Source: Alphaproteobacteria bacterium (GTDB taxonomy: Bacteria; Pseudomonadota; Alphaproteobacteria; Bin95). From it: a stretch of 64,000 bases of DNA. The notes beneath the pieces were generated by a model. The model saw nothing but the letters and a program-made list of their open reading frames with translations, searched no databases and had not been told where the DNA came from. The translations under genes were made by a program, and so were the position numbers. The stretch covers positions 1,978,241-2,042,240 of the forward strand of contig CBDAVA010000003.1 in assembly GCA_965200785.1 (NCBI GenBank), read 5' to 3'. Positions within the stretch are counted from its first letter, which is position 1; each line of letters opens with the position of its first letter. Below, in pieces: positions 1 through 64,000 of this stretch.

Positions 1-81
1 GCGGCGCTTCATCTGGAGGACAGCGCGGATGGCGGCGCCCGCGTCCGGATCGTCTTCCCCCGCAGTGAAACCGCTGCCTAA
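1..81 (+). CDS. ntrY: 3' end of the upstream sensor histidine kinase (NtrY-like), partial
   Basis: The frame-1 translation AALHLEDSADGGARVRIVFPRSETAA* looks like a histidine-kinase C-terminus. It sits immediately upstream of ntrX, the usual ntrY-ntrX order. Confidence 0.45.
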   Translation, partial: AALHLEDSADGGARVRIVFPRSETAA

Positions 82-100
82 CCGGCACAGGCCCGACCCC

Positions 101-1486
101 ATGGCGCATGACATCCTTATTGTTGATGACGAGCAAGACATCCGGCAGTTGATTTCCGGCGTGCTGGAGGATGAGGGCTACGTGGCGCGCTGCGCGAGCG
201 ACAGCGACAGAGCGCTGCAGGAATTGCGCAACCGCCAGCCGAGCGTGCTGCTGCTGGATGTGTGGCTGGAAGGCAGCCGCCTGAACGGCATGGACCTGCT
301 GCACAGGGTTCGGGAGCGATATACCGACCTGCCGGTGCTGATGATCAGCGGCCATGGCAGCATCGAAACCGCGGTCGCCGCGATCCGTGAGGGCGCTTAC
401 GACTTCGTCGAGAAACCGTTTACGACGGACCGGCTGCTTCTGGCGATCTCGCGCGCGATAGAGGCATTCCGTTTGCGCCGGGAAAATGCCGAACTGCGCA
501 TGCGGGCCGGCACGGAAACGGAACTGATCGGCCAGTCGCCTGAAGCCGTGCAGACGCGCAACCTAATAGAACGCGTTGCGCCAACCGGCAGCCGCGTTCT
601 CATCCAGGGGCCGCCGGGAAGCGGCAAGGAGGTGGCGGCGCGGATGATCCATTATCGTTCGCGACGCAGCGACGGCCCCTTTGTCGTGGTCAATTGCGCG
701 ATCATGATCCCGGGCCGGCTTGAGGAAGAGCTGTTCGGTAGCGAGGAGGGCGCCGGCAAGACCGGGCTTCTGGAGCGCGCCCACGGCGGCACGCTGCTGC
801 TCGACGAGATCGCGGACATGCCGGTGGAGACCCAGGGCAAGATCGTCCGCGTTTTGCAGGAGCAAACATTCGTCCGTGTCGGCGGATCGCAGAAAGTCAG
901 CGTCGATGTGCGTGTGATCGCAACGTCCAACCGCAACCTTGCGACGGAAGTGGCCGAAGGCAGGCTGCGGCAGGACCTGTTTTATCGCCTCAACGTGGTG
1001 CCTCTGGAAATCGCTCCATTGCATCGGCGCCGGGACGACATTCCCCTCCTCACCAACTATTTCATGGATCTGTACGCCAAGCAGAACGGCGCAAAGCCCT
1101 CTGTCGTCGCCGAAGATGCGATGGCGGCGCTTCAGGCCTATGACTGGCCGGGAAATGTCCGTGAGTTGCGCAATATCGTCGAACGGCTGTCGATTCTCGC
1201 GCCCTGCGAAGGACGCACCACCCTGCGCGCCGATGCGCTGCCGCCGGAGCTCCGGCGGGAGGCGCCTGCCGTCGCCCAGTTCGACAAGGGGGATGCGATG
1301 ATGTCCCTGCCGTTGCGGGAGGCGCGCGAGGTATTCGAGCGGGAATATCTGGTCGCGCAGATGCGCCGTTTCGGCAACAACATATCCCGCACAGCGCAGT
1401 TCATCGGCATGGACCGGTCCACTCTGCATCGCAAGCTCCGGGCGGCGAACCCGTCGTCGGGAGGCGAGCGAGCGCCGACGATGTGA
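101..1486 (+). CDS. ntrX: sigma-54-dependent response regulator NtrX
   Basis: It has a receiver domain (ILIVDDEQDIR...D), an AAA+ sigma-54 interaction domain (GPPGSGKE, GAFTGA-like ESELFGH region) and a C-terminal HTH. The ATG at 101 matches the NtrX N-terminus MAHDILIVDD, and it lies upstream of trkA-hfq-hflX as is conserved in alphaproteobacteria. Confidence 0.85.
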   Translation: MAHDILIVDDEQDIRQLISGVLEDEGYVARCASDSDRALQELRNRQPSVLLLDVWLEGSRLNGMDLLHRVRERYTDLPVLMISGHGSIETAVAAIREGAYDFVEKPFTTDRLLLAISRAIEAFRLRRENAELRMRAGTETELIGQSPEAVQTRNLIERVAPTGSRVLIQGPPGSGKEVAARMIHYRSRRSDGPFVVVNCAIMIPGRLEEELFGSEEGAGKTGLLERAHGGTLLLDEIADMPVETQGKIVRVLQEQTFVRVGGSQKVSVDVRVIATSNRNLATEVAEGRLRQDLFYRLNVVPLEIAPLHRRRDDIPLLTNYFMDLYAKQNGAKPSVVAEDAMAALQAYDWPGNVRELRNIVERLSILAPCEGRTTLRADALPPELRREAPAVAQFDKGDAMMSLPLREAREVFEREYLVAQMRRFGNNISRTAQFIGMDRSTLHRKLRAANPSSGGERAPTM

Positions 1487-1496
1487 TGCAGCGGCC

Positions 1497-2873
1497 GTGC
1501 GTGTGATCGTCTGCGGTGCCGGCCAGGTCGGCGTGAGCATCGCCCGCTATCTGGCGGCCGAGAACAATGATGTCACGGTGGTCGATCAATCTTCGGAACT
1601 GATTGAGCATCTGGCCGAGACACTGGATATCCGCGCGGTCGCCGGTCACGCCTCCAGCCCTGACGTTCTTGACCGGGCCAGGGCTGGAGACACCGACATG
1701 CTGATTGCGGTGACGCTTGTTGACGAAGTCAACATGCTGGCGTGTCAGGTTGCACACTCGCTGTTCAACATACCCACCAAGATCGCCCGCATCCGGCGCC
1801 CCGCCTATCTTGACGAGCGCTGGGCCGGCCTGTTCGCCCGCGAGGGAATGCCGGTCGACACGATCATCTCTCCCGAACGCGAAGTCGCGCGGTCGATCAT
1901 GCGCAGGCTGACCCGGCCGGGCGCTATTGAAATGCTGCCATTCGCAGACGGGCGCGTCCGCCTGCTGGGCGTCCGGCTCGACGATTCATGCCCTATCGTC
2001 AACACGCCGCTGCGCCAGTTGACGGCGCTCTTTCCGGACCTGAACATCAATGTCGTCGCCATTGTCCGGGGCGACCGCAAATTCGTCCCCAAGGCGCGGG
2101 ACCAGATGCTGGTCGGCGACGAGGTCTATTTCGTCGTGGACAATGCCCATGTGACGCGGGCCATGGCCGCCTTCGGCCATGAGGAGGAAGAAGTCCAGCG
2201 CCTCGTCATCATTGGCGGCGGGAATATCGGGCACGGGCTTGCCAGCCTGATAGAAGCGGAGCTGCCGCATGTGCGTCTGCGCCTGATCGAGCACAACCGG
2301 GGGAAGGCGGCGGAACTGACCGACACCTTGCGGCGCACTACCGTGTTGCAAGGTGACGCACTCGACGAAGAGCTGCTGGAGGAAGCCGATTTCGGAAGCG
2401 CTGACATCACCATCGCGCTGACCAATGACGACGAAACCAACATTCTGGCGTCGCTGCTGGCCAAGCGGCACGGTTCCTCGCGCACGATCTCGCTCATCAA
2501 CAAGTCCGCCTACAGCGCACTGGTCAGCCCGCTCGACATAGACGTGGTCGTCAACCCCAGGGCGATCACCGTTTCTCAGATATTGCGGCATGTGCGCCGC
2601 GGCCGGGTTCTGGCGGCGTTCTCCATCGGCGACGATTTCGGCGAGGCCCTCGAAGTGGAAATCCTTGAAACGTCGATGGTGGCGGGCAAGGATCTGCGGG
2701 TGCTCAAGATGCCCGCAGGGTCCATTGTGGGGGCCATTCTGCGCGGTGACCAGGTTGTCATCCCGCGCGGGCGCACGGTTGTCCGCACCGGAGACCGTGT
2801 GGTGTTGTTCGCTGTGGCAAGCGCCCTGAAGCGCATCGAACAGATGTTCGCTGTGCGCCTTGAGTTCTTCTAG
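1497..2873 (+). CDS. trkA: Trk potassium uptake protein TrkA (two tandem NAD-binding RCK domains)
   Basis: GTG start. The GxGxxG motifs (VCGAGQVG, IIGGGNIG) define two RCK_N/RCK_C repeats, and the length is 458 aa. Confidence 0.85.
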   Translation: MRVIVCGAGQVGVSIARYLAAENNDVTVVDQSSELIEHLAETLDIRAVAGHASSPDVLDRARAGDTDMLIAVTLVDEVNMLACQVAHSLFNIPTKIARIRRPAYLDERWAGLFAREGMPVDTIISPEREVARSIMRRLTRPGAIEMLPFADGRVRLLGVRLDDSCPIVNTPLRQLTALFPDLNINVVAIVRGDRKFVPKARDQMLVGDEVYFVVDNAHVTRAMAAFGHEEEEVQRLVIIGGGNIGHGLASLIEAELPHVRLRLIEHNRGKAAELTDTLRRTTVLQGDALDEELLEEADFGSADITIALTNDDETNILASLLAKRHGSSRTISLINKSAYSALVSPLDIDVVVNPRAITVSQILRHVRRGRVLAAFSIGDDFGEALEVEILETSMVAGKDLRVLKMPAGSIVGAILRGDQVVIPRGRTVVRTGDRVVLFAVASALKRIEQMFAVRLEFF

Positions 2874-2893
2874 CAACGGAAGGGGAAGTTGGA

Positions 2894-3757
2894 TTGGCGA
2901 GAATTGCATATGTGAACGGCCGCTATGTGCCCCATCGAGAGGCTGCGGTGCATGTGGAGGATCGCGGTTACCAGTTCGCCGACGGCGTCTATGAGGTGAT
3001 TGCAGTCCGGAACGGCCAGTTCGTCGATGCCGGTCCGCATCTCGACCGGCTCGACCGCTCTCTCGGAGAGTTGCGGATAGCACCGCCGATGGACCGCGGC
3101 GCCCTGCTATTCGTGTTGCAGGAAGTAAGGCGCCGCAACCGCGTCCGCGACGGGATCGTGTATCTCCAGGCGACGCGCGGCGTTGCGCGCCGGGACCATC
3201 CGTTTCCGGCCGTTTCCGAAACGGCGCTGGTGATAACCGCGAGCCGCAAGGCGCCGCCCGATCCCGGGATTCTCGAAACCGGCGTCGATGCTGTTTCGGT
3301 GCCGGACAACCGCTGGGCGCGATGCGACATAAAGTCGGTTTCCCTGCTGCCGAACATCCTCGCAAAGCAGACAGCGCGCGAGGCAGGCGCCTATGAGGCC
3401 CTGTTCGTTGATGAGCAGGGCTTTGTCACCGAAGGCAGCTCGACCAATTTCTGGATCGTGACCGGCGAAGGCGAACTCCTCACCCGCGAACTCGACCACG
3501 GCATCCTGGCAGGCGTTACGCGAGGCACGGTCGTGCGCTTGGCCGCACGGCTTGGCCTCGTTTTCGCCGAACGGCGTTTCACGATCGAAGAAGCCCGCCG
3601 CGCCCGCGAGGCCTTTGTGACCAGCGCCACATCCTATGTCACGCCGGTGGTGCGGATCGACGACGCTGTCATCGGGAACGGCAAACCCGGTTCGACTGCC
3701 CATGCATTGTTCGAAGCCTATGCGAGCTATATGGAGCGGGGAGAGGCCGCTGCATGA
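2894..3757 (+). CDS. dat: class IV aminotransferase (D-amino-acid / branched-chain aminotransferase fold)
   Basis: The N-terminus YVNGRYVPHREAAVHVEDRGYQFADGVYEVI is typical of the PLP fold-type IV family, and the protein is 287 aa. Confidence 0.75.
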   Translation: MARIAYVNGRYVPHREAAVHVEDRGYQFADGVYEVIAVRNGQFVDAGPHLDRLDRSLGELRIAPPMDRGALLFVLQEVRRRNRVRDGIVYLQATRGVARRDHPFPAVSETALVITASRKAPPDPGILETGVDAVSVPDNRWARCDIKSVSLLPNILAKQTAREAGAYEALFVDEQGFVTEGSSTNFWIVTGEGELLTRELDHGILAGVTRGTVVRLAARLGLVFAERRFTIEEARRAREAFVTSATSYVTPVVRIDDAVIGNGKPGSTAHALFEAYASYMERGEAAA

Positions 3758-4386
3758 CGCGCCCTGTCGTCCTCTTCGATTGGGACGGGACGCTTGTTGA
3801 TAACTGGCCGGTCATCCATGAGGCGCTTGACGCCACACGCGCGGCGCACGGCCTGCCTCGCTGGACCTTTGCCGAGACCATGCAGCATGTGTCCCGCTCG
3901 GGGCGGGACAGCTTTCCGCGGTTGTTCGGCACAAGCTGGCAAGCGGCGAGCGACATGTTCTACGCCGAGTTCGAGACTCGGCATCTGGGCGCGCTGACAC
4001 TCATGCCGGGTGCCGAGACATGCCTCCGCCGCCTTGAAACGGCAGGATTTCGTGTCGCCGTCGTGTCCAACAAGGCCGGCCGCCATTTGCGGCGGGAAGC
4101 CGACCATCTCGGTTGGAGCGGCCGGTTCGAGGCTCTGATCGGCGCAGGCGATGCCCGCCGCGACAAGCCGGATGCAGCGCCCGTCAGCATGGCTCTGGGC
4201 GGGCGGCCCGGACTGTGGCTGGTGGGAGATTCCGATACGGACATTCGCACCGCCCGTAACGCAGGCTTGCGCTCGGCGGTCGTGCCGCACCCAGCCGGGG
4301 CCGCCTTGAACCTGCGCCCGGACGTGCGCTGCGACAGTCTGGCTGCGGTCCCGGACCTTGTCGCCTTCTCTCACCGCATCATTTAG
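3754..4386 (+). CDS. HAD-superfamily hydrolase (phosphoglycolate phosphatase-like)
   Basis: It carries the DWDGTL motif-I aspartate nucleophile and motif-III/IV GDSDTD. The start overlaps the dat stop. Confidence 0.7.
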   Translation: MTRPVVLFDWDGTLVDNWPVIHEALDATRAAHGLPRWTFAETMQHVSRSGRDSFPRLFGTSWQAASDMFYAEFETRHLGALTLMPGAETCLRRLETAGFRVAVVSNKAGRHLRREADHLGWSGRFEALIGAGDARRDKPDAAPVSMALGGRPGLWLVGDSDTDIRTARNAGLRSAVVPHPAGAALNLRPDVRCDSLAAVPDLVAFSHRII

Positions 4387-4446
4387 AAGAGGCGCTTGGC
4401 ATACCCGTCTGCGGCCGGGCAGCCTTACCCATCCGAACCGCGGTCA

Positions 4447-4698
4447 ATGTCGATGCCGTCACCCCAGAAAAGAAATCTTCAGGACGTCTTCCTCAATCAC
4501 ATCCGAAAGGCGAAGGCGCCGGTCACGGTGTTTCTCGTCAACGGCGTCAAGCTGCAGGGCATGGTGATTGCGTTCGACAATTTCTCGATCCTGCTGCGGC
4601 GCGACGGCCATTCGCAGCTGATCTACAAGCACGCTATCTCGACAATAATGCCCTCGGGGCCGATCCATCTCCACGAACAGGAAGACAGCACGGCGTGA
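4447..4698 (+). CDS. hfq: RNA chaperone Hfq
   Basis: The Sm fold is clear: [52 protein letters not shown]. The ATG at 4447 (MSMPSPQK) is the most plausible start; the track ORF from 4396 is probably an N-terminal over-extension. Confidence 0.85.
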
Positions 4699-5963
4699 GC
4701 GAAACCGCGCTGGTCGTCCATCCGATTGTTCGCAAGGACGCCCTGAGAGAACCGGAAGCGCGCCTCGCGGAAGCCGTCCGGCTGACCGAGTCGATCGGTG
4801 TGGAGGTGCCGGCGGCGCGCATTGTGCGCATTACCCGGCCGCGGCCTGCGACCCTGCTCGGCAATGGGGCAATCGAGGAAATCAAGGAGGCGGCGCTCGA
4901 GGAGGACGCAGGCGTCATTGTCGTGGACGGCGCATTGACGCCGGTTCAGCAGCGCAATCTGGAACGGGCATGGGATGCCAAGGTCATTGATCGGACGGGC
5001 CTCATCCTGGAGATCTTCGGCGCCAGGGCGCGGACGCGGGAAGGCGTGTTGCAGGTGGACCTGGCCGCGCTCAGCTATCAACGCACCCGGCTGGTCCGGT
5101 CCTGGACGCATCTCGAGCGCCAGCGCGGCGGCGCCGGTTTCCTGGGAGGGCCGGGCGAGGCGCAAATCGAGATCGATCGGCGGCTGATCGACGAGAAGAT
5201 CGTTAAGCTGAAACGCCAGTTGGAGGATGTCCGCCGTACCAGAGGCATCCAGCGCCGGGCCCGGCGGCGTGTGCCTTTTCCCGTCGTGGCCCTGGTCGGA
5301 TATACCAATGCCGGCAAATCCACATTGTTCAACCGGCTGACCGGCGGCGGCGTTCTGGCGCAAGACCGTCTATTCGCAACCCTGGACCCAACCATGCGCG
5401 GGCTCGACCTGCCGTCCGGCCGGCGCGCAATCCTGTCCGATACGGTCGGCTTCATATCGGACCTGCCGACACAGCTTGTCGCCGCCTTCCGGGCCACCCT
5501 GGAGGAGGTTATTGAGTCGGACCTGATCCTGCATGTCCGCGACATGGCGGACCGCGACACCGTGGCGCAGAAAGGTGATGTGGAGATCGTGCTGAACGAT
5601 CTGGATACGCATCTGACGCCCCGGCTCGAGGTTTGGAACAAGATCGACCTGCTTGATTCGCCGCCGGCCGGAGATGGCGGCATTCGAGTGTCGGCGGTAA
5701 CGGGGCAGGGCGTTGAAGACTTGCTGGCCGCAGTCGATGCCGTGCTCTCCCGCTCGCACCGGGTTTGCGAGTTCGCCCTGTCACCGGGCGACGGCGCGGC
5801 AATTGCCTGGCTTTACCGGCATGGCGAGGTGCAGCGGCGCCAAGACGGCGACAACCGGGTTACGCTGACAGTTGCGCTGGACCCGGCTGACCGCGCGCGC
5901 TTTGAGCGGCAATTTCAGCCGGAGCGCAACAACCGGACCCCCGCGTCGCGCTCGAAGAGGTAG
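4695..5963 (+). CDS. hflX: GTPase HflX
   Basis: It has the HflX N-terminal domain plus a G-domain ([18 protein letters not shown]). It overlaps the hfq stop, and hfq-hflX synteny is conserved. Confidence 0.85.
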
Positions 5964-8125
5964 AGGAGTGTGCGCAGGGCCTCGCTGCGCGGGCCCGAAA
6001 GTGTCGGGTCCTGATCTACGATCAACCGCGCCTCGTCGCGGGCCATGCGCAGCATGTCGCCATGGTCGCCGAGATCGGCGACACGGAAGGAAGGCAGTCC
6101 GCTCTGCCTCGTTCCCAACAGTTCTCCGGAACCGCGTAGTTCGAGATCGGCCTCCGCGATGCGGAATCCGTCGTCGCACTCCCGCAGCAGACGCAGGCGC
6201 TTCTCTGCTGTCTGCCCGAGCGGTTCGCCGTAAAGCAGTAGGCAGGAGCCTGTCTGCCCGCCGCGGCCGATGCGTCCGCGAAGCTGGTGCAGTTGTGCAA
6301 GGCCGAAACGCTCGGCCTGCTCGATCACCATGATGTCCGCTGCAGGCACATCGACGCCGACTTCGATCACCGTTGTCGCGACCAGGAGGCCGGCCGCGCC
6401 GTCCGCAAATAGCTTCATGGCGTGCGCCTTGCGGTCTGCAGCCATTCGGCCGTGAATGAGCGCGGCCCGGTCGCCGAATACCGGCGCGAGGGCGGCAAAC
6501 CGGGCCTCCGCCGCCGCCGCGTCGGTCCTGTCGCTTTCCTCCACCAGTGGACAAACCCAGTAAGCGCGGCGCCCGGTCGCCAGCGCTGCGCCGATGCGCT
6601 CGACCACGCGGTCGATCTGGCCCATGCGGAGCACGCGCGTCTCGACCGGCTTGCGGCCGGGCGGCTTCTCGTCGAGGCGGGAGGTGTCGAGGTCGCCATA
6701 CGCCGTCATCAGCAGGGTCCGCGGGATCGGCGTCGCCGTCATGGCGAGCGTATGCGCATCGCGGCTCTTGTTGGTCAATGCGAAGCGTTGTTCGACGCCG
6801 AAGCGATGCTGCTCGTCGATAACGGCAAGGCGCAGATCGGCGAAGGTTACGGCGTCCTGAAACAGGGCATGGGTTCCGACTACAACCGGCAGCGAGCCGG
6901 AAGCCAGCGCCGTCAGCACGCTGCGGCGCGCGCCTGCACGGCCCCGGCCCGTCAACAGGGCCACGTCGATGCCGGCAGGCGCCAGCAAGGCCGACAGGGT
7001 TTCAAGATGCTGTTGCGCCAGAATTTCCGTCGGCGCCATGATGGCCGCCTGGCCGCCGGCGTCATGCACGGCGGCAGCAGCCAGCGCGGCAACCGCCGTC
7101 TTGCCGCTGCCGACATCTCCCTGAAGCAGCCGCATCATGCGCTTGCCGGACGACAGGTCGCCGCCGATCTCGGAGAGCGCCCGGCGCTGCGCCCTGGTCA
7201 ACTCGAAGGGCAGGCCGGCCTCAACGGCGCTGAACGCCGCCCCGCCAAAAACGAGCGGGCGCGCGGCGCTGCGGCGCTGATGGCGGCGCACCAGCGCCAT
7301 TGCCACCTGGCCCGCCAGCAATTCGTCATAGGCCAGGCGGCGGCGCGCGGGGCAGGAGGCCAGGACGCCGCCGGCATCCTCCGGCCGGTGCGCGCAAAGC
7401 AACGCCTCGCGCCAGCCGGGCCAGGCCTCGCGGGCCAGCACGGACGGCGATTGCCACTCTGGAAGGTCGGGCGCCGCCTCAAGCGCTGCATCGACGGCGC
7501 GGCGGTAGGCCTTGGCGCTCAAGCCTTGCGTCGATGGATAGACAGCGTCCATCGCCCTGGCGGGGGTCCACCGCTCGGGCCGCTCGATCACATCCGGATG
7601 CGTGATCTGCGGCGCCGCGCGATACCATTCCACAAGCCCGCTCACGACCCGTGTTTCGCCGACCGGCAGCACCGATGCCAGGTAATCGGGGCGGGCGTGG
7701 AAGAACACGAGGTCGATTGCGCCGGTGTCGTCCCGGCAACGCACCTTGTATGGCGCGCGCCTGCCGGCGCGGGGCGGATGGTGAGACTCGACGACTAGGG
7801 TGAAGGTGGCGACGCGGCCGTCCGGCGCCTCCGCGACGGGCGGGGCGAACCGCCGGTCCACAAGGCCGGTCGGCAGCCTCAGGCACAGGTCGATCTTGCG
7901 CGGCCCGGCGACCTTGCCGATCAGCGCGGCAAGGCGCGGCCCCACACCCTGGATCGTCGCGACCGGCTGGAACAGGGGAAACAGGACTTCAGGTCGCAAG
8001 GCTTCGTCCCGGTTGCTGACATACCCTGGCGGCCCATTTATACCACCCCGTCCGGCTGAGAGGATGACATCTCGATGGACGCGCTTGAATATCGGCGGAA
8101 ACGGCTGCGGTTCCGGGCTTGGCAC
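5915..8125 (-). CDS. recG: ATP-dependent DNA helicase RecG
   Basis: It has a wedge domain plus an SF2 helicase core (GDVGSGKT Walker A, DEQHRFG DEAH box, QLRGRIGRG motif VI). The exact start is uncertain because the ORF overlaps the divergent sdhE start; a non-ATG start downstream of 8125 is likely. Confidence 0.8.
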   Translation of the reverse strand: MPSPEPQPFPPIFKRVHRDVILSAGRGGINGPPGYVSNRDEALRPEVLFPLFQPVATIQGVGPRLAALIGKVAGPRKIDLCLRLPTGLVDRRFAPPVAEAPDGRVATFTLVVESHHPPRAGRRAPYKVRCRDDTGAIDLVFFHARPDYLASVLPVGETRVVSGLVEWYRAAPQITHPDVIERPERWTPARAMDAVYPSTQGLSAKAYRRAVDAALEAAPDLPEWQSPSVLAREAWPGWREALLCAHRPEDAGGVLASCPARRRLAYDELLAGQVAMALVRRHQRRSAARPLVFGGAAFSAVEAGLPFELTRAQRRALSEIGGDLSSGKRMMRLLQGDVGSGKTAVAALAAAAVHDAGGQAAIMAPTEILAQQHLETLSALLAPAGIDVALLTGRGRAGARRSVLTALASGSLPVVVGTHALFQDAVTFADLRLAVIDEQHRFGVEQRFALTNKSRDAHTLAMTATPIPRTLLMTAYGDLDTSRLDEKPPGRKPVETRVLRMGQIDRVVERIGAALATGRRAYWVCPLVEESDRTDAAAAEARFAALAPVFGDRAALIHGRMAADRKAHAMKLFADGAAGLLVATTVIEVGVDVPAADIMVIEQAERFGLAQLHQLRGRIGRGGQTGSCLLLYGEPLGQTAEKRLRLLRECDDGFRIAEADLELRGSGELLGTRQSGLPSFRVADLGDHGDMLRMARDEARLIVDQDPTLSGPRSEALRTLLYLFERDAGVRLLRSG

Positions 8126-8329
8126 CGGGGGACCAAAGAGGGAGACCTCCTTCTTGGCCGCTTTGCCGACGAGAATCTGGGCGGTTTTGACGAAGGCGAG
8201 CTTGCCCTTTTCGAGGCGCTTCTGGATCGCTCCGACCCGGAAGTCATGGATTGGATGACCGGTGCGGCCGCGCCGCCTGACGATCCGGTGATTGCGCGTC
8301 TGATCGCTTCCGTGCGGCGGGCCGGATGA
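8075..8329 (+). CDS. sdhE: succinate dehydrogenase flavinylation factor SdhE (DUF339)
   Basis: It is 84 aa with the RxxRAxHRGTKExDLLLGxFAD signature of the SdhE/YgfY family. This gene is typically found between recG and mfd in alphaproteobacteria. Confidence 0.75.
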   Translation: MDALEYRRKRLRFRAWHRGTKEGDLLLGRFADENLGGFDEGELALFEALLDRSDPEVMDWMTGAAAPPDDPVIARLIASVRRAG

Positions 8330-11300
8330 TCCCGCCGCTTCGCCATGCAGGGCAGTTCCTGGTCGGGGGGGCGCCGCCCGGCCACGATGCGTCGGTATTG
8401 GCGTCCCTGGCCGAGGGCGGCGGGCCGATCGTCCATATCTCCCGGGACGACGCGCATATGGCGCGCATGACGGATTGTCTGGCCTTCTTCGCGCCGCATC
8501 TGACGCTCATGCGCTTCCCGAGCTGGGATTGCCTGCCCTATGACCGCAGCTCGCCGCGCGGCGACCTGGTATCGGAGCGCCTCGCAACGCTGGCGGCGCT
8601 GGCGGACGGGGCGCGGCCCGATATCCTGCTGACCACCGCCAACGCCTTCCTGCAGCGTGTGCCGCCGCGCGCCGGCCTCGCGGGCGGGCGCTTTTCCGGC
8701 GAGGAGGGCGGCGCCCTTGATGTGGAGGCCTTGCTCGCCTTTCTGGAGCGCCACGGCTATGTGCGCGCCGACACGGTAATGGAGCCGGGGGAATATGCTG
8801 TCCGGGGCGGGCTGATCGACCTGTTTCCGGCCGGCGACAATGTTCCGTTGCGCATCGACCTGTTCGGCGACGAGATAGACGCAATCCGGCGCTTCGACCC
8901 TCTGGACCAGCGCAGTACCGAGCGGCTGGAGCGGTTCGACCTGGTGCCGGCCAGCGAAATCGTGCTGACGCAGGAGAGCATTGCGCGGTTCCGGGCCGGC
9001 TATCGTGCGGCCTTCGGCGCCGTGACGACTGACGACCCGCTCTATGAAGCCGTATCGGCGGGCCGGCGCGCCGCCGGTATCGAGCACTGGCTGCCGCTTT
9101 TCTATACCCGGCTGGAGACGCTCGGCGATTACCTTCCGGAAGCCGCAATCGTCGAGGACGAGCAGGCCAGGACGGCACGGGACGTTCGGCTGGAAGCGGT
9201 CTCCGACCATTATGCGGCGCGGCTTGAGCCGCCGCCGGGAGAACTGCCATATCGCCCGCTTCAGCCGGACAGCCTCTATCTCGATGCCGCGGAATGGGAG
9301 GCCTGCATTCAGGACCGCCCTGCGGCCATCCTGCTGCCGGGGGCAGCGCCGAACGGACCCGATGCCGGCGCCCGGCCCGCCATTGATTTTTCCGAAGCGC
9401 GGGCCCGCCCCGATATCGACCTCTACGGAGCCGTGGCCGACCGGCTCGCGGCCCATGCGGCTTCGGGGCGGCGGGTGCTGCTGGCCGCCTATAGCGAGGG
9501 GTCCCGCAACCGGCTTGCGGGGCTGCTGGGCGAGCAGGGCGTCGCGGCCCAGCCGGTCGAGACCGTGCGGGCGCTGGAAGGGCTGCCGCCCGACCGGCTG
9601 GCGACGGCGGTTCTTCCGCTCGACAGCGGTTTCGAGAGCGCCGGCCTGGCGGTCGTCACCGAGCAGGACATTCTGGGCGAGCGGCTCTCCAACCGGGCGC
9701 GCGGAAAGCGCCGGGCGCGGGACTTCCTGCAGGAGCTCTCCGAAATCGCCGAGGGCGATATCGTCGTCCATGTCGAACACGGCATAGGCCGCTATGAAGG
9801 GCTGGAGACGGTGACCGCAGCAGGCGCTCCGCATGATTGCCTGCGCATCGCCTATGCCGGCGACGGCAGGCTGTTCGTGCCGGTGGAGAATATCGAGACC
9901 CTGTCGCGCTTCGGCGCTTCCGACAGCCCGGTGGCGCTGGACCGGCTGGGCGGCGTCCAGTGGCAGGCCCGCAAGGCGCGCATGAAGCAGCGCATTCGCG
10001 AGCTTGCGCATGAGTTGATCCGCATTGCCGCGGAGCGCACCGTCCGGCCGGGCGAAACGCTGGAGGCGCCCGCCGGCCTCTATGACGAGTTCGCGGCCCG
10101 CTTCCCGTTCCCGGAGACCAACGACCAGCTCAGGGCCATCGAGGACGTGCTGCAGGACTTGTCCGAAGGCCGCCCGATGGACCGGCTGATATGCGGCGAT
10201 GTCGGCTTCGGCAAGACGGAAGTCGCGCTCCGGGCGGCGTTCGTCACGGCGATGAGCGGCTTGCAGGTGGCGGTGATCGCGCCGACGACGCTGCTTGTGC
10301 GCCAGCACTTCAAGACATTTGCCGAGCGCTTCCGGGGCTTGCCGGTGGAGATTGGCCAGCTTTCCCGCCTTGTCGCCGGGAAGGCGGCGCGCGATGTGAA
10401 GACACGCCTTGCCGACGGGCGGCTCGATATCGTCATCGGCACGCACGCCCTGCTGGCGAAGTCCATCCGCATGAAGCGGCTTGGGCTGTTGATCGTGGAT
10501 GAGGAGCAGCATTTCGGCGTGGCGCACAAGGAGCGGTTGAAGCAATACCGCAGCAATGTCCATGTGCTGACGCTCACCGCCACGCCCATTCCGCGCACCC
10601 TGCAATTGGCGCTTGCCGGCGTGCGCGAAATGAGCCTGATCGCGACGCCGCCGGTGGACCGCCTTGCGGTGCGCACGTTCGTCGGCCCGTTCGACGCCCT
10701 GACGGTCCGGGAGGCGGTCCGCCGGGAACTGCTGCGGGGCGGGCGCTGTTTTTATGTCTGCCCCCGGGTGCGCCACCTGCCGGAGGTCGCCGAGCGGCTG
10801 CGCGCCATGGTTCCGGACGCGCGCATCGGCATGGCGCATGGCGGCATGGCGGCGGCGGAGCTGGAGGAGGCGGTCGGCGCTTTTTATGACGGCCGGATCG
10901 ATGTGCTGGTCTCGACGAATATCGTCGAATCCGGCCTCGACATACCGGAGGCGAACACGCTGATCGTCCACCGCGCAGACCTGTTCGGCCTGGCGCAGCT
11001 TTATCAGTTGCGCGGCCGCATCGGCCGCGCCAAGCAGCGCGCCTATGCCTATCTGACCCTGCCGGAGCGCCGCAAGCTCACCAAGGCGGCGGAGAAGCGC
11101 CTGTCGGTCATGCAGACGCTGGACACGCTGGGCGCCGGATTCCAGCTTGCAAGCTACGATCTCGACATTCGCGGCGCCGGCAATCTGCTGGGCGACGAGC
11201 AGTCCGGCCATATCCGCGAGGTCGGGATCGAGCTGTATCAGACCATGCTGGAGGAGGCCGTCGCCGCGGCGCGCTCCGGGGTGGAGGAAGCGGAGGACGA

Positions 11301-11754
11301 GTCGTCCTGGACCCCTCAGATCGGCCTCGGCGCTCCGGTGCTGATCCCGGAAGGCTATGTGCCGGAACTGAATCTCCGGCTGTCGCTCTACCGGCGGATC
11401 GCCGCGCTGGAGGACAGGCGGCAGACGGATGCGTTCGCCGCGGAGCTCATAGACCGGTTCGGGCCGGTGCCGGATGCGCTCGAGAACCTGTTGCGCATCG
11501 TCGCCATCAAGCGCCTGTGCAGGGAGGCGGGCGTGGAGAAGGTCGATGCCGGGCCGAAGGGCGCCGTCGTCGCCTTCCGGGGCGGTTTCGCGAATCCGGT
11601 CGGCCTGGTCGCCTATATCGGCAAGCAGGCCGGTACCGCCCGGCTCAGGCCGGACCACAAGCTCGTCATCGCCCGAAGCTGGGAAAAGGAGCCGGCCCGC
11701 ATCGCCGGCGCGGAACGCCTGCTGCGAGACCTGGCGGCGATCGCCGCCGGGTAG
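8326..11754 (+). CDS. mfd: transcription-repair coupling factor Mfd
   Basis: It is 1142 aa with a UvrB-homology N-terminus, a CarD/RNAP-interaction domain (HVEHGIGRY) and an SF2 translocase core (GDVGFGKTEVA, DEEQHFGV, QLRGRIGR). Confidence 0.9.
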   Translation: MIPPLRHAGQFLVGGAPPGHDASVLASLAEGGGPIVHISRDDAHMARMTDCLAFFAPHLTLMRFPSWDCLPYDRSSPRGDLVSERLATLAALADGARPDILLTTANAFLQRVPPRAGLAGGRFSGEEGGALDVEALLAFLERHGYVRADTVMEPGEYAVRGGLIDLFPAGDNVPLRIDLFGDEIDAIRRFDPLDQRSTERLERFDLVPASEIVLTQESIARFRAGYRAAFGAVTTDDPLYEAVSAGRRAAGIEHWLPLFYTRLETLGDYLPEAAIVEDEQARTARDVRLEAVSDHYAARLEPPPGELPYRPLQPDSLYLDAAEWEACIQDRPAAILLPGAAPNGPDAGARPAIDFSEARARPDIDLYGAVADRLAAHAASGRRVLLAAYSEGSRNRLAGLLGEQGVAAQPVETVRALEGLPPDRLATAVLPLDSGFESAGLAVVTEQDILGERLSNRARGKRRARDFLQELSEIAEGDIVVHVEHGIGRYEGLETVTAAGAPHDCLRIAYAGDGRLFVPVENIETLSRFGASDSPVALDRLGGVQWQARKARMKQRIRELAHELIRIAAERTVRPGETLEAPAGLYDEFAARFPFPETNDQLRAIEDVLQDLSEGRPMDRLICGDVGFGKTEVALRAAFVTAMSGLQVAVIAPTTLLVRQHFKTFAERFRGLPVEIGQLSRLVAGKAARDVKTRLADGRLDIVIGTHALLAKSIRMKRLGLLIVDEEQHFGVAHKERLKQYRSNVHVLTLTATPIPRTLQLALAGVREMSLIATPPVDRLAVRTFVGPFDALTVREAVRRELLRGGRCFYVCPRVRHLPEVAERLRAMVPDARIGMAHGGMAAAELEEAVGAFYDGRIDVLVSTNIVESGLDIPEANTLIVHRADLFGLAQLYQLRGRIGRAKQRAYAYLTLPERRKLTKAAEKRLSVMQTLDTLGAGFQLASYDLDIRGAGNLLGDEQSGHIREVGIELYQTMLEEAVAAARSGVEEAEDESSWTPQIGLGAPVLIPEGYVPELNLRLSLYRRIAALEDRRQTDAFAAELIDRFGPVPDALENLLRIVAIKRLCREAGVEKVDAGPKGAVVAFRGGFANPVGLVAYIGKQAGTARLRPDHKLVIARSWEKEPARIAGAERLLRDLAAIAAG

Positions 11755-12378
11755 GCGCATTGCGAGGCTTTGAGGGGGAAAGGCCGCGCCCCGGCTCAAG
11801 CGCCGCGCCGGGTCTCCGGCTTCGCCGGAGGGGCGCGGGGAGGCCGGCGGGCGGCGGCGCCGGGCCCGGCAGCCGGGGCGGGCCGGCCTTGCGGGCGCGC
11901 GAAGCCCGGGGCGCGGGCCTCGCAGGACAGACTCATCCCCCCGGTTCCGAGGGGTCGAAAAAACGGACGGTGCGCGCGCAGACCGTTCGCTTCTTCTTCC
12001 TGGTGCCCATGCCCCAGCCCGCCCGGAATGGTCCGGAGCCGGAGGCAGGGAGGCCCATGAGGTTACGTGTCGCCCTCCAGACTGGGTGGACCGAGCCGTC
12101 AGGTACCGACAGCCCTGCCCATGGACCTGAAACAGCGGAGGGCCTGTCTGCCCCCGCCGTGATAGTGGTGACCATGTGGGTCTGAAGAGAACATAACACG
12201 AAAACCCTGTTTTGCAACCCTCCGGCGGAAATTTTTCTTCCGCCGGCTCTCAAGGAGTGCAATCCGATCGTCTGTCACGCGGCCGCTTAGGCGCACCCGC
12301 GCGCGGGATGCGTCCGGCTCATAAGGACATGGAAAAGCCTGTTTATGCCGATGCCGCCGCCGGTTTCCTCAACGCGAA

Positions 12379-12404
12379 ATGCCCCCGTCCAAAGACGGGG
12401 GCAT
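12379..12404. terminator. perfect 11-bp stem / 4-nt loop hairpin (ATGCCCCCGTC caaa GACGGGGGCAT) followed by ATATTTG
   Basis: This is read directly from the sequence. It could be a factor-independent terminator for a + strand transcript in the mfd-cas9 spacer, or, on the - strand, the 3' end of an RNA starting near 12500. Confidence 0.5.
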
Positions 12405-12470
12405 ATTTGCCGGCGGATGACCTTGGGATGCCGAGCCCGCACGAAGGGTCGATTTGCTGAGAAAAGGAAA

Positions 12471-12496
12471 CCGGCCGCTTCTCGATTTGCTATGCT
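12471..12496 (+). ncRNA. tracrRNA: tracrRNA anti-repeat (core of the type II-C tracrRNA gene)
   Basis: CCGGCCGCTTCTCGATTTGCTATGCT is the near-perfect reverse complement of CRISPR repeat positions 1-25 (AGTGTAGCAAATCGAGAAGCGGCCG). Antiparallel pairing gives 25 contiguous base pairs with 2 G:U wobbles. The block ends only 45 bp before the cas9 ATG. Confidence 0.65.
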
Positions 12497-12540
12497 TCCA
12501 TATCTAGCACCATAGTCATTCCTGCACAAGGAACTTCTGA

Positions 12541-13072
12541 ATGCCGCTCATCTTCGGCCTCGATATCGGAACGACATCTATTGGCTTCGCGGTCATCGAC
12601 CACGATAGCGTTTCGAGGACCGGTGCAATTCGGCGCATGGGCGTGCGTATCTTCCCCGAAGCGCGCAACTCGAAGGGCGTGCCTCTGAACCAGGAGCGGC
12701 GGGCGGCACGCATGAGACGCAGACAACTGCGCCGGCGCCGGCAACGCCGCCGCCGCCTTGGGGACATTCTCTTTGAAGCCGGCCTGCTCCCGGCGCGCGA
12801 CTCCAGCGCCTGGCAGCGGCTGATGAAGGAAACCGACCCCTACGATCTACGCCGGCGCGCGGCCGAAGGCGAGGCGCTGCCGCCGCATGATCTGGGCCGG
12901 GCGCTCTACCATCTGGCGCAGCGTCGGCATTTCAAAGGGCGGGATATCGATGAGGTTTCCGACGACACTGTGCAGGACCGGGAAGACGCTGATGAGAAGA
13001 AAGCGCAGACTGCCCGGGACCGAACAAGGGAGAGACTGAAGGAAGACGGGGGAACGCTTGGTTCCTGGCTAG
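12541..13072 (+). pseudogene. cas9: cas9 (type II-C), N-terminal fragment up to the IS insertion point
   Basis: The N-terminus MPLIFGLDIGTTSIGFAVID is the RuvC-I motif. It is followed by the arginine-rich bridge helix RRAARMRRRQLRRRRQRRRRL. The ORF then runs into the IS inverted repeat at 13073 and terminates within IS sequence. Confidence 0.85.
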
Positions 13073-14712
13073 CCCGGATTTCTCACAATGTTGAGTGCAT
13101 CGGGGTTCTGCATATGAGAAAGTTCTTTTGCGACAAAGGCTTGATCATATGCAGAGGGGTTCCCCGATGCCGGCAGAGTGTAGTCTGGGAGCGATGCGTT
13201 TTGCACGCCTTAAAGGGCGCGAGGTTGTAGCTGATTTTGGCGGTGGTGTGCTGACGTCGAACACCGGCGCGTTGCTGCTGGGGGCGACGGACCGGGCGAT
13301 CGGTCTGGTGGACCGGTTTGCGGCGTGCTTTTCGGATGGCCGCACTGCGGATCGTGTTGTGCACGATGTTGCGACCCTGGTGGGCCAGCGCGTGTTTGCC
13401 ATTGCGCTGGGCTACGAGGACCTGCTGGATCACGACGAGTTGCGCCACGATCCGGCGCTGGGTGTGGCGCTTGGCCGGCTTGAGGGGCGTCGTCGGGACT
13501 GTGCGCCGCTGGCCGGCAAATCGACGCTGAACCGTCTGGAGCACGCGCCCGAGGGCGCGCATCGCTATCGCCGCATCGGCCACGACGCCGGCGCGATTGA
13601 GGCGTTGTTCGTCGATCAGTTTCTCGACGCCCATGAGCAGGCGCCGGCGCGTCTGGTGCTTGATCTGGACGCCACTGACGACCCGCTGCACGGGCGTCAG
13701 GAGGGGCGGTTCTTCCACGGTTACTACGATTGCTACTGCTATCTGCCGCTCTACATTTTCTGCGGCGACCATCTCCTGGCGGCAAAGCTGCGGCGGGCGA
13801 ATAGTGACGCCAGCGCCGGCGCGCTGGAGGAGGTGGCGCGTATTGTCGGGCAGATCCGCGCCCGCTGGCCGGCAGTGGAGATCGTGCTGCGCGCAGATTC
13901 GGGCTTCGCCCGCGAGGCCCTGATGGCGTGGTGCGAGGACAATGGCGTCGATTATGTCTTCGGTCTGGCGCGCAATGCGCGCCTGACGGCCCGCCTGCAC
14001 CCGGCCCTGGAGCGGGCCGGGGCGCGCTGGCGCAAGAGCGGCCAGCCGGCCCGCCTGTTCACCGAGTTCCGCTATCGCACCCTGAACAGTTGGTCGCGCC
14101 AGCGCCGTGTCGTCGGCAAAGCCGAGTGGCTCCCGGGTGGTGCCAACCCGCGCTTCCTCGTCACCTCGCTGAACCCGACCACCATCGACCGGCGGACCCT
14201 CTACGAAAAACTCTACTGCGCCAGAGGCGACATGGAGAACCGCATCAAGGAATGCCAGCTCGACCTCTTCGCCGACCGCAGCTCGGCCCACACCATGCGC
14301 GCCAACCAACTCCGCCTCTGGTTCGCCTCCATGGCCTATGTGCTGCTCTCGGCACTCAGACGCATCGCCCTCGCCGGAACCCGCCTCGCCAAAGCCACAT
14401 GCCGATCCATACGCCTCAAGCTCCTCAAGATCGGCGCACAGATGCGCCTCAGTACACGCCGCATCCGCTTCGCCATGGCCGCCGCCTGCCCCCACGCCGA
14501 CGTCTTCACCCTCGCACACCAGCGATTATCCACCTGACCCCAGAGCAAGGGGACCAACCGAACCCGCCCGACAACAACACAGACACAAGACCCCAAATCA
14601 CACCGCGCCAACAGCGCAAGCACCCCCCCTGCGCGCCCCAACACGGACAACACCGCTATGCCAGACAAAACCCCCAACTCACTACACAAATGCAGCCCGT
14701 GAGAAATCCGGG
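13073..14712 (+). mobile_element. IS1380-family insertion sequence, copy 1, inserted in cas9
   Basis: The element is 1640 bp with 14-bp terminal inverted repeats (CCCGGATTTCTCAC / GTGAGAAATCCGGG). It is flanked by a 4-bp direct duplication CTAG (13069-13072 and 14713-14716). It carries a single 480-aa DDE transposase ORF. A second near-identical copy starts at 62826. Confidence 0.8.
13095..14537 (+). CDS. IS1380-family (IS4-like DDE) transposase
   Basis: GTG start. Motifs: LDLDATDDPLHGRQEGRFFHGYYDCYCYLPLY (DDE region with YGxQEG...YxPL typical of IS1380/IS4-like enzymes) and C-terminal RGDMENRIKECQL. The 480-aa length fits IS1380. Confidence 0.75.
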   Translation: MHRGSAYEKVLLRQRLDHMQRGSPMPAECSLGAMRFARLKGREVVADFGGGVLTSNTGALLLGATDRAIGLVDRFAACFSDGRTADRVVHDVATLVGQRVFAIALGYEDLLDHDELRHDPALGVALGRLEGRRRDCAPLAGKSTLNRLEHAPEGAHRYRRIGHDAGAIEALFVDQFLDAHEQAPARLVLDLDATDDPLHGRQEGRFFHGYYDCYCYLPLYIFCGDHLLAAKLRRANSDASAGALEEVARIVGQIRARWPAVEIVLRADSGFAREALMAWCEDNGVDYVFGLARNARLTARLHPALERAGARWRKSGQPARLFTEFRYRTLNSWSRQRRVVGKAEWLPGGANPRFLVTSLNPTTIDRRTLYEKLYCARGDMENRIKECQLDLFADRSSAHTMRANQLRLWFASMAYVLLSALRRIALAGTRLAKATCRSIRLKLLKIGAQMRLSTRRIRFAMAAACPHADVFTLAHQRLST

Positions 14713-14716
14713 CTAG

Positions 14717-17301
14717 CGAAACGCAGCCCGCATGAGCGCAAACGCGGCGAACATGCGACCCGCAAGATTGTTGAGGACGAATTCGACCATATCTGGCAGA
14801 TGCAGCAAGAGCATCTGCCCATTCTGAACAATACGGGTTTGAGGGGCGCCGTCCATGAAGCTGTTTTCGCTCAACGGCCTATATTCTGGCGCAAGAAGAC
14901 GCTTGGCACATGTCGCTTCGTTCCTGGCGCGGAGCTATGCCCCCGAGGCTCCTGGCTTTCTCAGCAGAAGCGAATGCTGGAGAAGGTCAACAATCTGGAG
15001 ATCGCAGGCGGAAACGCTCGCCCCCTAGACAGTGAGGAGCGCAAGGCAATCCTCGAGCGGTTGCAAGCGCAGTCGTCGATGACTTGGGCCGGTGTGCGCC
15101 GGGCACTCGCGCCGCTTTTCAAGGCGCGCAGCGAACCGGGGGCAGAAAGGCGTCTCAAGTTCAACCTCGAAATGGGCGGTGACAAGAGTCTGCCTGGCAA
15201 TTCCATCGAGAAGAAATTGAAGGACATTTTCGCCAAGGCGTGGGACAACCATCCGCACAAACAGGCAATCCGCGACACCGTTCCTGGCCGGTTATGGCAG
15301 GCCGACTACCGAGAAATTGGCGACCGGGTTATCATTCGGCCTGCCGCGGACCGCACAAGACAGCGTGATGCAGCCGCCCGGGATTTCATGCACGACTTTG
15401 GCGCAACGCAGGAGCAGGCCCACCAACTGGCAAAGCTCAAGGTGCCGACGGGCTGGGAGCCGTTCTCGATAGACGCCTTGCGGGCTTTCCTGCCCCGGTT
15501 GGAGGAAAGCGTGCGTTTCGGCGCACTCCTGAACGGCTCCGAATGGGAAGGCTGGCGCAACGAGACATTCCCCAACCGGGAGCGCCCAACCGGTGAGGTT
15601 CGGGACCGGCTGCCCAGCCCGGCTGACATTGAGGAACAGAAACGTATTGCAGCCCTGCGCAACCCGACCGTGGCGCGTGCCCGCAACGAACTGCGAAAGG
15701 TCGTCAACAACCTGATCGACATGTTCGGGAAGCCGGATCTGATCCGGGTAGAACTGGCACGAGAAGTCGGGCGGTCGAAACGCGACAGGGAAGAATATCA
15801 TGCCGCGATTCGTCGACAGGAAAGGCGGCGCAAAAAAGCAACGCAACACCTTATGGACAACGGCATTGCTGACCCATCCCGCACCGACATCGAGAAATGG
15901 CTGCTCTGGCAGGAGTGCGGGATGCAGTGCCCATACACAGGCGACCACATTTGTTTCGATGCCTTGTTCGGTGTCAATCCGGCCTTCGAGATAGAGCATA
16001 TCTGGCCGCGGCACCGCTCTCTGGACAACAGTTTCCGTAACAAGACGCTCTGCCGGCGGGATGAGAACCGGAAGAAGGCGGACAGGACGCCATATGAATA
16101 TCTGGGCTGGAAAGCAGACCGCTGGTCGGCTGTTCTGGATCGGCTCGAACGAATGATGAAGGCCGGCATGTCGCCAGGAAAGGTCAAGCGATTCAAGGCG
16201 AACAGCATTCCCGATGACTTCGCGGCGCGCCAGCTTAACGATACCGGGTACGCAGCACGGGAAGTCGTTTCATTCCTGAAGCGGCTGTGGCCGGATATAG
16301 GCCCCCAGGCACCGGTTACCGTGCAAGCGGTTTCCGGGCGCGTAACAGGGCATCTCCGCCGCCTCTGGGGCCTCAACCGGATTTTGGACGGTGACGGCAG
16401 GAAGTCCCGCGACGACCACCGCCACCATGCTGTTGATGCGCTTGTTGTGGCATGCACTCACCCCGGCATGACAAACCAGCTCTCGCGATATTGGCAGTCT
16501 ATGGAAACAGGCGCGGAACGACCAGAGCTGCCACGGCCATGGGCGTTGATCCGGGCTGACGCCGAAAGGGAGGTTTCGAGTATCGTGGTATCCCACCGCG
16601 TTCGCAGAAAACTCTCCGGGCCGCTTCACAAGGACACAATTTACGGCGATACTGGCGAGGAAGAGATCGGCAGGAGAGGATCAACATACAGGTTCTTCGT
16701 CACCCGTGAGAAAGTCGAGGAATTGAGTAAAACGAAACTGGAAGAGGAGATCCGGGACGACGCCGTTCGAGATATTGTCAAGGCTTGGGTCAGCAAGCAT
16801 GGCGGGGAGCCCAAGAAGGCGTTTCCGCCATATCCATTGCGAGGACCCAAAGGCCCGGAAATCCGCAGGGTTCGCCTGCGAAAGAAGCAGCAGATCGGTT
16901 TGATGGCTAAGGCTTCGACCGGATATGCCGATCTGGGTAACAACCACCACATCGCTGTCTATCAGCTACCGAACGGTGCAGTCGAGTATGAAGTCGTCAG
17001 TCTGCTAGAAGCATCACAACGCCTGGCGCGGAGAGAACCAGTGGTGCGACGCGAACGCGGGGACGGTGTGCGATTCATAATGTCGTTGTCTCCGGGCGAC
17101 ACCATTGAATTCAGCCATAACGGCGAGACGAAGGCGCGGGTGGTCGAGAGTGTGTGGTCAAGTGGACCAATCGTGATTGTCGATCACGAGGATGCAACCG
17201 GCAAATCTCGCTTCCGCCCCGGCGCGAAAGCGATAGTATCGAGCGGCGGGAGGAAGGTTTCCGTCGATCCCGTCGGCCGCATCCGGCCTGCAAACGACTG
17301 A
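14717..17301 (+). pseudogene. cas9: cas9 (type II-C), C-terminal fragment after the IS insertion
   Basis: The frame continues KRSPHERKRGEHATRKIVEDEFDHIWQ..., which aligns with the Nme-type REC lobe. An HNH domain (CPYTGDHICF...EIEHIWPRHRSLDNSFRNKTLC) and RuvC-III (RDDHRHHAVDALVV) follow. The two fragments together total about 1039 aa, and removing the IS plus one TSD rejoins them in frame. Confidence 0.85.
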
Positions 17302-17313
17302 CCTGCGCCGGCA

Positions 17314-18249
17314 ATGCTCCGCAAGACCGTCGAGTTTTCCACGCCCGGCACCCGGCTTTCCGTTTCGCTTCGCCAGCTTGTCGTGGAACGGCCTAACCTG
17401 CCGAAGGCAACACTGCCGATTGAAGACCTCGGTGTGCTTATTGTGGACGACACGCGCGCCACCTATACGCAATCGGTGTTCCTGGAGCTATTGCAGGCGG
17501 GCGCCACGGTGCTGGTCACCGGGCGCGATCACCTGCCTGCCGGAATGATGCTGCCGCTCGATGCCCATCATGTGCAAACAGAGCGGCACCGCGCCCAGGT
17601 CGCCGCCAGCGAGCCGGTCCGCAAGCAGGCGTGGCAAGCCATTGTGCGCGCCAAAATCGACCAGCAGGCCGCAGTTCTGTCTCATTTTACGGGCAGTCAT
17701 GGCGGGCTGGCGCCAATGGCACGCCGTGTGCGCTCGGGTGATCCCGACAATCTCGAAGCCCAGGCAGCGCAGCGTTACTGGCCCCGCCTATTTTGGAAGG
17801 ACTTTCGCCGCGACCGGAGCGCCGAGGGTGTGAACGCCCTGCTGAACTACGGCTACGCCGTAGTGCGGGCGGCGGTGGCGCGTGCTATTGTCGCCGCCGG
17901 CCTGATCCCGTCGCTGGGCGTTCACCACAGGCATCGAAACAATCCGTTTTGCCTCGCCGATGATCTACTGGAGCCGTACCGGCCTTATGTCGATTGGCGG
18001 GTCCGCCATCTCGCCGGCAACAGCGGGGATACGGTTCCGGGGCTTTCGTTGCGGGAAACCCGCGCGGCACTCCTCTCCTTGCTCAACGAGACAGTGTGCG
18101 TCGGCAGGCGCAGGGAGCCGCTGCTTCTCGCGCTGCACACCAGCGCAGCATCGCTTTGCCGGGCGTTGACCGGTGGCGAGCGGACCTTGTCTCTGCCCGC
18201 TGGTCTTCCGGTCGAGCCGGACTTGGTTGATGCCGCAGAAGTCGGTTAG
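17314..18249 (+). CDS. cas1: CRISPR integrase Cas1 (type II)
   Basis: It is 311 aa and lies 13 bp after the cas9 stop. The metal-binding residues of the Cas1 fold are present (ALLNYGYAV..., HHRHRNNPFCLADDLLEPYRP). Confidence 0.85.
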   Translation: MLRKTVEFSTPGTRLSVSLRQLVVERPNLPKATLPIEDLGVLIVDDTRATYTQSVFLELLQAGATVLVTGRDHLPAGMMLPLDAHHVQTERHRAQVAASEPVRKQAWQAIVRAKIDQQAAVLSHFTGSHGGLAPMARRVRSGDPDNLEAQAAQRYWPRLFWKDFRRDRSAEGVNALLNYGYAVVRAAVARAIVAAGLIPSLGVHHRHRNNPFCLADDLLEPYRPYVDWRVRHLAGNSGDTVPGLSLRETRAALLSLLNETVCVGRRREPLLLALHTSAASLCRALTGGERTLSLPAGLPVEPDLVDAAEVG

Positions 18250-18310
18250 CGCCTCGGCAGTGGTCCCTGGAGGGGGAGGCGCAAAGACATTTCCTTGGGG
18301 ATGGCGTTCC

Positions 18311-18616
18311 ATGTGGGTTATCGCCATGTTCGACCTTCCGACGGACACGCCGAAGGCGCGCAAGGCCTATGCCCGGTTCCGCAAGGACCTGCTGACAGAC
18401 GGTTTCTCGATGATGCAGTATTCCGTCTATATTCGACACTGCGCCTCTGTCGAAAATGCCAAGGTGCATGTCAACCGCATGGGACACTGTGTCCCGCCCG
18501 CAGGGGAGGTGCGCTTCCTGACGATCACCGACAGGCAGTTCGGCCGCATAGAGGTTCATGCCGGGAAAACCCGCAAAACGCCGCCGGATCCGCCCGCCCA
18601 GCTTGAGTTTTTCTGA
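18311..18616 (+). CDS. cas2: CRISPR adaptation protein Cas2 (type II)
   Basis: MFDLPTDTPKARKAYARFRKDLLTDGFSMMQYSVY...PPAGEVRFLTITDRQF closely resembles the S. pyogenes-type Cas2. The ATG at 18311 gives a 102-aa protein; the upstream part of track ORF 18173 is out-of-context extension. Confidence 0.8.
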   Translation: MWVIAMFDLPTDTPKARKAYARFRKDLLTDGFSMMQYSVYIRHCASVENAKVHVNRMGHCVPPAGEVRFLTITDRQFGRIEVHAGKTRKTPPDPPAQLEFF

Positions 18617-18666
18617 TAGCCGGGCGGGCTAAAACGGCCTGTTTTCAATGCCCTATGGTGAGGGCA
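18617..18666 (+). promoter_or_regulatory. putative CRISPR leader (50 bp between cas2 stop and first repeat)
   Basis: The location fits a leader. The repeats lack an obvious embedded -10 box, unlike Neisseria-type II-C repeats, so a leader promoter is expected. Which end of the array carries the leader was not established from sequence alone. Confidence 0.3.
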
Positions 18667-20022
18667 AGTGTAGCAAATCGAGAAGCGGCCGCAATCCGCA
18701 GCCGGAACACTCGCTCGACCTTCGTGCCGGCGAGTGTAGCAAATCGAGAAGCGGCCGCAATCCGCAGCCTTCTTAGGCGCGAGCAGATGCGAGATAACAG
18801 TGTAGCAAATCGAGAAGCGGCCGCAATCCGCAGCCGCGCTCTATACGCCTTCGCCTCGGAATACAGTGTAGCAAATCGAGAAGCGGCCGCAATCCGCAGC
18901 TACGCCGTGGCGCTGCTGATGGTCGCCGGCAGTGTAGCAAATCGAGAAGCGGCCGCAATCCGCAGCTATGTGACCTCCTACACATGCAGCTACACGAGTG
19001 TAGCAAATCGAGAAGCGGCCGCAATCCGCAGCCATGAAACCCAATCATCTGTATCACTATTCAGTGTAGCAAATCGAGAAGCGGCCGCAATCCGCAGCGG
19101 CGGCGCGTAAGGGACGAGGAGGCAGCCGAGTGTAGCAAATCGAGAAGCGGCCGCAATCCGCAGCGCTCGATGGTTGGTCTGGTCGAAGCCGACGAAGTGT
19201 AGCAAATCGAGAAGCGGCCGCAATCCGCAGCCAGCAGCGATATGAACAACTCGAAGGCTAAGTGTAGCAAATCGAGAAGCGGCCGCAATCCGCAGCCGGC
19301 TTCGGGATGCAGGCGTGGATACCGCGAGTGTAGCAAATCGAGAAGCGGCCGCAATCCGCAGCGCGCTTCAGGCGTGGCACACGTTCTGCGCTAGTGTAGC
19401 AAATCGAGAAGCGGCCGCAATCCGCAGCATGCTGCCCGCCAGCCGTCGGATGAATGCCAGTGTAGCAAATCGAGAAGCGGCCGCAATCCGCAGCGCGTCC
19501 GGCCCGTTGTGTTCCGTCCATCCGAGTGTAGCAAATCGAGAAGCGGCCGCAATCCGCAGCAAGCAGGGTGTGACTTACGGTGTGAAGGTTAGTGTAGCAA
19601 ATCGAGAAGCGGCCGCAATCCGCAGCTATCAGCCCATCGCCTACCGCATCGCTGAGAGTGTAGCAAATCGAGAAGCGGCCGCAATCCGCAGCCTGAGCAC
19701 AGTCATAACAGTTGTTATGTTAAGTGTAGCAAATCGAGAAGCGGCCGCAATCCGCAGCAAGCAGGGTGTGACTTACGGTGTGAAGGTTAGTGTAGCAAAT
19801 CGAGAAGCGGCCGCAATCCGCAGCTATCAGCCCATCGCCTACCGCATCGCTGAGAGTGTAGCAAATCGAGAAGCGGCCGCAATCCGCAGCGATATCGTCC
19901 ATGTAGTTGATAAGCGGGTTAGTATAGCCGCTTGGAGACCGGGGGCCAGCCGCAACCCGGGCTTCTGCGCGGGGAGGTCGCGGCATAGTATAGCCGCTTG
20001 GAGACCGAGGCTAGCCGCAACT
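18667..20022 (+). CRISPR. type II-C CRISPR array: 19 canonical 36-bp repeats plus 2 degenerate terminal repeats, 30-bp spacers, period 66 bp
   Basis: The repeat AGTGTAGCAAATCGAGAAGCGGCCGCAATCCGCAGC begins at 18667 and recurs every 66 bp through 19855. Units at 19921 and 19987 (AGTATAGCCGCTTGGAGACCG...GCCGCAAC) keep the 66-bp register but match the consensus at only 22 of 36 positions. There are 20 spacers in total. Spacers 14-15 (19561-19590, 19627-19656) are duplicated exactly as spacers 17-18 (19759-19788, 19825-19854). Confidence 0.95.
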
Positions 20023-20177
20023 CCTGTTTTCCTACCCCCCTCTGATCCACCACCTGCGCAGGATGCGGTCGAGCAGCAGTTGGCGGATGCTGGGCGCATG
20101 ACGCCTGTGCCGGCAGTGGAACGCCGGCGCGCCGTTTCGACTCGCCCGGCCCGGTCAATCCAGGCGGCGGCGGCTGG

Positions 20178-20810
20178 CTATTCGGCGGCGGCTGCGCCGT
20201 TTTGCACGAGGTCGAACAGCGGGGCGAAATATTCGGGTTCCTGGGCGCCGGAGATGGCGTAGCGGCGGTCCACGACGAAACAGGGCACGCCCTGAATGCC
20301 CATGGCGCGGGCGCGGGCATCTTCCTGCCGGACGTCCCGGACGGCTGTGTCCGACGCCAGCAGGTCCGCCGCCGCCTGCCTGTCCCACCCGGCGCGGGCG
20401 GCGATGTCCGCAAGCTGCGCCGTGTCGCCGATGTCCTCGCCGTTCAGGAAATACGCATCGAACAGGGCATCGACAAGCGCCGTCTGCCCCTCGCCGGACT
20501 CCCGGATCAGCCGATGCGCCGCGAGCGTGCTCGGCGTGCGTTCGATGGCCTCGAACCGGAACTCTATGCCTTCGGCCCGCCCGGTTTCGCGGATACGGTC
20601 ATAGACCGGCCCGCCGCCCTGCGCGCCGAATTTGAGCGCCAGATACTCCCGCCGCGCCATGCCCTCGGCCGGCATTCCGGGGTTTAGCTGGAACGCCCGC
20701 CAGCGAATGGCGGCTTCCAGGCCAGGGCGCGCCTCCAGGGCGCGGGCGAGACGCCGGCGCCCGATAAAACACCACGGACAGATGACGTCCGAGAAAATCT
20801 CGATCAGCAT
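20178..20810 (-). CDS. DsbA-family thiol oxidoreductase (FrnE / HCCA-isomerase-like)
   Basis: It has a CPWC active-site motif near the N-terminus (IFSDVICPWCFIG) on a thioredoxin-like fold, and is 210 aa. Confidence 0.7.
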   Translation of the reverse strand: MLIEIFSDVICPWCFIGRRRLARALEARPGLEAAIRWRAFQLNPGMPAEGMARREYLALKFGAQGGGPVYDRIRETGRAEGIEFRFEAIERTPSTLAAHRLIRESGEGQTALVDALFDAYFLNGEDIGDTAQLADIAARAGWDRQAAADLLASDTAVRDVRQEDARARAMGIQGVPCFVVDRRYAISGAQEPEYFAPLFDLVQNGAAAAE

Positions 20811-20852
20811 GGAGCGGCAATATAGAAGCCGCCTGCAGGGGAGGGAAGCGCA

Positions 20853-21611
20853 TTGATCGACGGTCTGTTGCGCCTGGACGGCAAGACGGTGCTGGTTACC
20901 GGCGCATCGCGGGGCCTCGGGCGGGGGTTTGCCGAAGCCGCAGCGGCGGCAGGCGCGCGCGTTGCCCTGGCGGCCCGGGACATGGCGGCCCTGGGCGAAG
21001 CCGCCGCCGGCATCAGCGGCGCCGTTGCGCTGTCAATGGATGTGACCGACCGCAACCGGGTCGCCGCCGGTTTCGACGCCGCGGAGGAGGCGCTCGGCCC
21101 CGTCCATGCCGTGGTCAACAATTCCGGCGTCGCCGTGACCCGCCGGCTGCTGGAGGCGAGCGAGGACGACTGGCGGCGGGTCATCGACACCAATCTCACC
21201 GGCGCCTGGTTCGTCGCGCAGGAAGCGGCAAGGCGGATGGCGGCGCGCGGTGAAGGCGGCAGCATCGTCAATATCGGCTCGCTGCTGGGCTTGCGAACCG
21301 GACGCGGCGCCGTTGGATATGCCGCATCGAAGGCCGGGCTGCATCACCTGACGCGCGTGATGGCCGCGGAACTCGCGCGTGACGGCGTGCGGGTGAACGC
21401 GCTGGCGCCGGGCTATGTGCTGACCGATCTTAACAAGGCGTTCTTCGCCTCGCCGCCCGGGCAGGCGCTGGCGCGGCGGGTGCCGATGGGCCGCCTGGGC
21501 CGCGCGGCCGACCTCGCCGCGCCGCTGCTCTTCCTGCTTTCCGATGCCTCGGCCTATATGACCGGCCAGATTCTGGCGGTGGACGGCGGGCACTCGGTCT
21601 CGAATGTCTGA
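20853..21611 (+). CDS. short-chain dehydrogenase/reductase (SDR)
   Basis: It has the TGASRGLG Rossmann motif, NNSG, and a YAASKAG catalytic Y..K motif. Confidence 0.8.
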
Positions 21612-21808
21612 CGGCAGAAGGCCCGGCCGCCCCCGCCAGGGCCGCAAACCGGGACGCCGCCGGCAAATCCCGCTTGCATAGCCGGCCGGACACGGCTAGT
21701 AAGCCCGCGATTTCGCACGCGGGCTGCGGCCTCTCTGCCGATCCGGTTCCTTCCTCGGAAGGCGACGGCCCGCGTCAGGACAAACCGGAACACAAGGAAG
21801 GCGAGCCG

Positions 21809-22597
21809 ATGGCAGTGCCGACATTCACCATGCGCCAGCTTCTGGAGGCCGGCGTTCACTTCGGGCATCACACGCGGCGCTGGAACCCCCGGATGTCGCC
21901 GTTCATCTTCGGGATCCGCAACGGTGTCCATATCATGGACCTGCAGCAGACGGTTCCGATGCTGTATCGGGCGCTGGAAGCGGTTTCGGGCGTCGTCAGC
22001 GACGGCGGGCGCGTGCTGTTCGTCGGCACCAAGCGGCAGGCGCAGGAGACGGTGGCGGAAGCGGCGCGCCAGTGCGGGCAGTATTTCGTGAACCACCGCT
22101 GGCTCGGCGGGATGCTGACGAACTGGAAGACGATCTCGAATTCCATCAGCCGGCTGCGCGACCTCGAGGAACAGCTCGCGCAGGACAATATCGGCCTGAC
22201 GAAAAAGGAATTCCTTCGGCTGCAGCGCGAACGCGACAAGCTGGAGCAGACGCTCGGCGGCATCAAGGAGATGGCGGGCCTGCCGGATATCCTCTTCGTG
22301 ATCGACACCAACAAGGAGCACATCGCCGTCGCCGAGGCCCGCAAGCTGGGCATTCCGGTCGTCGCCGTGCTCGACAGCAATTCCGACCCCGAGGGCGTCG
22401 AGTTTCCGGTGCCGGGCAATGACGATGCGATACGGGCGATTTCGCTCTATTGCGAACTCGTCACCGGCGCGGTGCTGGACGGCATCGAGCGGGAGATGAC
22501 GGCTTCCGGCCAGGATGTCGGCGAACTGGAGGAAGCGCCCCAGGAGCCGGCGCTCGAACCGGAGGAAGCGGAAAACACTGCCGGCGCGGCCGGTTGA
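21809..22597 (+). CDS. rpsB: 30S ribosomal protein S2
   Basis: [29 protein letters not shown]... An AGGAAG RBS precedes the ATG at 21809. The track ORF from 21674 over-extends upstream. Confidence 0.9.
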
Positions 22598-22633
22598 TCT
22601 CAGACGAACCTATCGCAAGAAGGGCTTACACCG

Positions 22634-23554
22634 ATGGCTCAGGTGACGGCGGCGCTGGTCAAGGATCTGCGCGAGCGGACCGGCGCGGGCATGATGGACT
22701 GCAAGAAGGCGCTGACAGAGAACGACGCCGATATCGAGGCGGCGCTGGACTGGCTGCGCAAGAAGGGGCTGGCCGCGGCGCAGAAGAAGGCCGGCCGCAC
22801 GGCGGCGGAAGGCCTGGTCGGCATGGCGCTGGACAATGGGCGCGGCGCGCTCGTCGAGCTCAACTCCGAGACCGATTTCGTGGCGCGCAATGAAGGTTTC
22901 CAGACGGCGGTGGCGCAATTGGCGGCGCTCGGGCTGACCGTTGACGGCGGCCTCGACGCCCTCAAGGCCGGCGAGATCGACGGCCAGACGGCGGATGCCT
23001 ATGTCACCGGCCTGATCGCCACCATCGGCGAAAACATGAATCTGCGCCGCTACGCCACCCTGTCGGTCGATGAAGGCGTGGTTGCCGGCTATATGCACGG
23101 CGCCGCCGCGCCCGGCCTCGGCAAGATCGGGGTTCTGGTCGGGCTGGAATCCTCCGGCGACAGGGAGAAGCTCGCCGCCCTCGGCAAACAGATCGCCATG
23201 CATGTCACATCCGCCAATCCCCGCTGGGTCGCCCGCGGCGATGCCGACAGCGCGGAGATCGAGCGCGAGCGCGCAATTCTCGTGGACCAGGCCAGGGCGT
23301 CCGGCCGCCCGGACCATGTCATCGAGAAAATGGTCGAAGGGCGGATGCGCAAATATTTCGAGGAGGTCGTGCTCGCCGAGCAGGCGTTTATCATGGATAC
23401 CGACAAGTCGGTGGGCAAGGTTCTCGAGGAGGCCGCCGGCGATGTCGGCGCGCCCGTCGCCTGCAGCGGCTTTGTGCGCTTCGCGCTCGGCGAAGGCGTC
23501 GAACGCGAGGACAAGGACTTCGCCGCCGAGGTCGCCCAAACGCTTGGAGAGTGA
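22634..23554 (+). CDS. tsf: elongation factor Ts
   Basis: The N-terminus VKDLRERTGAGMMDCKKAL is the UBA-like EF-Ts motif. It follows rpsB as usual. Confidence 0.9.
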   Translation: MAQVTAALVKDLRERTGAGMMDCKKALTENDADIEAALDWLRKKGLAAAQKKAGRTAAEGLVGMALDNGRGALVELNSETDFVARNEGFQTAVAQLAALGLTVDGGLDALKAGEIDGQTADAYVTGLIATIGENMNLRRYATLSVDEGVVAGYMHGAAAPGLGKIGVLVGLESSGDREKLAALGKQIAMHVTSANPRWVARGDADSAEIERERAILVDQARASGRPDHVIEKMVEGRMRKYFEEVVLAEQAFIMDTDKSVGKVLEEAAGDVGAPVACSGFVRFALGEGVEREDKDFAAEVAQTLGE

Positions 23555-23579
23555 CAGCCGGCCCCGGACGGGAGAGATC

Positions 23580-24296
23580 ATGGCGCCGCAGGCCCGCTTT
23601 CGCCGAGTGCTGCTCAAGGTTTCCGGCGAGGCCTTGATGGGGCAGGGCGAGTTCGGCATCGCGCCGTGCACAATGCGCCGTATCGCAGCCGACATTGCGG
23701 AAGCCCGTGCGCTGGGCGTCGAGATCGCGGTCGTGGTCGGCGGGGGCAATATCTTCCGGGGCGGCAATGCGGCCAGGATCGGCGTCAGCCGCGTCGCCGG
23801 CGACCATATGGGCATGCTCGCCACGGTCATCAATGCGCTGGCGCTGCGCGGCGCGCTCGAGGACAGCGGCGTCGAGGCGCGCGCACAGAGCGCGATACCG
23901 ATGCACACGGTTTGCGAGCAGTTCATTCGCGAGCGGGCCGAGCGGCATCTTCGCCGGGGGCGGGTGCTGGTATTGGCCGGCGGCACCGGCAATCCGTTCT
24001 TCACCACGGATTCCGCGGCGGTGTTGCGGGCCAGCGAACTCGGCTGCGGCGCCGTCCTCAAGGCGACGCAGGTGGACGGCGTCTATTCGGCAGACCCCAA
24101 ACTGGCGCCGGACGCCATCCGTTACGACAGCTTGACCTACAAGGAAGTTCTGGAACGCGATCTCAAGGTGATGGACGCTGCCGCCGTGGCGCTGGCGCGG
24201 GATAACAGCATTCCGATTCTCGTCTTTTCGTTGCATAATGCCGGGTCGTTCGCGCGCGCGTTGACGGGCCGCGAAGCCTCGACGATCATCCAGTAG
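23580..24296 (+). CDS. pyrH: UMP kinase
   Basis: [12 protein letters not shown]..., GGGNIFRG and the amino-acid kinase fold identify it. ATG at 23580. The track ORF 23070-24296 is an artefactual upstream fusion. Confidence 0.9.
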
Positions 24297-24312
24297 GAAA
24301 GCGAGAACCCCC

Positions 24313-24870
24313 GTGTCCGACCCTGATATCGACGATCTGGAGCGGCGCATGGCCGGCGCCATTGAGGCGCTGAAACGCGAATTTGCGGGGCTGCGGACGG
24401 GCCGCGCCAGCACCTCGCTCCTCGAACCGCTGTCCGTGGCCGCCTATGGCGCAGAAATGCCGATCAACCAGGTCGCGACGCTCGGCGCGCCGGAGCCGCG
24501 CATGTTGACGGTGCAGGTGTGGGACAGGAGCAATCTGAAGGCGGTCGAGCGGGCAATTCGCGAATCATCCCTCGGTCTGAACCCGACCTCCGACGGGCAG
24601 TTGATCCGGGTGCCGATCCCCGAATTGAGCGAGGAGCGCCGGACCGAGCTCGCCAGAATCGCCCATCGCTACGCTGAACAGGCCAGGGTGGCTGTCCGCA
24701 ATGTGCGCCGCGACGGCATGGACAAGCTGAAGCGGATGGAGCGAGAGGGCGATCTTTCCCGCGACGAACAGCATCTCTGGTCGGAGGAGGTGCAGGAACT
24801 GACGGATCGGTTCGTCAAGGAAATCGACAACGCCGTCTCGGCCAAAGAAACAGAGATCATGCAGGTTTGA
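24313..24870 (+). CDS. frr: ribosome recycling factor
   Basis: It is 185 aa with typical RRF sequence ([12 protein letters not shown]..., [10 protein letters not shown]). Confidence 0.9.
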
Positions 24871-25613
24871 CCGCAATGGCGGTCGAAACACAGCTTTTCC
24901 CGGTGCGGCCGGCTCCGCCGCATCATGTTGCGATCACGATGGACGGCAATGGGCGCTGGGCTGCGGCGCGCGGCCTCCCGCGCGCGGCCGGACATGCCCG
25001 GGGTGCGGAGGCGGCGCGGGCGGCAGTGCAGGCCGCCGCCGAACTCGGCATCCGGATCCTGACCCTCTACAGCTTTTCGTCGGAGAACTGGCGCCGCTCG
25101 GCCGAGGAAGTCAACGACCTGCTGGGCCTGTTGCGCTACTATCTCGGCAAAGAGCTCGAGGACATGCACAGCAATGGCGTTCGGTTGCGGATGATCGGGG
25201 AACGGGAGCGCTTGCCGGCCGACTTGCGCGACCAGGTCGCCCATGCCGAGGCGCTGACCGCCGGCAATGATGCGATTCTGGTGCAGGTGGCGTTCAGCTA
25301 TGGCGGCCGCAGCGAGATCGTGCGCGCCGCCCGCCGCATGGTCGAGGACGCAGCCGCAGGCAGGCTGTTGCCGGACGATATGGACGAGGCCGCCTTTGCC
25401 GCCCGGCTGGATACCGCCGGCATACCGGACCCCGACATGATGATCCGCACCGGCGGCGAAATGCGCATCAGCAATTTCCTCCTCTGGCAGGCGGCTTACA
25501 CGGAGCTGTTCTTCACGGACCGGCTCTGGCCCGATTTCACCAAGGCGGACCTGGAAGACAAGCTCATCGAATTTTCCCGGCGCGAACGACGCTATGGCGC
25601 TCGGGCTGCCTGA
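24867..25613 (+). CDS. uppS: isoprenyl transferase (undecaprenyl-diphosphate synthase)
   Basis: [13 protein letters not shown] and the ...[14 protein letters not shown] motifs of cis-prenyltransferases are present. Confidence 0.9.
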
Positions 25614-26376
25614 CGACACCGGCCGCCGGACGGTTGCGGCGCTGCTGCTGATGCCGGCGGCGGTGTTGGCGGTGCTGGCGGGGTTTCCGTTCTGGGAGGC
25701 GGTGGTCTTCGCCGGCGCGCTGCTCGCTGGCCGCGAATGGGCGGTCATGGCGGCGCCGGAGACAGCGCGCGCCTTCGCCGCGATCCCGGCTGCTGCAGCG
25801 GCGCCGGCCTTGTTTTCCGCGCCCGCGGCGCTGCAGGGCGCGGTTGTGCTGGCTGCCGCCGGCGCCGCCGGCCTGTTTCTGAGGCGGCGGTCGCTGGCCG
25901 TGGGGGTGCTCTATATCGCTGTCCCCGTCCTGTGCCTGATCGCCCTGCGGCGCCCGGAGTTCGGAGGCGCCGGCCTGATCGTCTGGCTGTTCGCGGTGAT
26001 CTGGGCGGGGGATATCGGAGCCTGGTGGACAGGCCGCCGGTTCGGCGGACGCCGGCTTGCGCCGGTCTGGAGTCCCAACAAGACATGGAGCGGTTTCGCC
26101 GGCGGGCTCGCGGCGGCGGGCCTCGCCGGGGCCGCGGCCAGCGCCGTTCTGGAGGCGCCCGGTTCCCCGGCTGCCGGCTTCGCCGCCGGCCTTTTGGTCG
26201 GCGGCGCCGGGGCGGGCGGCGATCTGTTTGAAAGCGTGTGCAAACGCCGCTTCGGCGTCAAGGACAGCGGCCGCCTCATTCCCGGACATGGGGGGTTGCT
26301 CGACCGGGTGGACAGCCTGCTGGCCGGGGCGTGCGCCGCCATGCTGTTCACCGCTTGCGGGTGGCGCTGGACATGA
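25594..26376 (+). CDS. cdsA: phosphatidate cytidylyltransferase
   Basis: A multi-TM protein ending in the CTP_transf_1 signature (KRRFGVKDSGRLIPGHGGLLDRVDS). Confidence 0.85.
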   Translation: MALGLPDDTGRRTVAALLLMPAAVLAVLAGFPFWEAVVFAGALLAGREWAVMAAPETARAFAAIPAAAAAPALFSAPAALQGAVVLAAAGAAGLFLRRRSLAVGVLYIAVPVLCLIALRRPEFGGAGLIVWLFAVIWAGDIGAWWTGRRFGGRRLAPVWSPNKTWSGFAGGLAAAGLAGAAASAVLEAPGSPAAGFAAGLLVGGAGAGGDLFESVCKRRFGVKDSGRLIPGHGGLLDRVDSLLAGACAAMLFTACGWRWT

Positions 26377-27548
26377 GCGGGAAACGGGTGACTGTCCTCG
26401 GGTCGACGGGATCGGTCGGCGCCAACACGCTTTCTGTCATTGCCGAACACCCGGAGCGATTTCGTGTCGTTGCGCTTGCAGCGGGCAGCAATGCCGCTGT
26501 CCTGGCGCAGCAGGCGCGCGCATTCAGGCCGGAATTCGCCGCGATTGCCGACCCCGCCGGCTATGCGCTGCTGAAGGAGGAACTGGCCGGCACTGGCATC
26601 GAGGCCGCCGCCGGCGAGGAAGCGGTTGTGGAGGCGGCCAGGCGCGATGCGGCGCTGGTCATGGCGGCTATCGCCGGTTCGGCCGGGCTCTGGCCCACTC
26701 TTGCGGCGATTGAACGCGGAGCGGTCATCGCGCTCGCCAACAAGGAAAGCCTGGTCTGCGCCGGCGAATTGATGATGGCCGCCGCGCGCGCTTCGGGCAG
26801 CGTCGTGTTGCCGGTCGATTCCGAGCATAACGCGATCTTCCAGGTGTTCGACGCCGACCGCCGGGAGACTGTCCGGCGGTTGATCCTGACCGCGTCGGGC
26901 GGGCCGTTTCGCAAGGCCAGCCGGGACGAAATGGCCGTTGTCCGGCCCGCCGAAGCCCTGAAACACCCCAATTGGGATATGGGCGCCAAGATCACCATCG
27001 ACTCGGCGACGATGATGAACAAGGGCCTGGAGCTGATCGAGGCGCACCACCTGTTCGCAATGCCCGGAGACGCCATAGACATCCTCGTGCATCCGCAATC
27101 CATTGTGCATTCCATGGTGGAATATGTGGACGGGTCTTTGCTGGCGCAGTTGGGAACGCCAGACATGCGCACGCCGATCGCGGTGGCGCTCGCCTGGCCT
27201 GACCGGCTGTCGGTGGCAGGCGAGCGCCTGGACCTGTTGGCGGCGGGCCGTCTCGACTTCGAGCCGCCGGACCCCGAGCGGTTTCCGGCGCTGCTGCTGG
27301 CCCGCAACGCGCTGGAGCGCGGCGGCGCCGAGCCGGCCGCGCTCAGCGCCGCGAATGAAGTGGCGGTCGCGGCTTTTCTGTCGAACCGGATCGGTTTTCT
27401 GCGGATTGCGGAAATTGCCGGCGACACCGTTGCCGCAATGCGCCCGGCCGGTCTTTCCAGTCTCGACGATGTGTGGTCCACAGACGCGGAGGCGCGGGAA
27501 GTCGCCGGGCGCCTGGTTGATCGCGCCGCCGGCGCCGCGGCGCATTAG
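26373..27548 (+). CDS. dxr: 1-deoxy-D-xylulose 5-phosphate reductoisomerase
   Basis: MSGKRVTVLGSTGSVGANTL NADPH-binding N-terminus. The start overlaps the cdsA stop (ATGA). Confidence 0.9.
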   Translation: MSGKRVTVLGSTGSVGANTLSVIAEHPERFRVVALAAGSNAAVLAQQARAFRPEFAAIADPAGYALLKEELAGTGIEAAAGEEAVVEAARRDAALVMAAIAGSAGLWPTLAAIERGAVIALANKESLVCAGELMMAAARASGSVVLPVDSEHNAIFQVFDADRRETVRRLILTASGGPFRKASRDEMAVVRPAEALKHPNWDMGAKITIDSATMMNKGLELIEAHHLFAMPGDAIDILVHPQSIVHSMVEYVDGSLLAQLGTPDMRTPIAVALAWPDRLSVAGERLDLLAAGRLDFEPPDPERFPALLLARNALERGGAEPAALSAANEVAVAAFLSNRIGFLRIAEIAGDTVAAMRPAGLSSLDDVWSTDAEAREVAGRLVDRAAGAAAH

Positions 27549-27559
27549 GGAGCCTTCGC

Positions 27560-28675
27560 TTGAGCTTTATCTGGGAATATCTGGCGCCGTTTCTGCTCCT
27601 CCTGAGCGTGCTCGTCTTTGTGCATGAGTTCGGGCACTACTGGGCGGCGCGGCGCTGCGGAGTCCGTGTCGAGGTGTTTTCCGTCGGCTTCGGGCGGGAG
27701 CTCTGGGGCTGGACGGACCGCGCGGGAACGCGCTGGAAACTCTCCCTGATCCCGCTAGGCGGCTATGTGCGCATGTTCGGCGACGAGGGTGGCGCCTACG
27801 GCACAGCGGAGGCGATGACATCCGAGGAAAGCGCCGCCGCATTCAGCAACAAGTCCCTGGGGCAGCGCGCCTTCATCGTGGTTGCGGGGCCGGCGGCCAA
27901 TTTTCTGTTCGCCATTCTCGTCTTTGCCGTCCTGTTTATGACCTACGGCCAGCGGCACACCAGCCCGGTTGTCACCGAGGTCATGGAAGACAGCGCCGCC
28001 GCCGCGGCCGGAATTCGGGCCGGCGACCGGTTTGTCGAGCTTGACGGCCAAACTATCGCGCGTTTCGAGGACCTGCAGCGGATCGTGCATCTCCACCCCG
28101 GCCGGCCGATGACGGCGGTTGTCGTCCGCGACGGCTCGGAAACGCGGTTGACCGTCACGCCCGGCATTTCCCGGCATACCGACAATCTCGGCAATGTGCA
28201 TGAGTTCGGCCGTCTGGGCGTGCGCGGCGGGGCGCTGGAGACGGTGCGCCGCGGCCCGGGGGAGGCCGTGGTCCTGGGGGTGGACTACACCTGGACCATG
28301 ACGGCGACGATCCTTTCGTTTATCGGCGACATGATCGGGGGGCAGCGGTCCACCGACGAGCTTGGCGGCGTGCTGCGTATCGGGCATCTGGCTGGCGAGA
28401 TTGCGAAAATCGACCTTGCGGCCTATCTGAACTTCATGGCGCTGCTGTCGATCAATCTGGGGCTTATCAACCTGTTCCCCATTCCGATGCTGGACGGCGG
28501 GCATCTTGTATTTTACGCAATCGAGGCCGTTCGGGGCCGCCCGCTGGGGCAGAAGGCGCAGGAATACGGGTTCAAGATCGGCCTGGGCCTCGTCATTGCG
28601 CTGATGCTGTTCGTAACCTGGAACGACTTGGTATACCTTCGGGCCGTGGCATTTCTTGAGCGTGTCGTCGGATGA
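27560..28675 (+). CDS. rseP: RIP zinc metalloprotease RseP (site-2 protease)
   Basis: It has the HEFGHY zinc motif, a PDZ domain and an LDGG motif. Confidence 0.9.
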   Translation: MSFIWEYLAPFLLLLSVLVFVHEFGHYWAARRCGVRVEVFSVGFGRELWGWTDRAGTRWKLSLIPLGGYVRMFGDEGGAYGTAEAMTSEESAAAFSNKSLGQRAFIVVAGPAANFLFAILVFAVLFMTYGQRHTSPVVTEVMEDSAAAAAGIRAGDRFVELDGQTIARFEDLQRIVHLHPGRPMTAVVVRDGSETRLTVTPGISRHTDNLGNVHEFGRLGVRGGALETVRRGPGEAVVLGVDYTWTMTATILSFIGDMIGGQRSTDELGGVLRIGHLAGEIAKIDLAAYLNFMALLSINLGLINLFPIPMLDGGHLVFYAIEAVRGRPLGQKAQEYGFKIGLGLVIALMLFVTWNDLVYLRAVAFLERVVG

Positions 28676-30981
28676 TGCTTTCTCTGGGGGAAATCATGGG
28701 CAAATGGCGATTTGCGCTTGCAGCATGGGCATTGGCTGCGGTTGCAATGCTGTCAACGGCGGCAATCGCCCAGACAGGTGTTGCCGTCCGCGATATCGAG
28801 GTCGTCGGCGCGCAGCGCGTTGACCCGGAAACGGTCCGCTCCTATATGCGCGTGCAGCCGGGCGATGTGCTCGGCCCCAGAACGATCAGCGACGCGCTGA
28901 AGAGCCTGTTCGAGACCGGCTATTTCGCCGATGTCGGCATCGACATGCGCGGCGAGGTGATGGTGGTGACGGTGGCGGAGAACCCGATCGTCAACCGTGT
29001 CGCATTCGAAGGAAACCGGCGGATCGACGACGAGGTGATCGGCCCGGAGGTGCAACTCAAACCCCGGCAGATCTTCACCCGCTCGGCAGTCGAGCGGGAT
29101 GTCAGGCGAATTCTGGAGATCTACCGCCGCTCGGGCCGGTTTGCGGCAAGCGTCGAACCGAAGGTTATCGAGCTTCCGCAGAACCGCGTGGATGTCGCAT
29201 TTGAAATTGTCGAGGGCGACCCGACGCTTATCGAGAAGATCGTCTTTATCGGCAATGAGCAGTTCGACGACAGCGACCTGAGGGCCGAAATCAGCAGCAA
29301 GGAGGCGGCCTGGTACCGCTTCCTCTCGAACGACGATGTTTATGATCCGGACCGGGTCGCTTTCGATCGGGAGCAGCTTCGCGGTTTCTATCTGTCGCAG
29401 GGTTACGTCGATTTTCGTGTGACCTCCGCCGTGGCGGAATTAACTCCGGACCAGGACGGATTCATCCTGACTTTCTCGGTCGAGGAAGGCCCGCAATATG
29501 CGTTCGGCGCGATTTCGCTCGAGAATCGGCTGACGGATATTCCGGATTTCCGCCTCTCGCTGTTGCTTCAGCCGCGTTCGGGGGAAATCTACGACAACAG
29601 CGTCATCGTCGAAACCGTTGACGCTCTGGTCGATGAAGTGGGGACTTTCGGCTTTGCATTCGTCGATGTGCAGCCGCGCTCGACGATCCGCAGGGAAGAC
29701 CGGGAAGTCGATATCGTGTTCGAGGTCGACGAGGGGCCGAGAGTCTATGTCGAGCGCATCGATATCGAGGGCAATTTGCGCACGCTCGACAGGGTTATCC
29801 GGCGCGAATTCGGAATTGTCGAGGGCGATGCGTTCAACGTGTCCAAAATTCGGCGTGCGACGCGGCGGATCCGCAATCTCGGCTATTTCACCAAGGTTGA
29901 TGTCTCAAATGAACAAGGCAGCGCAGCGGACAGGGCGCGGGTCAAGGTTGAGGTGGAAGAAACCTCGACGGGCGAATTCTCGATAGGCGCCGGTTATTCT
30001 TCCGAAAGCGGGGCGCTCGTTTCCGTCTCTCTCACCGAGCGCAATCTGTTGGGCAAGGGGCAGCAATTGACGCTTGCGACGACCTTGGCGGAGAATCAGA
30101 ACGAGGTTCAGATTTCGTTTACAGAGCCGTATTTTCGCAGCCAGCCGATCTCCGTTGGCGGCGATATCTTCCGGGTCACGGAAGAGAACGACGACCGCGG
30201 TTACGACCAGGACCGGACCGGTGCCCGGTTGAGAACCGGCTATCAGCTTTCCGAAGATTGGGCGCAGCGCTGGCGCTATACATTCGAGCAGCGGTCCACG
30301 GAATATCACAACCCAAGTCTGAGCCCGCTGGAATCCTCCGGAACGAGTTCGATCATCGGACATGAGCTGGTTTACGATACGCGGGACAGCCGGTTCAGCC
30401 CGACTTCCGGCCAGATCCTGAGTATCGTCAACGACCTGGCGGGCCTTGGCGGAGATGCGCGTTATCTCCGCACGGATGTCAGCGGCACGCAATATATGCC
30501 GATATCGAAGCGCCCGGAGGTGACGCTGGCGCTGTCGGCAAGGGTGGGCGCGATTGTCGGCCTCGGCAAGAGCGTGGAAATCGACGACCGCTATTTCCTC
30601 GGCGGCAGGCGCTTGCGGGGCTTCGACTTCGCCGGCGTGGGCCCGAGAAGCAAGGGCAGCGACCTTCCGCTTGGCGGCAAATATCTTGCGACGGCGACCG
30701 CCGAAGCGATCTTCCCTCTGGGCCTGTCGGAGGATCTGGGCATTCAGGGCCGGCTGTTCGCCGAATTCGGCACGCTGACCGGCGTCGATTGCACCTATTC
30801 CACGCTCGATTGCCCCGGCGCCGATTTCCTTGACGAGTCCTCGATACGCGGCTCTCTCGGTTTCGGCATCTCGTGGACCACGCCCCTGGGTCCGTTGCGC
30901 ATGGACTTCGCCTGGCCGGTGCTGAAGGAGGAGTTCGACAAGGATCAGACCTTCCTGTTCAGCATCGGGACCCAGTTCTGA
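28672..30981 (+). CDS. bamA: outer-membrane protein assembly factor BamA
   Basis: It is 769 aa with a signal peptide (likely true start MGKWRF at 28696), POTRA repeats and a C-terminal Omp85 beta-barrel. Confidence 0.9.
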   Translation: MMLSLGEIMGKWRFALAAWALAAVAMLSTAAIAQTGVAVRDIEVVGAQRVDPETVRSYMRVQPGDVLGPRTISDALKSLFETGYFADVGIDMRGEVMVVTVAENPIVNRVAFEGNRRIDDEVIGPEVQLKPRQIFTRSAVERDVRRILEIYRRSGRFAASVEPKVIELPQNRVDVAFEIVEGDPTLIEKIVFIGNEQFDDSDLRAEISSKEAAWYRFLSNDDVYDPDRVAFDREQLRGFYLSQGYVDFRVTSAVAELTPDQDGFILTFSVEEGPQYAFGAISLENRLTDIPDFRLSLLLQPRSGEIYDNSVIVETVDALVDEVGTFGFAFVDVQPRSTIRREDREVDIVFEVDEGPRVYVERIDIEGNLRTLDRVIRREFGIVEGDAFNVSKIRRATRRIRNLGYFTKVDVSNEQGSAADRARVKVEVEETSTGEFSIGAGYSSESGALVSVSLTERNLLGKGQQLTLATTLAENQNEVQISFTEPYFRSQPISVGGDIFRVTEENDDRGYDQDRTGARLRTGYQLSEDWAQRWRYTFEQRSTEYHNPSLSPLESSGTSSIIGHELVYDTRDSRFSPTSGQILSIVNDLAGLGGDARYLRTDVSGTQYMPISKRPEVTLALSARVGAIVGLGKSVEIDDRYFLGGRRLRGFDFAGVGPRSKGSDLPLGGKYLATATAEAIFPLGLSEDLGIQGRLFAEFGTLTGVDCTYSTLDCPGADFLDESSIRGSLGFGISWTTPLGPLRMDFAWPVLKEEFDKDQTFLFSIGTQF

Positions 30982-31517
30982 TGCCGAGACTCTGGGTCGT
31001 CCTGCTGCTGTGCCTGTTCGCGGCCCCGCTGCACGCCGCCGTTCCCGAACCGGTGGTGGCTGTCATCGACACGAACAGGATCATGCGCGAAGCGAAGGCT
31101 GTGGCGGTGATCTCGAAACAGGTCGAAGGCATCAGCGCCCGCTATAGCAGCGAGGTCAGAGCGGCGGAAACGCGGTTGCGCGAAGAAGACAAGGCGTTGA
31201 CGGAACAGCGCGGCCTGCTTTCCAAGGAAGCCTACAAGGCGAAAGCGCAGGAGTTGCGCGGAAAATTGGCGGAGCTCCGCAGCACGGTCCAGCGCCAGAG
31301 GGTCATGCTCGACCGGGCGCGCTCCGAAGCCGTGCGCCAGGTCCAGCTGCAGCTTTTGCATGTCGCGCGGGACCTTGCCAGGGAACGCGGCGCCAATATC
31401 GTGATCCAGAAATCCGCGCTGGTCTGGGCAGATGAGGAGACCATGGAATTCACCGAAGACGCCTTGAAGCGTTTGAATGAGGTGCTGCCGAGTGTGGTCA
31501 TCGAGGTGTCCCGGTAA
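30981..31517 (+). CDS. skp: periplasmic chaperone Skp (OmpH)
   Basis: It is 178 aa with a signal peptide and coiled-coil OmpH-family sequence. The ATG overlaps the bamA stop. Confidence 0.8.
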   Translation: MPRLWVVLLLCLFAAPLHAAVPEPVVAVIDTNRIMREAKAVAVISKQVEGISARYSSEVRAAETRLREEDKALTEQRGLLSKEAYKAKAQELRGKLAELRSTVQRQRVMLDRARSEAVRQVQLQLLHVARDLARERGANIVIQKSALVWADEETMEFTEDALKRLNEVLPSVVIEVSR

Positions 31518-31552
31518 GCGGGAATCCTCCCGGCAGCATATGACGAGGCGAT

Positions 31553-32008
31553 ATGACGACCGACGAAGCTGATACCGCTGAGATTGGGGAGGTGCTGGCG
31601 ACGATTCCGCACCGGTATCCCTTTTTGATGATCGACCGCGTCACCGAAATCCGGTTGGGGGAAAGCGCGGTCGGCATCAAGAATGTCTCCATCAATGAAG
31701 CCCACTTTCAGGGACATTTTCCCTCGCAGCCGATCATGCCGGGTGTGCTGCTGGTCGAGGCAATGGCGCAGACCGCCGCCGTGCTGGTGGTGAAGACGAT
31801 GGGCGAGCATGTGCGGGGCAAGCTCGTCTATTTCATGACGATCGACAATGCGCGCTTCCGCCGGCCGGTCGTGCCGGGAGACCAGGTGCGGATCGAGGTG
31901 GCGGTCCGCCGCCACCGCGGGGCGGTATGGCGGTTTCGCGGTCAGGCCGTGGTGGACGGCGCCCTGGCGGCGGAAGCCGAATACAGCGCAATGATCCAGG
32001 GATTGTGA
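31553..32008 (+). CDS. fabZ: 3-hydroxyacyl-ACP dehydratase FabZ
   Basis: HFQGHFPSQPIMPGVL hot-dog active-site motif; 151 aa. Confidence 0.9.
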   Translation: MTTDEADTAEIGEVLATIPHRYPFLMIDRVTEIRLGESAVGIKNVSINEAHFQGHFPSQPIMPGVLLVEAMAQTAAVLVVKTMGEHVRGKLVYFMTIDNARFRRPVVPGDQVRIEVAVRRHRGAVWRFRGQAVVDGALAAEAEYSAMIQGL

Positions 32009-32817
32009 TGGGACGTTCTGTCCATGCCAGCGCGGTCGTCGAGGACGGAGCGATACTCGGGGACGGTGTCCAGATCGGTCCATTCTGCCATATCGGCGAA
32101 GATGTTCGCATCGGCGACGGCTGCCAGCTCCATGCGCATGTTGTGGTGGCCGGGCGGACGGAGATCGGTCCGCGCACGCGGATATTCCCGTTCGCGTCCA
32201 TCGGCCATCCGCCGCAGGATCTCAAATATGCCGGCGAACCCTCCACGCTCGAGGTCGGCGCCGACAACATCATCCGCGAACATGTCACCATGAATCCGGG
32301 CACCCGAGGCGGCGGCATGCGCACGGTCATCGGAGACCGGAACCTGTTCATGACGGGCGCGCATGTGGCGCATGACTGCCATGTGGGCAGCGGCTGTGTT
32401 TTTGCAAACAATGCCGCTCTGGGCGGTCACGTCACGGTGGAGAACGGGGCGATTATCGGCGGGCTGGCTGCGGTGCATCAATTCGTGCGAATCGGCGCCT
32501 CTGCGATGATCGGCGGCGTTACCGCTGTGGTGCAGGACGTTATTCCCTACGGCATGGTCGTCGGCGACCGCGGCGCATTGCAGGGCTTGAACTGGATCGG
32601 CCTGAAGCGCGCGGGAACCGACCGCGCAACCCGCAAACTGCTCCGCGCGGCATATCGGCGGCTGTTCGAAAGCGAGGAGGGCTCCCTGAGCGAACGCCTC
32701 GACGCCGTTTCGGCCGACTACGGGCAGGAGCCGATGATCCGCTGCATTGTGGAGTTCATGCGCGTCAAGTCGGACCGCGGCCTCTGTCTGCCCGAAGGCG
32801 CCGGGCATGACGGCTAA
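32008..32817 (+). CDS. lpxA: acyl-ACP--UDP-GlcNAc O-acyltransferase LpxA
   Basis: Left-handed beta-helix hexapeptide repeats. The ATG at 32008 overlaps the fabZ stop. Confidence 0.9.
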   Translation: MGRSVHASAVVEDGAILGDGVQIGPFCHIGEDVRIGDGCQLHAHVVVAGRTEIGPRTRIFPFASIGHPPQDLKYAGEPSTLEVGADNIIREHVTMNPGTRGGGMRTVIGDRNLFMTGAHVAHDCHVGSGCVFANNAALGGHVTVENGAIIGGLAAVHQFVRIGASAMIGGVTAVVQDVIPYGMVVGDRGALQGLNWIGLKRAGTDRATRKLLRAAYRRLFESEEGSLSERLDAVSADYGQEPMIRCIVEFMRVKSDRGLCLPEGAGHDG

Positions 32818-33649
32818 GCTGGCAATCGTCGCTGGCGGCGGGTCGCTGCCGGTCGCCCTGGCCGAGGCCTGCCGGGAAGGCGGGCGGCCATATTGCATGG
32901 TGGCGCTGGAAGGATTCGCCGATGCGGCCGGGTTGAGCGGCCATCCGCATCGCTGGGCCCGGCTGGGGGCCGTCGGGCGCGTGCTGGCATTGATCCGGGA
33001 GGAAATGGCGGCCGAGGTCGTGTTCGCAGGCCATATCCGCCGGCCGTCCCTGGCGTCGCTTCGGCCAGATCTCTTCACAGCCCGCCTGCTCGCCAGGACC
33101 GGCGGCAGGAGGCTGGGCGACGACGGGCTGATGCGCTGCATAGCCCAGGCGTTCGAAGCGGAAGGGCTGCGGGTGGTCGGCGTGCCTTCCGTGCTGTCCG
33201 ATGTGCTGGCCGCGGAGGGGCCCTTCGGCGCGCTGGCACCCGATGACACGGCCCTTGGCGACATACAGCGCGGCATCGAGGTGGCCGAGGCGCTCGGCCG
33301 CGCCGACGCCGGCCAGGCGGTGGTCGTGCAGCAGGGCGTCGTGCTGGCGATCGAGGCGGCGGAGGGCACGGACCGGATGGTGCAGCGCGCCGGCAGCCTG
33401 CGGCGCGCGGGGCCCGGCGGCGTGCTGGTAAAGATGGCAAAGCCCCAGCAGGACAGGCGTCTGGACCTTCCGGTGGTCGGCCTGGAAACCGTGAACGCCG
33501 CCGCCGCCGCCGGTCTCCGCGGCATCGTCGTCGAAGCCGGCGGCGTGCTGATCCTGGACCGGGAGGCGTCGATAAGCCGGGCCGATGAGCGGGGCCTGTT
33601 CATCGCCGGTGCGAAGCCCGGCTCCAGGGCTCCGCACCAGCAGCGTTGA
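32807..33649 (+). CDS. lpxI: UDP-2,3-diacylglucosamine pyrophosphatase LpxI (DUF1009)
   Basis: MTAKLAIVAGGGSLP N-terminus with LpxI family architecture. It overlaps the lpxA stop. Confidence 0.75.
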   Translation: MTAKLAIVAGGGSLPVALAEACREGGRPYCMVALEGFADAAGLSGHPHRWARLGAVGRVLALIREEMAAEVVFAGHIRRPSLASLRPDLFTARLLARTGGRRLGDDGLMRCIAQAFEAEGLRVVGVPSVLSDVLAAEGPFGALAPDDTALGDIQRGIEVAEALGRADAGQAVVVQQGVVLAIEAAEGTDRMVQRAGSLRRAGPGGVLVKMAKPQQDRRLDLPVVGLETVNAAAAAGLRGIVVEAGGVLILDREASISRADERGLFIAGAKPGSRAPHQQR

Positions 33650-33653
33650 CGCC

Positions 33654-34040
33654 CTAGACAGGCGTGAAGCAGGGAACCTTCTGGCCGTTCTCCGCTTCGA
33701 CGAAGACCGCCTTCACCTTCATGCCGATGGACAGGCTGTCGAAGTCGCAATCGACGAAGTTCGTCATCAGCGTCACCCCTTCATCCAGCCGGACATAGCC
33801 GATGGCATATTGGGGATTGGCCCGGCGCATCACCGAATAGGTATAGATTTCGCCGGTTCCCGCAGCTTCGACCATCTCGACATTCCCGGACAAGGTGAAC
33901 GGACTCACCTTGCGCGGATACCAGAAGACCTGCCCGGTATCCCCGCAGCGCGGCAGCATGAGCTTGCCGTCATTGCAGGCATCCCAGAAGTCCTGGACTT
34001 CGACATTGGTCGGCGGCGCCGGAATACTGCGTGCGCTCAT
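33654..34040 (-). CDS. DUF35 OB-fold / Zn-ribbon protein (thiolase partner)
   Basis: MSARSIPAPPTNVEVQDFWDACNDGKLMLPRCGDTGQVFWYPR is a ChsH2/SCP2-partner type. It is co-oriented with and immediately downstream of a thiolase-like gene. Confidence 0.65.
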   Translation of the reverse strand: MSARSIPAPPTNVEVQDFWDACNDGKLMLPRCGDTGQVFWYPRKVSPFTLSGNVEMVEAAGTGEIYTYSVMRRANPQYAIGYVRLDEGVTLMTNFVDCDFDSLSIGMKVKAVFVEAENGQKVPCFTPV

Positions 34041-35215
34041 GCGTCCGCCCTCCCGAGAATGGTTGTCGAACTGCCCATGCGGGTGCCGAGGGAACCGCCG
34101 GTGCCATGGGCCAGGGCAAGCCGGCAATCCTGCACCTGAACCGCAGGATGCGCCTCGCCGCGCAATTGCCGCACGGCTTCCAGAACCTTGGTCAGCCCGC
34201 CCCTGTTCATCGGGTGGTTGTTGCACAGGCCGCCGCCGTCGGTGTTGAACGGCAGCTTGCCGGTTCCGGAAATCAGGTTGCCGTCCGAGACAAACGCGCC
34301 GCCCTTGCCCTTCTCGCAAAAGCCGAGATCTTCGAGCGTCTCCAGCACGGTGATGGTGAAGCTGTCATAGATCGACGCATAGTCGATGTCGCCGGGCGCC
34401 ACCCCGGCCTCCTCGAAGGCCTGCGGGCCGGACCAGCGCGCGCCGGTATAGGTCAGGTCCACCTGGCCGGACATCAGATTCTTCGGCGCTTCTCCGCAGC
34501 CGAGAACCTTGACGCAGTTGCGCTCGAGGGAGGCGGCAATCTCGGGCGCCACCACCAGAAATGCGCCGCCGCCGTCGGAAATCACGCAGCAGTCGAGCCG
34601 GTGGAGCGGGTCGGAGATCATCGGCGAGTTCACGACCTCGTCCACCGTCACCACCTTGCGCAGCATGGCGTGTTCATTGTGCTGCGCATGGTGGGACGCG
34701 GCCACCTTGATCCATGCCAGTTGTTCGCTGGTGGTGCCGAATTCGTGCATATGCCGCCTTGCGGCCATCGCATACATGTTCACCACGGTCGGGCCGTAGA
34801 TGAACTCGAAAGGCACATCCGGCGACGCATCGCCGTAATTGCGCGGTGCGGTGCCGGTCGCCATCCCGTCTGCGCGCGGGCGTCCGGCCAGCGTAATCAG
34901 AGCGACCTTGCACTTGCCTGCCGCGATCGCCTGCGCGGCATGGCCGACATGGACGACATAGGACGAACCGCCGACTTCCGTCGCATCCATATGGCGCACA
35001 TTCCGCAGGCCCATATATTCGATCATCGACAGCGGGCCGAGGCCCGGCGCATCGCCGGCGCAGTAATACGCATCGACATCCTCGATCGACAGGCCGGCGT
35101 CATCGAGCGCGCCCCTGGCGCTCTCTGCGTGAAGCTGGGCGACCGACTTGTCGACCGCCTTGCGGGTAGGGTGTTCGTAGATCCCCGCGATAAAGGCTTT
35201 GCCCCTTGTGTGCAT
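34037..35215 (-). CDS. thiolase-like protein (SCP-x / lipid-transfer-protein type)
   Basis: Thiolase fold, 392 aa, with the catalytic Cys region (VGGSSYVV...) and the typical pairing with DUF35. Confidence 0.75.
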   Translation of the reverse strand: MHTRGKAFIAGIYEHPTRKAVDKSVAQLHAESARGALDDAGLSIEDVDAYYCAGDAPGLGPLSMIEYMGLRNVRHMDATEVGGSSYVVHVGHAAQAIAAGKCKVALITLAGRPRADGMATGTAPRNYGDASPDVPFEFIYGPTVVNMYAMAARRHMHEFGTTSEQLAWIKVAASHHAQHNEHAMLRKVVTVDEVVNSPMISDPLHRLDCCVISDGGGAFLVVAPEIAASLERNCVKVLGCGEAPKNLMSGQVDLTYTGARWSGPQAFEEAGVAPGDIDYASIYDSFTITVLETLEDLGFCEKGKGGAFVSDGNLISGTGKLPFNTDGGGLCNNHPMNRGGLTKVLEAVRQLRGEAHPAVQVQDCRLALAHGTGGSLGTRMGSSTTILGRADA

Positions 35216-35284
35216 GCGTGGTTCCGTGGTTGGGGGAAGGAATCCGGGTGAGAGGCGCCAGCCTAAGCGGCCGGCTCCCCGCGC

Positions 35285-36379
35285 TCAAGGCACGATGCGC
35301 CGCCGGCGGAGTTGCCGGAGCAGATCGACCAGCATGTCCTCGCTGTCGATGCAGTCCTGAAAGCCGTGTTGCCGCGCCTTGATGGTGCTGACAATGGCCG
35401 GATTGGCGCGCTGGCCGTAGCCGAAGATGAAGTCCGCGAACTGCCAGGAGGGCACGAGCCGGCGCAGCGGATAGGGCTGCAGCCGGTGGCGGGCGGTCAT
35501 GGACTCCCAGAGCGGACCCTTGTCGGCCATCACCCGGCGCAGAGAGCAGGGAAACGGCTGCCCCAGCGGCATCTCGAACACCTCGGCGACGCGGGGCCAG
35601 AGATTGTGCCAGATGTAGCAATCGCCGTTTGCGATATTGAAAGCCTCGCCGCCGGCCGAGGGGGTGCGCCCCGCCCAGTCCGCGGCGCGAGCGAGCAGAC
35701 GCGCATCGGTTGCCTCCTGGATGCGCGGCTCGCCGCCCGGGAAACGCAGGGGCATCCCCAGCTCCCGCGACAGCGCCGCATAGGCGGCCACGCAGGCGAG
35801 CGCATTCATGTTGGAGCCGACCGCGATGCCGAAGACGATCTGCGGGCGCAGGATAGTCCATGTCCAGCCCGCGCCGGCGGCCCGGTCCGCCAGCCAGTCT
35901 TCCTGGTCGTGATAGAAGTTCGGCCCCCAATAGCGCGGCTCCCGCTCCTTCGCCGGCGTCTTGAACGGCCCGTGATGGGCGCCATAGGCCTTGGTGCCCT
36001 GCAGCAGCGTCACATGCCGGAGGCAGGGCGACGACGTCTCCACGGCCTCGACGGCATTGCGCAGCATGGCGAGATTGGTTTCGGCATGGTCCGGGTCCCG
36101 CCAGCCGCTGGCGACATCGGGTTTCTCATGGACCGCTGCAAAGACGAGGTGGGTGATGTCCCGGATATCCGCGAGCCCTGCCTCACAGGCTGCCCGATCC
36201 TGTAAATCGACCGCGCGGAATGCGGCGCCGGTCGGGAAATCGGGAGGCCGCCTGGAAAGGCCGACCACCTGCCAGCCGGGCAGGGAATCGAAATGCTCCA
36301 CCATCGCGCGCCCGACGGTTCCCGACGCGCCGCAAACGAGCACCTTGCCGGAGGCGGCCTCTCCCATATCGCCTGTCAT
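35285..36379 (-). CDS. NAD(P)-dependent epimerase/dehydratase family protein
   Basis: N-terminal GASGTVG Rossmann motif; 364 aa. Confidence 0.65.
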   Translation of the reverse strand: MTGDMGEAASGKVLVCGASGTVGRAMVEHFDSLPGWQVVGLSRRPPDFPTGAAFRAVDLQDRAACEAGLADIRDITHLVFAAVHEKPDVASGWRDPDHAETNLAMLRNAVEAVETSSPCLRHVTLLQGTKAYGAHHGPFKTPAKEREPRYWGPNFYHDQEDWLADRAAGAGWTWTILRPQIVFGIAVGSNMNALACVAAYAALSRELGMPLRFPGGEPRIQEATDARLLARAADWAGRTPSAGGEAFNIANGDCYIWHNLWPRVAEVFEMPLGQPFPCSLRRVMADKGPLWESMTARHRLQPYPLRRLVPSWQFADFIFGYGQRANPAIVSTIKARQHGFQDCIDSEDMLVDLLRQLRRRRIVP

Positions 36380-36403
36380 TGGCCTGCGGCCCGGCAGGAA
36401 ACG

Positions 36404-36826
36404 CTATACGACGATGTCCTTCGCGTATTCCTCAACCGCCTGCCGCGTCACTTCCATGAATTTCTTGGTGCCGAGAACAATAGCCTTTCTCGATACGCCG
36501 CCATTCAAAAAGATATAGTAGTCGCACAACAGAAGGTCGGAATCCTTGGTCACGGCCGCCCTGGTGATGATGTATCGGTCGTTTATCCTGTTAACGCATT
36601 CCAGCTTCTCCTGGAGAGAAACGCTTTCCTTCAAGGGAAAAAGAACCGCCAGGTGAATGGAATCCTGCGATCTCGGCAATGTGGCGATGCATTTCAGGCC
36701 GCTGTCGGTGATGACGGAATCACCGTCGCTGTCCTGCACGCACTCCATATAGGCGCCGTCGTAAAGCGCATGCAGGAAATCGCGATTCAGTATCTCGGGC
36801 GTGACCAGATCGTCAAACATCGCCAT
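36404..36826 (-). CDS. hypothetical protein, possibly YbjN-like (T3SS-chaperone-like fold); low-GC
   Basis: The ORF runs to 36976, but the likely start is MAMFDDL at 36826, giving 141 aa. Local GC is about 50% versus about 68% in the flanks. Confidence 0.4.
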   Translation of the reverse strand: MAMFDDLVTPEILNRDFLHALYDGAYMECVQDSDGDSVITDSGLKCIATLPRSQDSIHLAVLFPLKESVSLQEKLECVNRINDRYIITRAAVTKDSDLLLCDYYIFLNGGVSRKAIVLGTKKFMEVTRQAVEEYAKDIVV

Positions 36827-36993
36827 CGTTCCGGACCCTGTCTCTTCTGCCGTCTGCCGGAATCGGACTGTAGGCGAATGGCCGGCCCGGTTCAAGGTCG
36901 GGCGGCCCGGCCGGGGCGGCGAAAAGGGGCGCCCGGAGATACCAGCCAATATCCAGATGGTGTCTCGGTTCAACATTTGGGCTCGCTGCGGCG

Positions 36994-37028
36994 TTCATCC
37001 GTCACCCCGGTTCATCCGTCACCCCCGG
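36994..37028. repeat. tandem direct repeat GTTCATCCGTCACCCC(C)G x2 in a divergent intergenic region
   Basis: Seen directly in the sequence, upstream of the TAXI-TRAP substrate-binding gene. Confidence 0.6.
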
Positions 37029-37223
37029 AGGCGGGGGTAACAGGAGAGAGCGGGGCCCCCTTGCAGGCACTGTCCTTGCCTGCCGCCCGCGGCACGGTTG
37101 CAGCAACCGCCTGCGGCCAGGAAGCCGAATGTGAAACCGAGACACGACCAATATTCAACGGTGCTTGTGGAAACGGCCGGGAAGCGACAAGATAGGCTGA
37201 GGAGTGACAAGGGAGGAACTTCC

Positions 37224-38381
37224 ATGCGTTTGGGTATCTTCACAGCGGTGGCTGCGGCCGCCGTAGCGGCGGCGCCGGCTCTCGCGGCCGAGCTGCCCTC
37301 AACCGTGACGCTCACGGCCTACGGCACCACATCCTCGGGTTACGCCCAGTCCATCGCCATCGGCGCCATGCTGAAGCAGAAGCACAATGTCGAACTGCGC
37401 GTGATTCCAGGCAAGAACGACGTCTCGCGCATGATCCCGGTGAAGAAGAAACGCGCGCATATCTGCGCCTGCGGCATTTCTTCCTACTTCAACCAGGAAG
37501 GCGTGTTCATGTTCGGCTCTAAGGATTGGGGGCCGATGCCGATCCGCAACCTCTATAACAATGCCAAGGGGCCGCACGGCCTGATGCCGGCGATCGCGGG
37601 CGATGCGGGGATCAAGACGGCCGCCGACCTGAAGGGCAAGAAGATGGCCTTCATCAAGGGCTCGCCGGCGCTCAACACCAACCTTAGGGCGCTGATGGCC
37701 TTTGGCGGCGTCACCGATGACGATGTCACCATCGTCGAGTTTCCGGGCTGGAAGCAGGCCGTGGACGGCGTGATCGGCGGCCAGGCGGACGCGGTGATGG
37801 TCTCGACCATGTCACCGCATGTCAATCGCCTCATGGCTTCGCCGCGGGGCAATTGGTGGATCCAGCTGCCGCCGGACGACACGGAAGCCTGGGCGCGGGC
37901 CAAGGCGGTTGCGCCGTTCTGGAACCCCAACAAGGTCACGCTCGGCATCGGCCTTGAGAACAACGTCACCGGCAAGCCGGAGGTGGACGGTCAGATCTAT
38001 CCGTATCCGATCGTCGTCGGCCTGGCGGGCGACCTCGGCGAAGACTTCAGCTACGCCATGACCAAGGCCGTCATGGAGGGGTATGACGGTTTCAAGACGC
38101 TGAAAGGCACGGCGGGCTACCAGCTTTCCGAGCAGAACCTGCAATGGGTCTTCCCCTATGCGGCCGGCTCGATCCGCTATTACAAGGAAGCGGGCGCCTG
38201 GGGCGCGGAGGAAGAGGCGCACAACAATGCGATGCTGCAGCGCCAGGACGTGCTGATCGGCGCATGGAAGGCGTATCATTCGGCAAATATGGATATGGAA
38301 GACGACGCTTATCTGGCCGGATGGATCAAGGCGCGCGGCGAGGCGTTGAAGGCCGCCGGCATGGAGGCGCCGTTCTCCTGA
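37224..38381 (+). CDS. TAXI-family TRAP transporter substrate-binding protein
   Basis: It has a signal peptide (MRLGIFTAVAAAAVAAAPALA), and a GGGAGG RBS precedes the ATG at 37224. The immobilized-antigen (TAXI) fold is paired with a fused TRAP permease downstream. Confidence 0.75.
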   Translation: MRLGIFTAVAAAAVAAAPALAAELPSTVTLTAYGTTSSGYAQSIAIGAMLKQKHNVELRVIPGKNDVSRMIPVKKKRAHICACGISSYFNQEGVFMFGSKDWGPMPIRNLYNNAKGPHGLMPAIAGDAGIKTAADLKGKKMAFIKGSPALNTNLRALMAFGGVTDDDVTIVEFPGWKQAVDGVIGGQADAVMVSTMSPHVNRLMASPRGNWWIQLPPDDTEAWARAKAVAPFWNPNKVTLGIGLENNVTGKPEVDGQIYPYPIVVGLAGDLGEDFSYAMTKAVMEGYDGFKTLKGTAGYQLSEQNLQWVFPYAAGSIRYYKEAGAWGAEEEAHNNAMLQRQDVLIGAWKAYHSANMDMEDDAYLAGWIKARGEALKAAGMEAPFS

Positions 38382-38468
38382 TCGTCCGACCGGCCCCGGC
38401 GGCGCGGACGCCGTCGCCGGGAGCCTGAAAGGCTCGGACCCGCCGTTCCCTGCGGCGGGTCCGTTCGT

Positions 38469-40538
38469 TTGCAAGAACCCCTATCCAAGATATCGAGGCG
38501 CAGGCACATGGCTCAGTCCGGCGAAAAGGCGGCGCTCAGCCGTAAGGCGGAAGAAGCGGTCGAACAGGCGGAGGCGTCCGTCAGCCGCCACCGGGAGCTG
38601 GGACCGGTCTGGATGACGCTGCTGGTGACAGCGTCGAGCCTTTCCGTGCTCGCCTCCATCTATTTCATCTTCAACATCCACTTGATGATCGACGTCAAGA
38701 TTTTCGGCGAGGAGACCGAATACTACTATTTCATGTTCGCGATGCTGCTGCCCCTGGTGTTCCTGCTCTATCCGCCGTGGAAGGGCGTCGGGCCGATGGA
38801 CCGGGTGCCTTGGTACGACATGCTGCTCGCGCTGACGGTCTTTACCGTCTCGATTCTGTTTGCGGCGCATGGCGAAGAGAACCTGGAACAGGGCTGGGAA
38901 TATGACGCGCCGGAATGGGCGGTCTATGCCTCCTATTTCATGTGGCTGATGGTGCTGGAGGCGACCCGCAGGGCCGGGGGCCTGCCGATCTTCTTTATCT
39001 GCCTTGTCGTGTCGCTCTATCCGGCGCTTGCGGAATACGCGCCGGGCTTCCTCCGGGGCCAGGCCGAATCCATGGCGGTGACCGCGAGCTTCCATATGTT
39101 CGGCACGGAAAGCGTCATGGGCATTCCCATGCGCGCATTCGCCTCTCTGGTGGTCGGCTTCCTGATTTTCGGCGTCGCCCTGCAATTCACCGGTGGCGGG
39201 GCTTTCTTCCTGAACCTCGCCTTCGCCCTGCTGGGGCGCTACCGCGGCGGACCGGCCAAGGTCGCCATCTTCTCCTCCGGCCTGATGGGATCCATGAGCG
39301 GGTCCGTCATCACCAATGTGCTCACCACCGGCGCGCTGTCGATTCCGGCCATGAAACGGGTCGGCTTCCGACCGGCCTATGCCGGCGGCGTCGAGGCCTG
39401 CGCATCGACAGGCGGCGTGTTGATGCCGCCGGTCATGGGCGCCACGGCCTTCATCATGGCCACATTTCTGGAAATCTCCTATGCGGTGATCCTGGTGGCC
39501 GCGATCATTCCGTCACTGCTGTATTACTTCAGCCTGTTCATGCAGATCGACGCCTATTCCGCGCGGTTCAACCTGACCGGCCTGCCGGAATCCGAAATGC
39601 CGAAGGCGCGGCAGGTCATGCGCGAAGGCTGGCACTTCATCTTCGTCCTGGTGCTGCTGATTGTGATGCTGCTGGTGATGCAGCAGGAGGCGCAGGCGCC
39701 CTATTACGCCGCCGCGCTGCTCATCCTTATCAACCAGGTGCGCGCGCGGGACCGCTGGGGCCTGGAGCGGATCAAGCAGTTCCTCATCGGCATCGCCAAG
39801 CTGTTCACGGAGCTTGCGGGCATTCTGGCCGGCGTCGGCCTCATCATCGGCGCGCTGATGCTGACCGGCAAGGTGGGCAATCTCTCGCTCGAGCTTGTCA
39901 GCCTCGCCGGTGATTCGATCTTCGTGCTGCTGGTGATGGGCGCGTTGACCAGCTTCATCCTCGGCATGGGCATGACGGTGACGGCGGCCTATCTCTTCCT
40001 GGCGATCGCTCTGGCTCCGGCGCTGACGGCCAGCGGGCGGCTCGATCTGCTCGCCGTGCATCTCTACATGATGTATTGGGGCATGATCTCCTACATAACG
40101 CCGCCGGTTGCTCTCGGCGCCTTCGCGGCGGCCACGGTCGCCCGCGCCAATCCCATCACCACGGGTTTCGAGGCCATGCGGCTCGGCGCCATCATCTACT
40201 TCGTGCCGTTCTTCTTCGTGCTGAACCCGGCCCTGATCGGGCACGGCTCAACCGGAGAGGTGATTACCGTGTGCGCCCTGGCCTTCGCCGGTGTCGTGCT
40301 CATTTCCGGCTCGCTTCAGGGTTATCTGGTCGGCATCGGCCAGCTTGCCGGCAACCCGTTTGCAGCATGGCCGATACGCATCGCACTGCTGCTCTCGGGC
40401 CTGCTGCTTGCCTTGCCGGGCGGCGAGCTCACCGGCTATTCGCATACGCAGCTTCTGATCGCTGCGGCGGTGCTGGGCGCTCCAGCAGCGGCGGCGGCCT
40501 GGCTGATGAACCGGGGGAGGGCGGCAAGAGCGGTCTAG
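38469..40538 (+). CDS. TRAP transporter fused DctQ/DctM-type permease (TAXI-associated)
   Basis: 689 aa, polytopic membrane protein. The true start may be MAQSGEK at 38508. Confidence 0.75.
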   Translation: MQEPLSKISRRRHMAQSGEKAALSRKAEEAVEQAEASVSRHRELGPVWMTLLVTASSLSVLASIYFIFNIHLMIDVKIFGEETEYYYFMFAMLLPLVFLLYPPWKGVGPMDRVPWYDMLLALTVFTVSILFAAHGEENLEQGWEYDAPEWAVYASYFMWLMVLEATRRAGGLPIFFICLVVSLYPALAEYAPGFLRGQAESMAVTASFHMFGTESVMGIPMRAFASLVVGFLIFGVALQFTGGGAFFLNLAFALLGRYRGGPAKVAIFSSGLMGSMSGSVITNVLTTGALSIPAMKRVGFRPAYAGGVEACASTGGVLMPPVMGATAFIMATFLEISYAVILVAAIIPSLLYYFSLFMQIDAYSARFNLTGLPESEMPKARQVMREGWHFIFVLVLLIVMLLVMQQEAQAPYYAAALLILINQVRARDRWGLERIKQFLIGIAKLFTELAGILAGVGLIIGALMLTGKVGNLSLELVSLAGDSIFVLLVMGALTSFILGMGMTVTAAYLFLAIALAPALTASGRLDLLAVHLYMMYWGMISYITPPVALGAFAAATVARANPITTGFEAMRLGAIIYFVPFFFVLNPALIGHGSTGEVITVCALAFAGVVLISGSLQGYLVGIGQLAGNPFAAWPIRIALLLSGLLLALPGGELTGYSHTQLLIAAAVLGAPAAAAAWLMNRGRAARAV

Positions 40539-40602
40539 CGCTGGCGGCGTGCAGGCTTCCTGTGCTTCATGGACGGGATGAACGCAACCCCCGGTCTGTC
40601 CG

Positions 40603-42018
40603 ATGACCGGTGAGCTCGGCTGGTTGACCGCCGGAGAGCTTCGCGCCGCTTATGCGGCGGGCAGTCTGTCTCCGCGGGAGGTCTGCGCCGCGGTCCTGGA
40701 GCGGGCGGAGCGGCTGAATCCGACATTGCGCGCCTTCCTCAGTTACATGGGCGAAGCGGCAATGGGGCAGGCGGCAGCCGCCGAGAGCGAGTGGGGAAAG
40801 CGGCGGCGGCAGGGCGAAACGCTGGATGCGCCGCTGTTGCTTGGGGTGCCGGTGTCGATAAAGGATGCGGTGGATGTCGCCGGCGTTCCGACGACGATGG
40901 GGTCGTTGCTGACGGAGACAGCACCGGCGGCGGCGGACGAGCCGTTTGTGGCGCGCCTGCGGGCAGCCGGCGCGGTGTTCATCGGAAAGACGAACACCTC
41001 GGAATTCGGGCTCGCTGCGCAGACGGCGAACCGGCTGGGCGAGCCATGCGTGAACCCATGGAATCCGGCGCGCACGGCCGGCGGGTCGAGCGGCGGCGCG
41101 GCGGCGGCCTGCGCGGCCGGACTGGGGCCGCTGCATCACGGCTCCGACGGAGGCGGTTCGGTGAGAATCCCGGCGGCCTATTGCGGCGTGGTGGGGTTGA
41201 AACCGACCACGCAAAGGCGCGCCCGCCGGAGGCGCGGTGCGGGCATATCGCAGTTCGAGACGGACGGCGCGCTGGCGCGGACGGTGAAGGACGCCGCGCT
41301 CTTGCTGTCGGCGATGTCCGATCCCCGGCCCCGGCGGGAGCGGGGCGGCCAGCCCGGGCTGACGTCCTGGGCGGTTGCCGGCAGCTTGCGCGGGCTGACT
41401 CTGGGCGCGCCGCCGGAGCTGGCCTCGACAGCCGTGGCCGAGGGCGTCGGAAGGGCCGTGGAGGCGCTTCGGCGCGCCGGAGCCGCAGTGACAGACGAGA
41501 CGCCGGAAACGCCGGAGCCATGCGCGCTGCTGTCCACGGTGACGGTCGCCGGCGCAGTGGCCGATTACGGGGCGTTGGCGGCGCATCGCCTGGAGGACGC
41601 ATCCGACTATTTGCGGCGTATTCTGACACGCGGAGCCGCGCTGACGGGCGCCCGGGTCGCGGCGGCCTATGCGGAGATCGACCGGCTGGCGCTGTCGATG
41701 GAAGCGTTTTTCGAACACCATGACGGGCTGGTGCTGCCGACCACGGCGACCGCAGCGCCTGTCAACGGCCTGCGCGTGGAGCAGGCCGGCGGGGAATCAA
41801 TCAATCCATCGCTGGTTTCCACATTGCATACGCCGTTGGCCAATCTGTTTCACGCGCCGGCCATCGCCGTGCCAACGGGATTTGACGGCAATGGACTGCC
41901 GGTATCGGTGCAGATAATGGCGCGGCCGGGCGGTGAGGCGGTGGTGCTGCGTTGCGCAGCGGTGCTGGAGCAGGCCTTTCCCTGGCGCCGTCGCCGCCCG
42001 GCGATTGCTGTGCCGTAA
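40603..42018 (+). CDS. amidase-signature family enzyme (GatA-like amidase)
   Basis: GKTNTSEFGL....GGSSGG amidase signature; Ser-cisSer-Lys triad context; 471 aa. Confidence 0.8.
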   Translation: MTGELGWLTAGELRAAYAAGSLSPREVCAAVLERAERLNPTLRAFLSYMGEAAMGQAAAAESEWGKRRRQGETLDAPLLLGVPVSIKDAVDVAGVPTTMGSLLTETAPAAADEPFVARLRAAGAVFIGKTNTSEFGLAAQTANRLGEPCVNPWNPARTAGGSSGGAAAACAAGLGPLHHGSDGGGSVRIPAAYCGVVGLKPTTQRRARRRRGAGISQFETDGALARTVKDAALLLSAMSDPRPRRERGGQPGLTSWAVAGSLRGLTLGAPPELASTAVAEGVGRAVEALRRAGAAVTDETPETPEPCALLSTVTVAGAVADYGALAAHRLEDASDYLRRILTRGAALTGARVAAAYAEIDRLALSMEAFFEHHDGLVLPTTATAAPVNGLRVEQAGGESINPSLVSTLHTPLANLFHAPAIAVPTGFDGNGLPVSVQIMARPGGEAVVLRCAAVLEQAFPWRRRRPAIAVP

Positions 42019-42044
42019 CCGTCGGGCGGGCCGGGTGCGTTTGC

Positions 42045-42218
42045 TTATCCGAACGCGGCCACAAGGCCGATGACGATGCCGATAAGGCCGATGACGGTGA
42101 TGACGCTGCCGCCGACCCTGGCCTGCAGGCCGTCATCCTTGCCAAAGCCCACCCGCATGGCGGCGATACCCAGTATCGCGACCAGGGCGGACATGACCAG
42201 ACCGAGCGCTGTGCCCAT
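42045..42218 (-). CDS. small (57 aa) two-helix membrane protein, Gly/Ile-rich
   Basis: MGTALGLVMSALVAILGIAAMRVGFGKDDGLQARVGGSVITVIGLIGIVIGLVAAFG. A GAAGGAGG RBS sits 6 nt upstream of the ATG. Confidence 0.45.
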   Translation of the reverse strand: MGTALGLVMSALVAILGIAAMRVGFGKDDGLQARVGGSVITVIGLIGIVIGLVAAFG

Positions 42219-42283
42219 AGGGCCTCCTTCATGCCGGCCGCCGCGAAGTGTGCCGTCTTGCTGCCGGGCGGCGGCGGGCGTGT

Positions 42284-43138
42284 CTATTGCGGCGTCATGC
42301 CTCTGAGCCGCTCCGAGCGGCGGCGCAGCAATTCGACGGTGGTCAGAAGGCAGACGGAAATCACCACCAGGATCGTCGCGACGGCGAGGATCGTCGGGCT
42401 GATCTGTTCGCGCAATCCGGTGAACATCTGCCAGGGCAGGGTTTTCTGGCCCGCAGAGCCAACAAACAGCACGACAACCACTTCGTCAAACGAGGTGATG
42501 AACGCGAATAGCCCGCCGGAAATCACTCCGGGCAAAATCAGCGGCGCCTGCACCTTGAAAAAGGTCCGGACGGGATTGGCGCCGAGATTGGCCGCAGCGC
42601 GGGTCAGGCTCCTGTCGAACCCGACCAGCGTCGCGGTCACGGTGATGATGACGAACGGGATGCCGAGCGCCGCATGGGCCAGGACAACGCCGACATAGGT
42701 GCCCTGAAGGCCGATGCGCGAATAGAAGAAATACATCCCCGCGGCCGAGATGATGAGCGGCACGATCATCGGCGAGATCAGCACCGCCATGATTGCGCCG
42801 CGGAACGGCACATGGCTTTGCGATAGCCCGATAGCGGCGAGCGTTCCCAGGCTGACAGAGAGCAATGTCGCCGCCGGCGCGATGCGCACGGAGTTGTAGA
42901 GCGCGCCCTGCCAGTCGGAATTGGTGAAGAAGTCGTTGTAGTTCACCAGGCTGTAGGCGCCGGCCTCGAACCGCAGCATTTCCGGCGTGAAGGTGAAGAA
43001 CGGCAGCGAGTTGAAGCTGAGCGGGATGATCACCAGAAGCGGGAAGATCAGAAAGAAAAAGATGAGGGCGCAGATGATCCGAAAGCCCCAATACCAGGCT
43101 TTTTGACCGGTCGATGCGTAGGGCGGCAAGGCGGTCAT
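42284..43138 (-). CDS. ABC transporter permease (PotC-like)
   Basis: 6-TM with the EAA-loop region. The start was taken at MTALPP to avoid a 105-bp overlap with the upstream permease. Confidence 0.75.
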   Translation of the reverse strand: MTALPPYASTGQKAWYWGFRIICALIFFFLIFPLLVIIPLSFNSLPFFTFTPEMLRFEAGAYSLVNYNDFFTNSDWQGALYNSVRIAPAATLLSVSLGTLAAIGLSQSHVPFRGAIMAVLISPMIVPLIISAAGMYFFYSRIGLQGTYVGVVLAHAALGIPFVIITVTATLVGFDRSLTRAAANLGANPVRTFFKVQAPLILPGVISGGLFAFITSFDEVVVVLFVGSAGQKTLPWQMFTGLREQISPTILAVATILVVISVCLLTTVELLRRRSERLRGMTPQ

Positions 43139-43143
43139 GTCGT

Positions 43144-44475
43144 CTATCCCAGCTTCACATTGTCTATGCCGACGATCTTGTCGTAGATCCAGTAAAGGAG
43201 CAGCACGACCACCAGCAGGATAACGCCCAGCGCCGCAGCCAGGCCCCAATTGAGGCTCGACGAGATGTGATAGGCGATTCGATTGGAGATGAAGGTGCCC
43301 GACGTGCCGCCGACCAGTTCGGGCGTGATGTAATAGCCGATGGAGAGGATGAAGACGAGAATCGCGCCGGCGCCGATTCCGGGCACGCTTTGCGGGAAAT
43401 AGACCCGCCAGAACGCGGTCCAGTCGGTAGCGCCAAGAGATTTGGCGGCGCGCATGTAGCTTGGCGGAATCGTCCGCATCACCGAATAGAGCGGCAGGAT
43501 CATGAACGGCAGCAGGATATGCGTCATCGCGATGATCGTGCCGGTCTGATTGTTGATCATCAACAGCCGCCCGTCATTGGCCACCAGACCAAGGAAAACA
43601 AGCGTGTCGTTGATAACGCCCTGCTGCTGGAGCAGCACCTTCCAGGCCGAGGTCCGGACGAGGAGCGATGTCCAGAAGGGCAGCAGCACCAGGATCATCA
43701 GCAGATTTGAGGTCCGCATCGGCAAGGTCGCCAGCAGGAAGGCAACCGGATAGCCGATCAGGAGGCAGGCGAGCGTAATCGCCACGCTGAGCAGCAGCGT
43801 CCTCTCGAACAGGAAGATGTAGATCCGTTCGTTTTCCGGCCTCGCCTCGATGCCTTCCACGCCCAGCTTGGCATCGACGGAGTTAAGGAAATAGCCGGAG
43901 GTATATGGCCCTGAAAACCGTTTGATGAGCGCCCAGATTTCGGGATCGCTCCAGCTCTTGTGCATCTTTGCGAACTGGGCGGCGAAATCGCCGTCATCCG
44001 TCATTCGCTTGACGCCGCGCCCGGTCCTGCGCAGCAGGCTGGCGACGCCGGTCCGCTCGTAGTTGAGGCGGGAACCGAGCCTGGTATGCGCCTTGGCCGC
44101 AACAGCGACCGTCAGATCCTTGTAGAGGGCGGCGAACACCGCCTCGCCCGGCGGTTTGCCCGACGCCTCGTCCCAGTCCTCGAGCGCCCGGACCGTCAGC
44201 GGCAGGGTGTCGGGCACGATCGAGTTCTCGACCGACCGGAACAGCATGTCCACAATCGGAGCGGCGAAAGTGACCAGAATGAAGATCAACAGCGGCGCGA
44301 TCAGGGCGAGAGCGCGCAGTTTCTGCAGGCGCAGGGCGCGGGCGAGCGACTGCCGGAGCGGTCTGCCGTCGGCTGCGAGAATGGGTCCGGTGTCGCCTGC
44401 TGTATCGGCCATTCGGTCTGACGCGCCTTCGTTAACGGGCTGGAAAGGGGAAGAGGGGCCCGAAGGCCCCTCCAC
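43144..44475 (-). CDS. ABC transporter permease (PotB-like, with N-terminal extension)
   Basis: 443 aa; the C-terminal half is a typical binding-protein-dependent transport permease. Confidence 0.75.
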   Translation of the reverse strand: MEGPSGPSSPFQPVNEGASDRMADTAGDTGPILAADGRPLRQSLARALRLQKLRALALIAPLLIFILVTFAAPIVDMLFRSVENSIVPDTLPLTVRALEDWDEASGKPPGEAVFAALYKDLTVAVAAKAHTRLGSRLNYERTGVASLLRRTGRGVKRMTDDGDFAAQFAKMHKSWSDPEIWALIKRFSGPYTSGYFLNSVDAKLGVEGIEARPENERIYIFLFERTLLLSVAITLACLLIGYPVAFLLATLPMRTSNLLMILVLLPFWTSLLVRTSAWKVLLQQQGVINDTLVFLGLVANDGRLLMINNQTGTIIAMTHILLPFMILPLYSVMRTIPPSYMRAAKSLGATDWTAFWRVYFPQSVPGIGAGAILVFILSIGYYITPELVGGTSGTFISNRIAYHISSSLNWGLAAALGVILLVVVLLLYWIYDKIVGIDNVKLG

Positions 44476-44484
44476 AAATTGCAG

Positions 44485-45582
44485 CTACTTGGCGAGCCAG
44501 GTCTGGAACTTCGCGTCGATGTCGTCGCGATAGTCCGCCCAGAACTCGTAATTGTAGAGCAGCGTGTTGCGCGTGTTATCGGGGTCCGTAGGCATATGCG
44601 GCGCCATGTCGATGCCCAGCGTCGCGTGCTTGTCCACCAGCGGGGCGGAGGAGGCGCGCGTCGGCCCGTAGGAGATATATTTCGCCTGGTCTGCAAGGCG
44701 CTGGGTGTCAGTGGCGAAATAGATGTAATCGAGCGCCCGCTTCTTGCGCTCGTCGCTCAGATTCGCCGGAATGATCCACCCGTCGAGATCGAACACCTGA
44801 CGGTCCCACAGCATCGCAACCGGCTGCTTCTGCTCTTCGATCAGGGCGAACAGGCGGCCATTATAGGTCGACCCCATAATCACTTCGCCGTCGGCCAGAA
44901 GCTGCGGCGTATCCGCGCCGGCGGACCACCACACGACATGGTCCTTGATCGTGTCGAGCTTGGCGAAAGCGCGCGCCTGGCCTTCTTCCGTGGCAAGCAC
45001 GTCATAGACGTCGGCCTTGGCGACGCCGTCGCACATCAAGGCCCATTCCACATTGTTGATCGGGCGTTTCTCAAGGCTGCGCTTGCCCGGATAGTTCTCT
45101 AGGTCGAATACGGCGCAGACATCCTCGGGCGGCGTGTCGCCCACCAGATCGGTGCGGTAGCCGAAGGTCGTCGAATAGACGATCTGCGGGATGAAGCACT
45201 CCGAGACGAGGAATTCGCCGAAATCAGCGGATGCAGGGGTGCCGTCGGGCGCCGGAGCCAGCATCGCGTCCGGGTCGATTTCCATGGCGAGGCCTTCGTC
45301 GCAAAGACGGATCGCGTCCGACGCAACGACATCGACCACGTCCCAGGTCGTGTTGCCCGCCTCGGCCATGGCGCGCAGCTTGGCGACGGCTTCCGCGGCG
45401 CTCTCGTCATTGATGATATTGACGCCCGGATTCATGGCCATATACGGCTCGTGATAGGCCTTCAACTGGGACAGGGAGTAGGCGCCGCCCCAGGAAACGA
45501 TGGTCATGTCCTCCGCCTGGGCCGCGCCGGCAATGGCTACGGCGCCGAGCGCGCCGGCCGTCAGGAACGTCTTGAGTCTCAT
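44485..45582 (-). CDS. ABC transporter periplasmic substrate-binding protein (PotD/PotF-like, SBP family 1)
   Basis: Start at MRLKTFLTAGALGAVAIAGAAQA (signal peptide) with an AAGGAG RBS. The track ORF to 45918 over-extends. Confidence 0.75.
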   Translation of the reverse strand: MRLKTFLTAGALGAVAIAGAAQAEDMTIVSWGGAYSLSQLKAYHEPYMAMNPGVNIINDESAAEAVAKLRAMAEAGNTTWDVVDVVASDAIRLCDEGLAMEIDPDAMLAPAPDGTPASADFGEFLVSECFIPQIVYSTTFGYRTDLVGDTPPEDVCAVFDLENYPGKRSLEKRPINNVEWALMCDGVAKADVYDVLATEEGQARAFAKLDTIKDHVVWWSAGADTPQLLADGEVIMGSTYNGRLFALIEEQKQPVAMLWDRQVFDLDGWIIPANLSDERKKRALDYIYFATDTQRLADQAKYISYGPTRASSAPLVDKHATLGIDMAPHMPTDPDNTRNTLLYNYEFWADYRDDIDAKFQTWLAK

Positions 45583-45650
45583 GTGGTTTTCTCCTTCAGA
45601 TTCCACTATCGGTTCTGCAGCGCCCGGCCAGAGGCCGAAGGCGTTGCGGT

Positions 45651-46874
45651 TTATGCCGCATCCAGAGCCCGGCAGTCGTCGGTTTGCCACCCTATTGCGG
45701 TTGTCTGGCCGACCTGAAGCGCGAGATGCTGTGAGGAATTCGGGATCTTGACGATGAAATCGTCGCGTCCGGCGACCTCCATCCGGCAACGGATATGGTC
45801 TCCCAGATAGATCATCTCGACGACCTTGCCCTCCAGCCGGTTCGGCGCCGAGGATTCCGCAATCAGGACGCGCTCGGGCCGAACGGACAGCATCGTCCGC
45901 GAACCGACCGCTCCGCAATTGACAGCCAGCGCGCCGATCTCGCCGGCGCCGTCCAGGCGGACCCGTGCTTCGCGGTCGGACAATGCCGTCACCGTGCCGT
46001 CGAGCTTGTTGTTCTCGCCGATGAACTGCGCCACGAAAGCGTTTTCGGGCCGTTCATAGAGGTCTTCCGGGGTTGCGAGCTGCTGGATCACGCCGTCATT
46101 GAAGACGGCGATCCGGTCCGACATCGTCAGCGCCTCGGACTGATCGTGTGTGACATACACCACGGTGACGCCCAGCCGCTCATGCAGGTGCTTGATCTCG
46201 TACTGCATATGCTCGCGCAACTGCTTGTCGAGCGCGCCCAAGGGTTCGTCCATCAACACCAGTTCCGGCTCGAACACCAGCGCGCGCGCGAGCGCCACCC
46301 GCTGTTGCTGGCCGCCGGAGAGCTGGGCCGGCCGCCGCCCGGCGAATTCGGAACCGCCCATCTGGACCATGTCCAGCGCCCGAGCCACCTTTCCCTCCAC
46401 TTCGGCCTTGCCCATCCGGCGCACCTGCAGGGGGAACGCCAGATTCTCGGCAATCGTCATATGCGGGAACAGCGCGTAGTTCTGGAAGACCATGCCGATG
46501 CCGCGCTTGTGCGGCGGGATATTGTTGATCGGGCGGCCGCCGAGACTGATCTGGCCGTGCGTGGCGACCTCGAACCCGGCCAGCATCATCAGGCAGGTCG
46601 TCTTGCCGGAGCCTGACGGCCCGAGCATGGTGAGGAACTCGCCGCCCGCGATCTGGAGGTTGAGATTCTTGACGACCAGAGAGACGCCGTCGTAACTCTT
46701 CTGGACGTCTTCGAACTGGACGAAGGCGCGGTCGTTTTCTGGCACGAACTGGTCCGCCGATATTGATTTGCGCCGGCAGCTTACACAAATACCGGTGTCG
46801 TAGAAAGAGCGGACAGGGCGCCGGCCACGGCCAAGAGCGCGGGAGCTTCCGGAATGAGCCAGCAACTCCTCCAT
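45651..46874 (-). CDS. ABC transporter ATP-binding protein (PotA-like)
   Basis: Walker [25 protein letters not shown] signature and a C-terminal TOBE domain. The start is uncertain: there is no ATG close to the conserved [11 protein letters not shown]-terminus, and the ORF extends to 47048. Confidence 0.7.
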
Positions 46875-47095
46875 CTCGTCTTCGGCGGGCGGCTGACGCA
46901 TCCCGACGGAATCGAGTTCGCCGATCTCGCAGAGCTGGATATCGTCGGCATCTTTCCCAACTACGCCGAGGCCTGCAGGGCCTGGCGGGGCAAGGCGCAG
47001 AGCACGGTGGACGACGCGCATATGCGCTATTTCGTGGTGCATATGCACCGCTTGCTGGACCCCGGAGAGGATGAGCGCAAGGTGGACTGCGGCTG

Positions 47096-48742
47096 ATGGA
47101 CGGCGGACAGGCTCTGGTCGAGACCCTGGCGGCCTGGGGCGTCGAGGCCGCCTTCGCCGTGCCGGGAGAGAGCTATCTGCCGGTTCTCGCCGCCCTGCAG
47201 CGCCGGGCGAACAGCATTCGCCTTGTGACGCCGCGCCATGAGTCGGGCGTCACATTCGCCTGTGCGGCCTATGGCAGGACAGCCGGCAAGCCGGCGGTCG
47301 GCCTGGTCAGCCGCGGCCCCGGCTCGACGAACGCTTCCATCGGGCTGCATGTCGCGCGCCAGGACTCGGTGCCGATGCTGCTGGTGATCGGCGATGTGCC
47401 GACCGCCTCCAAGGGACGGGAGGCGTTTCAGGAAATCGACTATCACAAGATGTTCGACGGCATCGCCAAGGCGGTCTTCGAGCCCGGAGCGGCTGCCGAA
47501 GTGCCGGACAAGGCGGCCCGGGCTCTCGAACTGGCGTCGGCCGGGCGGCCGGGGCCCGTGGTTCTGGTCATGCCCAAGGATATTTCCGACGGGGATGCGG
47601 GCGCGCCGGCCATTCCGCCGCCGGCGCCGCGCGCCGCCTTGCTTCCGGATGCGGATGCGGTTGCCGGCGCCGCGCGGCTGATCGATGCGGCCCGCCGCCC
47701 TGTCATCGTCGCAGGCGAGTTGATCGCCTTCGAGGGCGCGGAGCAGCCGCTGGCCGAATTCGCGGAGGCGAGCGGCGCTGCGGTCACCGCCGCCTATCGC
47801 TGCCAGGACGCGATAGCCAACAGCAACCCGGCCTATATCGGCCATCTGGAGATCAACCGGGACGCCTTCCAGGAGCGGGCCTGGCAGGAGGCGGACCTCG
47901 TCATCGCCGCCGGGGCGCGGCTGGACGGCATCACCACCCGCGACTTCTCCATGATCCGGGACGACCAGACGCTGATCCATCTTCACCCGGATGCGGATGT
48001 GCTGGCGCGCTGGCCGTCCGGGCTGGCGGTGCGCGCCGATGCCGGGCCGGCGCTGGAGGCGCTGACCGCCGCCATTGCGCCCGGCGGCCCCGCCCGCCGC
48101 GCCTGGCGGGCGGCGTTGCACGACGCCTATCGGCGCTTTTCGCTGCCCGGAGAGGTTGCCGTTCACGGCCGCGTCGATTTGGCGGAGGCGGTGGCCGAGA
48201 CGCGCCGGCAGCTGCCGCCGGAGGCCGTGGTCATCACCGACAGCGGCACATTCGCGCGCTGGGTGCATCGCTATTTCCGCTTTGATGCGCCGCGGACCCA
48301 GGCCGGACCGATGGCCGGCGCGATGGGCTACGGCGTGCCCGGCGGCATCGGCGCGGCGCTCGCGCGGCCCGGAGCGCCGGTGGTCGTCTTTGTCGGGGAC
48401 GGCGGTTTCCTGATGACAGGACAGGAAGCCGTGACGCTGGTGCAGGAACATCTGCCGGTGAAGATCGTCGTCTGCGACAACAATGCCTGGGGGTCGATCC
48501 TGACCTCGCAGCAAACGCGGTATGGAGAAGCCGGGATTTTCGGCACGCGGCTGAACAGCCCCGATTTCGAGGCGGTTGGCCGGGCCTACGGCCTCCATGC
48601 AAGCCGTGTGCGGGAGACCGGCGAATTTCCCGCCGCCTTCGCCGCCGCCCTTGCGCATCCGGGCCCGGCGCTGATCCATCTCGAACTCGATGAGCGGGAC
48701 ATCTCGCCGTTCTCCGGCCAGGCCCGGTCCTATCGGGTTTAG
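47096..48742 (+). CDS. thiamine-diphosphate-dependent enzyme (acetolactate-synthase-like family)
   Basis: 548 aa with N-terminal Pyr, central and C-terminal TPP-binding domains (GDGGFLMTGQE). Confidence 0.75.
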   Translation: MDGGQALVETLAAWGVEAAFAVPGESYLPVLAALQRRANSIRLVTPRHESGVTFACAAYGRTAGKPAVGLVSRGPGSTNASIGLHVARQDSVPMLLVIGDVPTASKGREAFQEIDYHKMFDGIAKAVFEPGAAAEVPDKAARALELASAGRPGPVVLVMPKDISDGDAGAPAIPPPAPRAALLPDADAVAGAARLIDAARRPVIVAGELIAFEGAEQPLAEFAEASGAAVTAAYRCQDAIANSNPAYIGHLEINRDAFQERAWQEADLVIAAGARLDGITTRDFSMIRDDQTLIHLHPDADVLARWPSGLAVRADAGPALEALTAAIAPGGPARRAWRAALHDAYRRFSLPGEVAVHGRVDLAEAVAETRRQLPPEAVVITDSGTFARWVHRYFRFDAPRTQAGPMAGAMGYGVPGGIGAALARPGAPVVVFVGDGGFLMTGQEAVTLVQEHLPVKIVVCDNNAWGSILTSQQTRYGEAGIFGTRLNSPDFEAVGRAYGLHASRVRETGEFPAAFAAALAHPGPALIHLELDERDISPFSGQARSYRV

Positions 48743-49110
48743 AGAAACGCGTTCGGTTTCTGGAAGATGCCGAGCATGAGCGCGCCGCCGGGCGAGCGCG
48801 CCTCATGACGGCTGCCGGCGGGCCGCCAGACGAAATCGCCCGCCTTCACTTCGCCGTCGGCGTCCTCGAAGGCGCCTTCCAGCACATAGGTCTGTTCGAT
48901 TGCGGTGTGCTCATGCAAGGGCAGCACGGCGCCCGGCGCCCAGCGGAAGAGGGCGGTCGTCAGACCGCTGGCTTCGTCTTCCAGCAGCACCTTGACCGAG
49001 ACGCCCGGATAAGGCGTGTCGCGCCAGGGCAATGCGCCCACATCGACAATGCGCGATGCGAGCGGCGCCAGATGGTCGTGGGCAGCGGTGTTCGGTGTGC
49101 GCGGGGCCAT
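48739..49110 (-). CDS. cupin-domain protein
   Basis: LPLHEHTAIEQTYVLEGAFED cupin-2 motif; 123 aa. Confidence 0.6.
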   Translation of the reverse strand: MAPRTPNTAAHDHLAPLASRIVDVGALPWRDTPYPGVSVKVLLEDEASGLTTALFRWAPGAVLPLHEHTAIEQTYVLEGAFEDADGEVKAGDFVWRPAGSRHEARSPGGALMLGIFQKPNAFL

Positions 49111-49192
49111 CGCGGAAGCCCTCCTTGAAGCCGGTTGCCTGCTATTCTAGCGTGCGCTGCCGCATGTTCGAGGCGGCGCGGGGGGAACCGGC

Positions 49193-51313
49193 ATGAGTAT
49201 CCGCACTGACACACTTGATGCTTTTTTCAATCCGGAATCAGTGGCGATTGTCGGCGCTTCGTCGAATTTCACCAAGATTGGCGGCCGGCCCGTCCACAAC
49301 ATGAAGATTTCGGGCTATGGCGGCGCGGTGTATCCGGTCAATCCCCGCGCGGCGGAGATCCAGGGCCTGCCGGCGTTCGCCACAATCGGCGACATTCCGG
49401 GGCCGGTCGATATGGCGGTGATCGTCGTGCCGATGCCGCATGTGGAAGCGGCGGTGCAGGCTTGTATCGAAAAGGGCGTGAAGGCCGCGATCGTTCTCTC
49501 CTCCGGCTTCGCGGAAATTTCGGAGCAGGGCGCGCAGGCGCAGCGCCGTCTGGCCGATCTCGGCGCGGAGGGCGGACTGCGGATCATGGGGCCCAATTGC
49601 ATGGGCGTGATGAACACCGGCACCGGCATGATCGCCACCTTCATCTCGGCCATCGGGGACACCGGGCCGGAAACCGGCGCCATTTCCGTCGCGGCGCAAT
49701 CGGGCGCTTTCGGCGGCCACTGCTTTACGCTGGCGCGCGAACGCGGCCTCGGGCTCAATCTCTGGGCGACGATGGGCAACCAGTGCGATGTCGAGTTTTC
49801 GGACTGCCTCGCCTATATGGCGCGCGATCCCGGCACCCGCGTCGTGCTGGGATATATGGAAGGCGTCCAGGACGCGGACAGGCTGGTCGAGGCCCTGGAG
49901 ATCGCCCGCGACGCCGGCAAGCCGGTGGTGCTAATGAAAGTCGGCCGTTCCGAGATCGGAAGCGCGGCGGCGGCCTCCCATACCGCGTCGCTCACCGGCT
50001 CCGACGCCGTGTTCGACGCCCTGTTGCGCCAGCACAATGTCTATCGCCCGCGCAGCATCGACGAGATGTTCGATGTCGGCTACGCCTTCGCCGGCGGGAA
50101 GCTGCCGAAGAGCGGGAAAACCGGCATCATCACGGTCTCCGGCGGGGTGGGCGTCATCATGGCGGACGCGGCCGAGGATGCCGGCCTGGAGCTGCCGGCC
50201 CTGCCGGAAGCGACGCAGCAGAGGATGAAAGATCTGGTGCCGTTCGCCGGCACCCGCAACCCGCTCGACGTGACGGCGCAGTTCATCAATGACGCGACTC
50301 TGATGGACGCGATGTATGGCGCGCTGCTCGATGACGGCGATTATGCGAGCGCCGTGTGTTTCATGGCCGGCGTCGGCCTGAACCCGCTGATGATGGAAGC
50401 GCTGGAGCCGAGCCTGGAGGCGGTCATAGCGCGGTTCCCCGACCATCTGCACATGCTCTCCATCCTGACCACGCCGGAGCGCCGGGCGCGGCTGCAGGCG
50501 ATGGGGTACCTCTGCTATGAAGACCCCAGCCGGGCGATCCATGCACTCGGCGCCTTGGCCCGGTATGCCGCCGCATTGCAGCGCGGGCCGGCAGCGCCGC
50601 CGCCCGAACTGCCTTCGGATGCGCCGAGGCTCGCCGCCGGCGCGGCCATCAACGAAGTGGAAGGCAAGCAAATCCTGGCTGCCGCCGGCGTGCCCGCCGT
50701 GCCGGAAGTGATTGCGGGGTCTGCCGCCGAGGCGGCCGAGGCGGCGGCGGCGGCGGGTTTCCCGGTCGTGATGAAGATCGTCTCCCCCGACATTCTCCAC
50801 AAGTCCGAGATCGGCGGCGTCATGCTCGGCATTGCGACGCGGGAGGCCGCCGAAACCGCCTTTGAGGAGCTGACGGCGCGGGCCGGCGCCCATGCGCCGG
50901 ATGCGCGCATAGACGGTGTTCTCGTTGCGCCCATGGTATCGGGCGGGGTCGAGACCATATTGGGCGTCGTCCGGGACCCGGTGTTCGGCCCGGTGGTGAT
51001 GTTCGGCCTCGGCGGCATCTTCGTGGAGGTGTTGAAGGATGTGACCTTCCGCATCGCGCCGTTCGGCATCGACGAGGCCCGCCGCATGATCCGCGAGGTG
51101 CGGGGCTATCCGATGCTGCAGGGCGTGCGCGGCGCGCCGGCGGCGGATGAGGCGGCGCTTGCCGAGGCGCTGTCGCGCCTCTCGGTGTTCGCCGCCGCCA
51201 ATGCCGATGTGCTGGAGACGATCGACGTCAACCCGTTCATCGTGCTGCCGGAGGGGCAGGGCGCTGTCGCGGTGGATGCGTTAATTGCGGTTCGGGAGAA
51301 AGCGGACGAATGA
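49193..51313 (+). CDS. NDP-forming acyl-CoA synthetase (acetate--CoA ligase [ADP-forming] family), fused alpha/beta
   Basis: An N-terminal CoA-binding and succinyl-CoA-synthetase-like domain with the phospho-His loop, plus a C-terminal ATP-grasp (VVMKIVSPDILHKSEIGGV); 706 aa. Confidence 0.8.
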   Translation: MSIRTDTLDAFFNPESVAIVGASSNFTKIGGRPVHNMKISGYGGAVYPVNPRAAEIQGLPAFATIGDIPGPVDMAVIVVPMPHVEAAVQACIEKGVKAAIVLSSGFAEISEQGAQAQRRLADLGAEGGLRIMGPNCMGVMNTGTGMIATFISAIGDTGPETGAISVAAQSGAFGGHCFTLARERGLGLNLWATMGNQCDVEFSDCLAYMARDPGTRVVLGYMEGVQDADRLVEALEIARDAGKPVVLMKVGRSEIGSAAAASHTASLTGSDAVFDALLRQHNVYRPRSIDEMFDVGYAFAGGKLPKSGKTGIITVSGGVGVIMADAAEDAGLELPALPEATQQRMKDLVPFAGTRNPLDVTAQFINDATLMDAMYGALLDDGDYASAVCFMAGVGLNPLMMEALEPSLEAVIARFPDHLHMLSILTTPERRARLQAMGYLCYEDPSRAIHALGALARYAAALQRGPAAPPPELPSDAPRLAAGAAINEVEGKQILAAAGVPAVPEVIAGSAAEAAEAAAAAGFPVVMKIVSPDILHKSEIGGVMLGIATREAAETAFEELTARAGAHAPDARIDGVLVAPMVSGGVETILGVVRDPVFGPVVMFGLGGIFVEVLKDVTFRIAPFGIDEARRMIREVRGYPMLQGVRGAPAADEAALAEALSRLSVFAAANADVLETIDVNPFIVLPEGQGAVAVDALIAVREKADE

Positions 51314-52488
51314 GCCGCCGGCCGGTCATTGTCGGCGTCGCCGACGCGCCGACGCATAACCGGGGCCGGGCGCTGCCGGGCGCGACGGTGCTGTCCATCC
51401 AGCGCGATGCGGCGGTCGAGGCGCTGACGCAGGCAGGGCTGGCGCTCCGCGATGTGGACGGGCTGGCCGTCGCCGGCATGTGGGGTATGCCGGGGCCGGG
51501 CGCCATGCAGCCGGTTCTGTTGACCGAATATCTGGGCCTCGAATGGCCGCGTTATCTCGACGGCACCAATATCGGCGGCGCGGCCTTCGTGCTTCATGCC
51601 GGCCGGGCCGCGGAGGCGATCCGGTCGGGGCAGGCCGAAACGGTGCTGATCCTCTACGGCTCGCTGCAGAAGAGCCAGGCGGCGCGGGCGCTGGGCGGGC
51701 GGCCCGCCATGTTTTCGAACCAGTGGGACATCCCCGCCGGCCTGCCCCTGCCGGTCGGCGCCTATGCGATGGCCGCGCAGCGCCATGCGCATGTCTATGG
51801 CTCGACGCGGGAGACGCTTGCGGAAATTGCCGCGGCGACCCGCGCCTGGGCGGCGCTCAATCCGGCCGCCGCATTCCGGGAGCCGATGACGGTGGAGGAT
51901 GCGCTGGCCGCGCGCCCGATCGCCTCGCCGCTCGGGCGCTCCGATTGCTGCCTTGTCACCGACGGCGGCGGCGCGGTGGTGATGACCACGGAGGAACGCG
52001 CGCGCGACCTGCCCATGCCGCCGGTTCACCTGCTCGGGCACGGCGCCGCCGCTTCCCATACCAGTATCGCCCACATGCCGGACATGGCGAAGCTGGAGGC
52101 GGCCGAGCACGCCTCGCGCGCCGCATACGCCATGGCGGGGCGCCGGCCTGCCGAAATCGACCTCGCCATGCTGTATGACAGCTTCACGATCACCGTGCTG
52201 ATGACGCTGGAGGCGGTCGGTCTCTGCGGCTATGGCGAGGGCAAGGAGTTCGTCAGGGGCGGGCGGATCGGACCCGGCGGCGCCTTCCCGGTCAACACCA
52301 ATGGCGGCGGGCTGTCCTACTGCCATCCGGGCATGTACGGCCTGTTCACCATGATCGAGGCGGCGCGCCAGCTCTGGGGCATTGCCGGCGACCGGCAGGT
52401 TGCGAATGTCCGGACGGCGCTCTGCCACGGCACGGGCGGCGTCCTGTCGTCCGGCGCAACGGTCATCCTGTCAACCGAAAGGGACTAG
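51310..52488 (+). CDS. thiolase-like protein (SCP-x type)
   Basis: 392 aa thiolase fold. It overlaps the upstream stop and is followed by a DUF35 partner. Confidence 0.75.
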   Translation: MSRRPVIVGVADAPTHNRGRALPGATVLSIQRDAAVEALTQAGLALRDVDGLAVAGMWGMPGPGAMQPVLLTEYLGLEWPRYLDGTNIGGAAFVLHAGRAAEAIRSGQAETVLILYGSLQKSQAARALGGRPAMFSNQWDIPAGLPLPVGAYAMAAQRHAHVYGSTRETLAEIAAATRAWAALNPAAAFREPMTVEDALAARPIASPLGRSDCCLVTDGGGAVVMTTEERARDLPMPPVHLLGHGAAASHTSIAHMPDMAKLEAAEHASRAAYAMAGRRPAEIDLAMLYDSFTITVLMTLEAVGLCGYGEGKEFVRGGRIGPGGAFPVNTNGGGLSYCHPGMYGLFTMIEAARQLWGIAGDRQVANVRTALCHGTGGVLSSGATVILSTERD

Positions 52489-52497
52489 GATCCGGCC

Positions 52498-52905
52498 ATG
52501 AACATGGAGAAGCCGGCGCCTGCCATCGACGCCGAATCGGAACCTTACTGGAGCGGCGCCAGGCAGGGGCGGTTGATGATCCAGCGCTGCGGAAAGACCG
52601 GCCGCTGCTTCCTCTATTCGCGGCGCCTGGCGCCGGGCGTGGATGAGGCGAATATTCAGTGGATTGAGGCGGCGGGAACCGGCACCGTCTATTCCTTCAC
52701 CATATGCCATGCGCCCGCCGGCGCCGCTTTCCGGGACGAGACGCCCTATGCCGTGGCCTGCGTGACGCTGGACGAAGGCGCGCGCATTGTGAGCAATCTC
52801 GTCACCGACGATCTGGATGCCGTCCATATCGGCCAGCGGGTCGAGGTGTTCTTCGACAAGGTTTCCGAAGAGTTGACGATCCCGAAGTTCCGCCCGGCCG
52901 GCTGA
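52498..52905 (+). CDS. DUF35 OB-fold / Zn-ribbon protein
   Basis: PYWSGARQGRLMIQRCGKTGRCFLYSR matches the rubredoxin-like zinc ribbon plus OB fold of DUF35. Confidence 0.7.
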   Translation: MNMEKPAPAIDAESEPYWSGARQGRLMIQRCGKTGRCFLYSRRLAPGVDEANIQWIEAAGTGTVYSFTICHAPAGAAFRDETPYAVACVTLDEGARIVSNLVTDDLDAVHIGQRVEVFFDKVSEELTIPKFRPAG

Positions 52906-52912
52906 AGGCGCC

Positions 52913-53854
52913 GTGCATAAACGCATCTGGCATTATGTCGGCGTGTTCGCCGCGCTTGCGGTGTTCGCCGCCGCTGTCTGGGCGCTGACATGGCAGTTGC
53001 GCGACCTGCGCTGGGACGATCTCGGCCGGCAGCTCGAGGCGATTTCGCTGTTCCGGGTCCTGGCGGCGGTCGCCGCGACCTTCGCCGCCTATCTGGTGCT
53101 GGCGGCCTATGATCTGACGGCGTTCCGCTATATCGGCCGGCGCATGGCCTTCGGCCGGGTCGCCTTCGTCTCCTCGATTTCCTACGCCTTCAGCCACAAT
53201 CTGGGCTTCGGCGCCTTGACGGGCGGCGCGGTGCGTTACCGCTTCTATACGGGCTGGGGCGTGTCCGCCGGCGACATCGCCCGCGTCGTGGTCTATGCTG
53301 GGCTGGTCTATTATCTCTGCGCGCTGTCGGTGGGCGGCGTGCTGATGCTGCCGAACGCGGCGGCGCTGGCGGATGCGCTGGAGTGGCAGCCGCTGGCGGT
53401 CCGGGTTGTTGCGGCCGTCTGGGTTCTGTCGGGCGCGCTCTATGTCGCCTGGTGCGTGCGCGGCAGCCCGGTCGTGCGCATCGGCGCGCGCCGGGTGACG
53501 CCGCCGAAGCTCCGCCACGGCCTGGTCCAGTTCGGCGTCGGGGTCCTCGAATGGGCGTTTGCCAGCGCTGCGCTCTATCTGGTACTGCCGCCGGATTTCG
53601 GCATGTCCTACTGGCATTTCGTCGCCGTTTATGTGCTGGCCTATATGGCGGGTTACATCAGCCATGTGCCCGGCGGTCTGGGCGTGTTCGAGACGGTGCT
53701 GCTGGTGCTGATGCCGGCATCCGTGCCGACCGATGTGGTGGCCGCAGGCATCATCACCTACCGGGCCATCTACTTCCTGCTGCCCCTCTCCCTGGCGCTC
53801 GCGGTTTTCGGCGTCTATGAAGCGCTCCGCGGCCGTTTCGCCCGCGGCCGGTAG
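52913..53854 (+). CDS. lysylphosphatidylglycerol-synthase-TM-region / YbhN (UPF0104) family membrane protein
   Basis: GTG start; 313 aa, about 8 TM helices with family-typical sequence (FRYIGRRMAFGRVAFVSSISYAFSHNLGFGALTGGAVRYRFY). Confidence 0.65.
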   Translation: MHKRIWHYVGVFAALAVFAAAVWALTWQLRDLRWDDLGRQLEAISLFRVLAAVAATFAAYLVLAAYDLTAFRYIGRRMAFGRVAFVSSISYAFSHNLGFGALTGGAVRYRFYTGWGVSAGDIARVVVYAGLVYYLCALSVGGVLMLPNAAALADALEWQPLAVRVVAAVWVLSGALYVAWCVRGSPVVRIGARRVTPPKLRHGLVQFGVGVLEWAFASAALYLVLPPDFGMSYWHFVAVYVLAYMAGYISHVPGGLGVFETVLLVLMPASVPTDVVAAGIITYRAIYFLLPLSLALAVFGVYEALRGRFARGR

Positions 53855-54077
53855 CAGCACCGCCATTGCCGGACACCGGAGCCCATGATAGCCTTCCCAG
53901 ACAAAACCGCCCGGCTTCCGGCCGCATCGCCGTCAAGGTCATCAACCATCTGGGCGACGAGGCGATGACAGTGTTTCGGGTATAGGCAGCGGATCGCGGG
54001 GGCCGTGGTTGCGGGCGGAGCGCCGTCGCGCTATCCATTATTCACTGGCTGCTGACGGGCGGCGGAAGGCCTGACGG

Positions 54078-54491
54078 ATGGAAATCTGGATTACGCCGGC
54101 GCTGGTCGTGGCGCTGGCGGCTCTCATGATCGGCATGATCCGCTCGCTGCGCGGCGATCTGGAAAGGCGCATCGACGGCGTGGACAAGCGCATCGACGAG
54201 GTGCGCAGCGATCTGGGCAAGCGCATCGACAGTGTGGACAAACGGATCGACGGCGTGGACAAGCGTATCGACGAGGTGCGCAGCGACTTGGGCAAACGCA
54301 TCGATGAGGTGCGCAGCGATCTGGGCAAGCGTATCGACAGGGTTGAATACCGGATGGACCGCCTGGAGACCGGCCTGGTCGAGGTGAAGGAAGGGTTGGC
54401 CGAAGTGCGGGGCGAACTCGGGTTCGTCCGCGACTACATCCTGCACCGCAACATGCCGGCGGAGAGGCCGCCGGCCGCACCGGCGGAATAG
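54078..54491 (+). CDS. membrane-anchored coiled-coil repeat protein, paralog 1 (137 aa)
   Basis: It has an N-terminal TM helix (MEIWITPALVVALAALMIGMI), then 7-mer and 11-mer repeats (DKRIDGV / DLGKRIDEVRS), then a conserved tail RVEYRMDRLETGLVEVKEGLAEVRGELGFVRDYILHRNMPAERPPAAPAE. A GAAGG RBS is present. Differences among the four copies are mainly synonymous. Confidence 0.65.
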   Translation: MEIWITPALVVALAALMIGMIRSLRGDLERRIDGVDKRIDEVRSDLGKRIDSVDKRIDGVDKRIDEVRSDLGKRIDEVRSDLGKRIDRVEYRMDRLETGLVEVKEGLAEVRGELGFVRDYILHRNMPAERPPAAPAE

Positions 54492-54712
54492 GCGGCTGCC
54501 GCAAGGGCCGCGCTCAAGAGCGGCGTTTCCCGCCCGTTCCCGCGCCCGGCTTCCGGCCGCATTGCCGTCAAGGTCATCAACCATCTGGGCGACGAGGCGA
54601 TGACAGTGTTTCGGGTATAGGCAGCGGATCGCGGAGGCCGCGGTTGCGGACGGAGCGCTGTCACGCTATCCATTATGCACCGGTGGTTTCCGGGCGGTAG
54701 AAGGCCTGACGG

Positions 54713-55051
54713 ATGGAAATCTGGATTACGCCGGCGCTGATTGTGGCGCTGGCGGCTCTCATGATCGGGATGATCCGCTCGCTGCGCAGCGATCTGGACA
54801 AGCGTATCGACGAGGTGCGCAGCGACCTGGGCAAGCGCATCGACGGTGTGGACAAACGCATCGATGAGGTGCGCAGCGATCTGGGCAAGCGTATCGACAG
54901 GGTCGAATACCGGATGGACCGCTTGGAGACCGGCCTGGTCGAGGTGAAGGAAGGCTTGGCCGAAGTGCGGGGCGAACTCGGGTTCGTCCGCGACTACATC
55001 CTGCACCGCAACATGCCGGCGGAGAGGCCGCCGGCCGCACCGGCGGAATAG
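54713..55051 (+). CDS. membrane-anchored coiled-coil repeat protein, paralog 2 (112 aa)
   Basis: Same architecture with fewer internal repeats (3 units) and an identical C-terminal 57 aa. Confidence 0.65.
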   Translation: MEIWITPALIVALAALMIGMIRSLRSDLDKRIDEVRSDLGKRIDGVDKRIDEVRSDLGKRIDRVEYRMDRLETGLVEVKEGLAEVRGELGFVRDYILHRNMPAERPPAAPAE

Positions 55052-55272
55052 GCGGCTGCCGCAAGGGCCGCGCTCAAGAGCGGCGTTTCCCGCCCGTTCC
55101 CGCGCCCGGCTTCCGGCCGCATTGCCGTCAAGGTCGTTAACCATCTGGGCGACGAGGCGATGACAGTGTTTCGGGTGTAGGCAGCGGGTCGCGGGGGCCG
55201 CGGTTGCGGGCGGAGCGCTGTCGCGCTATCCATTATTCACTGGCTGCTGACGGGCGGTAGAAGGCCTGACGG

Positions 55273-55623
55273 ATGGAAATCTGGATTACGCCGGCGCTGA
55301 TCGTGGCGCTGGCGGCTCTCATGATCGGCATGATCCGGTCGCTGCGCAGCGACCTGGACAAGCGTATCGACGAGGTGCGCAGCGACTTGGGCAAGCGCAT
55401 CGATGAGGTGCGCAGCGATCTGGGCAAGCGCATCGATGAGGTGCGCAGCGATCTGGGCAAGCGCATCGACAGGGTGGAATACCGGATGGACCGCCTGGAG
55501 ACCGGCCTGGTCGAGGTGAAGGAAGGCTTGGCCGAAGTGCGGGGCGAACTCGGGTTCGTCCGCGACTACATCCTGCACCGCAACATGCCGGCGGAGAGGC
55601 CGCCGGCCGCGCCGGCGGAATAG
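55273..55623 (+). CDS. membrane-anchored coiled-coil repeat protein, paralog 3 (116 aa)
   Basis: Same architecture, with three consecutive DLGKRIDEVRS 11-mers. Confidence 0.65.
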   Translation: MEIWITPALIVALAALMIGMIRSLRSDLDKRIDEVRSDLGKRIDEVRSDLGKRIDEVRSDLGKRIDRVEYRMDRLETGLVEVKEGLAEVRGELGFVRDYILHRNMPAERPPAAPAE

Positions 55624-55844
55624 GCGGCTGCCGCAAGGGCCGCGCTCAAGAGCGGCGTTTCCCGCCCGTTCCCGCGCCCGGTTTCCGGCCGCATCGCCGT
55701 CAAGGTCATCAACCATCTGGGCGACGAGGCGATGACAGTGTTTCGGGTATAGGCAGCGGATCGCGGGGGTCGTGGTTGCGGGCGGAGCACCGTCGCGCTA
55801 TCCATCATTCACTGGCAGCTGACGGGCGGTAGAAGGCCTGACGG

Positions 55845-56300
55845 ATGGAAATCTGGATTACGCCGGCGCTGATCGTGGCGCTGGCGGCTCTCATGATCGG
55901 GATGATCCGCTCGCTGCGCGGCGATCTGGAGAGGCGTATCGACGGCGTGGACAAGCGCATCGATGGTGTGGACAAACGCATCGACGAGGTGCGCAGCGAC
56001 TTGGGCAAGCGCATCGACAGTGTGGACAAACGCATCGACGGTGTGGACAAGCGTATCGACGAGGTGCGCAGCGACTTGGGCAAGCGTATCGACAGTGTGG
56101 ACAGACGCATCGATGAGGTGCGCAGCGATCTGGGCAAGCGTATCGACAGGGTCGAACACCGGATGGACCGCCTGGAGACCGGCTTGGTCGAGGTGAAGGA
56201 AGGCTTGGCCGAAGTGCGGGGCGAACTCGGGTTCGTCCGCGATTACATCCTGCACCGCAACATGCCGGCGGAGAGGCCGCCGGCCGCACCGGCGGAATAA
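55845..56300 (+). CDS. membrane-anchored coiled-coil repeat protein, paralog 4 (151 aa)
   Basis: Same architecture with the most repeat units. It has a Y-to-H change in the tail (RVEHRM) and a different downstream hairpin (GCTGCCGCC ggg GCGGCGGCAG). Confidence 0.65.
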   Translation: MEIWITPALIVALAALMIGMIRSLRGDLERRIDGVDKRIDGVDKRIDEVRSDLGKRIDSVDKRIDGVDKRIDEVRSDLGKRIDSVDRRIDEVRSDLGKRIDRVEHRMDRLETGLVEVKEGLAEVRGELGFVRDYILHRNMPAERPPAAPAE

Positions 56301-56410
56301 GCGGCTGCCGCCGGGGCGGCGGCAGTCGATAGCGGGAAGCCGCGGTTGCAGGACGGTCCGGTTCACACTATCCACTAGTCAAGATCCACCCAGCCACCGG
56401 ACCCTGCCTC

Positions 56411-57592
56411 ATGGACCTTAATTTCGCTGCTGAAGACGAAGCCTTCCGCGCCGAATGCCGCGCGTTCCTCGCCGACAAGCTGCCGCGGGATGTGGCGCGC
56501 AAGGTCGGGCTTGGCATCCAGCCGACGCTGGCGGAAGTCATGGCCTGGCACCGCGCGCTTCACGAGCAGGGCTGGATTGCGCCCAATTGGCCGAGCGAGT
56601 GGGGCGGCCCCGACTGGACGGTGACACAGAAATATATCTGGGACGAGGAACAGGCGCTCGCCAATGCGCCGCGCCCCATTCCGTTCGGCATTTCCATGTG
56701 CGGCCCCGTGCTGCTGGCCTTTGGCTCCGACAGGCAGAAGCAGCTGCACTTGCCGCGCATCCTTTCCGGCGAGCACATCTTCTGTCAGGGATATTCGGAG
56801 CCGGGCGCCGGCTCCGACCTCGCCTCGCTCAAGACCCGCTGCGAGGTCCATGACGACCATTTCGTCATCAACGGCCAGAAGATCTGGACCACCTCGGCCC
56901 ATCACGCGAACTGGATTTTCTGCCTTGTGCGGACCTCCAGCGCCGGGAAGCGGCAGGAAGGCATCTCCTTCGTTCTGATCGACATGAAGACGCCCGGCAT
57001 CGAGGTGAAACCGCTGATTACCCTCGAGGGCCTGCATGAGGTGAACGAGGTCTTCTTCACTGATGTCGTCGTGCCGAGGGAAAACCTGGTGGGCGAGATT
57101 GACCAGGGCTGGACGATCGCCAAATACCTGCTCGGCCATGAGCGCATGGGCGGCGGCGCGCTGGGCGCCCAGAAAACCGGGCTGCGCTCTCTCAAGGAGA
57201 TCGCAGCGGACCAGGGCCTCGACAGCGACGGGACCTTCATGCGCAAGGTCTCGGAGGTTGAAATCGAACTCCAGACGCTGGAGATGCAGATGCTCCGTAT
57301 GCTGGCCGCCGTCTCGGCGGACAGGGAAATCGGCGCCGAGGCCTCGATGATCAAGATCAGGCGGACCGAAATCCAGCAGCGCCTCTCCGAACTCAAGATG
57401 GAAGCGGCGGGATATGACGCGGCGCCCTACCAGCTCGAGGCGATGGAGCACGGCTGGAACGAGGAGCCGGTCGGGCCGGACTACGCCAATGCGCTGGCGG
57501 CGAAATATTTCAACGACCGCAAGCACACGATCTTTGCGGGCTCCAACGAGATACAGCGGAACATCATCGCCAAGCGGATGCTGGGCCTTTGA
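56411..57592 (+). CDS. acyl-CoA dehydrogenase family protein
   Basis: 393 aa with N-terminal alpha, middle beta-barrel (GSDLASLKTRCE..., FCQGYSEPGAGSDL) and C-terminal ACAD domains. Confidence 0.8.
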   Translation: MDLNFAAEDEAFRAECRAFLADKLPRDVARKVGLGIQPTLAEVMAWHRALHEQGWIAPNWPSEWGGPDWTVTQKYIWDEEQALANAPRPIPFGISMCGPVLLAFGSDRQKQLHLPRILSGEHIFCQGYSEPGAGSDLASLKTRCEVHDDHFVINGQKIWTTSAHHANWIFCLVRTSSAGKRQEGISFVLIDMKTPGIEVKPLITLEGLHEVNEVFFTDVVVPRENLVGEIDQGWTIAKYLLGHERMGGGALGAQKTGLRSLKEIAADQGLDSDGTFMRKVSEVEIELQTLEMQMLRMLAAVSADREIGAEASMIKIRRTEIQQRLSELKMEAAGYDAAPYQLEAMEHGWNEEPVGPDYANALAAKYFNDRKHTIFAGSNEIQRNIIAKRMLGL

Positions 57593-58587
57593 ACCGGCCC
57601 AATCTCGACCTCGAACGGTTGGGGGACCGGCATCGGCGGATGCACCGCATCCGCGCCTTCGAGGAGCAGGCCGTCGCTGCGCTGAAGGAAGGGCTGGTGC
57701 TCGGGGCCATCCATCCGTCCATCGGCCAGGAAGCCTGCGCCGTCGGGGTTGTCGGCAGCCTGGCGCGGGAGGACCTGCTGCTCTCCACCCACCGCGGCCA
57801 CGGCCATACGCTGGAAAAGGGGGCGTCCGCCGCGGCCATGATGCGCGAACTGTTCGGGCGCGAGGGCGGTAATTGCGGCGGCAAGGGCGGCTCCATGCAC
57901 ATTGCCGACTTTTCGGTCGGGATGCTGGGCGCGAACGGCGTCGTGGGCGCGAATATCTCTATTGCCGCCGGCGCCGCCCATGCGGTCCGGCTGCGCGGCG
58001 AGCGGCGGATCGTCTGCTGTATCTTCGGCGACGGCGCGGTCAATCGAGGCCCGTTCCTCGAAGGATTGAACTGGGCGCGGGTCTTCGACCTGCCGGTGCT
58101 GTTCGTCTGCGAGGACAACGCCTTCGCCGCAACGACGAGGACCGAGGCGATGACCGGCGGTCCGGGGCCGGGCGCGCGCGCGGAGGCGCTCGGCATCCCC
58201 GCCTGGACAGTGGACGGCAATGATGTCGACAGCGTGGCGGAGGCGGCGGCCGCGCTTCGCGACCGCATCCTCCGGGGCGGCGGCCCGCAATTCCTCTGGG
58301 CGAAGACCTGGCGCCTGACGGGCCACACGGCCGTGGATCTGGCCGCCTATCGCGACGCCGGGGAAACGGCGGAACGCTGGAAGGACGATCCCATCGCCCG
58401 CGCGGCCGGGATATTGCAGGCGCACGGCGTTGCCGGGGAAACACTCCGCGGCCACCAGGAGGCGGCTGTTGCGGAGATGCGGGCGGCCTTCGAGGAGGCG
58501 AAGGCCGCGCCCTGGCCGGACGAGGCCGCGCTTTATGCCGATGTGCAGGACACGGGCGATCCGCGCGAGGCGGCGTTCCGATGGTGA
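57589..58587 (+). CDS. TPP-dependent 2-oxoacid dehydrogenase E1 component, alpha subunit (PDH/acetoin-DH type)
   Basis: The motifs HRGHGH, GGKGGSMHI and GDGAVNRG are the TPP-binding motif of E1-alpha. Confidence 0.8.
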   Translation: MNRPNLDLERLGDRHRRMHRIRAFEEQAVAALKEGLVLGAIHPSIGQEACAVGVVGSLAREDLLLSTHRGHGHTLEKGASAAAMMRELFGREGGNCGGKGGSMHIADFSVGMLGANGVVGANISIAAGAAHAVRLRGERRIVCCIFGDGAVNRGPFLEGLNWARVFDLPVLFVCEDNAFAATTRTEAMTGGPGPGARAEALGIPAWTVDGNDVDSVAEAAAALRDRILRGGGPQFLWAKTWRLTGHTAVDLAAYRDAGETAERWKDDPIARAAGILQAHGVAGETLRGHQEAAVAEMRAAFEEAKAAPWPDEAALYADVQDTGDPREAAFRW

Positions 58588-59549
58588 AAACCACCTATCT
58601 GGAGGCCGGCCGGCGCGCGCTGGCCGAGGAGATGCGCCGCGACCCGACGGTCTGGGCAGTCGGCGAGGATCTCGGGCGGGGCGGGGTTTTCGGACAATAT
58701 GCCGGCATGGTGGAGGAGTTCGGGCCGCTCAGGATTTCCGATGCGCCGATCTCCGAAGCCGCAATCCTCGGGGCGGCCGTCGGCGCGGCGATGGCGGGGA
58801 CGCGCCCGGTGGTGGAGATGCGCTTCGCGGATTTCGCGCTGTGCGCCGTTGACGAGCTGGTGAATCAGGCGGCCAAGGCCCGGTATATGTTCGGCGGCCA
58901 GGGCGGTGTGCCGCTGGTCGTCCGCGAGCCGATGGGCATGTGGCGCTCCTCCGCGGCGCAGCACTCGCAGTCGCTCGAGGCCTGGTATGTCCATATCCCG
59001 GGCCTGACCGTGGTGACGCCGGCGACGCCGAAGGACAACCTGCGTCTGCTCAAGGCGGCGATCCGCAGCAGCGATCCGGTCGTCTATATGGAGCACAAGG
59101 ATCTCTGGGGGCTGGAGGAGGACCTTGCCGATGACGAGCCGCCGGCCGCGCTTGGCAGCGCGCGCATTGTCTGCGAAGGCGGCGATACGACGGCGGTGTC
59201 CTGGTCGGCGGCGGTCCATACCGTTCGCGCGGCCGCCCTGGAACTGGCGAAAGAGGGCGTATCGCTGGAAGTCATCGACCTGCGCACCTTATGGCCGTGG
59301 GACCGCGATACCGTGCTGGCCTCGGTGCGCAAGACCGGGCGGCTGGTGGTGGCGCATGAGGCGGTCTCGGTCGGCGGTTTCGGGGCCGAGATCGCTGCGG
59401 TCGTCTCCGAGGCCCTGTTCGGCAGCTTGAAGGCGCCGGTGAGGCGCCTGGGCGCGCCGCGCGTCCCGATTCCCTATGCGAAACCGCTGGAGGACATGTT
59501 GCGTGTTGACGCCGCCGCCATTGCGGCTGCCGTTCGCGCGCAGCTATAG
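58581..59549 (+). CDS. 2-oxoacid dehydrogenase E1 component, beta subunit
   Basis: Transketolase-like pyrimidine-binding domain (ISDAPISEAAILGAAVGAAMAG) plus a C-terminal domain; 322 aa. No E2 gene follows. Confidence 0.8.
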   Translation: MVKTTYLEAGRRALAEEMRRDPTVWAVGEDLGRGGVFGQYAGMVEEFGPLRISDAPISEAAILGAAVGAAMAGTRPVVEMRFADFALCAVDELVNQAAKARYMFGGQGGVPLVVREPMGMWRSSAAQHSQSLEAWYVHIPGLTVVTPATPKDNLRLLKAAIRSSDPVVYMEHKDLWGLEEDLADDEPPAALGSARIVCEGGDTTAVSWSAAVHTVRAAALELAKEGVSLEVIDLRTLWPWDRDTVLASVRKTGRLVVAHEAVSVGGFGAEIAAVVSEALFGSLKAPVRRLGAPRVPIPYAKPLEDMLRVDAAAIAAAVRAQL

Positions 59550-59576
59550 GCCGCCGCCCGGAAAGGAGGTGGAACG

Positions 59577-60086
59577 ATGACCGATTGGCAAGAGGATCTG
59601 TACCGGGTCCTGAAGGAATTTCGTGTCAGCCAGGTGAGCTATGTGCCCGATGCCGGCCACCGGGTGCTGATCGACAAGTCGCTTGCAGACCCCGAGATGC
59701 ACTCCGTGCCGCTGACTACCGAGGAAGAAGGTATTGCGATGCTCGCCGGTGCCCATCTCGGCGGCGCGCGCGGCGTTGCGGCCATGCAGTCCTCCGGCAT
59801 CGGCAATTGCGTCAACATGTTCTCGCTGGTGAAGAACGGGCTGTTCCCGATGCTGGTTCTAGTGTCGATGCGCGGCGATTTCGGCGAGGGCAATCCCTGG
59901 CAGATGCCGATGGGCCAGGCGGTGGAGCCGGTGATGGAGGCGATGGGTTTCATCACCATGCGGATCGACCGGCCCGAAGATGTGGAAGGCGGGATGCGGG
60001 CGGCGTGCACGATGGTTTTCCAGTCGGGCCAGGCGGTCGGCGTTCTTCTGACCCAGAAGCTGATCGGCGCCAAGGTGTTCGGATGA
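59577..60086 (+). CDS. sulfopyruvate/phosphonopyruvate-decarboxylase-like TPP enzyme, alpha (ComD-like) subunit
   Basis: 169 aa covering only the Pyr domain (VPLTTEEEGIAMLAGAHLGG...SGIGNCVN). It is paired with a beta subunit immediately downstream. Confidence 0.6.
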   Translation: MTDWQEDLYRVLKEFRVSQVSYVPDAGHRVLIDKSLADPEMHSVPLTTEEEGIAMLAGAHLGGARGVAAMQSSGIGNCVNMFSLVKNGLFPMLVLVSMRGDFGEGNPWQMPMGQAVEPVMEAMGFITMRIDRPEDVEGGMRAACTMVFQSGQAVGVLLTQKLIGAKVFG

Positions 60087-60099
60087 AGGAGGCGAGGCG

Positions 60100-60726
60100 A
60101 TGAGTGCGGCATTTCAGGCCGGAACCGCGGCCGGGATGAGTCCTGTCGGCACGCTCGACAGGCGCGAGGCGGTGCCGGCGCTGGTCGGGAATTCGCAGGA
60201 TTGGCTGATCGTCGCCGGGCTGGCCGGCACGGCGAAGGACACCGCGGCGATGTGCGAGCCGGAAGCCAACTATTTCGCCTGCGCCGGCGTCATGGGTGGC
60301 GCAGTCGCCATGGGGCTCGGTCTTGCGCTTGCCCGGCCGGACCGCCGGGTGCTGGTGCTCACAGGCGACGGCGAACTGCTGATGAATGTCGGGTCGCTGG
60401 CGACAGTAGCGATCCTGAATCCTCCCAATCTCTCCATCGTGTGCGTCGATAACGGGCATTACGGCGAGACGGGCTATCAGAAGAGCCACACCTCTCTCGG
60501 CGTGGACCTGGCGTCGATGGCGTCCGGCGCCGGAATTCCGGCGGTTCGCACGGTGGTTGCAGCCGGTGAGATCGATGAAGCGGGGCGGCTGATCCGGGAG
60601 GCCAACGGATCGTCGTTCGTGCTGTTGAAGATCACACCCGATGCGCCGCCGCCAGTCGTCAGGCGCTCGCTCGATGCCGCCTTGTCCAAGGACAGGTTCC
60701 GCGCCGCAACCCTGCCCGCCGGATAG
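60100..60726 (+). CDS. sulfopyruvate/phosphonopyruvate-decarboxylase-like TPP enzyme, beta (ComE-like) subunit
   Basis: TPP-binding PP domain (LTGDGELLMNVGSLATV...NGHYGETGYQ); 208 aa. Confidence 0.6.
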   Translation: MSAAFQAGTAAGMSPVGTLDRREAVPALVGNSQDWLIVAGLAGTAKDTAAMCEPEANYFACAGVMGGAVAMGLGLALARPDRRVLVLTGDGELLMNVGSLATVAILNPPNLSIVCVDNGHYGETGYQKSHTSLGVDLASMASGAGIPAVRTVVAAGEIDEAGRLIREANGSSFVLLKITPDAPPPVVRRSLDAALSKDRFRAATLPAG

Positions 60727-60739
60727 CCGCCTCGGGACA

Positions 60740-62797
60740 TTACGGATCGCGGGCGGAGCCGCCGCCCGTGAGGATTTTCGGGCGGAAGGGGTAGAGCGCG
60801 CCGTCGGAGCCGATGCCGGGAATCGGGCGCACCGGCGCGCCGTCATGCGCGGCCTCCATGAAGTCGCGCCAGATGCGGGCGGGCAGGCTGCCGCCTGTGA
60901 CCTCCTCCATCGGCGCGCCGTCGTCATTGCCGACCCACACGCCGGCGACCAGATTGCCGGTAAAGCCGACAAAGAGGGCGTCGCGGAAGGACTGGCTGGT
61001 GCCGGTCTTGCCTGCCGAGGCGCGGTCCTGCAGGCGGGCGGCCTTGCCGGTGCCCTGCCTGACGACGGCGGCCAGCATATCGTTCATGGACGCCACGACG
61101 CCGGGGGCCACAGCTTCGCCGGCGCCGGTGCCGGACCGCTCGAACACGCCTTCGATCCTGTTGACGCCATAGGGAATGACGCCGATGCCGCCATTCGCGA
61201 AGGCGGCGTAGGCGCCGGTTAACTCGATCAGCCGCACCGCGCTGGAGCCGAGCGCAATGGTGAGGTCGGGCGCGAGGTCGGATGTGATCCCGAGACGCCG
61301 TGCCGCCTCGGCGACCCGCGCCCGCCCGGCGCGGTCGGCAAGCCGCACCGCGGCGGCGTTCAGGGATTGCGCAAAGGCGTCCCGCATCGTGACCGAGCCG
61401 TGGAAGCGGCCGTCGAAATTATCCGGCGACCATCCGCCTATCGTGACGCGCCTGTCCGATACCGTGTCGTCCGGGCGCAAGCCCCGCTCCAGCGCCGCCA
61501 GATAAACAAACGGCTTGAAGGCCGAACCCGGCTGACGGAGAGCCTGTGTCGCGCGGTTGAACTGGCTGGCGCCGTAGTCCCTGCCGCCGATCATGGCCCG
61601 CACGGCGCCGTCGGGAGACATGGCAATGAGCGCCGCCTGGGCCGGGTTCCCGATGTCGGCGAGCGCGGCAGCAACAGTTTCCGCCGCGAGTCTCTGCAGG
61701 CCCGGATCGAAGGTTGTCGCGATACGCAGGTCCCGGTCCACCGATCCCATGCGCCGATGCACCTGCGCGAGCGCCCAGTCGGCGAAATAGCCGCGCCCGT
61801 CCGGCTCCGTCCTGGTCTGCAAGGTGGATGCCGCCGCCGCTTCGGCTTCTTGGGCGGAGATGAAACCGACCTCCGCCATTGCCTCCAGCACCAGCCGCCC
61901 CCGCTCGCCGGCGCCGGCCGGGTTGGCCACCGGAGACAGCCGGCTCGGCGCCTTCAACAACCCGGCCAGCACTGCGGCTTCCCAAAGATCGACCTCCGCG
62001 GCCGGTTTGGAAAAGAAGCGCCGCGCAGCCGCATCAACACCATAGGCGCCGGAGCCGAAATAGACGCGGTTGAGGTAGAGCGACAGGATATGATTCTTGT
62101 CGTAACGCCATTCCAACCAGAATGCGAGCAAGGCCTCGCGAATCTTCCGCTCGACCGATCGTTCCGGCGTCAGGAAAAGGTTCTTGGCGAGCTGCTGGGT
62201 AATCGTGCTGCCGCCCTGGCGCAGCCCTCCCTCGACGACATTGACCCAAAGGGCGCGAACCAGGCTGATCAGGTCGATACCATCATGGTCGTAGAAGCGC
62301 CGGTCCTCGATCGCGATGACTGCGCGGGGAAGATGAGGGGGAAGCGTTGCCGCATTCACCGGGTCGCCATACAGGTCGCCCTTCGCCAGCACCGGATTGT
62401 TGTCAACATCGTTGAGAAAGATGCCCGGACGCCGCCCGCTTTCCGCCACCCGGTCGATATCGGGCAATGTGTAGGAAAAATAGGCCAGCGCCCCGATAAC
62501 GGCGATCAGGGCCCAGACGCAGACGACTGCCAGGCCGAGCAGGCAGCGCCGCAGGAAAGACCGCCGCGCGCCGGCTGCGGAGGCAGACCGCTTCCGCTTG
62601 GGGGCCGGGCGCCCGGCCTTCCGCGCCGGCGGTGTCTTTGGGGGGGCTTTCTTTTGAAGTTTTCGCTCAGGCGAACGCCGTGCTTGCGAGGCCGGTTCCG
62701 GCTTGCCGGCTGCGCCGGCGCGCAGCCGCGGCATGCCCCGCCGCCGTCCGGCGGCCCCGCCGCCCCGTTTTTCGCCTCCGCGCGCCATCGCCGTCAT
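60740..62797 (-). CDS. class A penicillin-binding protein (PBP1A family; glycosyltransferase + transpeptidase)
   Basis: GT51 motifs (EDRRFYDHDGID, GGSTITQQLAKN, RKIREA) and a transpeptidase domain (SxxK, KTGT). It has a basic Ala/Lys/Arg/Pro-rich N-terminal extension; the true start is probably MPRLRAG or later. Confidence 0.8.
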   Translation of the reverse strand: MTAMARGGEKRGGGAAGRRRGMPRLRAGAAGKPEPASQARRSPERKLQKKAPPKTPPARKAGRPAPKRKRSASAAGARRSFLRRCLLGLAVVCVWALIAVIGALAYFSYTLPDIDRVAESGRRPGIFLNDVDNNPVLAKGDLYGDPVNAATLPPHLPRAVIAIEDRRFYDHDGIDLISLVRALWVNVVEGGLRQGGSTITQQLAKNLFLTPERSVERKIREALLAFWLEWRYDKNHILSLYLNRVYFGSGAYGVDAAARRFFSKPAAEVDLWEAAVLAGLLKAPSRLSPVANPAGAGERGRLVLEAMAEVGFISAQEAEAAAASTLQTRTEPDGRGYFADWALAQVHRRMGSVDRDLRIATTFDPGLQRLAAETVAAALADIGNPAQAALIAMSPDGAVRAMIGGRDYGASQFNRATQALRQPGSAFKPFVYLAALERGLRPDDTVSDRRVTIGGWSPDNFDGRFHGSVTMRDAFAQSLNAAAVRLADRAGRARVAEAARRLGITSDLAPDLTIALGSSAVRLIELTGAYAAFANGGIGVIPYGVNRIEGVFERSGTGAGEAVAPGVVASMNDMLAAVVRQGTGKAARLQDRASAGKTGTSQSFRDALFVGFTGNLVAGVWVGNDDGAPMEEVTGGSLPARIWRDFMEAAHDGAPVRPIPGIGSDGALYPFRPKILTGGGSARDP

Positions 62798-62825
62798 ATA
62801 GGCGAAAACGCCGGACCGCTGCTAG

Positions 62826-64000
62826 CCCGGATTTCTCACAATGTTGAGTGCATCGGGGTTCTGCATATGAGAAAGTTCTTTTGCGACAAAGGCTTGATCA
62901 TATGCAGAGGGGTTCCCCGATGCCGGCAGAGTGTAGTCTGGGAGCGATGCGTTTTGCACGCCTTAAAGGGCGCGAGGTTGTAGCTGATTTTGGCGGTGGT
63001 GTGCTGACGTCGAACACCGGCGCGTTGCTGCTGGGGGCGACGGACCGGGCGATCGGTCTGGTGGACCGGTTTGCGGCGTGCTTTTCGGATGGCCGCACTG
63101 CGGATCGTGTTGTGCACGATGTTGCGACCCTGGTGGGCCAGCGCGTGTTTGCCATTGCGCTGGGCTACGAGGACCTGCTGGATCACGACGAGTTGCGCCA
63201 CGATCCGGCGCTGGGTGTGGCGCTTGGCCGGCTTGAGGGGCGCCGTCGGGACTGTGCGCCGCTGGCCGGCAAATCGACGCTGAACCGTCTGGAGCACGCG
63301 CCCGAGGGCGCGCATCGCTATCGCCGCATCGGCCACGACGCCGGCGCGATTGAGGCGTTGTTCGTCGATCAGTTTCTCGACGCTCATGAGCAGGCGCCGG
63401 CGCGTCTGGTGCTTGATCTGGACGCCACTGACGACCCGCTGCACGGGCGTCAGGAGGGGCGGTTCTTCCACGGTTACTACGATTGCTACTGCTATCTGCC
63501 GCTCTACATTTTCTGCGGCGACCATCTCCTGGCGGCAAAGCTGCGGCGGGCGAATAGTGACGCCAGCGCCGGCGCGCTGGAGGAGGTGGCGCGTATTGTC
63601 GGGCAGATCCGCGCCCGCTGGCCGGCAGTGGAGATCGTGCTGCGCGCAGATTCGGGCTTCGCCCGCGAGGCCCTGATGGCGTGGTGCGAGGACAATGGCG
63701 TCGATTATGTCTTCGGTCTGGCACGCAACGCGCGCCTGACGGCCCGCCTGCACCCGGCCCTGGAGCGGGCCGGGGCGCGCTGGCGCAAGAGCGGCCAGCC
63801 GGCCCGCCTGTTCACCGAGTTCCGCTATCGCACCCTGAAGACATGGTCGCGCCAGCGCCGTGTCGTCGGCAAAGCCGAGTGGCTCCCGGGCGGCGCCAAC
63901 CCGCGCTTCCTCGTCACCTCGCTGAACCCGACCACCATCGACCGGCGGACCCTCTACGAAAAACTCTACTGCGCCAGAGGCGACATGGAGAACCGCATCA
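62826..64000 (+). mobile_element. IS1380-family insertion sequence, copy 2 (truncated by window end)
   Basis: It is more than 99% identical to 13073-14247. The same left inverted repeat CCCGGATTTCTCAC is preceded by CTAG (62822-62825). Only a few substitutions relative to copy 1 were seen. Confidence 0.8.
62848..64000 (+). CDS. IS1380-family transposase (5' portion, runs off window)
   Basis: The same GTG-initiated ORF as 13095-14537 (MHRGSAYEKVLL...). It is not listed in the ORF track because no stop lies within the window. Confidence 0.7.
   Translation, partial: MHRGSAYEKVLLRQRLDHMQRGSPMPAECSLGAMRFARLKGREVVADFGGGVLTSNTGALLLGATDRAIGLVDRFAACFSDGRTADRVVHDVATLVGQRVFAIALGYEDLLDHDELRHDPALGVALGRLEGRRRDCAPLAGKSTLNRLEHAPEGAHRYRRIGHDAGAIEALFVDQFLDAHEQAPARLVLDLDATDDPLHGRQEGRFFHGYYDCYCYLPLYIFCGDHLLAAKLRRANSDASAGALEEVARIVGQIRARWPAVEIVLRADSGFAREALMAWCEDNGVDYVFGLARNARLTARLHPALERAGARWRKSGQPARLFTEFRYRTLKTWSRQRRVVGKAEWLPGGANPRFLVTSLNPTTIDRRTLYEKLYCARGDMENRI

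What the first reader, a model, noticed from the sequence alone, without database searches (positions are those of the whole stretch)
12379..12540. tracrRNA anti-repeat immediately upstream of cas9 with unresolved transcript polarity
Positions 12471-12496 are complementary to repeat positions 1-25 (25 bp, 2 wobbles). This canonical crRNA:tracrRNA geometry works if both RNAs are + strand, because the repeat 5' end pairs with the 3' end of the anti-repeat. A + strand tracrRNA would then have only about 45 nt before the cas9 ATG, with no obvious terminator. That leaves two options: either the tracrRNA 3' portion overlaps or reads into cas9, or the RNA is made from the - strand and ends at the strong hairpin at 12379-12404 about 95 nt away. 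The - strand option would leave the first 10 nt of the repeat unpaired, which is non-canonical. A partial echo of the anti-repeat (TCGATTTGCTGA at 12449-12460) lies between the two.
Basis: partly seen in the sequence, partly recalled or inferred. Interest (0 to 1): 0.5.

Follow-up and report, generated by a model that had tools for sequence, protein, structure and literature searches.

The report
Type II-C tracrRNA, minus strand
The sequence is an ordinary tracrRNA gene of a type II-C CRISPR-Cas9 locus, almost certainly transcribed away from cas9 on the minus strand and ending at the hairpin, so the "unresolved polarity" is settled and nothing unusual remains.

Summary
The anti-repeat is real. 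12472-12492 is the only above-chance match to the CRISPR repeat outside the array in the 64 kb window. Comparative evidence settles the polarity as minus strand; expression was not measured.

- 36 homologous elements all lie just upstream of cas9 and antisense to it. Each has a -10 box, anti-repeat, lower-stem complement, conserved core and a GC hairpin with a T-run.
- 85 of 90 distinct repeats in the family end in TAnnnT when read on the minus strand, and none do on the plus strand. This matches the repeat-embedded promoters known from Neisseria and Campylobacter.
- Repeat/anti-repeat differences are G·U-compatible on the minus strand 91 times and on the plus strand 6 times.

Repeat nt 1-8 pair with 12456-12463, which lies inside the reported "echo".

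The predicted tracrRNA runs from about 12495 to about 12371 (roughly 120 nt). It ends at the hairpin 12379-12404.

The layout is already described for type II-C loci, for example Bordetella pseudohinzii.

Side findings:
- cas9 is split by an IS1380-like element.
- The tracrRNA tail shows two crossing helices, both supported by covariation.

Interest is low.

The parts
12371..12495 (-). Predicted tracrRNA gene, about 120-125 nt: 5'-(G)CAUAGCAAAUCGAGAAGCGGCCGGUUUCCUUUUCUCAGCAAAUCGACCCUUCGUGCGGGCUCGGCAUCCCAAGGUCAUCCGCCGGCAAAUAUGCCCCCGUCUUUGGACGGGGGCAUUUCGCGUU-3'. The ends are inferred, not mapped.
   Evidence: An nhmmer profile built from relatives hits 12376-12493 on the minus strand (E = 1e-28). 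It finds 35 other loci, all antisense to cas9 and upstream of it.
12501..12529 (-). Putative tracrRNA promoter: -10 TAGATA (12506-12501) preceded by TG (12509-12508), and a -35-like TTGTGC (12529-12524) with 17-nt spacing. It overlaps the cas9 5' leader.
   Evidence: Read directly from the sequence. A TA-starting hexamer sits 6-7 nt upstream of the G of GUAGC in most relatives, and 27 of 36 match TATAAT at 4 of 6 positions or better. The window's own hexamer matches only 3 of 6, and the strict consensus scan found nothing.
12472..12492 (-). Anti-repeat upper stem: 21 nt perfectly complementary to nt 12-32 of the minus-strand crRNA repeat.
12456..12463 (-). Lower-stem half of the anti-repeat (UUCUCAGC). 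It pairs with repeat nt 1-8 (GCUGCGGA) with one C·U mismatch. It is separated from the upper stem by a tracrRNA-side bulge, 12464-12471.
   Evidence: Cofold results. The homologous UUCGCA(A)GC pairs with at least 6 of the first 8 repeat nt in 17 of 19 loci.
12410..12455 (-). Conserved tracrRNA core ('nexus' region). It contains the AAA linker, helix a (12447-12450 with 12419-12422), the invariant GGG/CCC (12436-12438 with 12425-12427) and helix c (12429-12434 with 12410-12415). Helices a and c cross, giving a pseudoknot topology.
   Evidence: the count of structure pairs on 36 sequences. All helices: 83% paired, covariation 0.245 against 0.113 in shuffles, 0 of 500 shuffles as high. Helix a: 0.329 against 0.119. 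Helix c: 0.270 against 0.164.
12379..12404 (-). Intrinsic-terminator hairpin of the tracrRNA (11 bp, loop UUUG), followed by the interrupted U-tract UUUCGCGUU (12378-12370).
   Evidence: An equivalent GC-rich hairpin followed by at least 5 T in 10 nt occurs in 27 of 36 homologues.
18667..19890 (-). CRISPR array: 19 identical 36-nt repeats and 18 spacers of 29-31 nt. The crRNA sense is the minus strand: repeat GCUGCGGAUUGCGGCCGCUUCUCGAUUUGCUACACU, ending in an extended -10-like TGCTACACT.
   Evidence: TAnnnT lies at the 3' end of the minus-strand repeat in 85 of 90 distinct family repeats, against 0 of 90 on the plus strand.
12541..13072 (+). cas9 5' part (codons 1-177), ending at the IS insertion site.
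13073..14712 (+). IS1380-like insertion sequence interrupting cas9. It has 14-nt perfect terminal inverted repeats, CCCGGATTTCTCAC (13073-13086) and its reverse complement (14699-14712). The 19-nt perfect inverted match reported by the repeat finder also takes in the CTAG copies and one flanking base. CTAG target-site duplication (13069-13072 and 14713-14716); transposase ORF 13095-14537.
   Evidence: Pfam DDE_Tnp_1_4, E = 3e-150. Inverted repeats. Excising the IS restores an open 1038-aa Cas9.
14717..17301 (+). cas9 3' part, with the HNH and RuvC-III domains.
17314..18606 (+). cas1 (17314-18249) and cas2 (ORF 18295-18606, start uncertain). No csn2 or cas4 is present, so the locus is type II-C.
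   Evidence: Pfam Cas_Cas1. The Cas2 family is recorded for the identical metagenome contig.

Best explanation
The region encodes the tracrRNA of a type II-C CRISPR-Cas9 locus, read from the minus strand, divergently from cas9.

**Transcript (inferred).** Transcription would start at about 12493-12495, roughly 7 nt downstream of a weak extended -10 (TGcTAGATA). It would end at the intrinsic terminator 12379-12404 plus its U-tract. The RNA would be about 120 nt.

**Pairing with crRNA (shown by sequence and comparison).** The 5' part of the tracrRNA pairs with the 36-nt repeat of crRNAs that are also minus-strand transcripts.
- A 21-bp upper stem (12472-12492) pairs with repeat nt 12-32.
- An asymmetric internal loop follows.
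- A 7/8-bp lower stem (12456-12463) pairs with the spacer-proximal repeat nt 1-8.

**crRNA transcription (inferred by analogy).** crRNAs are probably started inside the array from the -10-like TGCTACACT at the 3' end of each repeat, as shown for N. meningitidis and C. jejuni.

**Cas9-binding scaffold (structure supported by covariation, binding inferred).** After an AAA linker, the tail forms a conserved, covarying core and the terminator hairpin.

**State in this genome (inferred).** cas9 is split by an IS element, so the RNAs may still be made but interference is probably inactive.
For: 1. **Position and strand.** A profile of the element finds 36 homologues in 161 Cas9-anchored loci. All lie on the strand opposite cas9, and nearly all are within about 150 nt upstream of its ATG.
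2. **Conservation is one-sided.** The minus-strand sequence downstream of the anti-repeat is highly conserved and ends in a GC hairpin with a T-run (27 of 36 by a strict test). The 45 nt between the anti-repeat and cas9 are conserved only at a -10-like box.
3. **Repeat-embedded -10.** 85 of 90 distinct repeats have TAnnnT at their 3' end on the minus strand and 0 of 90 on the plus strand. This is the arrangement described for Nme and Cje (PMC5965381; PMC3737331 reports those arrays as transcribed opposite to the cas operon).
4. **Wobble asymmetry.** In 45 loci, 91 repeat/anti-repeat transitions give G·U in the minus-strand reading and 6 in the plus-strand reading.
5. **Lower stem.** Repeat nt 1-8 are paired in 17 of 19 loci, and 7 of 8 are paired in the window.
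6. **Co-evolution.** Own repeat:tracrRNA duplexes average -53.7 kcal/mol against -40.1 for swapped partners.
7. **Tail.** Tail helices are supported by covariation.
8. **Plus-strand tail is poor.** Its fold is weak (-19.8 kcal/mol over 104 nt, against -36.2 over 83 nt for the minus-strand tail), and it runs into the cas9 coding sequence.
9. **Published precedent.** The same layout, a divergent tracrRNA with promoter and terminator upstream of cas9, is published for B. pseudohinzii type II-C (PMC4624362).
Against: - No expression data exist.
- The strict consensus scan finds neither a promoter nor a terminator in the window. The -10 matches only 3 of 6 positions and the U-tract is interrupted (AUUUCGCGUU).
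- The window's only two transition differences (12493, 12494) are G·U-compatible in the plus-strand reading and are C·A/A·C mismatches in the minus-strand reading. They do fall at or before the predicted tracrRNA 5' end.
- Duplex energy alone does not discriminate between the strands: -49.5 kcal/mol (minus) against -52.0 (plus).
- The window's own duplex is the weakest of 14 compared, and 8 of 13 foreign tracrRNAs would pair with its repeat as well or better.
- cas9 is disrupted, so present-day function is doubtful.
Confidence: 0.9

Rival explanations
1. Plus-strand tracrRNA. Both crRNA and tracrRNA are made from the cas9 strand. The anti-repeat 12471-12496 pairs with the first 25 nt of the plus-strand repeat. 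The tracrRNA tail overlaps or reads into cas9.
For: The plus-strand duplex is marginally more stable (-52.0 against -49.5 kcal/mol), and its two non-Watson-Crick positions are G·U wobbles. The degenerate repeats lie at the cas-distal end of the array. By the usual rule this would suggest a cas-proximal leader and plus-strand transcription.
Against: - No tail is available. Only 45 poorly conserved nt lie before the cas9 ATG, there is no terminator, and the fold is weak.
- None of 90 family repeats has a -10 at its plus-strand 3' end.
- Wobble asymmetry is 91 to 6 against it.
- The conserved core and terminator are on the other strand in all 36 homologues.
- The degenerate-repeat rule is documented to give the wrong direction for the type II-C arrays of Nme and Cje (PMC3737331).
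Confidence: 0.03
2. Decaying relic. The element is a former tracrRNA gene in a locus already inactivated by the IS in cas9. It is no longer expressed or no longer competent to bind crRNA and Cas9.
For: - cas9 is split by an IS.
- The window's tracrRNA differs from the family consensus at pairing positions: G to A at 12493, and a change at 12460 that creates a lower-stem C·U.
- It has the weakest own duplex of 14.
- The -10 is weak and the U-tract is interrupted.
Against: - The IS insertion looks recent. It has perfect terminal inverted repeats and an intact target-site duplication, and excision restores a full open reading frame.
- All 19 repeats are identical.
- The conserved tracrRNA core and the terminator stem are intact.
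- The deviations are few and fall at tolerant positions.
Confidence: 0.05
3. Dual use of the region. In addition to the minus-strand tracrRNA, the cas9 mRNA starts within or upstream of the tracrRNA gene, or from a shared bidirectional -10. Antisense pairing or promoter interference would then regulate cas9. This is compatible with the main explanation.
For: The tracrRNA -10 and -35 lie inside the 45-nt stretch upstream of the cas9 ATG, which leaves almost no room for a separate cas9 promoter. A weak plus-strand TTGCTA-18-CATAGT can be read at 12487-12516.
Against: That plus-strand promoter-like site was read only in the window. In the one relative examined by eye (L001) its spacing is not kept, and no systematic check was made. 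The consensus scan found no promoter on either strand. There are no transcript data.
Confidence: 0.15

Closest known systems
Type II-C tracrRNA/crRNA system of Neisseria meningitidis (Zhang et al. 2013; Chylinski et al. 2013, PMC3737331; review PMC5965381)
   Same: - A minimal cas9-cas1-cas2 operon followed by an array of 36-nt repeats.
- The array and tracrRNA are read opposite to the cas operon.
- A -10 element (TGnTAcAaT-like) sits at the 3' end of every repeat.
- The tracrRNA has a 5' anti-repeat and a Rho-independent terminator.
- Degenerate repeats lie at the end that is upstream in the crRNA sense.
   Different: - The tracrRNA sits upstream of cas9 and is divergent, a different position from the Nme locus as I recall it (not checked here).
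- Repeat and tail sequences are unrelated.
- Cas9 is only distantly related (best PDB hits are the Nme1-type Cas9 of entry 6jdq and other type II-C Cas9s, which I identify as Nme1- and Geo-type from memory because the output names only 'Cas9'; E about 1e-61 to 1e-65, mainly over the HNH/RuvC region).
- The tail core shows crossing helices rather than simple stem-loops.
- Nothing here was tested experimentally.
Bordetella pseudohinzii type II-C locus (Ivanov et al. 2015, PMC4624362)
   Same: [quoted passage not shown] This is the layout found here.
   Different: It comes from a different bacterial lineage. I did not compare the sequences, so homology of the RNAs is untested. That tracrRNA was also only predicted.
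Campylobacter jejuni tracrRNA / CjCas9 sgRNA (Dugar et al. 2013, PMC3656092; triple helix noted in PMC7737000, citing Yamada et al. 2017)
   Same: - Type II-C, with repeat-embedded promoters.
- The tail contains a UUGCGGG-like motif inside a helix whose loop bases pair with a downstream segment, so it is non-nested. I am recalling the Cje tail sequence and its UUGCGGG-like motif from memory; no tool compared them. This resembles helices a and c here.
   Different: - The Cje tracrRNA lies at a different position in its locus and is shorter.
- The resemblance of the tails was judged by eye and from memory, with no alignment.
- The solved CjCas9 chain (5x2g) matches the Cas9 here only weakly (E about 2e-18).

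Membership tests
tracrRNA (trans-activating CRISPR RNA of type II systems) | An anti-repeat complementary to the CRISPR repeat, located outside the array | tested here: met
   21-nt perfect core at 12472-12492, the only above-chance match in 64 kb. With the lower stem, 28 of 36 repeat nt are paired.
tracrRNA (trans-activating CRISPR RNA of type II systems) | Encoded in an intergenic region within or next to a cas9 locus | tested here: met
   It lies 45 nt upstream of the cas9 ATG, in the mfd-cas9 intergenic region. There is no credible ORF across it.
tracrRNA (trans-activating CRISPR RNA of type II systems) | Own promoter and Rho-independent terminator on the strand that makes the RNA complementary to crRNA | tested here: inconclusive
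   On the minus strand the hairpin 12379-12404 plus an interrupted U-tract and TGcTAGATA are present. They are conserved in position among relatives. The strict consensus scan reports none in the window.
tracrRNA (trans-activating CRISPR RNA of type II systems) | Anti-repeat co-evolves with the repeat of its own locus | tested here: met
   Own duplexes average -53.7 kcal/mol against -40.1 for swapped partners. Wobble-compatible substitutions number 91 against 6. The duplexes of 19 loci are shown.
tracrRNA (trans-activating CRISPR RNA of type II systems) | Guide-RNA modules: lower stem, bulge, upper stem, nexus-like core, 3' hairpin(s) | tested here: met
   Lower stem 12456-12463, bulge 12464-12471, upper stem 12472-12492, covarying core 12410-12455 and terminal hairpin. 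These are predictions, not structure probing.
tracrRNA (trans-activating CRISPR RNA of type II systems) | Expressed small RNA that binds Cas9 and supports crRNA maturation and interference | not testable with these tools
   No transcriptome or biochemical data are available. In this genome cas9 is interrupted.
Rfam tracrRNA family | Match to a curated covariance model | tested here: not met
   No CRISPR or tracrRNA family matched 11500-21000, even at E up to 10. This is expected, since tracrRNAs are highly diverse in sequence (PMC3737331).
Type II-C CRISPR-Cas | cas9-cas1-cas2 only, with no csn2 or cas4; compact Cas9 of about 1000-1100 aa | tested here: met
   Cas9 is 1038 aa after IS removal. 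Cas1 is and Cas2. The array follows directly, and the next gene is a DsbA-like gene.
Type II-C CRISPR-Cas | Array transcribed opposite to the cas operon from promoters embedded in the repeats | tested here: inconclusive
   The sequence motif is met: TGCTACACT at the minus-strand 3' end of each repeat, and TAnnnT in 85 of 90 family repeats. Transcription itself is untested.

The most novel reading that the evidence does not exclude
The Cas9-binding tail of this tracrRNA clade may fold as a conserved pseudoknot. Helix a (12447-12450 with 12419-12422) and helix c (12429-12434 with 12410-12415) cross each other, and both show compensatory changes across 36 loci. No structure of a close relative of this Cas9 clade has been solved, so this could be a guide-RNA scaffold architecture not yet described. 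The nearest parallel is the non-nested triple-helix tail of the C. jejuni sgRNA.
Probability: 0.4. Interest if true: 0.35.

Novelty: new member of a known kind. Interest (0 to 1): 0.12.

Why it matters
It matters little beyond annotation.

- It fixes the strand and approximate ends of the tracrRNA and the crRNA sense for this locus and about 35 related ones. That is what would be needed to design a single-guide RNA for this roughly 1040-aa Cas9 clade.
- It shows that repeat/anti-repeat geometry read from one strand can mislead in type II-C loci. Comparative signals decide the strand without RNA data: the -10 in the repeats, wobble asymmetry and the conserved terminator.
- The crossing helices in the tail could interest people engineering compact Cas9 guides.
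- In this genome the system is probably dead, because an IS splits cas9.

Tried and rejected
- **Rfam scan** of 11500-21000 at E up to 10 gave only noise hits.
- **Consensus promoter/terminator scan** of 12100-12700 found nothing on either strand. The signals are weaker than its thresholds.
- **RNAcofold of both polarity models** gave near-equal energies, as expected for complementary strands, so it cannot decide the strand.
- **First genome-contig request** failed. The repeat request worked.
- **Exact look-up of the 775-aa Cas9 fragment P0001** found no contig. The Cas1 look-up did, but those contigs carry the same IS junction, so they say nothing about an IS-free allele. The organism was not identified. 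Relatives include Thalassobaculaceae and other Alpha- and Gammaproteobacteria MAGs.
- **Full-text search for the repeat sequence** gave only an irrelevant hit. The search for P. lavamentivorans tracrRNA returned three papers, which I did not open. My recollection that PlCas9 uses a near-identical repeat is memory only. PMC4041416 is not held.
- **The 'echo' as a second, alternative anti-repeat** was rejected. In relatives the second AGCAAA... copy stays constant while the anti-repeat changes (for example L010, L087, L015).
- **A hairpin GACCC/GGGCUC as the first tail stem** was rejected in favour of helix a, which keeps pairing through double changes in L008, L010, L012, L014-L016.
- **Small ORFs across 11754-12540** look like high-GC artefacts.
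- **MAFFT misaligns the 3' arm of helix c** in about 7 distant sequences, which lowers the count for that helix. I did not build a covariance model to correct it.

Full report
**Locus context**

The window carries these features in order:
- mfd (8326-11754, +);
- a 790-nt gene-poor spacer;
- cas9, starting at 12541 with the RuvC-I motif MPLIFGLDIGTTSIGF;
- cas1 (17314-18249);
- cas2 (ending at 18606);
- a CRISPR array at 18667-19890.

The array has 19 identical 36-nt repeats (plus strand AGTGTAGCAAATCGAGAAGCGGCCGCAATCCGCAGC) and 18 spacers of 29-31 nt. No csn2 or cas4 is present, so the locus is type II-C.

cas9 is not intact. An IS1380-like element (Pfam DDE_Tnp_1_4, E = 3e-150) occupies 13073-14712. 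It has 14-nt perfect terminal inverted repeats (CCCGGATTTCTCAC); the repeat finder's 19-nt perfect match extends through the palindromic CTAG copies. The CTAG is a target-site duplication. Removing the IS restores one open frame of 1038 aa.

**Checking the observation**

The anti-repeat is real. The 25-nt 5' part of the plus-strand repeat matches, with 3 mismatches, one site outside the array: 12471-12495, read on the minus strand. No such match occurs in 100 shuffles. In a whole-window local alignment the perfect 21-nt core 12472-12492 scores 42. The runners-up score 26 or less, and shuffled windows reach 20-27. So there is no better anti-repeat in these 64 kb. The hairpin 12379-12404 (11 bp, 8 G-C) and the 'echo' at 12449-12460 are also present.

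**Why the single sequence cannot decide the strand**

A duplex and its complement have nearly the same energy: -49.5 kcal/mol for the minus-strand pair and -52.0 for the plus-strand pair. The consensus scan finds no promoter or terminator on either strand, and Rfam has no matching family. I therefore turned to relatives.

**Comparative evidence**

The repaired Cas9 has about 800 database homologues at E of 1e-30 or better. I fetched 80 genome loci and 80 metagenome loci anchored on Cas9, all oriented with cas9 on the plus strand. Five independent signals point to the minus strand.

1. **Conserved element.** On the strand opposite cas9, just upstream of its ATG, relatives share one ordered element:
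   - a -10-like hexamer;
   - 6-7 nt later, GUAGCAAAUCGAGAAGYGGYCG, the anti-repeat upper stem;
   - a short linker ending in UUCGCA(A)GC;
   - AAA;
   - a highly conserved core, ...GACCCUUYGYGCGGGCUCGGYRUCCCAAGGUCAUCCRCCGG;
   - a GC-rich hairpin followed by T's.

   A profile of this element finds 36 copies, every one antisense to cas9. A strict test finds the hairpin plus at least 5 T in 10 nt in 27 of 36. The -10 matches TATAAT at 4 of 6 positions or better in 27 of 36. More distant loci (Cas9 30-36% identical) show the same order with different sequences, and a full-length 36-nt anti-repeat followed by (U)AAG... and a terminator.

2. **Promoter motif in the repeats.** Of 90 distinct family repeats, 85 end in TAnnnT when read on the minus strand (TACACT, TACAAT, TATAAT, TAAAAT and others). 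None does on the plus strand. Here the repeat ends in TGCTACACT. This is the repeat-embedded promoter known from N. meningitidis and C. jejuni type II-C arrays (PMC5965381), whose arrays are transcribed opposite to the cas operon (PMC3737331).

3. **Wobble asymmetry.** Where repeat and anti-repeat differ by a transition, the pair remains G·U on only one strand. Across 45 loci this favours the minus strand 91 times and the plus strand 6 times.

4. **Co-evolution.** Each repeat pairs better with its own tracrRNA (mean -53.7 kcal/mol) than with those of other loci (-40.1).

5. **Quality of the tail.** The plus-strand 'tail' is 45 poorly conserved nt followed by the cas9 coding sequence, with a weak fold. 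The minus-strand tail folds strongly and is conserved.

**The supposed non-canonical geometry**

It does not. The minus-strand repeat starts GCUGCGGA, and this pairs with tracrRNA UUCUCAGC at 12456-12463 (G-C, C-G, U-A, G-C, C·U, G-C, G·U, A-U).

Between this lower stem and the 21-bp upper stem lies an asymmetric internal loop: repeat UUG against tracrRNA 12464-12471. In relatives the homologous UUCGCA(A)GC pairs with at least 6 of the first 8 repeat nt in 17 of 19 loci. L008 shows a compensatory change, with repeat GUUG... paired to tracrRNA ...UAAC. This is the standard arrangement of lower stem, bulge and upper stem.

The 'echo' is this lower-stem end (AGC), the AAA linker and the first bases of tail helix a. 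It does not track changes in the anti-repeat across loci, so its 10-nt identity to the anti-repeat here is largely coincidental.

**Predicted RNAs (inferred)**

- **tracrRNA:** from about 12495-12493 to about 12377-12371, roughly 120 nt. The family median predicted length is 119 nt.
- **crRNA:** about 23-24 nt of spacer followed by GCUGCGGAUUGCGGCCGCUUCUCGAUUUGCUACACU, before any trimming.

The two degenerate repeat-like copies at 19921 and 19987 lie upstream of the array in the crRNA sense. This is the same 'wrong-end' situation reported for Nme and Cje (PMC3737331).

**Caveats for this particular copy**

- The -10 matches only 3 of 6 positions (TAGATA, with an upstream TG).
- The U-tract is interrupted.
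- The two non-Watson-Crick positions near the 5' end (12493-12494) would be mismatches on the minus strand, although they sit at or before the predicted start.
- The lower stem has a C·U mismatch.
- The window's own duplex is the weakest of 14 compared.

With cas9 split by the IS, these may be early signs of relaxed selection or simply neutral variation. I cannot tell which.

**Tail structure**

In the conserved core, two helices are supported by compensatory changes.
- **Helix a:** GACC/GGUC, which becomes GAUC/GAUC, GGUCC/GGACC, GCUUC/GAAGC, GACAU/AUGUC or GCGUC/GACGC in relatives. Its covariation score is 0.329 against 0.119 ± 0.015 in shuffles, with 0 of 500 shuffles as high and slid controls at 0.087 or less.
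- **Helix c:** UCGGCA/(C)GCCGG, with C-G to U-A and A-U to G-C exchanges. Its score is 0.270 against 0.164 ± 0.016, with 0 of 500 shuffles as high and slid controls at 0.150 or less.

The two helices cross, so together they form a pseudoknot topology. The C. jejuni sgRNA is reported to form a triple helix between its stem-loops (PMC7737000, citing Yamada et al. 2017). No structure of a close relative of this Cas9 has been solved; the best PDB matches are type II-C Cas9s (among them entry 6jdq, which I recall as Nme1Cas9) at E about 1e-61 to 1e-65. I treat this as a side observation.

**Comparison with what is known**

A divergent tracrRNA with its own promoter and terminator upstream of a type II-C cas9-cas1-cas2 operon is explicitly described for Bordetella pseudohinzii (PMC4624362). 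Antisense array transcription and repeat-embedded promoters are textbook type II-C features. The element is therefore a new member of a known kind. It is absent from Rfam but has no unexpected property.

Noticed in passing
window 13073-14712 (target-site duplication CTAG at 13069-13072 and 14713-14716): cas9 is interrupted after codon 177 by a 1640-bp IS1380-like element (DDE_Tnp_1_4 transposase, 13095-14537). It has 14-nt perfect terminal inverted repeats (the 19-nt perfect match found by the repeat finder includes the CTAG copies). Precise excision restores a 1038-aa Cas9. The same IS/cas9 junction is present in contigs from other samples (L164), so it is not an assembly artefact.
   Followed up: yes
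window 62826-64000: A second copy of the same IS starts here. It is 99.2% identical over the 1175 nt visible, is also preceded by CTAG, and runs off the end of the window.
   Followed up: partly
window 12410-12450 (minus strand); alignment A3: The conserved tracrRNA core contains two crossing helices supported by covariation (pseudoknot topology), plus an invariant GGG/CCC pair.
   Followed up: partly
window 19525-19692 and 19723-19890: A 168-nt block of the array is duplicated exactly (two spacers with their repeats). The spacers AAGCAGGGTGTGACTTACGGTGTGAAGGTT and TATCAGCCCATCGCCTACCGCATCGCTGAG each occur twice.
   Followed up: partly
window 19921-19956 and 19987-20022: Two degenerate, repeat-like copies (AGTATAGCCGCTTGGAGACCG...GCCGCAAC..) continue the 66-nt register beyond the last perfect repeat, at the cas-distal end. 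That end is the 5' side of the array in the crRNA sense. They may be remnants of an older or different repeat type.
   Followed up: no
window 12493, 12460 and 12371-12378: This copy of the tracrRNA deviates from the family consensus at a 5' pairing position (G to A), in the lower stem (creating a C·U) and in the U-tract. Its own repeat duplex is the weakest of 14 loci compared. This may reflect relaxed selection after cas9 was inactivated.
   Followed up: partly
window 12497-12540: The tracrRNA promoter elements fill nearly all of the 45 nt upstream of the cas9 ATG. The location of the cas9 promoter is therefore unclear; it could overlap the tracrRNA promoter, share a bidirectional -10 with it, or lie upstream.
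   Followed up: no
window 11755-12370, including hairpin CCGGCGGAA-ATTTTTC-TTCCGCCGG at about 12222-12246: About 600 nt between mfd and the tracrRNA terminator have no credible ORF. They contain another strong 9-bp hairpin of unknown role.
   Followed up: no
window 54148-56176: Several overlapping tandem-repeat arrays (periods 21, 33, 54, 75 and 129 nt; unit such as TGGACAAGCGCATCGACGAGGTGCGCAGCGACC). They probably encode a repetitive protein.
   Followed up: no
L002 7857-7987: In this relative the tracrRNA lies about 2 kb upstream of cas9 instead of about 50 nt, which suggests an insertion between the two genes.
   Followed up: no
L017 9805-9954: This tracrRNA homologue carries an insertion of about 25 nt (CCATCCTGTGACCGGCTGCTTGCAGC) inside the anti-repeat/linker region.
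   Followed up: no

What the first reader, a model, noticed from the sequence alone, without database searches (positions are those of the whole stretch)
12541..17301. cas9 split by a recent, precisely excisable IS1380-family insertion
The type II-C cas9 reading frame runs from 12541 into the IS left inverted repeat at 13073 and resumes in the same frame at 14717. The IS (1640 bp) plus one copy of the CTAG target-site duplication is 1644 bp, a multiple of 3. In-silico removal gives ...GTLGSWLA|KRSPHERKRGEHATRK..., a continuous REC-lobe sequence homologous to Nme-type Cas9. RuvC-I, HNH and RuvC-III motifs are all intact, so the insertion looks recent and is probably the only lesion. IS inactivation of the effector while cas1, cas2 and the array are retained is the pattern expected if a self-targeting spacer made Cas9 toxic.
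Basis: partly seen in the sequence, partly recalled or inferred. Interest (0 to 1): 0.65.

Follow-up and report, generated by a model that had tools for sequence, protein, structure and literature searches.

The report
Jumping gene splits a cas9 gene
A bacterial CRISPR immune gene (cas9) has been cut in two by one clean insertion of a multi-copy mobile element; this is real and looks recent, but it is a well-documented way for bacteria to lose CRISPR immunity.

Summary
A 1,640-bp IS1380-family insertion sequence (13073-14712) sits in a type II-C cas9. It has perfect 14-bp inverted repeats and an intact 456-aa transposase gene, and CTAG lies on both sides. Removing the IS and one CTAG gives a 1,038-aa reading frame with no stops. 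That frame lines up without a gap with about 1,040-aa orthologs across the junction. All catalytic residues are present, and the protein shows no more loss of conserved residues than intact homologs do. The candidate tracrRNA, cas1, cas2 and a 21-repeat array are intact. The right junction recurs in an independent read-set assembly.

The IS is in expansion: at least 8 transposase variants occur on the source chromosome and a second copy lies at 62826. It always lands in CTAG. CTAG is about ten-fold depleted in this genome but 4.6-fold enriched in the lower-GC CRISPR-cas island.

The self-targeting idea has no support here. No spacer matches the window, phages, plasmids or IMG/VR, and the host genome could not be searched. 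"Precisely excisable" is shown only in silico, and no empty site was found. IS hits in cas genes are already catalogued (163 natural cases, PMC10359306). This is an ordinary new example.

The parts
12377..12497 (-). Candidate tracrRNA. The anti-repeat is at about 12495-12456. A terminator-like hairpin is at 12404-12379, followed by a short T tail. The 5' end is not mapped.
   Evidence: A 21-bp perfect duplex with the CRISPR repeat, extended to -49.7 kcal/mol. The hairpin is visible. An anti-repeat lies at the same place upstream of cas9 in relatives L015 and L016. The strand is inferred from the terminator position and from the repeat's TGCTACACT box.
12541..13072 (+). cas9 5' fragment, codons 1-177 plus 1 nt. 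It carries RuvC-I (D8) and the arginine-rich bridge helix.
13069..13072 (.). Left copy of the CTAG target-site duplication.
13073..14712 (+). IS1380-family insertion sequence, 1,640 bp. IRL is 13073-13086 and IRR is 14699-14712 (14/14 bp).
13167..14537 (+). Transposase gene (456 aa, intact), in the same orientation as cas9.
   Evidence: PF13701 at 3e-150. NF033539 at 404 bits. The exact protein is in the public collection.
14713..14716 (.). Right copy of the CTAG target-site duplication.
   Evidence: Also present in the independent contig L003.
14717..17301 (+). cas9 3' fragment, residues 178-1038: REC lobe, RuvC-II, HNH, RuvC-III and the PAM-interacting C-terminus.
   Evidence: The public collection holds only a 775-aa piece starting at M264 (P0001).
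17314..18249 (+). cas1 (311 aa, type II/NMENI).
   Evidence: PF01867. TIGR03639 at 249 bits.
18311..18616 (+). cas2 (101 aa).
   Evidence: PF09827. TIGR01573.
18667..20022 (-). CRISPR array: 19 identical 36-nt repeats plus 2 diverged terminal repeats (19921-19956, 19987-20022), and 20 spacers of 29-31 nt (18 unique). The crRNA sense is inferred to be the minus strand.
   Evidence: Read on the minus strand, the repeat ends in TGCTACACT, like the TGCTACAAT end of the Neisseria meningitidis repeat. I recalled that N. meningitidis repeat from memory.
62826..64000 (+). Second copy of the same IS, cut by the window end. It is also preceded by CTAG and lies 28 bp upstream of a class A PBP gene.
   Evidence: 99.2% identity, 9 differences in 1,175 nt. 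PBP domains found.

Best explanation
**Shown**
- A single copy of a CTAG-specific, multi-copy IS1380-family insertion sequence transposed into the CTAG at codons 177-178 (CTA GCG) of an otherwise intact type II-C cas9, and duplicated the CTAG.
- Translation from the cas9 start now ends inside the IS after 178 Cas9 residues. RuvC-I and the bridge helix are therefore separated from the rest of the protein.

**Inferred**
- Interference is lost. By analogy with type II-A, Cas9-dependent spacer acquisition is probably lost as well.
- The event is evolutionarily recent, because nothing else in the locus has decayed.
- The proximate cause is an IS expansion in this genome combined with target availability. 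CTAG is strongly avoided in the chromosome but is common in the lower-GC, horizontally acquired CRISPR-cas island.

**Unresolved**
- Whether the mutant then spread by drift or hitch-hiking, or because losing Cas9 was advantageous.
For: **Anatomy and frame.**

**Family assignments.**

**Reconstruction**
- The reconstructed Cas9 is colinear with 12 orthologs of 64-70% identity.
- There is no gap at the junction, and W176 and L177 are invariant.
- D8, E523, H605, H747/H748 and D751 sit in invariant columns.
- Alignment to solved II-C Cas9s (9ar4, 6jdq) is consistent with this.

**No relaxed constraint**
- The reconstructed protein differs at 1 of 161 invariant columns and at 10 of 378 columns that are at least 95% conserved.
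- 40 and 26 of the 104 intact homologs, respectively, do as badly or worse.

**IS expansion**
- At least 8 transposase variants occur on the same 3.43-Mb contig, plus 3 on a 406-kb contig.
- A second copy lies in the window.
- A copy identical at 1,640 of 1,640 positions sits at a different site, L008.

**Strict CTAG target**
- Every IS end seen is flanked by CTAG.
- This includes relatives of about 71% nucleotide identity on Bradyrhizobium and Rhizobium plasmids.

**CTAG statistics**
- The window has 18 native sites where about 203 (base composition) or 54 (Markov) are expected.
- Six of them lie in the 6-kb cas island, which is 1.0 per kb against 0.22 per kb outside (P about 0.01).
- The island's GC content is 0.56-0.63, against 0.67-0.72 in the flanks.

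**Independent support.** The right junction was seen independently.
Against: - The left junction has no independent confirmation.
- "Recent" rests on absence of decay, not on a dated comparison, because no closely related intact allele exists in the databases (the best is 69-70% identical).
- If all CTAG sites were equally available, 8-20 insertions would hit cas9 with a probability of only about 2-6%. Chance alone is possible but not compelling, and selection cannot be dismissed.
- The Logan IS contigs may be consensus sequences over several copies, so the 100% identity of L008 is soft evidence.
- Loss of function is inferred from domain architecture and was not measured.
Confidence: 0.85

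Rival explanations
1. The insertion was positively selected because Cas9 had become harmful. The cause would be a spacer matching the host chromosome or a prophage (autoimmunity), or a spacer matching a beneficial resident replicon such as the 406-kb contig.
For: - Natural and experimental IS insertions into cas genes do rescue cells from CRISPR self-killing or allow plasmid retention (PMC10359306).
- The a-priori chance of a neutral hit in cas9 is only a few percent.
- A related II-C locus (L015) also carries an IS, of the ISKra4 family, at the 3' end of cas9. This shows that such hits recur.
Against: - None of the 18 unique spacers matches the 64-kb window outside the array, even with 7 mismatches.
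- None matches the other loci fetched.
- There are no meaningful hits in 50,697 phage or 72,556 plasmid records. The best is a 28-nt match at E 0.7.
- Six spacers tested have no exact 24-mer match in IMG/VR.
- Retained cas1, cas2 and array are expected after any single recent hit.
- About 98% of the host genome could not be searched, so this rival is untested rather than refuted.
Confidence: 0.25
2. The insertion is a reversible switch. The IS1380-family transposase is the prokaryotic relative of piggyBac. It would excise seamlessly at its 4-bp palindromic CTAG duplication, restore cas9, and let the population toggle immunity.
For: - Removing the IS plus one CTAG restores a perfect reading frame.
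- Strict 4-bp palindromic target, 4-bp duplication and CCC termini parallel piggyBac (TTAA|CCCTAGAAAG...).
- IS1380 transposases are used as the prokaryotic outgroup of piggyBac (PMC10813416).
- piggyBac's seamless excision is mechanistically tied to its tetranucleotide targeting (PMC7351741).
- The low-confidence model of the transposase hits Tn5 transposase (E 1e-6) and piggyBat transposase (E 0.02). Tn5 and piggyBac-type transposases form hairpins on the transposon ends.
- A MAG contig shows an IRR-CTAG-IRL junction, which is what ligated excised ends would give.
Against: - No empty-site allele was found anywhere.
- Logan contig L003 runs 24 nt into the IS without the break that a co-existing empty allele would cause.
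- The structure model is poor (mean pLDDT 58), and its best hit, Tn5, does not excise seamlessly.
- At least 11 diverged copies suggest accumulation of copies, not just movement.
- The IRR-CTAG-IRL junction is equally explained by a second insertion into the flanking CTAG, or by an assembly artefact.
- The transposition chemistry of this family is not established in anything I could read.
Confidence: 0.07
3. The interruption is an assembly artefact, with a multi-copy IS wrongly threaded through cas9.
For: - The IS is multi-copy, and the source looks like a metagenome or long-read assembly.
- A related 3x-coverage contig carries homopolymer errors.
Against: - The right junction is reproduced exactly in an independently assembled short-read contig reported from 3 samples.
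- A perfect 4-bp duplication of the element's own specific target at both junctions, and an exact multiple-of-three restoration, are not what mis-joins produce.
Confidence: 0.03

Closest known systems
Natural IS insertions into cas genes (Sheng et al. 2023, Nat Commun 14:4366, PMC10359306)
   Same: An IS transposes into a cas effector gene and inactivates an otherwise complete CRISPR-Cas locus. That survey found 163 natural cases, 20 IS families and 57 genera.
   Different: - "IS1380" does not occur in the main text of that paper. I did not check its supplementary tables.
- Here the IS has a strict tetranucleotide target. In their experiments IS1 and IS10 had relaxed target specificity.
- No matching resident plasmid or self-target was identified here.
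IS1380 family insertion sequences (IS1380 of Acetobacter, ISEcp1; NCBIfam NF033539, Pfam PF13701)
   Same: - The transposase matches the family equivalog model well above its cutoff.
- The element is about 1.64 kb, has short terminal inverted repeats starting with CC, and makes a 4-bp duplication.
- Its nearest named relatives are annotated IS1380 family transposases on Bradyrhizobium, Rhizobium and Acetobacter plasmids.
   Different: - It is only about 70-72% identical in nucleotide sequence to the nearest annotated plasmid copies.
- The strict CTAG target of this sub-clade is not described in any paper I could search. ISfinder could not be consulted.
Type II-C CRISPR-Cas (Neisseria meningitidis and Geobacillus Cas9; PDB 6jdq, 9ar4)
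   Same: - Gene order is cas9-cas1-cas2-array, with no fourth cas gene.
- Cas9 is about 1,040 aa and the repeats are 36 nt.
- The anti-repeat lies upstream of cas9.
- The repeat ends in an extended -10-like TGCTACACT on the strand opposite to the cas genes.
   Different: - Similarity to the solved II-C Cas9s is confined to two local stretches (query residues 5-308 and 488-790; phmmer E about 1e-65 to 1e-61).
- The protein belongs to a large uncharacterised clade seen mostly in metagenomes.
- The PAM is unknown.
- Promoter-in-repeat transcription is inferred from sequence only.
piggyBac transposon
   Same: A 4-bp palindromic target with a central TA, a 4-bp duplication of it, and CCC at the transposon tips. 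The transposase families are regarded as related.
   Different: - The target is CTAG, not TTAA.
- No sequence-level hit to any solved piggyBac-type transposase, and only a weak fold hit.
- Seamless excision has not been shown for this element.

Membership tests
IS1380 family insertion sequence | Transposase matching the family model (NCBIfam NF033539 / Pfam PF13701 DDE_Tnp_1_4) | tested here: met
   NF033539 at 404.3 bits (cutoff 180), covering profile positions 2-419 of 419. PF13701 E-value 3e-150.
IS1380 family insertion sequence | Single-ORF element of about 1.5-2 kb bounded by short terminal inverted repeats | tested here: met
   1,640 bp, one 456-aa ORF, and 14/14-bp inverted repeats CCCGGATTTCTCAC.
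IS1380 family insertion sequence | Short (4-5 bp) target-site duplication on insertion | tested here: met
   CTAG lies on both sides at the cas9 site and at L006, L008, L017 and L018. The pre-insertion sequence TGG CTA GCG is implied by the invariant W176-L177 and by alanine or serine at position 178 in the orthologs.
IS1380 family insertion sequence | Demonstrated transposition activity | not testable with these tools
   Evidence is indirect only: at least 11 copies in the source assembly, and identical or near-identical copies at different sites.
Type II-C CRISPR-Cas | Cas9 with RuvC-I/II/III and HNH domains | tested here: met
   After reconstruction, TIGR01865 scores 609 bits over profile positions 2-1069 of 1070. 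Pfam RuvC_III, HNH_4 and Cas9_a match. Catalytic residues sit in invariant columns. As the gene stands in the window it is interrupted.
Type II-C CRISPR-Cas | Only cas1 and cas2 accompany cas9 (no csn2 as in II-A, no cas4 as in II-B) | tested here: met
   cas9, cas1 and cas2 are followed by the array 50 bp after cas2. tracrRNA and mfd lie upstream and a DsbA/SDR gene pair downstream.
Type II-C CRISPR-Cas | tracrRNA with an anti-repeat complementary to the CRISPR repeat | tested here: met
   A 21-bp perfect complementarity at 12492-12472, followed by a terminator-like hairpin, conserved in position in two relatives. Expression was not tested.
Type II-C CRISPR-Cas | Functional interference (crRNA-guided cleavage next to a PAM) | not testable with these tools
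   No protospacer was found, so no PAM could be derived. With cas9 split, function is expected to be absent.
piggyBac-like seamless cut-and-paste element | Excision that restores the single tetranucleotide target without a footprint | not testable with these tools
   Only the in-silico restoration is available. No empty site was observed.
piggyBac-like seamless cut-and-paste element | Transposase homologous to piggyBac transposase | tested here: inconclusive
   No sequence hit in the PDB. The low-confidence model (pLDDT 58) gives Tn5 at E 1e-6 and piggyBat at E 0.02, probability 0.87.

The most novel reading that the evidence does not exclude
This CTAG-specific IS1380-family element behaves as a bacterial counterpart of piggyBac. 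It would excise seamlessly by leaving complementary CTAG overhangs, so the cas9 interruption would be a reversible on/off state of CRISPR immunity rather than a dead end.
Probability: 0.07. Interest if true: 0.6.

Novelty: new member of a known kind. Interest (0 to 1): 0.2.

Why it matters
- **Annotation.** The locus should be recorded as one cas9 pseudogene split by an IS, not as a 775-aa Cas9 fragment. The system should be scored as inactive.
- **Recoverable enzyme.** The reconstructed 1,038-aa protein, with its candidate tracrRNA and repeat, is an apparently undamaged member of a large, uncharacterised alphaproteobacterial-type II-C Cas9 clade.
- **Biology.** The case shows how target specificity and base composition interact. 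A tetranucleotide that the host genome avoids is common in foreign, lower-GC DNA, which makes a defence island a preferred landing pad for a CTAG-specific IS.
- **Novelty.** None of this is new in kind.

Tried and rejected
**Searches for an intact (empty-site) allele**
- The protein search found only the 775-aa fragment at 100% identity. The next best hits are 69-70% identical.
- The empty-site 25-mer and a cas9 31-mer next to the site are both absent from JGI metagenomes.
- Exact look-ups of the N-terminal chimeric ORF and of Mfd found nothing.

**Source genome**
- My single genome-contig scan, with the IS end as the pattern, returned only an alphaproteobacterial MAG contig (L001).
- The source genome therefore does not appear to be among the representative genomes, and a whole-genome self-target search was impossible.

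**Spacer targets**
- The window at 7 or fewer mismatches.
- The fetched loci.
- Phages and plasmids by blastn.
- Six 24-mers against IMG/VR.
- All were negative, so no PAM could be derived.

**RNA searches**
- Rfam and tRNA scans of the window found nothing.
- The consensus promoter scan found nothing useful at the IS right end or upstream of cas9.

**Transposase structure**
- The model was poor (pLDDT 58), so I treat the fold matches as weak.

**Alternative IS boundary**
- I considered that CTAG might belong to the IS, making it 1,648 bp with no duplication.
- I rejected this because deleting 1,648 bp shifts the frame and removes the invariant L177 codon.

Full report
**1. The observation**

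- cas9 starts at 12541.
- At 13069-13072 the sequence reads CTAG, followed at 13073 by CCCGGATTTCTCAC.
- The reverse complement of that 14-mer ends at 14712 and is again followed by CTAG (14713-14716). The cas9 sequence then continues.
- The element is 1,640 bp. With one CTAG it is 1,644 bp, a multiple of three.
- In place, the cas9 frame runs 51 codons into the element and stops at 13230.
- With 13073-14716 removed, the frame is open for 3,117 nt (1,038 aa plus stop) and reads ...GTLGSWLA|KRSPHERKRGEHATRK across the join.

Two small corrections apply.

- The protein is 1,038 aa, not 1,039.
- The 20 spacers include two duplicated ones, so 18 are unique.

**2. What the parts are**

*The interrupted gene*

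- The reconstructed protein matches the Cas9 equivalog model TIGR01865 at 609 bits over essentially the whole profile.
- It also matches Pfam RuvC_III, HNH_4 and Cas9_a.
- 804 homologs were found. Apart from the source's own fragment, the best are about 1,040 aa long and 64-70% identical.
- In an alignment with 12 of them there is no gap at the join. W176 and L177 are invariant, and position 178 is alanine or serine.
- The catalytic D8, E523, H605, H747/H748 and D751 lie in invariant columns, and the C-terminus aligns to the last residue.
- The nearest solved structures are type II-C Cas9s (9ar4, 8jtj, Nme 6jdq). The alignment places the insertion site in the stretch that follows the arginine-rich helix.

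*The rest of the locus*

- Downstream are a type II cas1 (TIGR03639, 249 bits) and cas2.
- Fifty bp after cas2 there is an array of 19 identical 36-nt repeats plus two diverged terminal repeats.
- There is no csn2 or cas4, so the system is type II-C.
- Upstream of cas9, on the minus strand, a 21-nt perfect anti-repeat is followed by a strong hairpin and a short T tract. This is a plausible tracrRNA.
- The same arrangement is present in two relatives.
- Read on the minus strand, the repeat ends in TGCTACACT. This resembles the extended -10 box at the end of the Neisseria repeat, which I recalled from memory. The crRNAs are therefore probably transcribed from within the repeats, towards cas2. 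This is inferred, not shown.

*The insertion*

- Its 456-aa ORF (13167-14537) matches the IS1380-family transposase equivalog at 404 bits (cutoff 180) and PF13701 at 3e-150.
- Related copies of about 71% nucleotide identity, annotated "IS1380 family transposase", lie on Bradyrhizobium, Rhizobium and Acetobacter plasmids.

**3. Is the CTAG a real duplication, and is the reconstruction right?**

Because CTAG is a palindrome, it could in principle be part of the inverted repeats. Two results exclude this.

- Deleting 1,648 bp instead of 1,644 shifts the frame and removes the codon of the invariant L177. The orthologs show that TGG-CTA-GCG (W-L-A) pre-existed.
- Independent insertions have CTAG on both sides with unrelated outer flanks:
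  - L006 (GAACTAG|IS|CTAGCGGCG) and L008 (AGCCTAG|IS|CTAGCCGAAT);
  - the Bradyrhizobium relative L017 (1,657 bp) and the Rhizobium relative L018 (1,635 bp).
- The second copy in the window (62826) is also preceded by CTAG.
- Short Logan unitigs of the IS extend exactly into TAG/CTAG at both ends. This means that all copies in those samples share these flanks.

The element therefore targets CTAG and duplicates it. The exact choice of IS boundary within the palindrome does not change the reconstructed empty site.

**4. Is it real, and is it recent?**

- The right junction (24 nt of IS, CTAG, cas9) is reproduced base for base in Logan contig L003, assembled from a different read set and reported from three samples.
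- An ENA metagenome contig (L002) carries the same strain from 16702 onwards, with only two homopolymer differences.
- The left junction has no such confirmation.

Three results bear on age.

- The locus has no other lesion.
- In an alignment with 104 intact homologs, the reconstructed Cas9 departs from 1 of 161 invariant columns and from 10 of 378 columns that are at least 95% conserved. These values are matched or exceeded by 40 and 26 of the intact proteins, respectively, so there is no sign of relaxed constraint.
- The IS itself has perfect inverted repeats and an intact transposase gene. A copy identical at all 1,640 positions sits at another site (L008).

These results fit a recent event, but they do not date it. 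No closely related intact allele exists in the databases searched.

**5. Why cas9?**

The IS is in expansion.

- The exact-sequence cluster of the transposase holds at least eight variants, 1-4 aa apart, on the same 3.43-Mb contig, plus three on a 406-kb contig.
- The window's second copy corresponds to one of them.

The target, CTAG, is strongly avoided by this genome.

- There are 18 native sites in 61 kb, against about 203 expected from base composition or 54 from a Markov estimate.
- The avoidance does not extend to the CRISPR-cas island, which has a lower GC content (0.56-0.63 against 0.67-0.72).
- The island holds 6 of the 18 sites in 6 kb (1.0 per kb against 0.22 per kb outside; P about 0.01). 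cas9 alone holds three.
- If all sites were equally usable, 8-20 insertions would hit cas9 with a probability of about 2-6%. The probability would be higher if insertions in essential genes are removed by selection.

A neutral hit is therefore plausible, but not so likely that selection can be dismissed.

A self-targeting spacer, or by extension a spacer against a useful resident replicon, would have made Cas9 harmful. This mechanism is well established elsewhere (PMC10359306).

I found nothing for it here.

- No spacer matches the window outside the array, even at 7 mismatches.
- No spacer matches any fetched locus.
- No meaningful match exists in the phage or plasmid collections.
- Six spacers tested have no exact match in IMG/VR.

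About 98% of the host genome could not be searched, because the source does not appear to be among the representative genomes. The hypothesis is therefore untested rather than refuted.

By analogy with type II-A, the adaptation genes probably cannot work without Cas9 either. That point rests on established knowledge cited within PMC10359306 (Heler 2015; Wei 2015) and was not tested here.

**6. "Precisely excisable"**

As a statement about the sequence, this is true. As biology, it is open.

- *Lead.* IS1380 transposases are treated as the prokaryotic outgroup of piggyBac (PMC10813416).
- *Lead.* piggyBac's footprint-free excision follows from its 4-bp palindromic target (PMC7351741).
- *Lead.* This IS shares the formal features: a 4-bp palindromic target with a central TA, a 4-bp duplication, and CCC tips.
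- *Weakness.* There is no sequence hit to a solved piggyBac-type transposase.
- *Weakness.* The structure model is poor (pLDDT 58), and its best match is Tn5 transposase, with piggyBat a weak second.
- *Weakness.* No empty site was seen.
- *Weakness.* L003's extension 24 nt into the IS argues against a co-existing empty allele in that sample.
- *Weakness.* The IRR-CTAG-IRL junction in MAG contig L001 could be a circle junction. It could equally be a tandem re-insertion into the flanking CTAG, or an assembly artefact.

I give the reversible-switch reading about 7%.

**7. Comparison with what is known, and verdict**

- IS insertions in cas genes are a catalogued phenomenon: 163 natural cases, 20 IS families and 57 genera.
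- A related II-C locus fetched here (L015) itself carries an ISKra4-family transposase gene between cas9 and cas1, and its Cas9 has lost the last 34 or so conserved residues.
- The element passes every testable defining feature of the IS1380 family.
- The locus passes every testable defining feature of type II-C.
- The finding is a correct and careful observation of an ordinary event. It is a new member of a known kind.
- Its modest added value lies in two things: the apparently undamaged Cas9 that can be recovered, and the link between CTAG avoidance and the targeting of a defence island.
- Interest: 0.2.

Noticed in passing
window 19561-19656 and 19759-19854: Spacers 14 and 15 recur as spacers 17 and 18. 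This is a 198-bp internal duplication of three repeat-spacer units within the array (19525-19692 is identical to 19723-19890).
   Followed up: partly
window 19921-19956 and 19987-20022: The two cas-distal terminal repeats are a clearly different repeat type (AGTATAGCCGCTTGGAGACCG...GCCGCAAC, about 20 of 36 identical to the main repeat). They could be a decayed trailer end or the remnant of an older array.
   Followed up: no
L001 (MAG contig CBDBFH010000007.1), reverse strand positions 91-122: A head-to-tail IS junction: right inverted repeat, a single CTAG, then left inverted repeat. This could be a tandem insertion into the flanking CTAG, an excised-circle junction, or an assembly artefact.
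   Followed up: partly
L017 (Bradyrhizobium sp. CB82 plasmid) 497-2161; L018 (Rhizobium leguminosarum pRle248d) 497-2139: IS1380-family relatives of about 71% nucleotide identity are also bounded by CTAG on both sides. CTAG specificity is therefore a property of the whole sub-clade. I found no paper describing it.
   Followed up: partly
L015 6001-11038 (ENA ERZ25068685, 5.46-Mb contig): A related II-C locus (Cas9 P0008, 69% identical) has an ISKra4-family transposase gene (NF033572, 295 bits) between cas9 and cas1. Its Cas9 lacks the last 34 or so conserved residues. This looks like an independent IS hit on the same kind of locus.
   Followed up: partly
window 62826-64000: A second copy of the IS (9 differences in 1,175 nt) is inserted at a CTAG 28 bp upstream of the start of a class A penicillin-binding protein gene (60740-62797, minus strand). 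It may affect that gene's promoter.
   Followed up: partly
whole window; CRISPR-cas island 12377-20026: CTAG is about ten-fold under-represented in the window (18 native sites against about 203 expected from base composition). It is 4.6-fold denser in the lower-GC CRISPR-cas island than elsewhere.
   Followed up: yes
window 54148-56176: A cluster of paralogous small genes carries 33-nt and 21-nt periodic repeats that encode coiled-coil (...DKRIDEVRSDLGKRID...) proteins. One plus-strand ORF (55845-56300) matches DUF1664 and other coiled-coil families.
   Followed up: partly
window 14338-17301: An ATG-initiated ORF of 987 codons starts inside the IS, in the cas9 frame, and reads through the right end into cas9. 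Read-through from the IS could therefore give an N-terminally truncated Cas9 that lacks RuvC-I and the bridge helix. The public collection holds a 775-aa piece starting at M264.
   Followed up: no
window 36993-37149 and L001 1037-1160: A 124-nt stretch is 88.7% identical between the window and the alphaproteobacterial MAG contig, next to a 17-nt tandem duplication (36993-37025). Its nature is unknown.
   Followed up: no

Follow-up and report, generated by a model that had tools for sequence, protein, structure and literature searches.

In the window, by which we mean the whole stretch of 64,000 nucleotides analysed here, four consecutive genes lie in tandem on the forward strand (Table 1) and encode proteins of one design, in which an N-terminal transmembrane (TM) helix is followed by a string of 7- and 11-residue modules and then by a conserved tail of about 50 residues. 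All four share the N-terminus MEIWITPAL[VI]VALAALMIGMIRSLR, in which the best 19-residue Kyte-Doolittle window (residues 3-21, mean 2.4) is the sole hydrophobic segment of the protein, and the heads vary between copies at V/I10 and G/S26. As their first pseudo-module, genes 1 and 4 have GDLERRID and genes 2 and 3 have SDLDKRID; each copy has 3-8 modules, either [GS]VD[KR]RID (7 residues) or EVRSDLGKRID (11 residues), and protein length equals 83 + 7a + 11b in 35/35 close relatives. The shared C-terminus, RVE[YH]RMDRLETGLVEVKEGLAEVRGELGFVRDYILHRNMPAERPPAAPAE, spans 50 residues, or 53 when counted from RID, with a Y-to-H exchange in gene 4. A sequence-only reading of this DNA had described four co-oriented genes for proteins of 112-151 residues with an N-terminal TM helix and variable modules, all of which holds, while its invariant tail of 57 residues has to be shortened accordingly and, given the exchange in gene 4, is not invariant in the strict sense.

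The repeat units, measured from start codon to start codon, are 635, 560 and 572 bp long from gene 1 to gene 4. The three internal spacers of 221 bp are 92-95% identical to one another in an alignment, and in the flank upstream of gene 1 the spacer homology begins at about 53909 (alignment column 53) and continues at 91-96% identity over 169 columns. The earlier proposals that whole units with some 220 bp of upstream DNA were tandemly duplicated, and that recombination has operated both within and between genes, are upheld. Within the locus, TRF (minimum score 30) reported periods all within 12-129 nt, and the periods that follow the protein modules (21, 33, 54, 75 and 129 nt) are all divisible by 3, with imperfect repeats (65-92% matches), the 33-bp repeat of gene 3 attaining 3.9 copies with 92% matches. 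TRF found no mono- to tetranucleotide or frame-shifting tract in the genes and spacers. The array is neighboured in the window by LPG_synthase_TM, thiolase-like and acyl-CoA dehydrogenase (ACAD) genes, a block that is syntenic with another genome locus, L001.

Table 1. Features of the four-gene array, in window coordinates.
Feature	Position	Strand	Description
Upstream unit of copy 1	53909-54077	+	part homologous to the internal spacers (alignment)
Promoter-like 30-nt motif, copy 1	54008-54037	+	GTTGCGG...TCGCGCTATCCA (TTGCGG-N17-TATCCA); regex scan
RBS-like GAAGG of gene 1	54065-54069	+	
Gene 1 (g1)	54078-54491	+	137 aa; modules 7-11-7-7-11-11; conserved tail
TM helix of gene 1	54084-54140	+	residues 3-21
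Module region of gene 1	54177-54338	+	54 aa, six modules; TRF periods 21/33/54
Spacer with upstream unit, copy 2	54492-54712	+	221 bp; promoter-like motif 54643-54672
Gene 2 (g2)	54713-55051	+	112 aa; modules 11-7-11 at 54812-54898
Spacer with upstream unit, copy 3	55052-55272	+	221 bp; promoter-like motif 55203-55232
Gene 3 (g3)	55273-55623	+	116 aa; modules 11-11-11 at 55372-55470
Spacer with upstream unit, copy 4	55624-55844	+	221 bp; promoter-like motif 55775-55804
Gene 4 (g4)	55845-56300	+	151 aa; modules 7-7-11-7-7-11-7-11 at 55944-56147; tail Y to H
Promoter-like motif, fifth copy, 3′ of gene 4	56345-56374	+	36 nt upstream of the ACAD start at 56411; regex scan

Coding evidence and upstream elements

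Over the 83 non-module codons, the paralogues differ by 7-11 nucleotides, with dS of 0.07-0.12 and dN of 0-0.022, which gives dN/dS ratios of 0-0.32. The GC3 of the forward frame is 0.83-0.88, as against 0.85 in the neighbouring genes and about 0.70 in the antisense ORFs of 126-236 aa that overlap every copy, and a GAAGG stands 8 nt 5′ of each ATG in all four copies. Since both the low dN/dS and the GC3 point to a coding forward frame, the sequence comparison indicates that the four genes are genuine and under purifying selection. The sequence-only reading had argued the same from GTT/GTC, CTG/TTG and GGG/GGC exchanges in the tail, and these examples are indeed synonymous. Because the copies have diverged to a dS of about 0.1, the array is no transient amplification.

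The 30-nt motif has a predicted promoter function. In about 630 kb of sequence, comprising the window and the genome loci, every occurrence lies upstream of either a family gene or the ACAD gene, and in the syntenic L001 the motif likewise precedes the ACAD gene (L001 10395-10424); the fifth copy in the window could be either a solo remnant of a repeat unit or a shared promoter. A scan for sigma-70 and terminator consensus returned 0 sites, and the motif had 0 matches in the JGI metagenomes. In two relatives (L003 and L032) the motif is enclosed by an inverted repeat that is not conserved in the window. Rfam searches gave no match, either at the locus or across the window as a whole, and the RNA fold of the copy-2 spacer is ordinary (z = -0.47).

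An unnamed family with variable length and copy number

A full-length profile (A2), which includes the TM helix and the tail, recovered the four window ORFs in hmmsearch at E = 4e-45 to 2e-63. A search of other genomes with the conserved tail, which the sequence-only reading had suggested, was made with a tail-only profile (A4) and retrieved at least 539 clusters (at 90% identity), nearly all of them from metagenome-assembled genomes (MAGs) of uncultured Alphaproteobacteria; the best 120 of the 539 clusters are all proteins of 69-118 aa, and 0 of them are named. In a library of 50% representatives, 187 matches fell below 1e-10. Gene 2 had 41 homologues, and 31 genome loci were collected. The MAG names lead us to suspect a marine sponge symbiont habitat.

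Copy number and length vary between lineages. L001 is 83-86% identical at the nucleotide level over window positions 44147-62530 and has one copy at the array site where the window has four, and L037 has 1 copy where the syntenic L041 has 3 and 1 degenerate. Independent arrays exist elsewhere, with 4 copies in L015 and 2 in L017, in addition to that of L041, which adjoins an integrase. Neither clustering of the neighbours of the 31 loci nor five Pfam context look-ups yielded a conserved gene partner, the neighbours being varied metabolic genes. Among those encountered were SDRs, a hydantoinase and glycosyltransferases, together with an RM methylase in 3 loci and RTX-like proteins in 4 related loci. 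Neither this sizeable unnamed family, with its recurring length polymorphism and amplification, nor the resemblance of its modules to those of Borrelia Bdr/KID-type proteins, described below, had figured in the sequence-only reading.

Comparison with known protein families

No model in Pfam, NCBIfam, PHROGs or PADLOC places the proteins, which bears out the earlier statement that they belong to no named domain; the sub-threshold matches are coiled-coil noise and disappear in module-free members. Three candidates were rejected. XhlA-type proteins (PF10779) are likewise small, with one TM helix and a heptad/hendecad coiled coil, but their TM helix is C-terminal, at the opposite end as the sequence-only reading had pointed out, and the window array lacks a lysis-cassette context; the window proteins score 13-21 bits against a cut-off of 34.7. 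DUF1664 (PF07889), a family of plant membrane coiled-coil proteins, shares with the window only the score of gene 4 above the gathering threshold of 34.6, and its scores (17.6 bits for the one-module relative P0009, then 19.5, 24.5, 31.4 and 41.2 bits for genes 3, 2, 1 and 4) climb with module number and reflect coiled-coil composition instead of homology. Apolipoprotein A1/A4/E (PF01442) gives at best 29.9 bits, for gene 3, against a gathering score of 90. Near-identical modules, DEVKSDLGKRI and DETNKRI, occur in the C-anchored RID-repeat proteins P0037 (Vibrio artabrorum) and P0029.

F-ATPase subunit b, YhcB/DUF1043, PspB and DUF948/YtxH are N-anchored inner-membrane coiled coils that have a short N-out tail, one TM helix, a long oligomerising cytoplasmic helix and a C-terminal binding region, and subunit b has a hendecad periodicity in a right-handed coiled coil. 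No relation of the window proteins to any of these exceeded the curated Pfam and NCBIfam thresholds, and we know of no modular length polymorphism or tandem paralogue array in any of them.

The repeat region is, at the level of sequence comparison, specifically and significantly similar to that of the Bdr KID-repeat proteins of Borrelia. A tblastn search with gene 4 against 72,556 plasmids matched 85 records, of which 83 are from Borrelia or Borreliella, and the 25 matches listed, all Borrelia/Borreliella, coincide with genes that are bdr or bdr-like, the lowest E being 3e-10; in pairwise BLASTP against the Bdr of B31 cp32-9, E reached 1e-17. As controls, gene 3, which has hendecads only, matched Borrelia in 18/19 records, and P0010, a module-free family member, had no plasmid matches. 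The Bdr modules KIDGLDT (7 residues) and KIDSVKSELNA or KIDNVEKNLNL (11 residues) correspond to RIDGVDK and RIDEVRSDLGK here, and both groups are small, single-TM, membrane-anchored proteins with multi-copy paralogues that differ in repeat number. However, the anchor is C-terminal in Bdr, where the chain ends in a hydrophobic segment (...WVLGIMGAMSITMIAGLIFAFISK), and N-terminal in the window proteins, which begin directly with the TM helix, lack the Bdr N-domain and have as their conserved domain a C-terminal tip with a -PAE tail. The NCBIfam model Bdr_N_group1 (NF040499) scores 94 bits on the B31 Bdr and is absent from the complete lists for genes 2 and 3 at E<=1. The core is KID in Bdr and RID in the window proteins, which Pfam KID (PF02524) leaves unscored (absent from the complete lists for the same genes at E<=10); this model also misses a B. 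hermsii Bdr-like protein. Bdr genes are dispersed on Borrelia plasmids and cp32 prophages, whereas those of the window family are chromosomal and tandem in uncultured Alphaproteobacteria. The repeat number of bdrT differs between strains, about 9 versus 6 (PMC3303823), and the Bdr proteins show an inner-membrane association, their function being still unknown (PMC10016077). The similarity could have arisen through convergence of short repeats instead of common descent.

Structure and topology

Structure prediction, also suggested by the sequence-only reading, gave an AlphaFold2 model of the gene 2 protein with one continuous helix from residue 5 to 99, residues 100-112 unstructured, and a mean pLDDT of 83; Foldseek returned 0 matches, as is expected for a single-helix model. 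A PDB sequence search retrieved generic coiled coils and no specific structure, and trimeric coiled coils (spike HR, reovirus sigma-1, HA2 and trimeric autotransporters) make up most of the closest matches, which hints at a trimer. We assume, further, that RIDRVE and RMDRLE match the R-h-x-x-h-E trimerisation motif, and that both core positions are beta-branched, in line with a trimer.

Lysine and arginine are absent before the TM helix in 36/36 family proteins examined, and 2-5 follow it, with 3-5 in the 15 residues after the helix in the window copies and their close relatives. By the positive-inside rule, which is the sole basis of this assignment, the predicted topology is N-out/C-in, so that the stalk would be cytoplasmic and not at the surface. 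The family proteins have no basic n-region of a signal peptide, lipobox, Cys or sorting motif that we could find. A surface location, as advanced in the sequence-only reading, is thus disfavoured by the charge pattern, and its phase-variable or contingency locus is unsupported because there is no frame-shifting repeat; the modules are imperfect 21- and 33-bp in-frame units.

Discussion

Based on these findings, we hold it somewhat more probable than its alternatives combined that the array belongs to a Bdr-like family of N-anchored cytoplasmic coiled-coil stalks, whose length and copy number are altered by unequal recombination. Each protein would be a bitopic inner-membrane protein made of a single long alpha-helix, with an acidic N-terminus of 2 residues outside and an N-terminal TM anchor, and the remainder would reach into the cytoplasm as a stalk, a parallel and probably homotrimeric coiled coil. 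The heptad xVDKRID and the hendecad EVRSDLGKRID would be interchangeable stalk modules that maintain one continuous, 3/4-spaced hydrophobic seam, and the stalk would terminate at a conserved tip of five heptads (RVExRMDRLE...AEV.G.L.FV..YIL.RN), beyond which a flexible Pro/Ala/Glu tail runs to the final -PAE. At 1.5 A per residue, module number could set stalk length, estimated for the four copies at about 12, 12, 15.5 and 17.5 nm as against about 7 nm in module-free relatives, and the array would therefore display one and the same tip at a number of set distances from the membrane; both the oligomeric state and a spacer or scaffold role are what we infer for the stalk. Unequal homologous recombination between the 21/33-bp modules would change length, always in frame, and recombination between the 560-635 bp units would change copy number.

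Recurrent amplification together with length variation, however, is seen more typically in exposed proteins that face diversifying pressure than in cytoplasmic scaffolds, which speaks against the cytoplasmic stalk. An N-in/C-out, extracytoplasmic stalk, an Lpp-like or adhesin-stalk-like spacer diversified in contingency fashion under external pressure, could explain why both tandem amplification and in-frame changes of repeat number are found recurrently, in four lineages, and trimeric autotransporter stalks and viral fusion proteins are among the top coiled-coil matches in PDB and NCBIfam. Yet the charge distribution around the TM helix in all members, the lack of export or sorting signals and of a frame-shifting simple repeat, a tail under purifying and not diversifying selection, and a paralogue dS that denotes long-term retention all oppose it, and we regard it as unlikely. 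An equally tentative proposal goes beyond the cytoplasmic stalk itself, namely that the family is the N-anchored counterpart of Bdr within a broad, so far unrecognised [KR]ID-repeat superfamily of homotrimeric cytoplasmic "distance rulers", their length being genetically adjustable in steps of 1.0 nm per heptad and 1.65 nm per hendecad, in which the array would offer graded lengths for placing a partner of the tip or of the -PAE tail.

We give still less credit to an apolipoprotein-, LEA- or YtxH-like amphipathic protein, the 11-mers of which would rest flat against the cytoplasmic leaflet, stabilising or remodelling the membrane under stress. The 11-residue periodicity, the weak Pfam Apolipoprotein matches, the label "apolipoprotein A1/A4/E family protein" that PGAP attaches to several Bdr-like Borrelia genes, and the N-terminal-anchor architecture, which we take to resemble DUF948/YtxH-type general stress proteins, fit such a protein. 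But the hydrophobic face is narrow, 3/11 or 2/7 positions with charges on both sides, as in a coiled-coil core, the Apolipoprotein scores are far under the cut-off, and the conserved tip consists of canonical heptads. A prophage remnant encoding a small membrane protein for lysis (XhlA-, spanin- or holin-accessory-like) is very improbable and largely refuted: the weak PHROG matches to "hemolysin" and "Rz-like spanin", the position of bdr on cp32-9 downstream of the blyA/blyB holin genes and the integrase beside the L041 array are outweighed by the absence of any relative in 2.9 million viral contigs, 1 weak match in 50,697 phage genomes, the vanishing of the PHROG matches for P0010, and the syntenic metabolic neighbourhood. 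That the array is selfish or neutral tandem DNA merely left open, or that the long antisense ORFs over every copy are the true genes, is already refuted by the forward-frame dN/dS and GC3 and by the maintenance of the forward-frame protein across hundreds of clusters in several phyla.

In conclusion, the cytoplasmic stalk that we favour does not represent a new type of system. This work defines an unannotated family of hundreds of sequence clusters, whose members all go under the label "hypothetical"; the family has no Pfam or NCBIfam model and obeys an unusually clean length rule, and its genes have undergone repeated tandem amplification and in-frame changes of length. It also supplies structural work with a naturally occurring series of coiled coils that mix heptads and hendecads. 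The sequence link to the Bdr/KID-repeat proteins of the Lyme and relapsing-fever spirochetes, the function of which has been unknown for 25 years, brings in another, independent lineage that shares the repeat grammar but has the membrane polarity reversed, and thus a comparative handle on the function of the rod; if the distance-ruler proposal were true, work on the window family could give the Borrelia Bdr proteins a function.

The four tandem genes and their coding status

Exactly as the sequence-only reading had described, four co-oriented ORFs, g1-g4, lie on the + strand (table below). Each encodes a protein that begins with MEIWITPAL[VI]VALAALMIGMIRSLR, continues through a pseudo-module (GDLERRID in g1 and g4, SDLDKRID in g2 and g3) and 3-8 modules of exactly 7 ([GS]VD[KR]RID) or 11 residues (EVRSDLGKRID), and ends with RVE[YH]RMDRLETGLVEVKEGLAEVRGELGFVRDYILHRNMPAERPPAAPAE. 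The tail, described earlier as 57 invariant residues, is indeed conserved, but it measures 50-53 aa and carries a single Y-to-H change, in g4. Internal spacers, three in number and 221 bp each, share 92-95% identity, and homology to them begins at ~53909 in the flank upstream of the first copy. A 5.8-billion-cluster protein collection contains none of the four proteins as such; since the best match is only 85% identical, the source genome is seemingly unrepresented there.

Across the 83 non-module codons, the paralogues differ by 7-11 nucleotides (dS 0.07-0.12, dN 0-0.022, ratio 0-0.32). GC3 in the forward frame is 0.83-0.88, like that of the flanking genes (0.85), and the long antisense ORFs over g1-g4 have a GC3 of ~0.70 and a GC1 of ~0.8; GAAGG stands 8 nt upstream of all four ATGs. 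The dN/dS ratio, GC3 and GAAGG at each start uphold the earlier view of real genes under purifying selection. The spacers are slightly more diverged between copies than the coding cores, and therefore the copies, with a dS of ~0.1, are old enough for retention under purifying selection; judged from this divergence, the four-copy array is not a transient amplification.

Features of the window and of related loci
Feature	Sequence	Position	Strand	Description
g1	window	54078-54491	+	137 aa; modules 7-11-7-7-11-11
g2	window	54713-55051	+	112 aa; modules 11-7-11
g3	window	55273-55623	+	116 aa; modules 11-11-11
g4	window	55845-56300	+	151 aa; modules 7-7-11-7-7-11-7-11
30-nt motif, fifth copy	window	56345-56374		upstream of acyl-CoA dehydrogenase gene
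30-nt motif	L001	10395-10424		upstream of acyl-CoA dehydrogenase gene
Region collinear with L001	window	44147-62530		nucleotide identity 83-86%
DDE transposase ORF	window	13095-14537		DDE_Tnp_1_4, 500 bits
Compact type II CRISPR-Cas locus	window	14338-19903		
Cas9-like ORF	window	14338-17301		domains RuvC_III, HNH_4, Cas9_a
Cas1	window	17314-18249		
CRISPR array	window	18666-19903		19 copies of 36-nt repeat AGTGTAGCAAATCGAGAAGCGGCCGCAATCCGCAGC, period 66 nt
Duplication in CRISPR array	window	near 19524-19890		198 bp
Inverted repeat	L003	9908-9986		motif in loop
Inverted repeat	L032	5908-6000		motif in loop
Array	L015			four copies, 91-109 aa; spacers 105 bp
Array	L017			two copies
Array	L041			three intact copies (94, 101, 123 aa) and degenerate fourth adjoining integrase
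Decayed copy	L041	6226-6453		
Decayed copy	L008	9977-10189		
Decayed copy	L024	6415-6579		
Decayed copy	L031	2322-2483		
Decayed copy	P0021			

Family membership and likeness to Borrelia Bdr proteins

No curated model of Pfam, NCBIfam, PHROGs or PADLOC places the proteins, in agreement with the earlier statement that they belong to no named domain; apart from DUF1664 for g4, matches were sub-threshold and to coiled coils. DUF1664 (41.2 bits, cut-off 34.6) was rejected, as its score tracks module number and is 17.6 bits in a one-module relative. The proteins do have relatives, in a sizeable unnamed family with repeats of the Bdr (Borrelia direct repeat)/KID type. With g2 as query, 41 homologues were found; there were 31 family loci in one-genome-per-species contigs, 187 matches below 1e-10 in a 50%-representative library, and 539 clusters at 90% identity with a tail-only profile, the best 120 of which are all 69-118 aa and 'hypothetical' or without a name.

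Family members share an acidic N-terminus of 1-6 residues, a single TM helix, a variable repeat region, and a C-terminal part L[RG].VE.G.AE[VI].G.L.F[VI]..YIL.RN followed by a Pro/Ala/Glu tail with terminal -PAE. In the close ME.WITPAL subfamily, all 35 lengths equal 83 + 7a + 11b, from 83 aa (zero modules) to 160 aa. Nearly all hosts are MAGs of uncultured Alphaproteobacteria, Thalassobaculaceae and Defluviicoccus among them, with outliers among Dehalococcoidia and Longimicrobiales MAGs. Members in unrelated phyla are found in MAGs of Dehalococcoidia (L028; L030, 215 aa with hendecads MDEQKADL[ST][RK][QH]), Longimicrobiales (L027) and Thermoanaerobaculia (L019, at a contig end, tail 83% identical), a distribution that points to horizontal transfer among inhabitants of a common habitat or, for L019, to binning contamination.

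When g4 was searched by tblastn against all 72,556 PLSDB plasmids, 85 records matched, 83 of them from Borrelia or Borreliella, and the 25 matches listed, all from these genera, fall within genes that are bdr or bdr-like. The lowest E value was 3e-10, with 31-42% identity across 54-75% of the query. In a pairwise BLASTP comparison with the Bdr of B31 cp32-9, E was 1e-17. The Bdr heptads (KIDGLDT) and hendecads (KIDSVKSELNA / KIDNVEKNLNL) match, position by position, RIDGVDK and RIDEVRSDLGK of the window proteins. As controls, the module-free relative P0010 had no plasmid match, and hendecad-only g3 matched Borrelia in 18 of 19 plasmid records; phage genomes gave one weak match. However, Bdr proteins are anchored at the C-terminus and possess a dedicated N-terminal domain (Bdr_N, NF040499, 94 bits), and the window proteins have neither feature. 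The narrow Pfam KID model (PF02524) scores neither the window proteins nor a B. hermsii Bdr-like protein. The unnamed proteins P0029 and P0037, the latter from Vibrio, carry the same modules (DEVKSDLGKRI / DETNKRI) together with a C-terminal anchor. Many architectures contain the generic heptad repeat D.R[FIL]DG[VI], which is very widespread. According to reviews, Bdr proteins associate with the inner membrane and are of unknown function (PMC10016077), and bdr repeat number varies among strains (PMC3303823).

Copy-number and length dynamics

At the same site in the syntenic locus L001 (OY730441.1) stands one 115-aa gene, flanked by LPG_synthase_TM-like and acyl-CoA dehydrogenase genes, and therefore the four-copy state is lineage-specific. 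The arrays at L015, L017 and L041 are independent of that in the window, and L037, syntenic with L041, has one copy (126 aa). Near-identical orthologues differ by single modules (for instance 149 aa in L004 vs 160 aa in L005, or P0018, 112 aa, vs P0020, 119 aa). Such arrays and length differences agree with the earlier proposal of recombination and, at the level of sequence comparison, support recurrent unequal recombination at two scales. On/off phase variation, also suggested earlier, finds no backing, since every length change is in frame and TRF found no short frame-shifting tract.

Among the decayed copies, the fourth copy beside an integrase is frameshifted, another is truncated at its N-terminus, two retain only the tail, and one is a gene call joining a nucleotidyltransferase domain to a family tail.

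Gene context and upstream motif

Neighbouring genes vary by locus and are mostly metabolic, and no conserved partner gene occurs in the neighbourhoods examined; the family gene stands alone as a unit. In the window, L001, L003 and L032-L036, every family gene has, 34-41 nt upstream, a 30-nt motif, GTTGCRG...TCRCRYTATCCA, which can be read as TTGCRG-N17-TATCCA. Another copy, the fifth in the window, precedes the acyl-CoA dehydrogenase gene, as one also does in L001. Beyond these, no copy was found in the ~630 kb examined, nor further copies in JGI metagenomes, and a consensus sigma-70 scan was negative. As a plausible promoter, the motif may allow independent transcription of each gene copy. 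With the copy before the acyl-CoA dehydrogenase gene, direct motif copies bracket the family gene or array; that copy may be a repeat-unit remnant standing alone, or a promoter/operator that is shared.

In the hydantoinase-linked orthologues L003 and L032, the motif occupies the loop of an imperfect inverted repeat of 29-33 nt (core GGTGGATAGTG...CACTATCCACC) that extends to the start codon; L001 has a degraded form of this palindrome, and the window lacks it.

Elsewhere in the window, the CRISPR array has two consecutive spacers each present twice through an internal duplication, and the DDE transposase ORF shares ~200 nt with the Cas9-like ORF at the annotated 5′ end of the latter, perhaps because an IS has inserted at or into the 5′ region of cas9 or the tracrRNA area.

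Topology and a proposed stalk

AlphaFold2 with the family alignment modelled g2 as an uninterrupted helix over residues 5-99, with residues 100-112 unstructured (mean pLDDT 83), and Foldseek returned no match for this lone helix. The hydrophobic positions (L24, L28, I32, V35, L39, I43, V46 ... V92, I96) keep a 3/4 spacing throughout, and therefore heptads and hendecads form one continuous seam; the conserved tail reads as five canonical heptads. Since 18 residues (7 + 11) complete five helical turns of 3.6 residues each, supercoiling should nearly cancel where modules are mixed. PDB sequence matches are mostly trimeric coiled coils. RIDRVE and RMDRLE presumably fit the trimerisation motif R-h-x-x-h-E, and both core positions are beta-branched, which we take as a trimer hint.

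None of the 36 family proteins examined has Lys/Arg before the TM helix, and 2-5 follow within 15 residues (3-5 in the window copies and close relatives); by the positive-inside rule, the stalk would therefore be cytoplasmic (N-out/C-in). This charge pattern, together with the lack of a signal-peptide n-region and of a lipobox in family proteins, speaks against the surface location suggested earlier. We lean slightly towards a mechanism in which each protein would act as a cytoplasmic, probably trimeric, length-tunable stalk presenting a conserved tip, with predicted lengths of ~11.7, 12.3, 15.5 and 17.6 nm in the four copies, at 1.5 Å per residue, and ~7.4 nm in module-free relatives.

Taken from their sequences, g1-g4 are predicted membrane-anchored, repeat-number-variable [KR]ID coiled-coil proteins with a repeat region of the Bdr/KID type, and they are set apart from known [KR]ID coiled-coil proteins by the N-terminal anchor, a new conserved C-terminal tip and the tandem chromosomal arrays.
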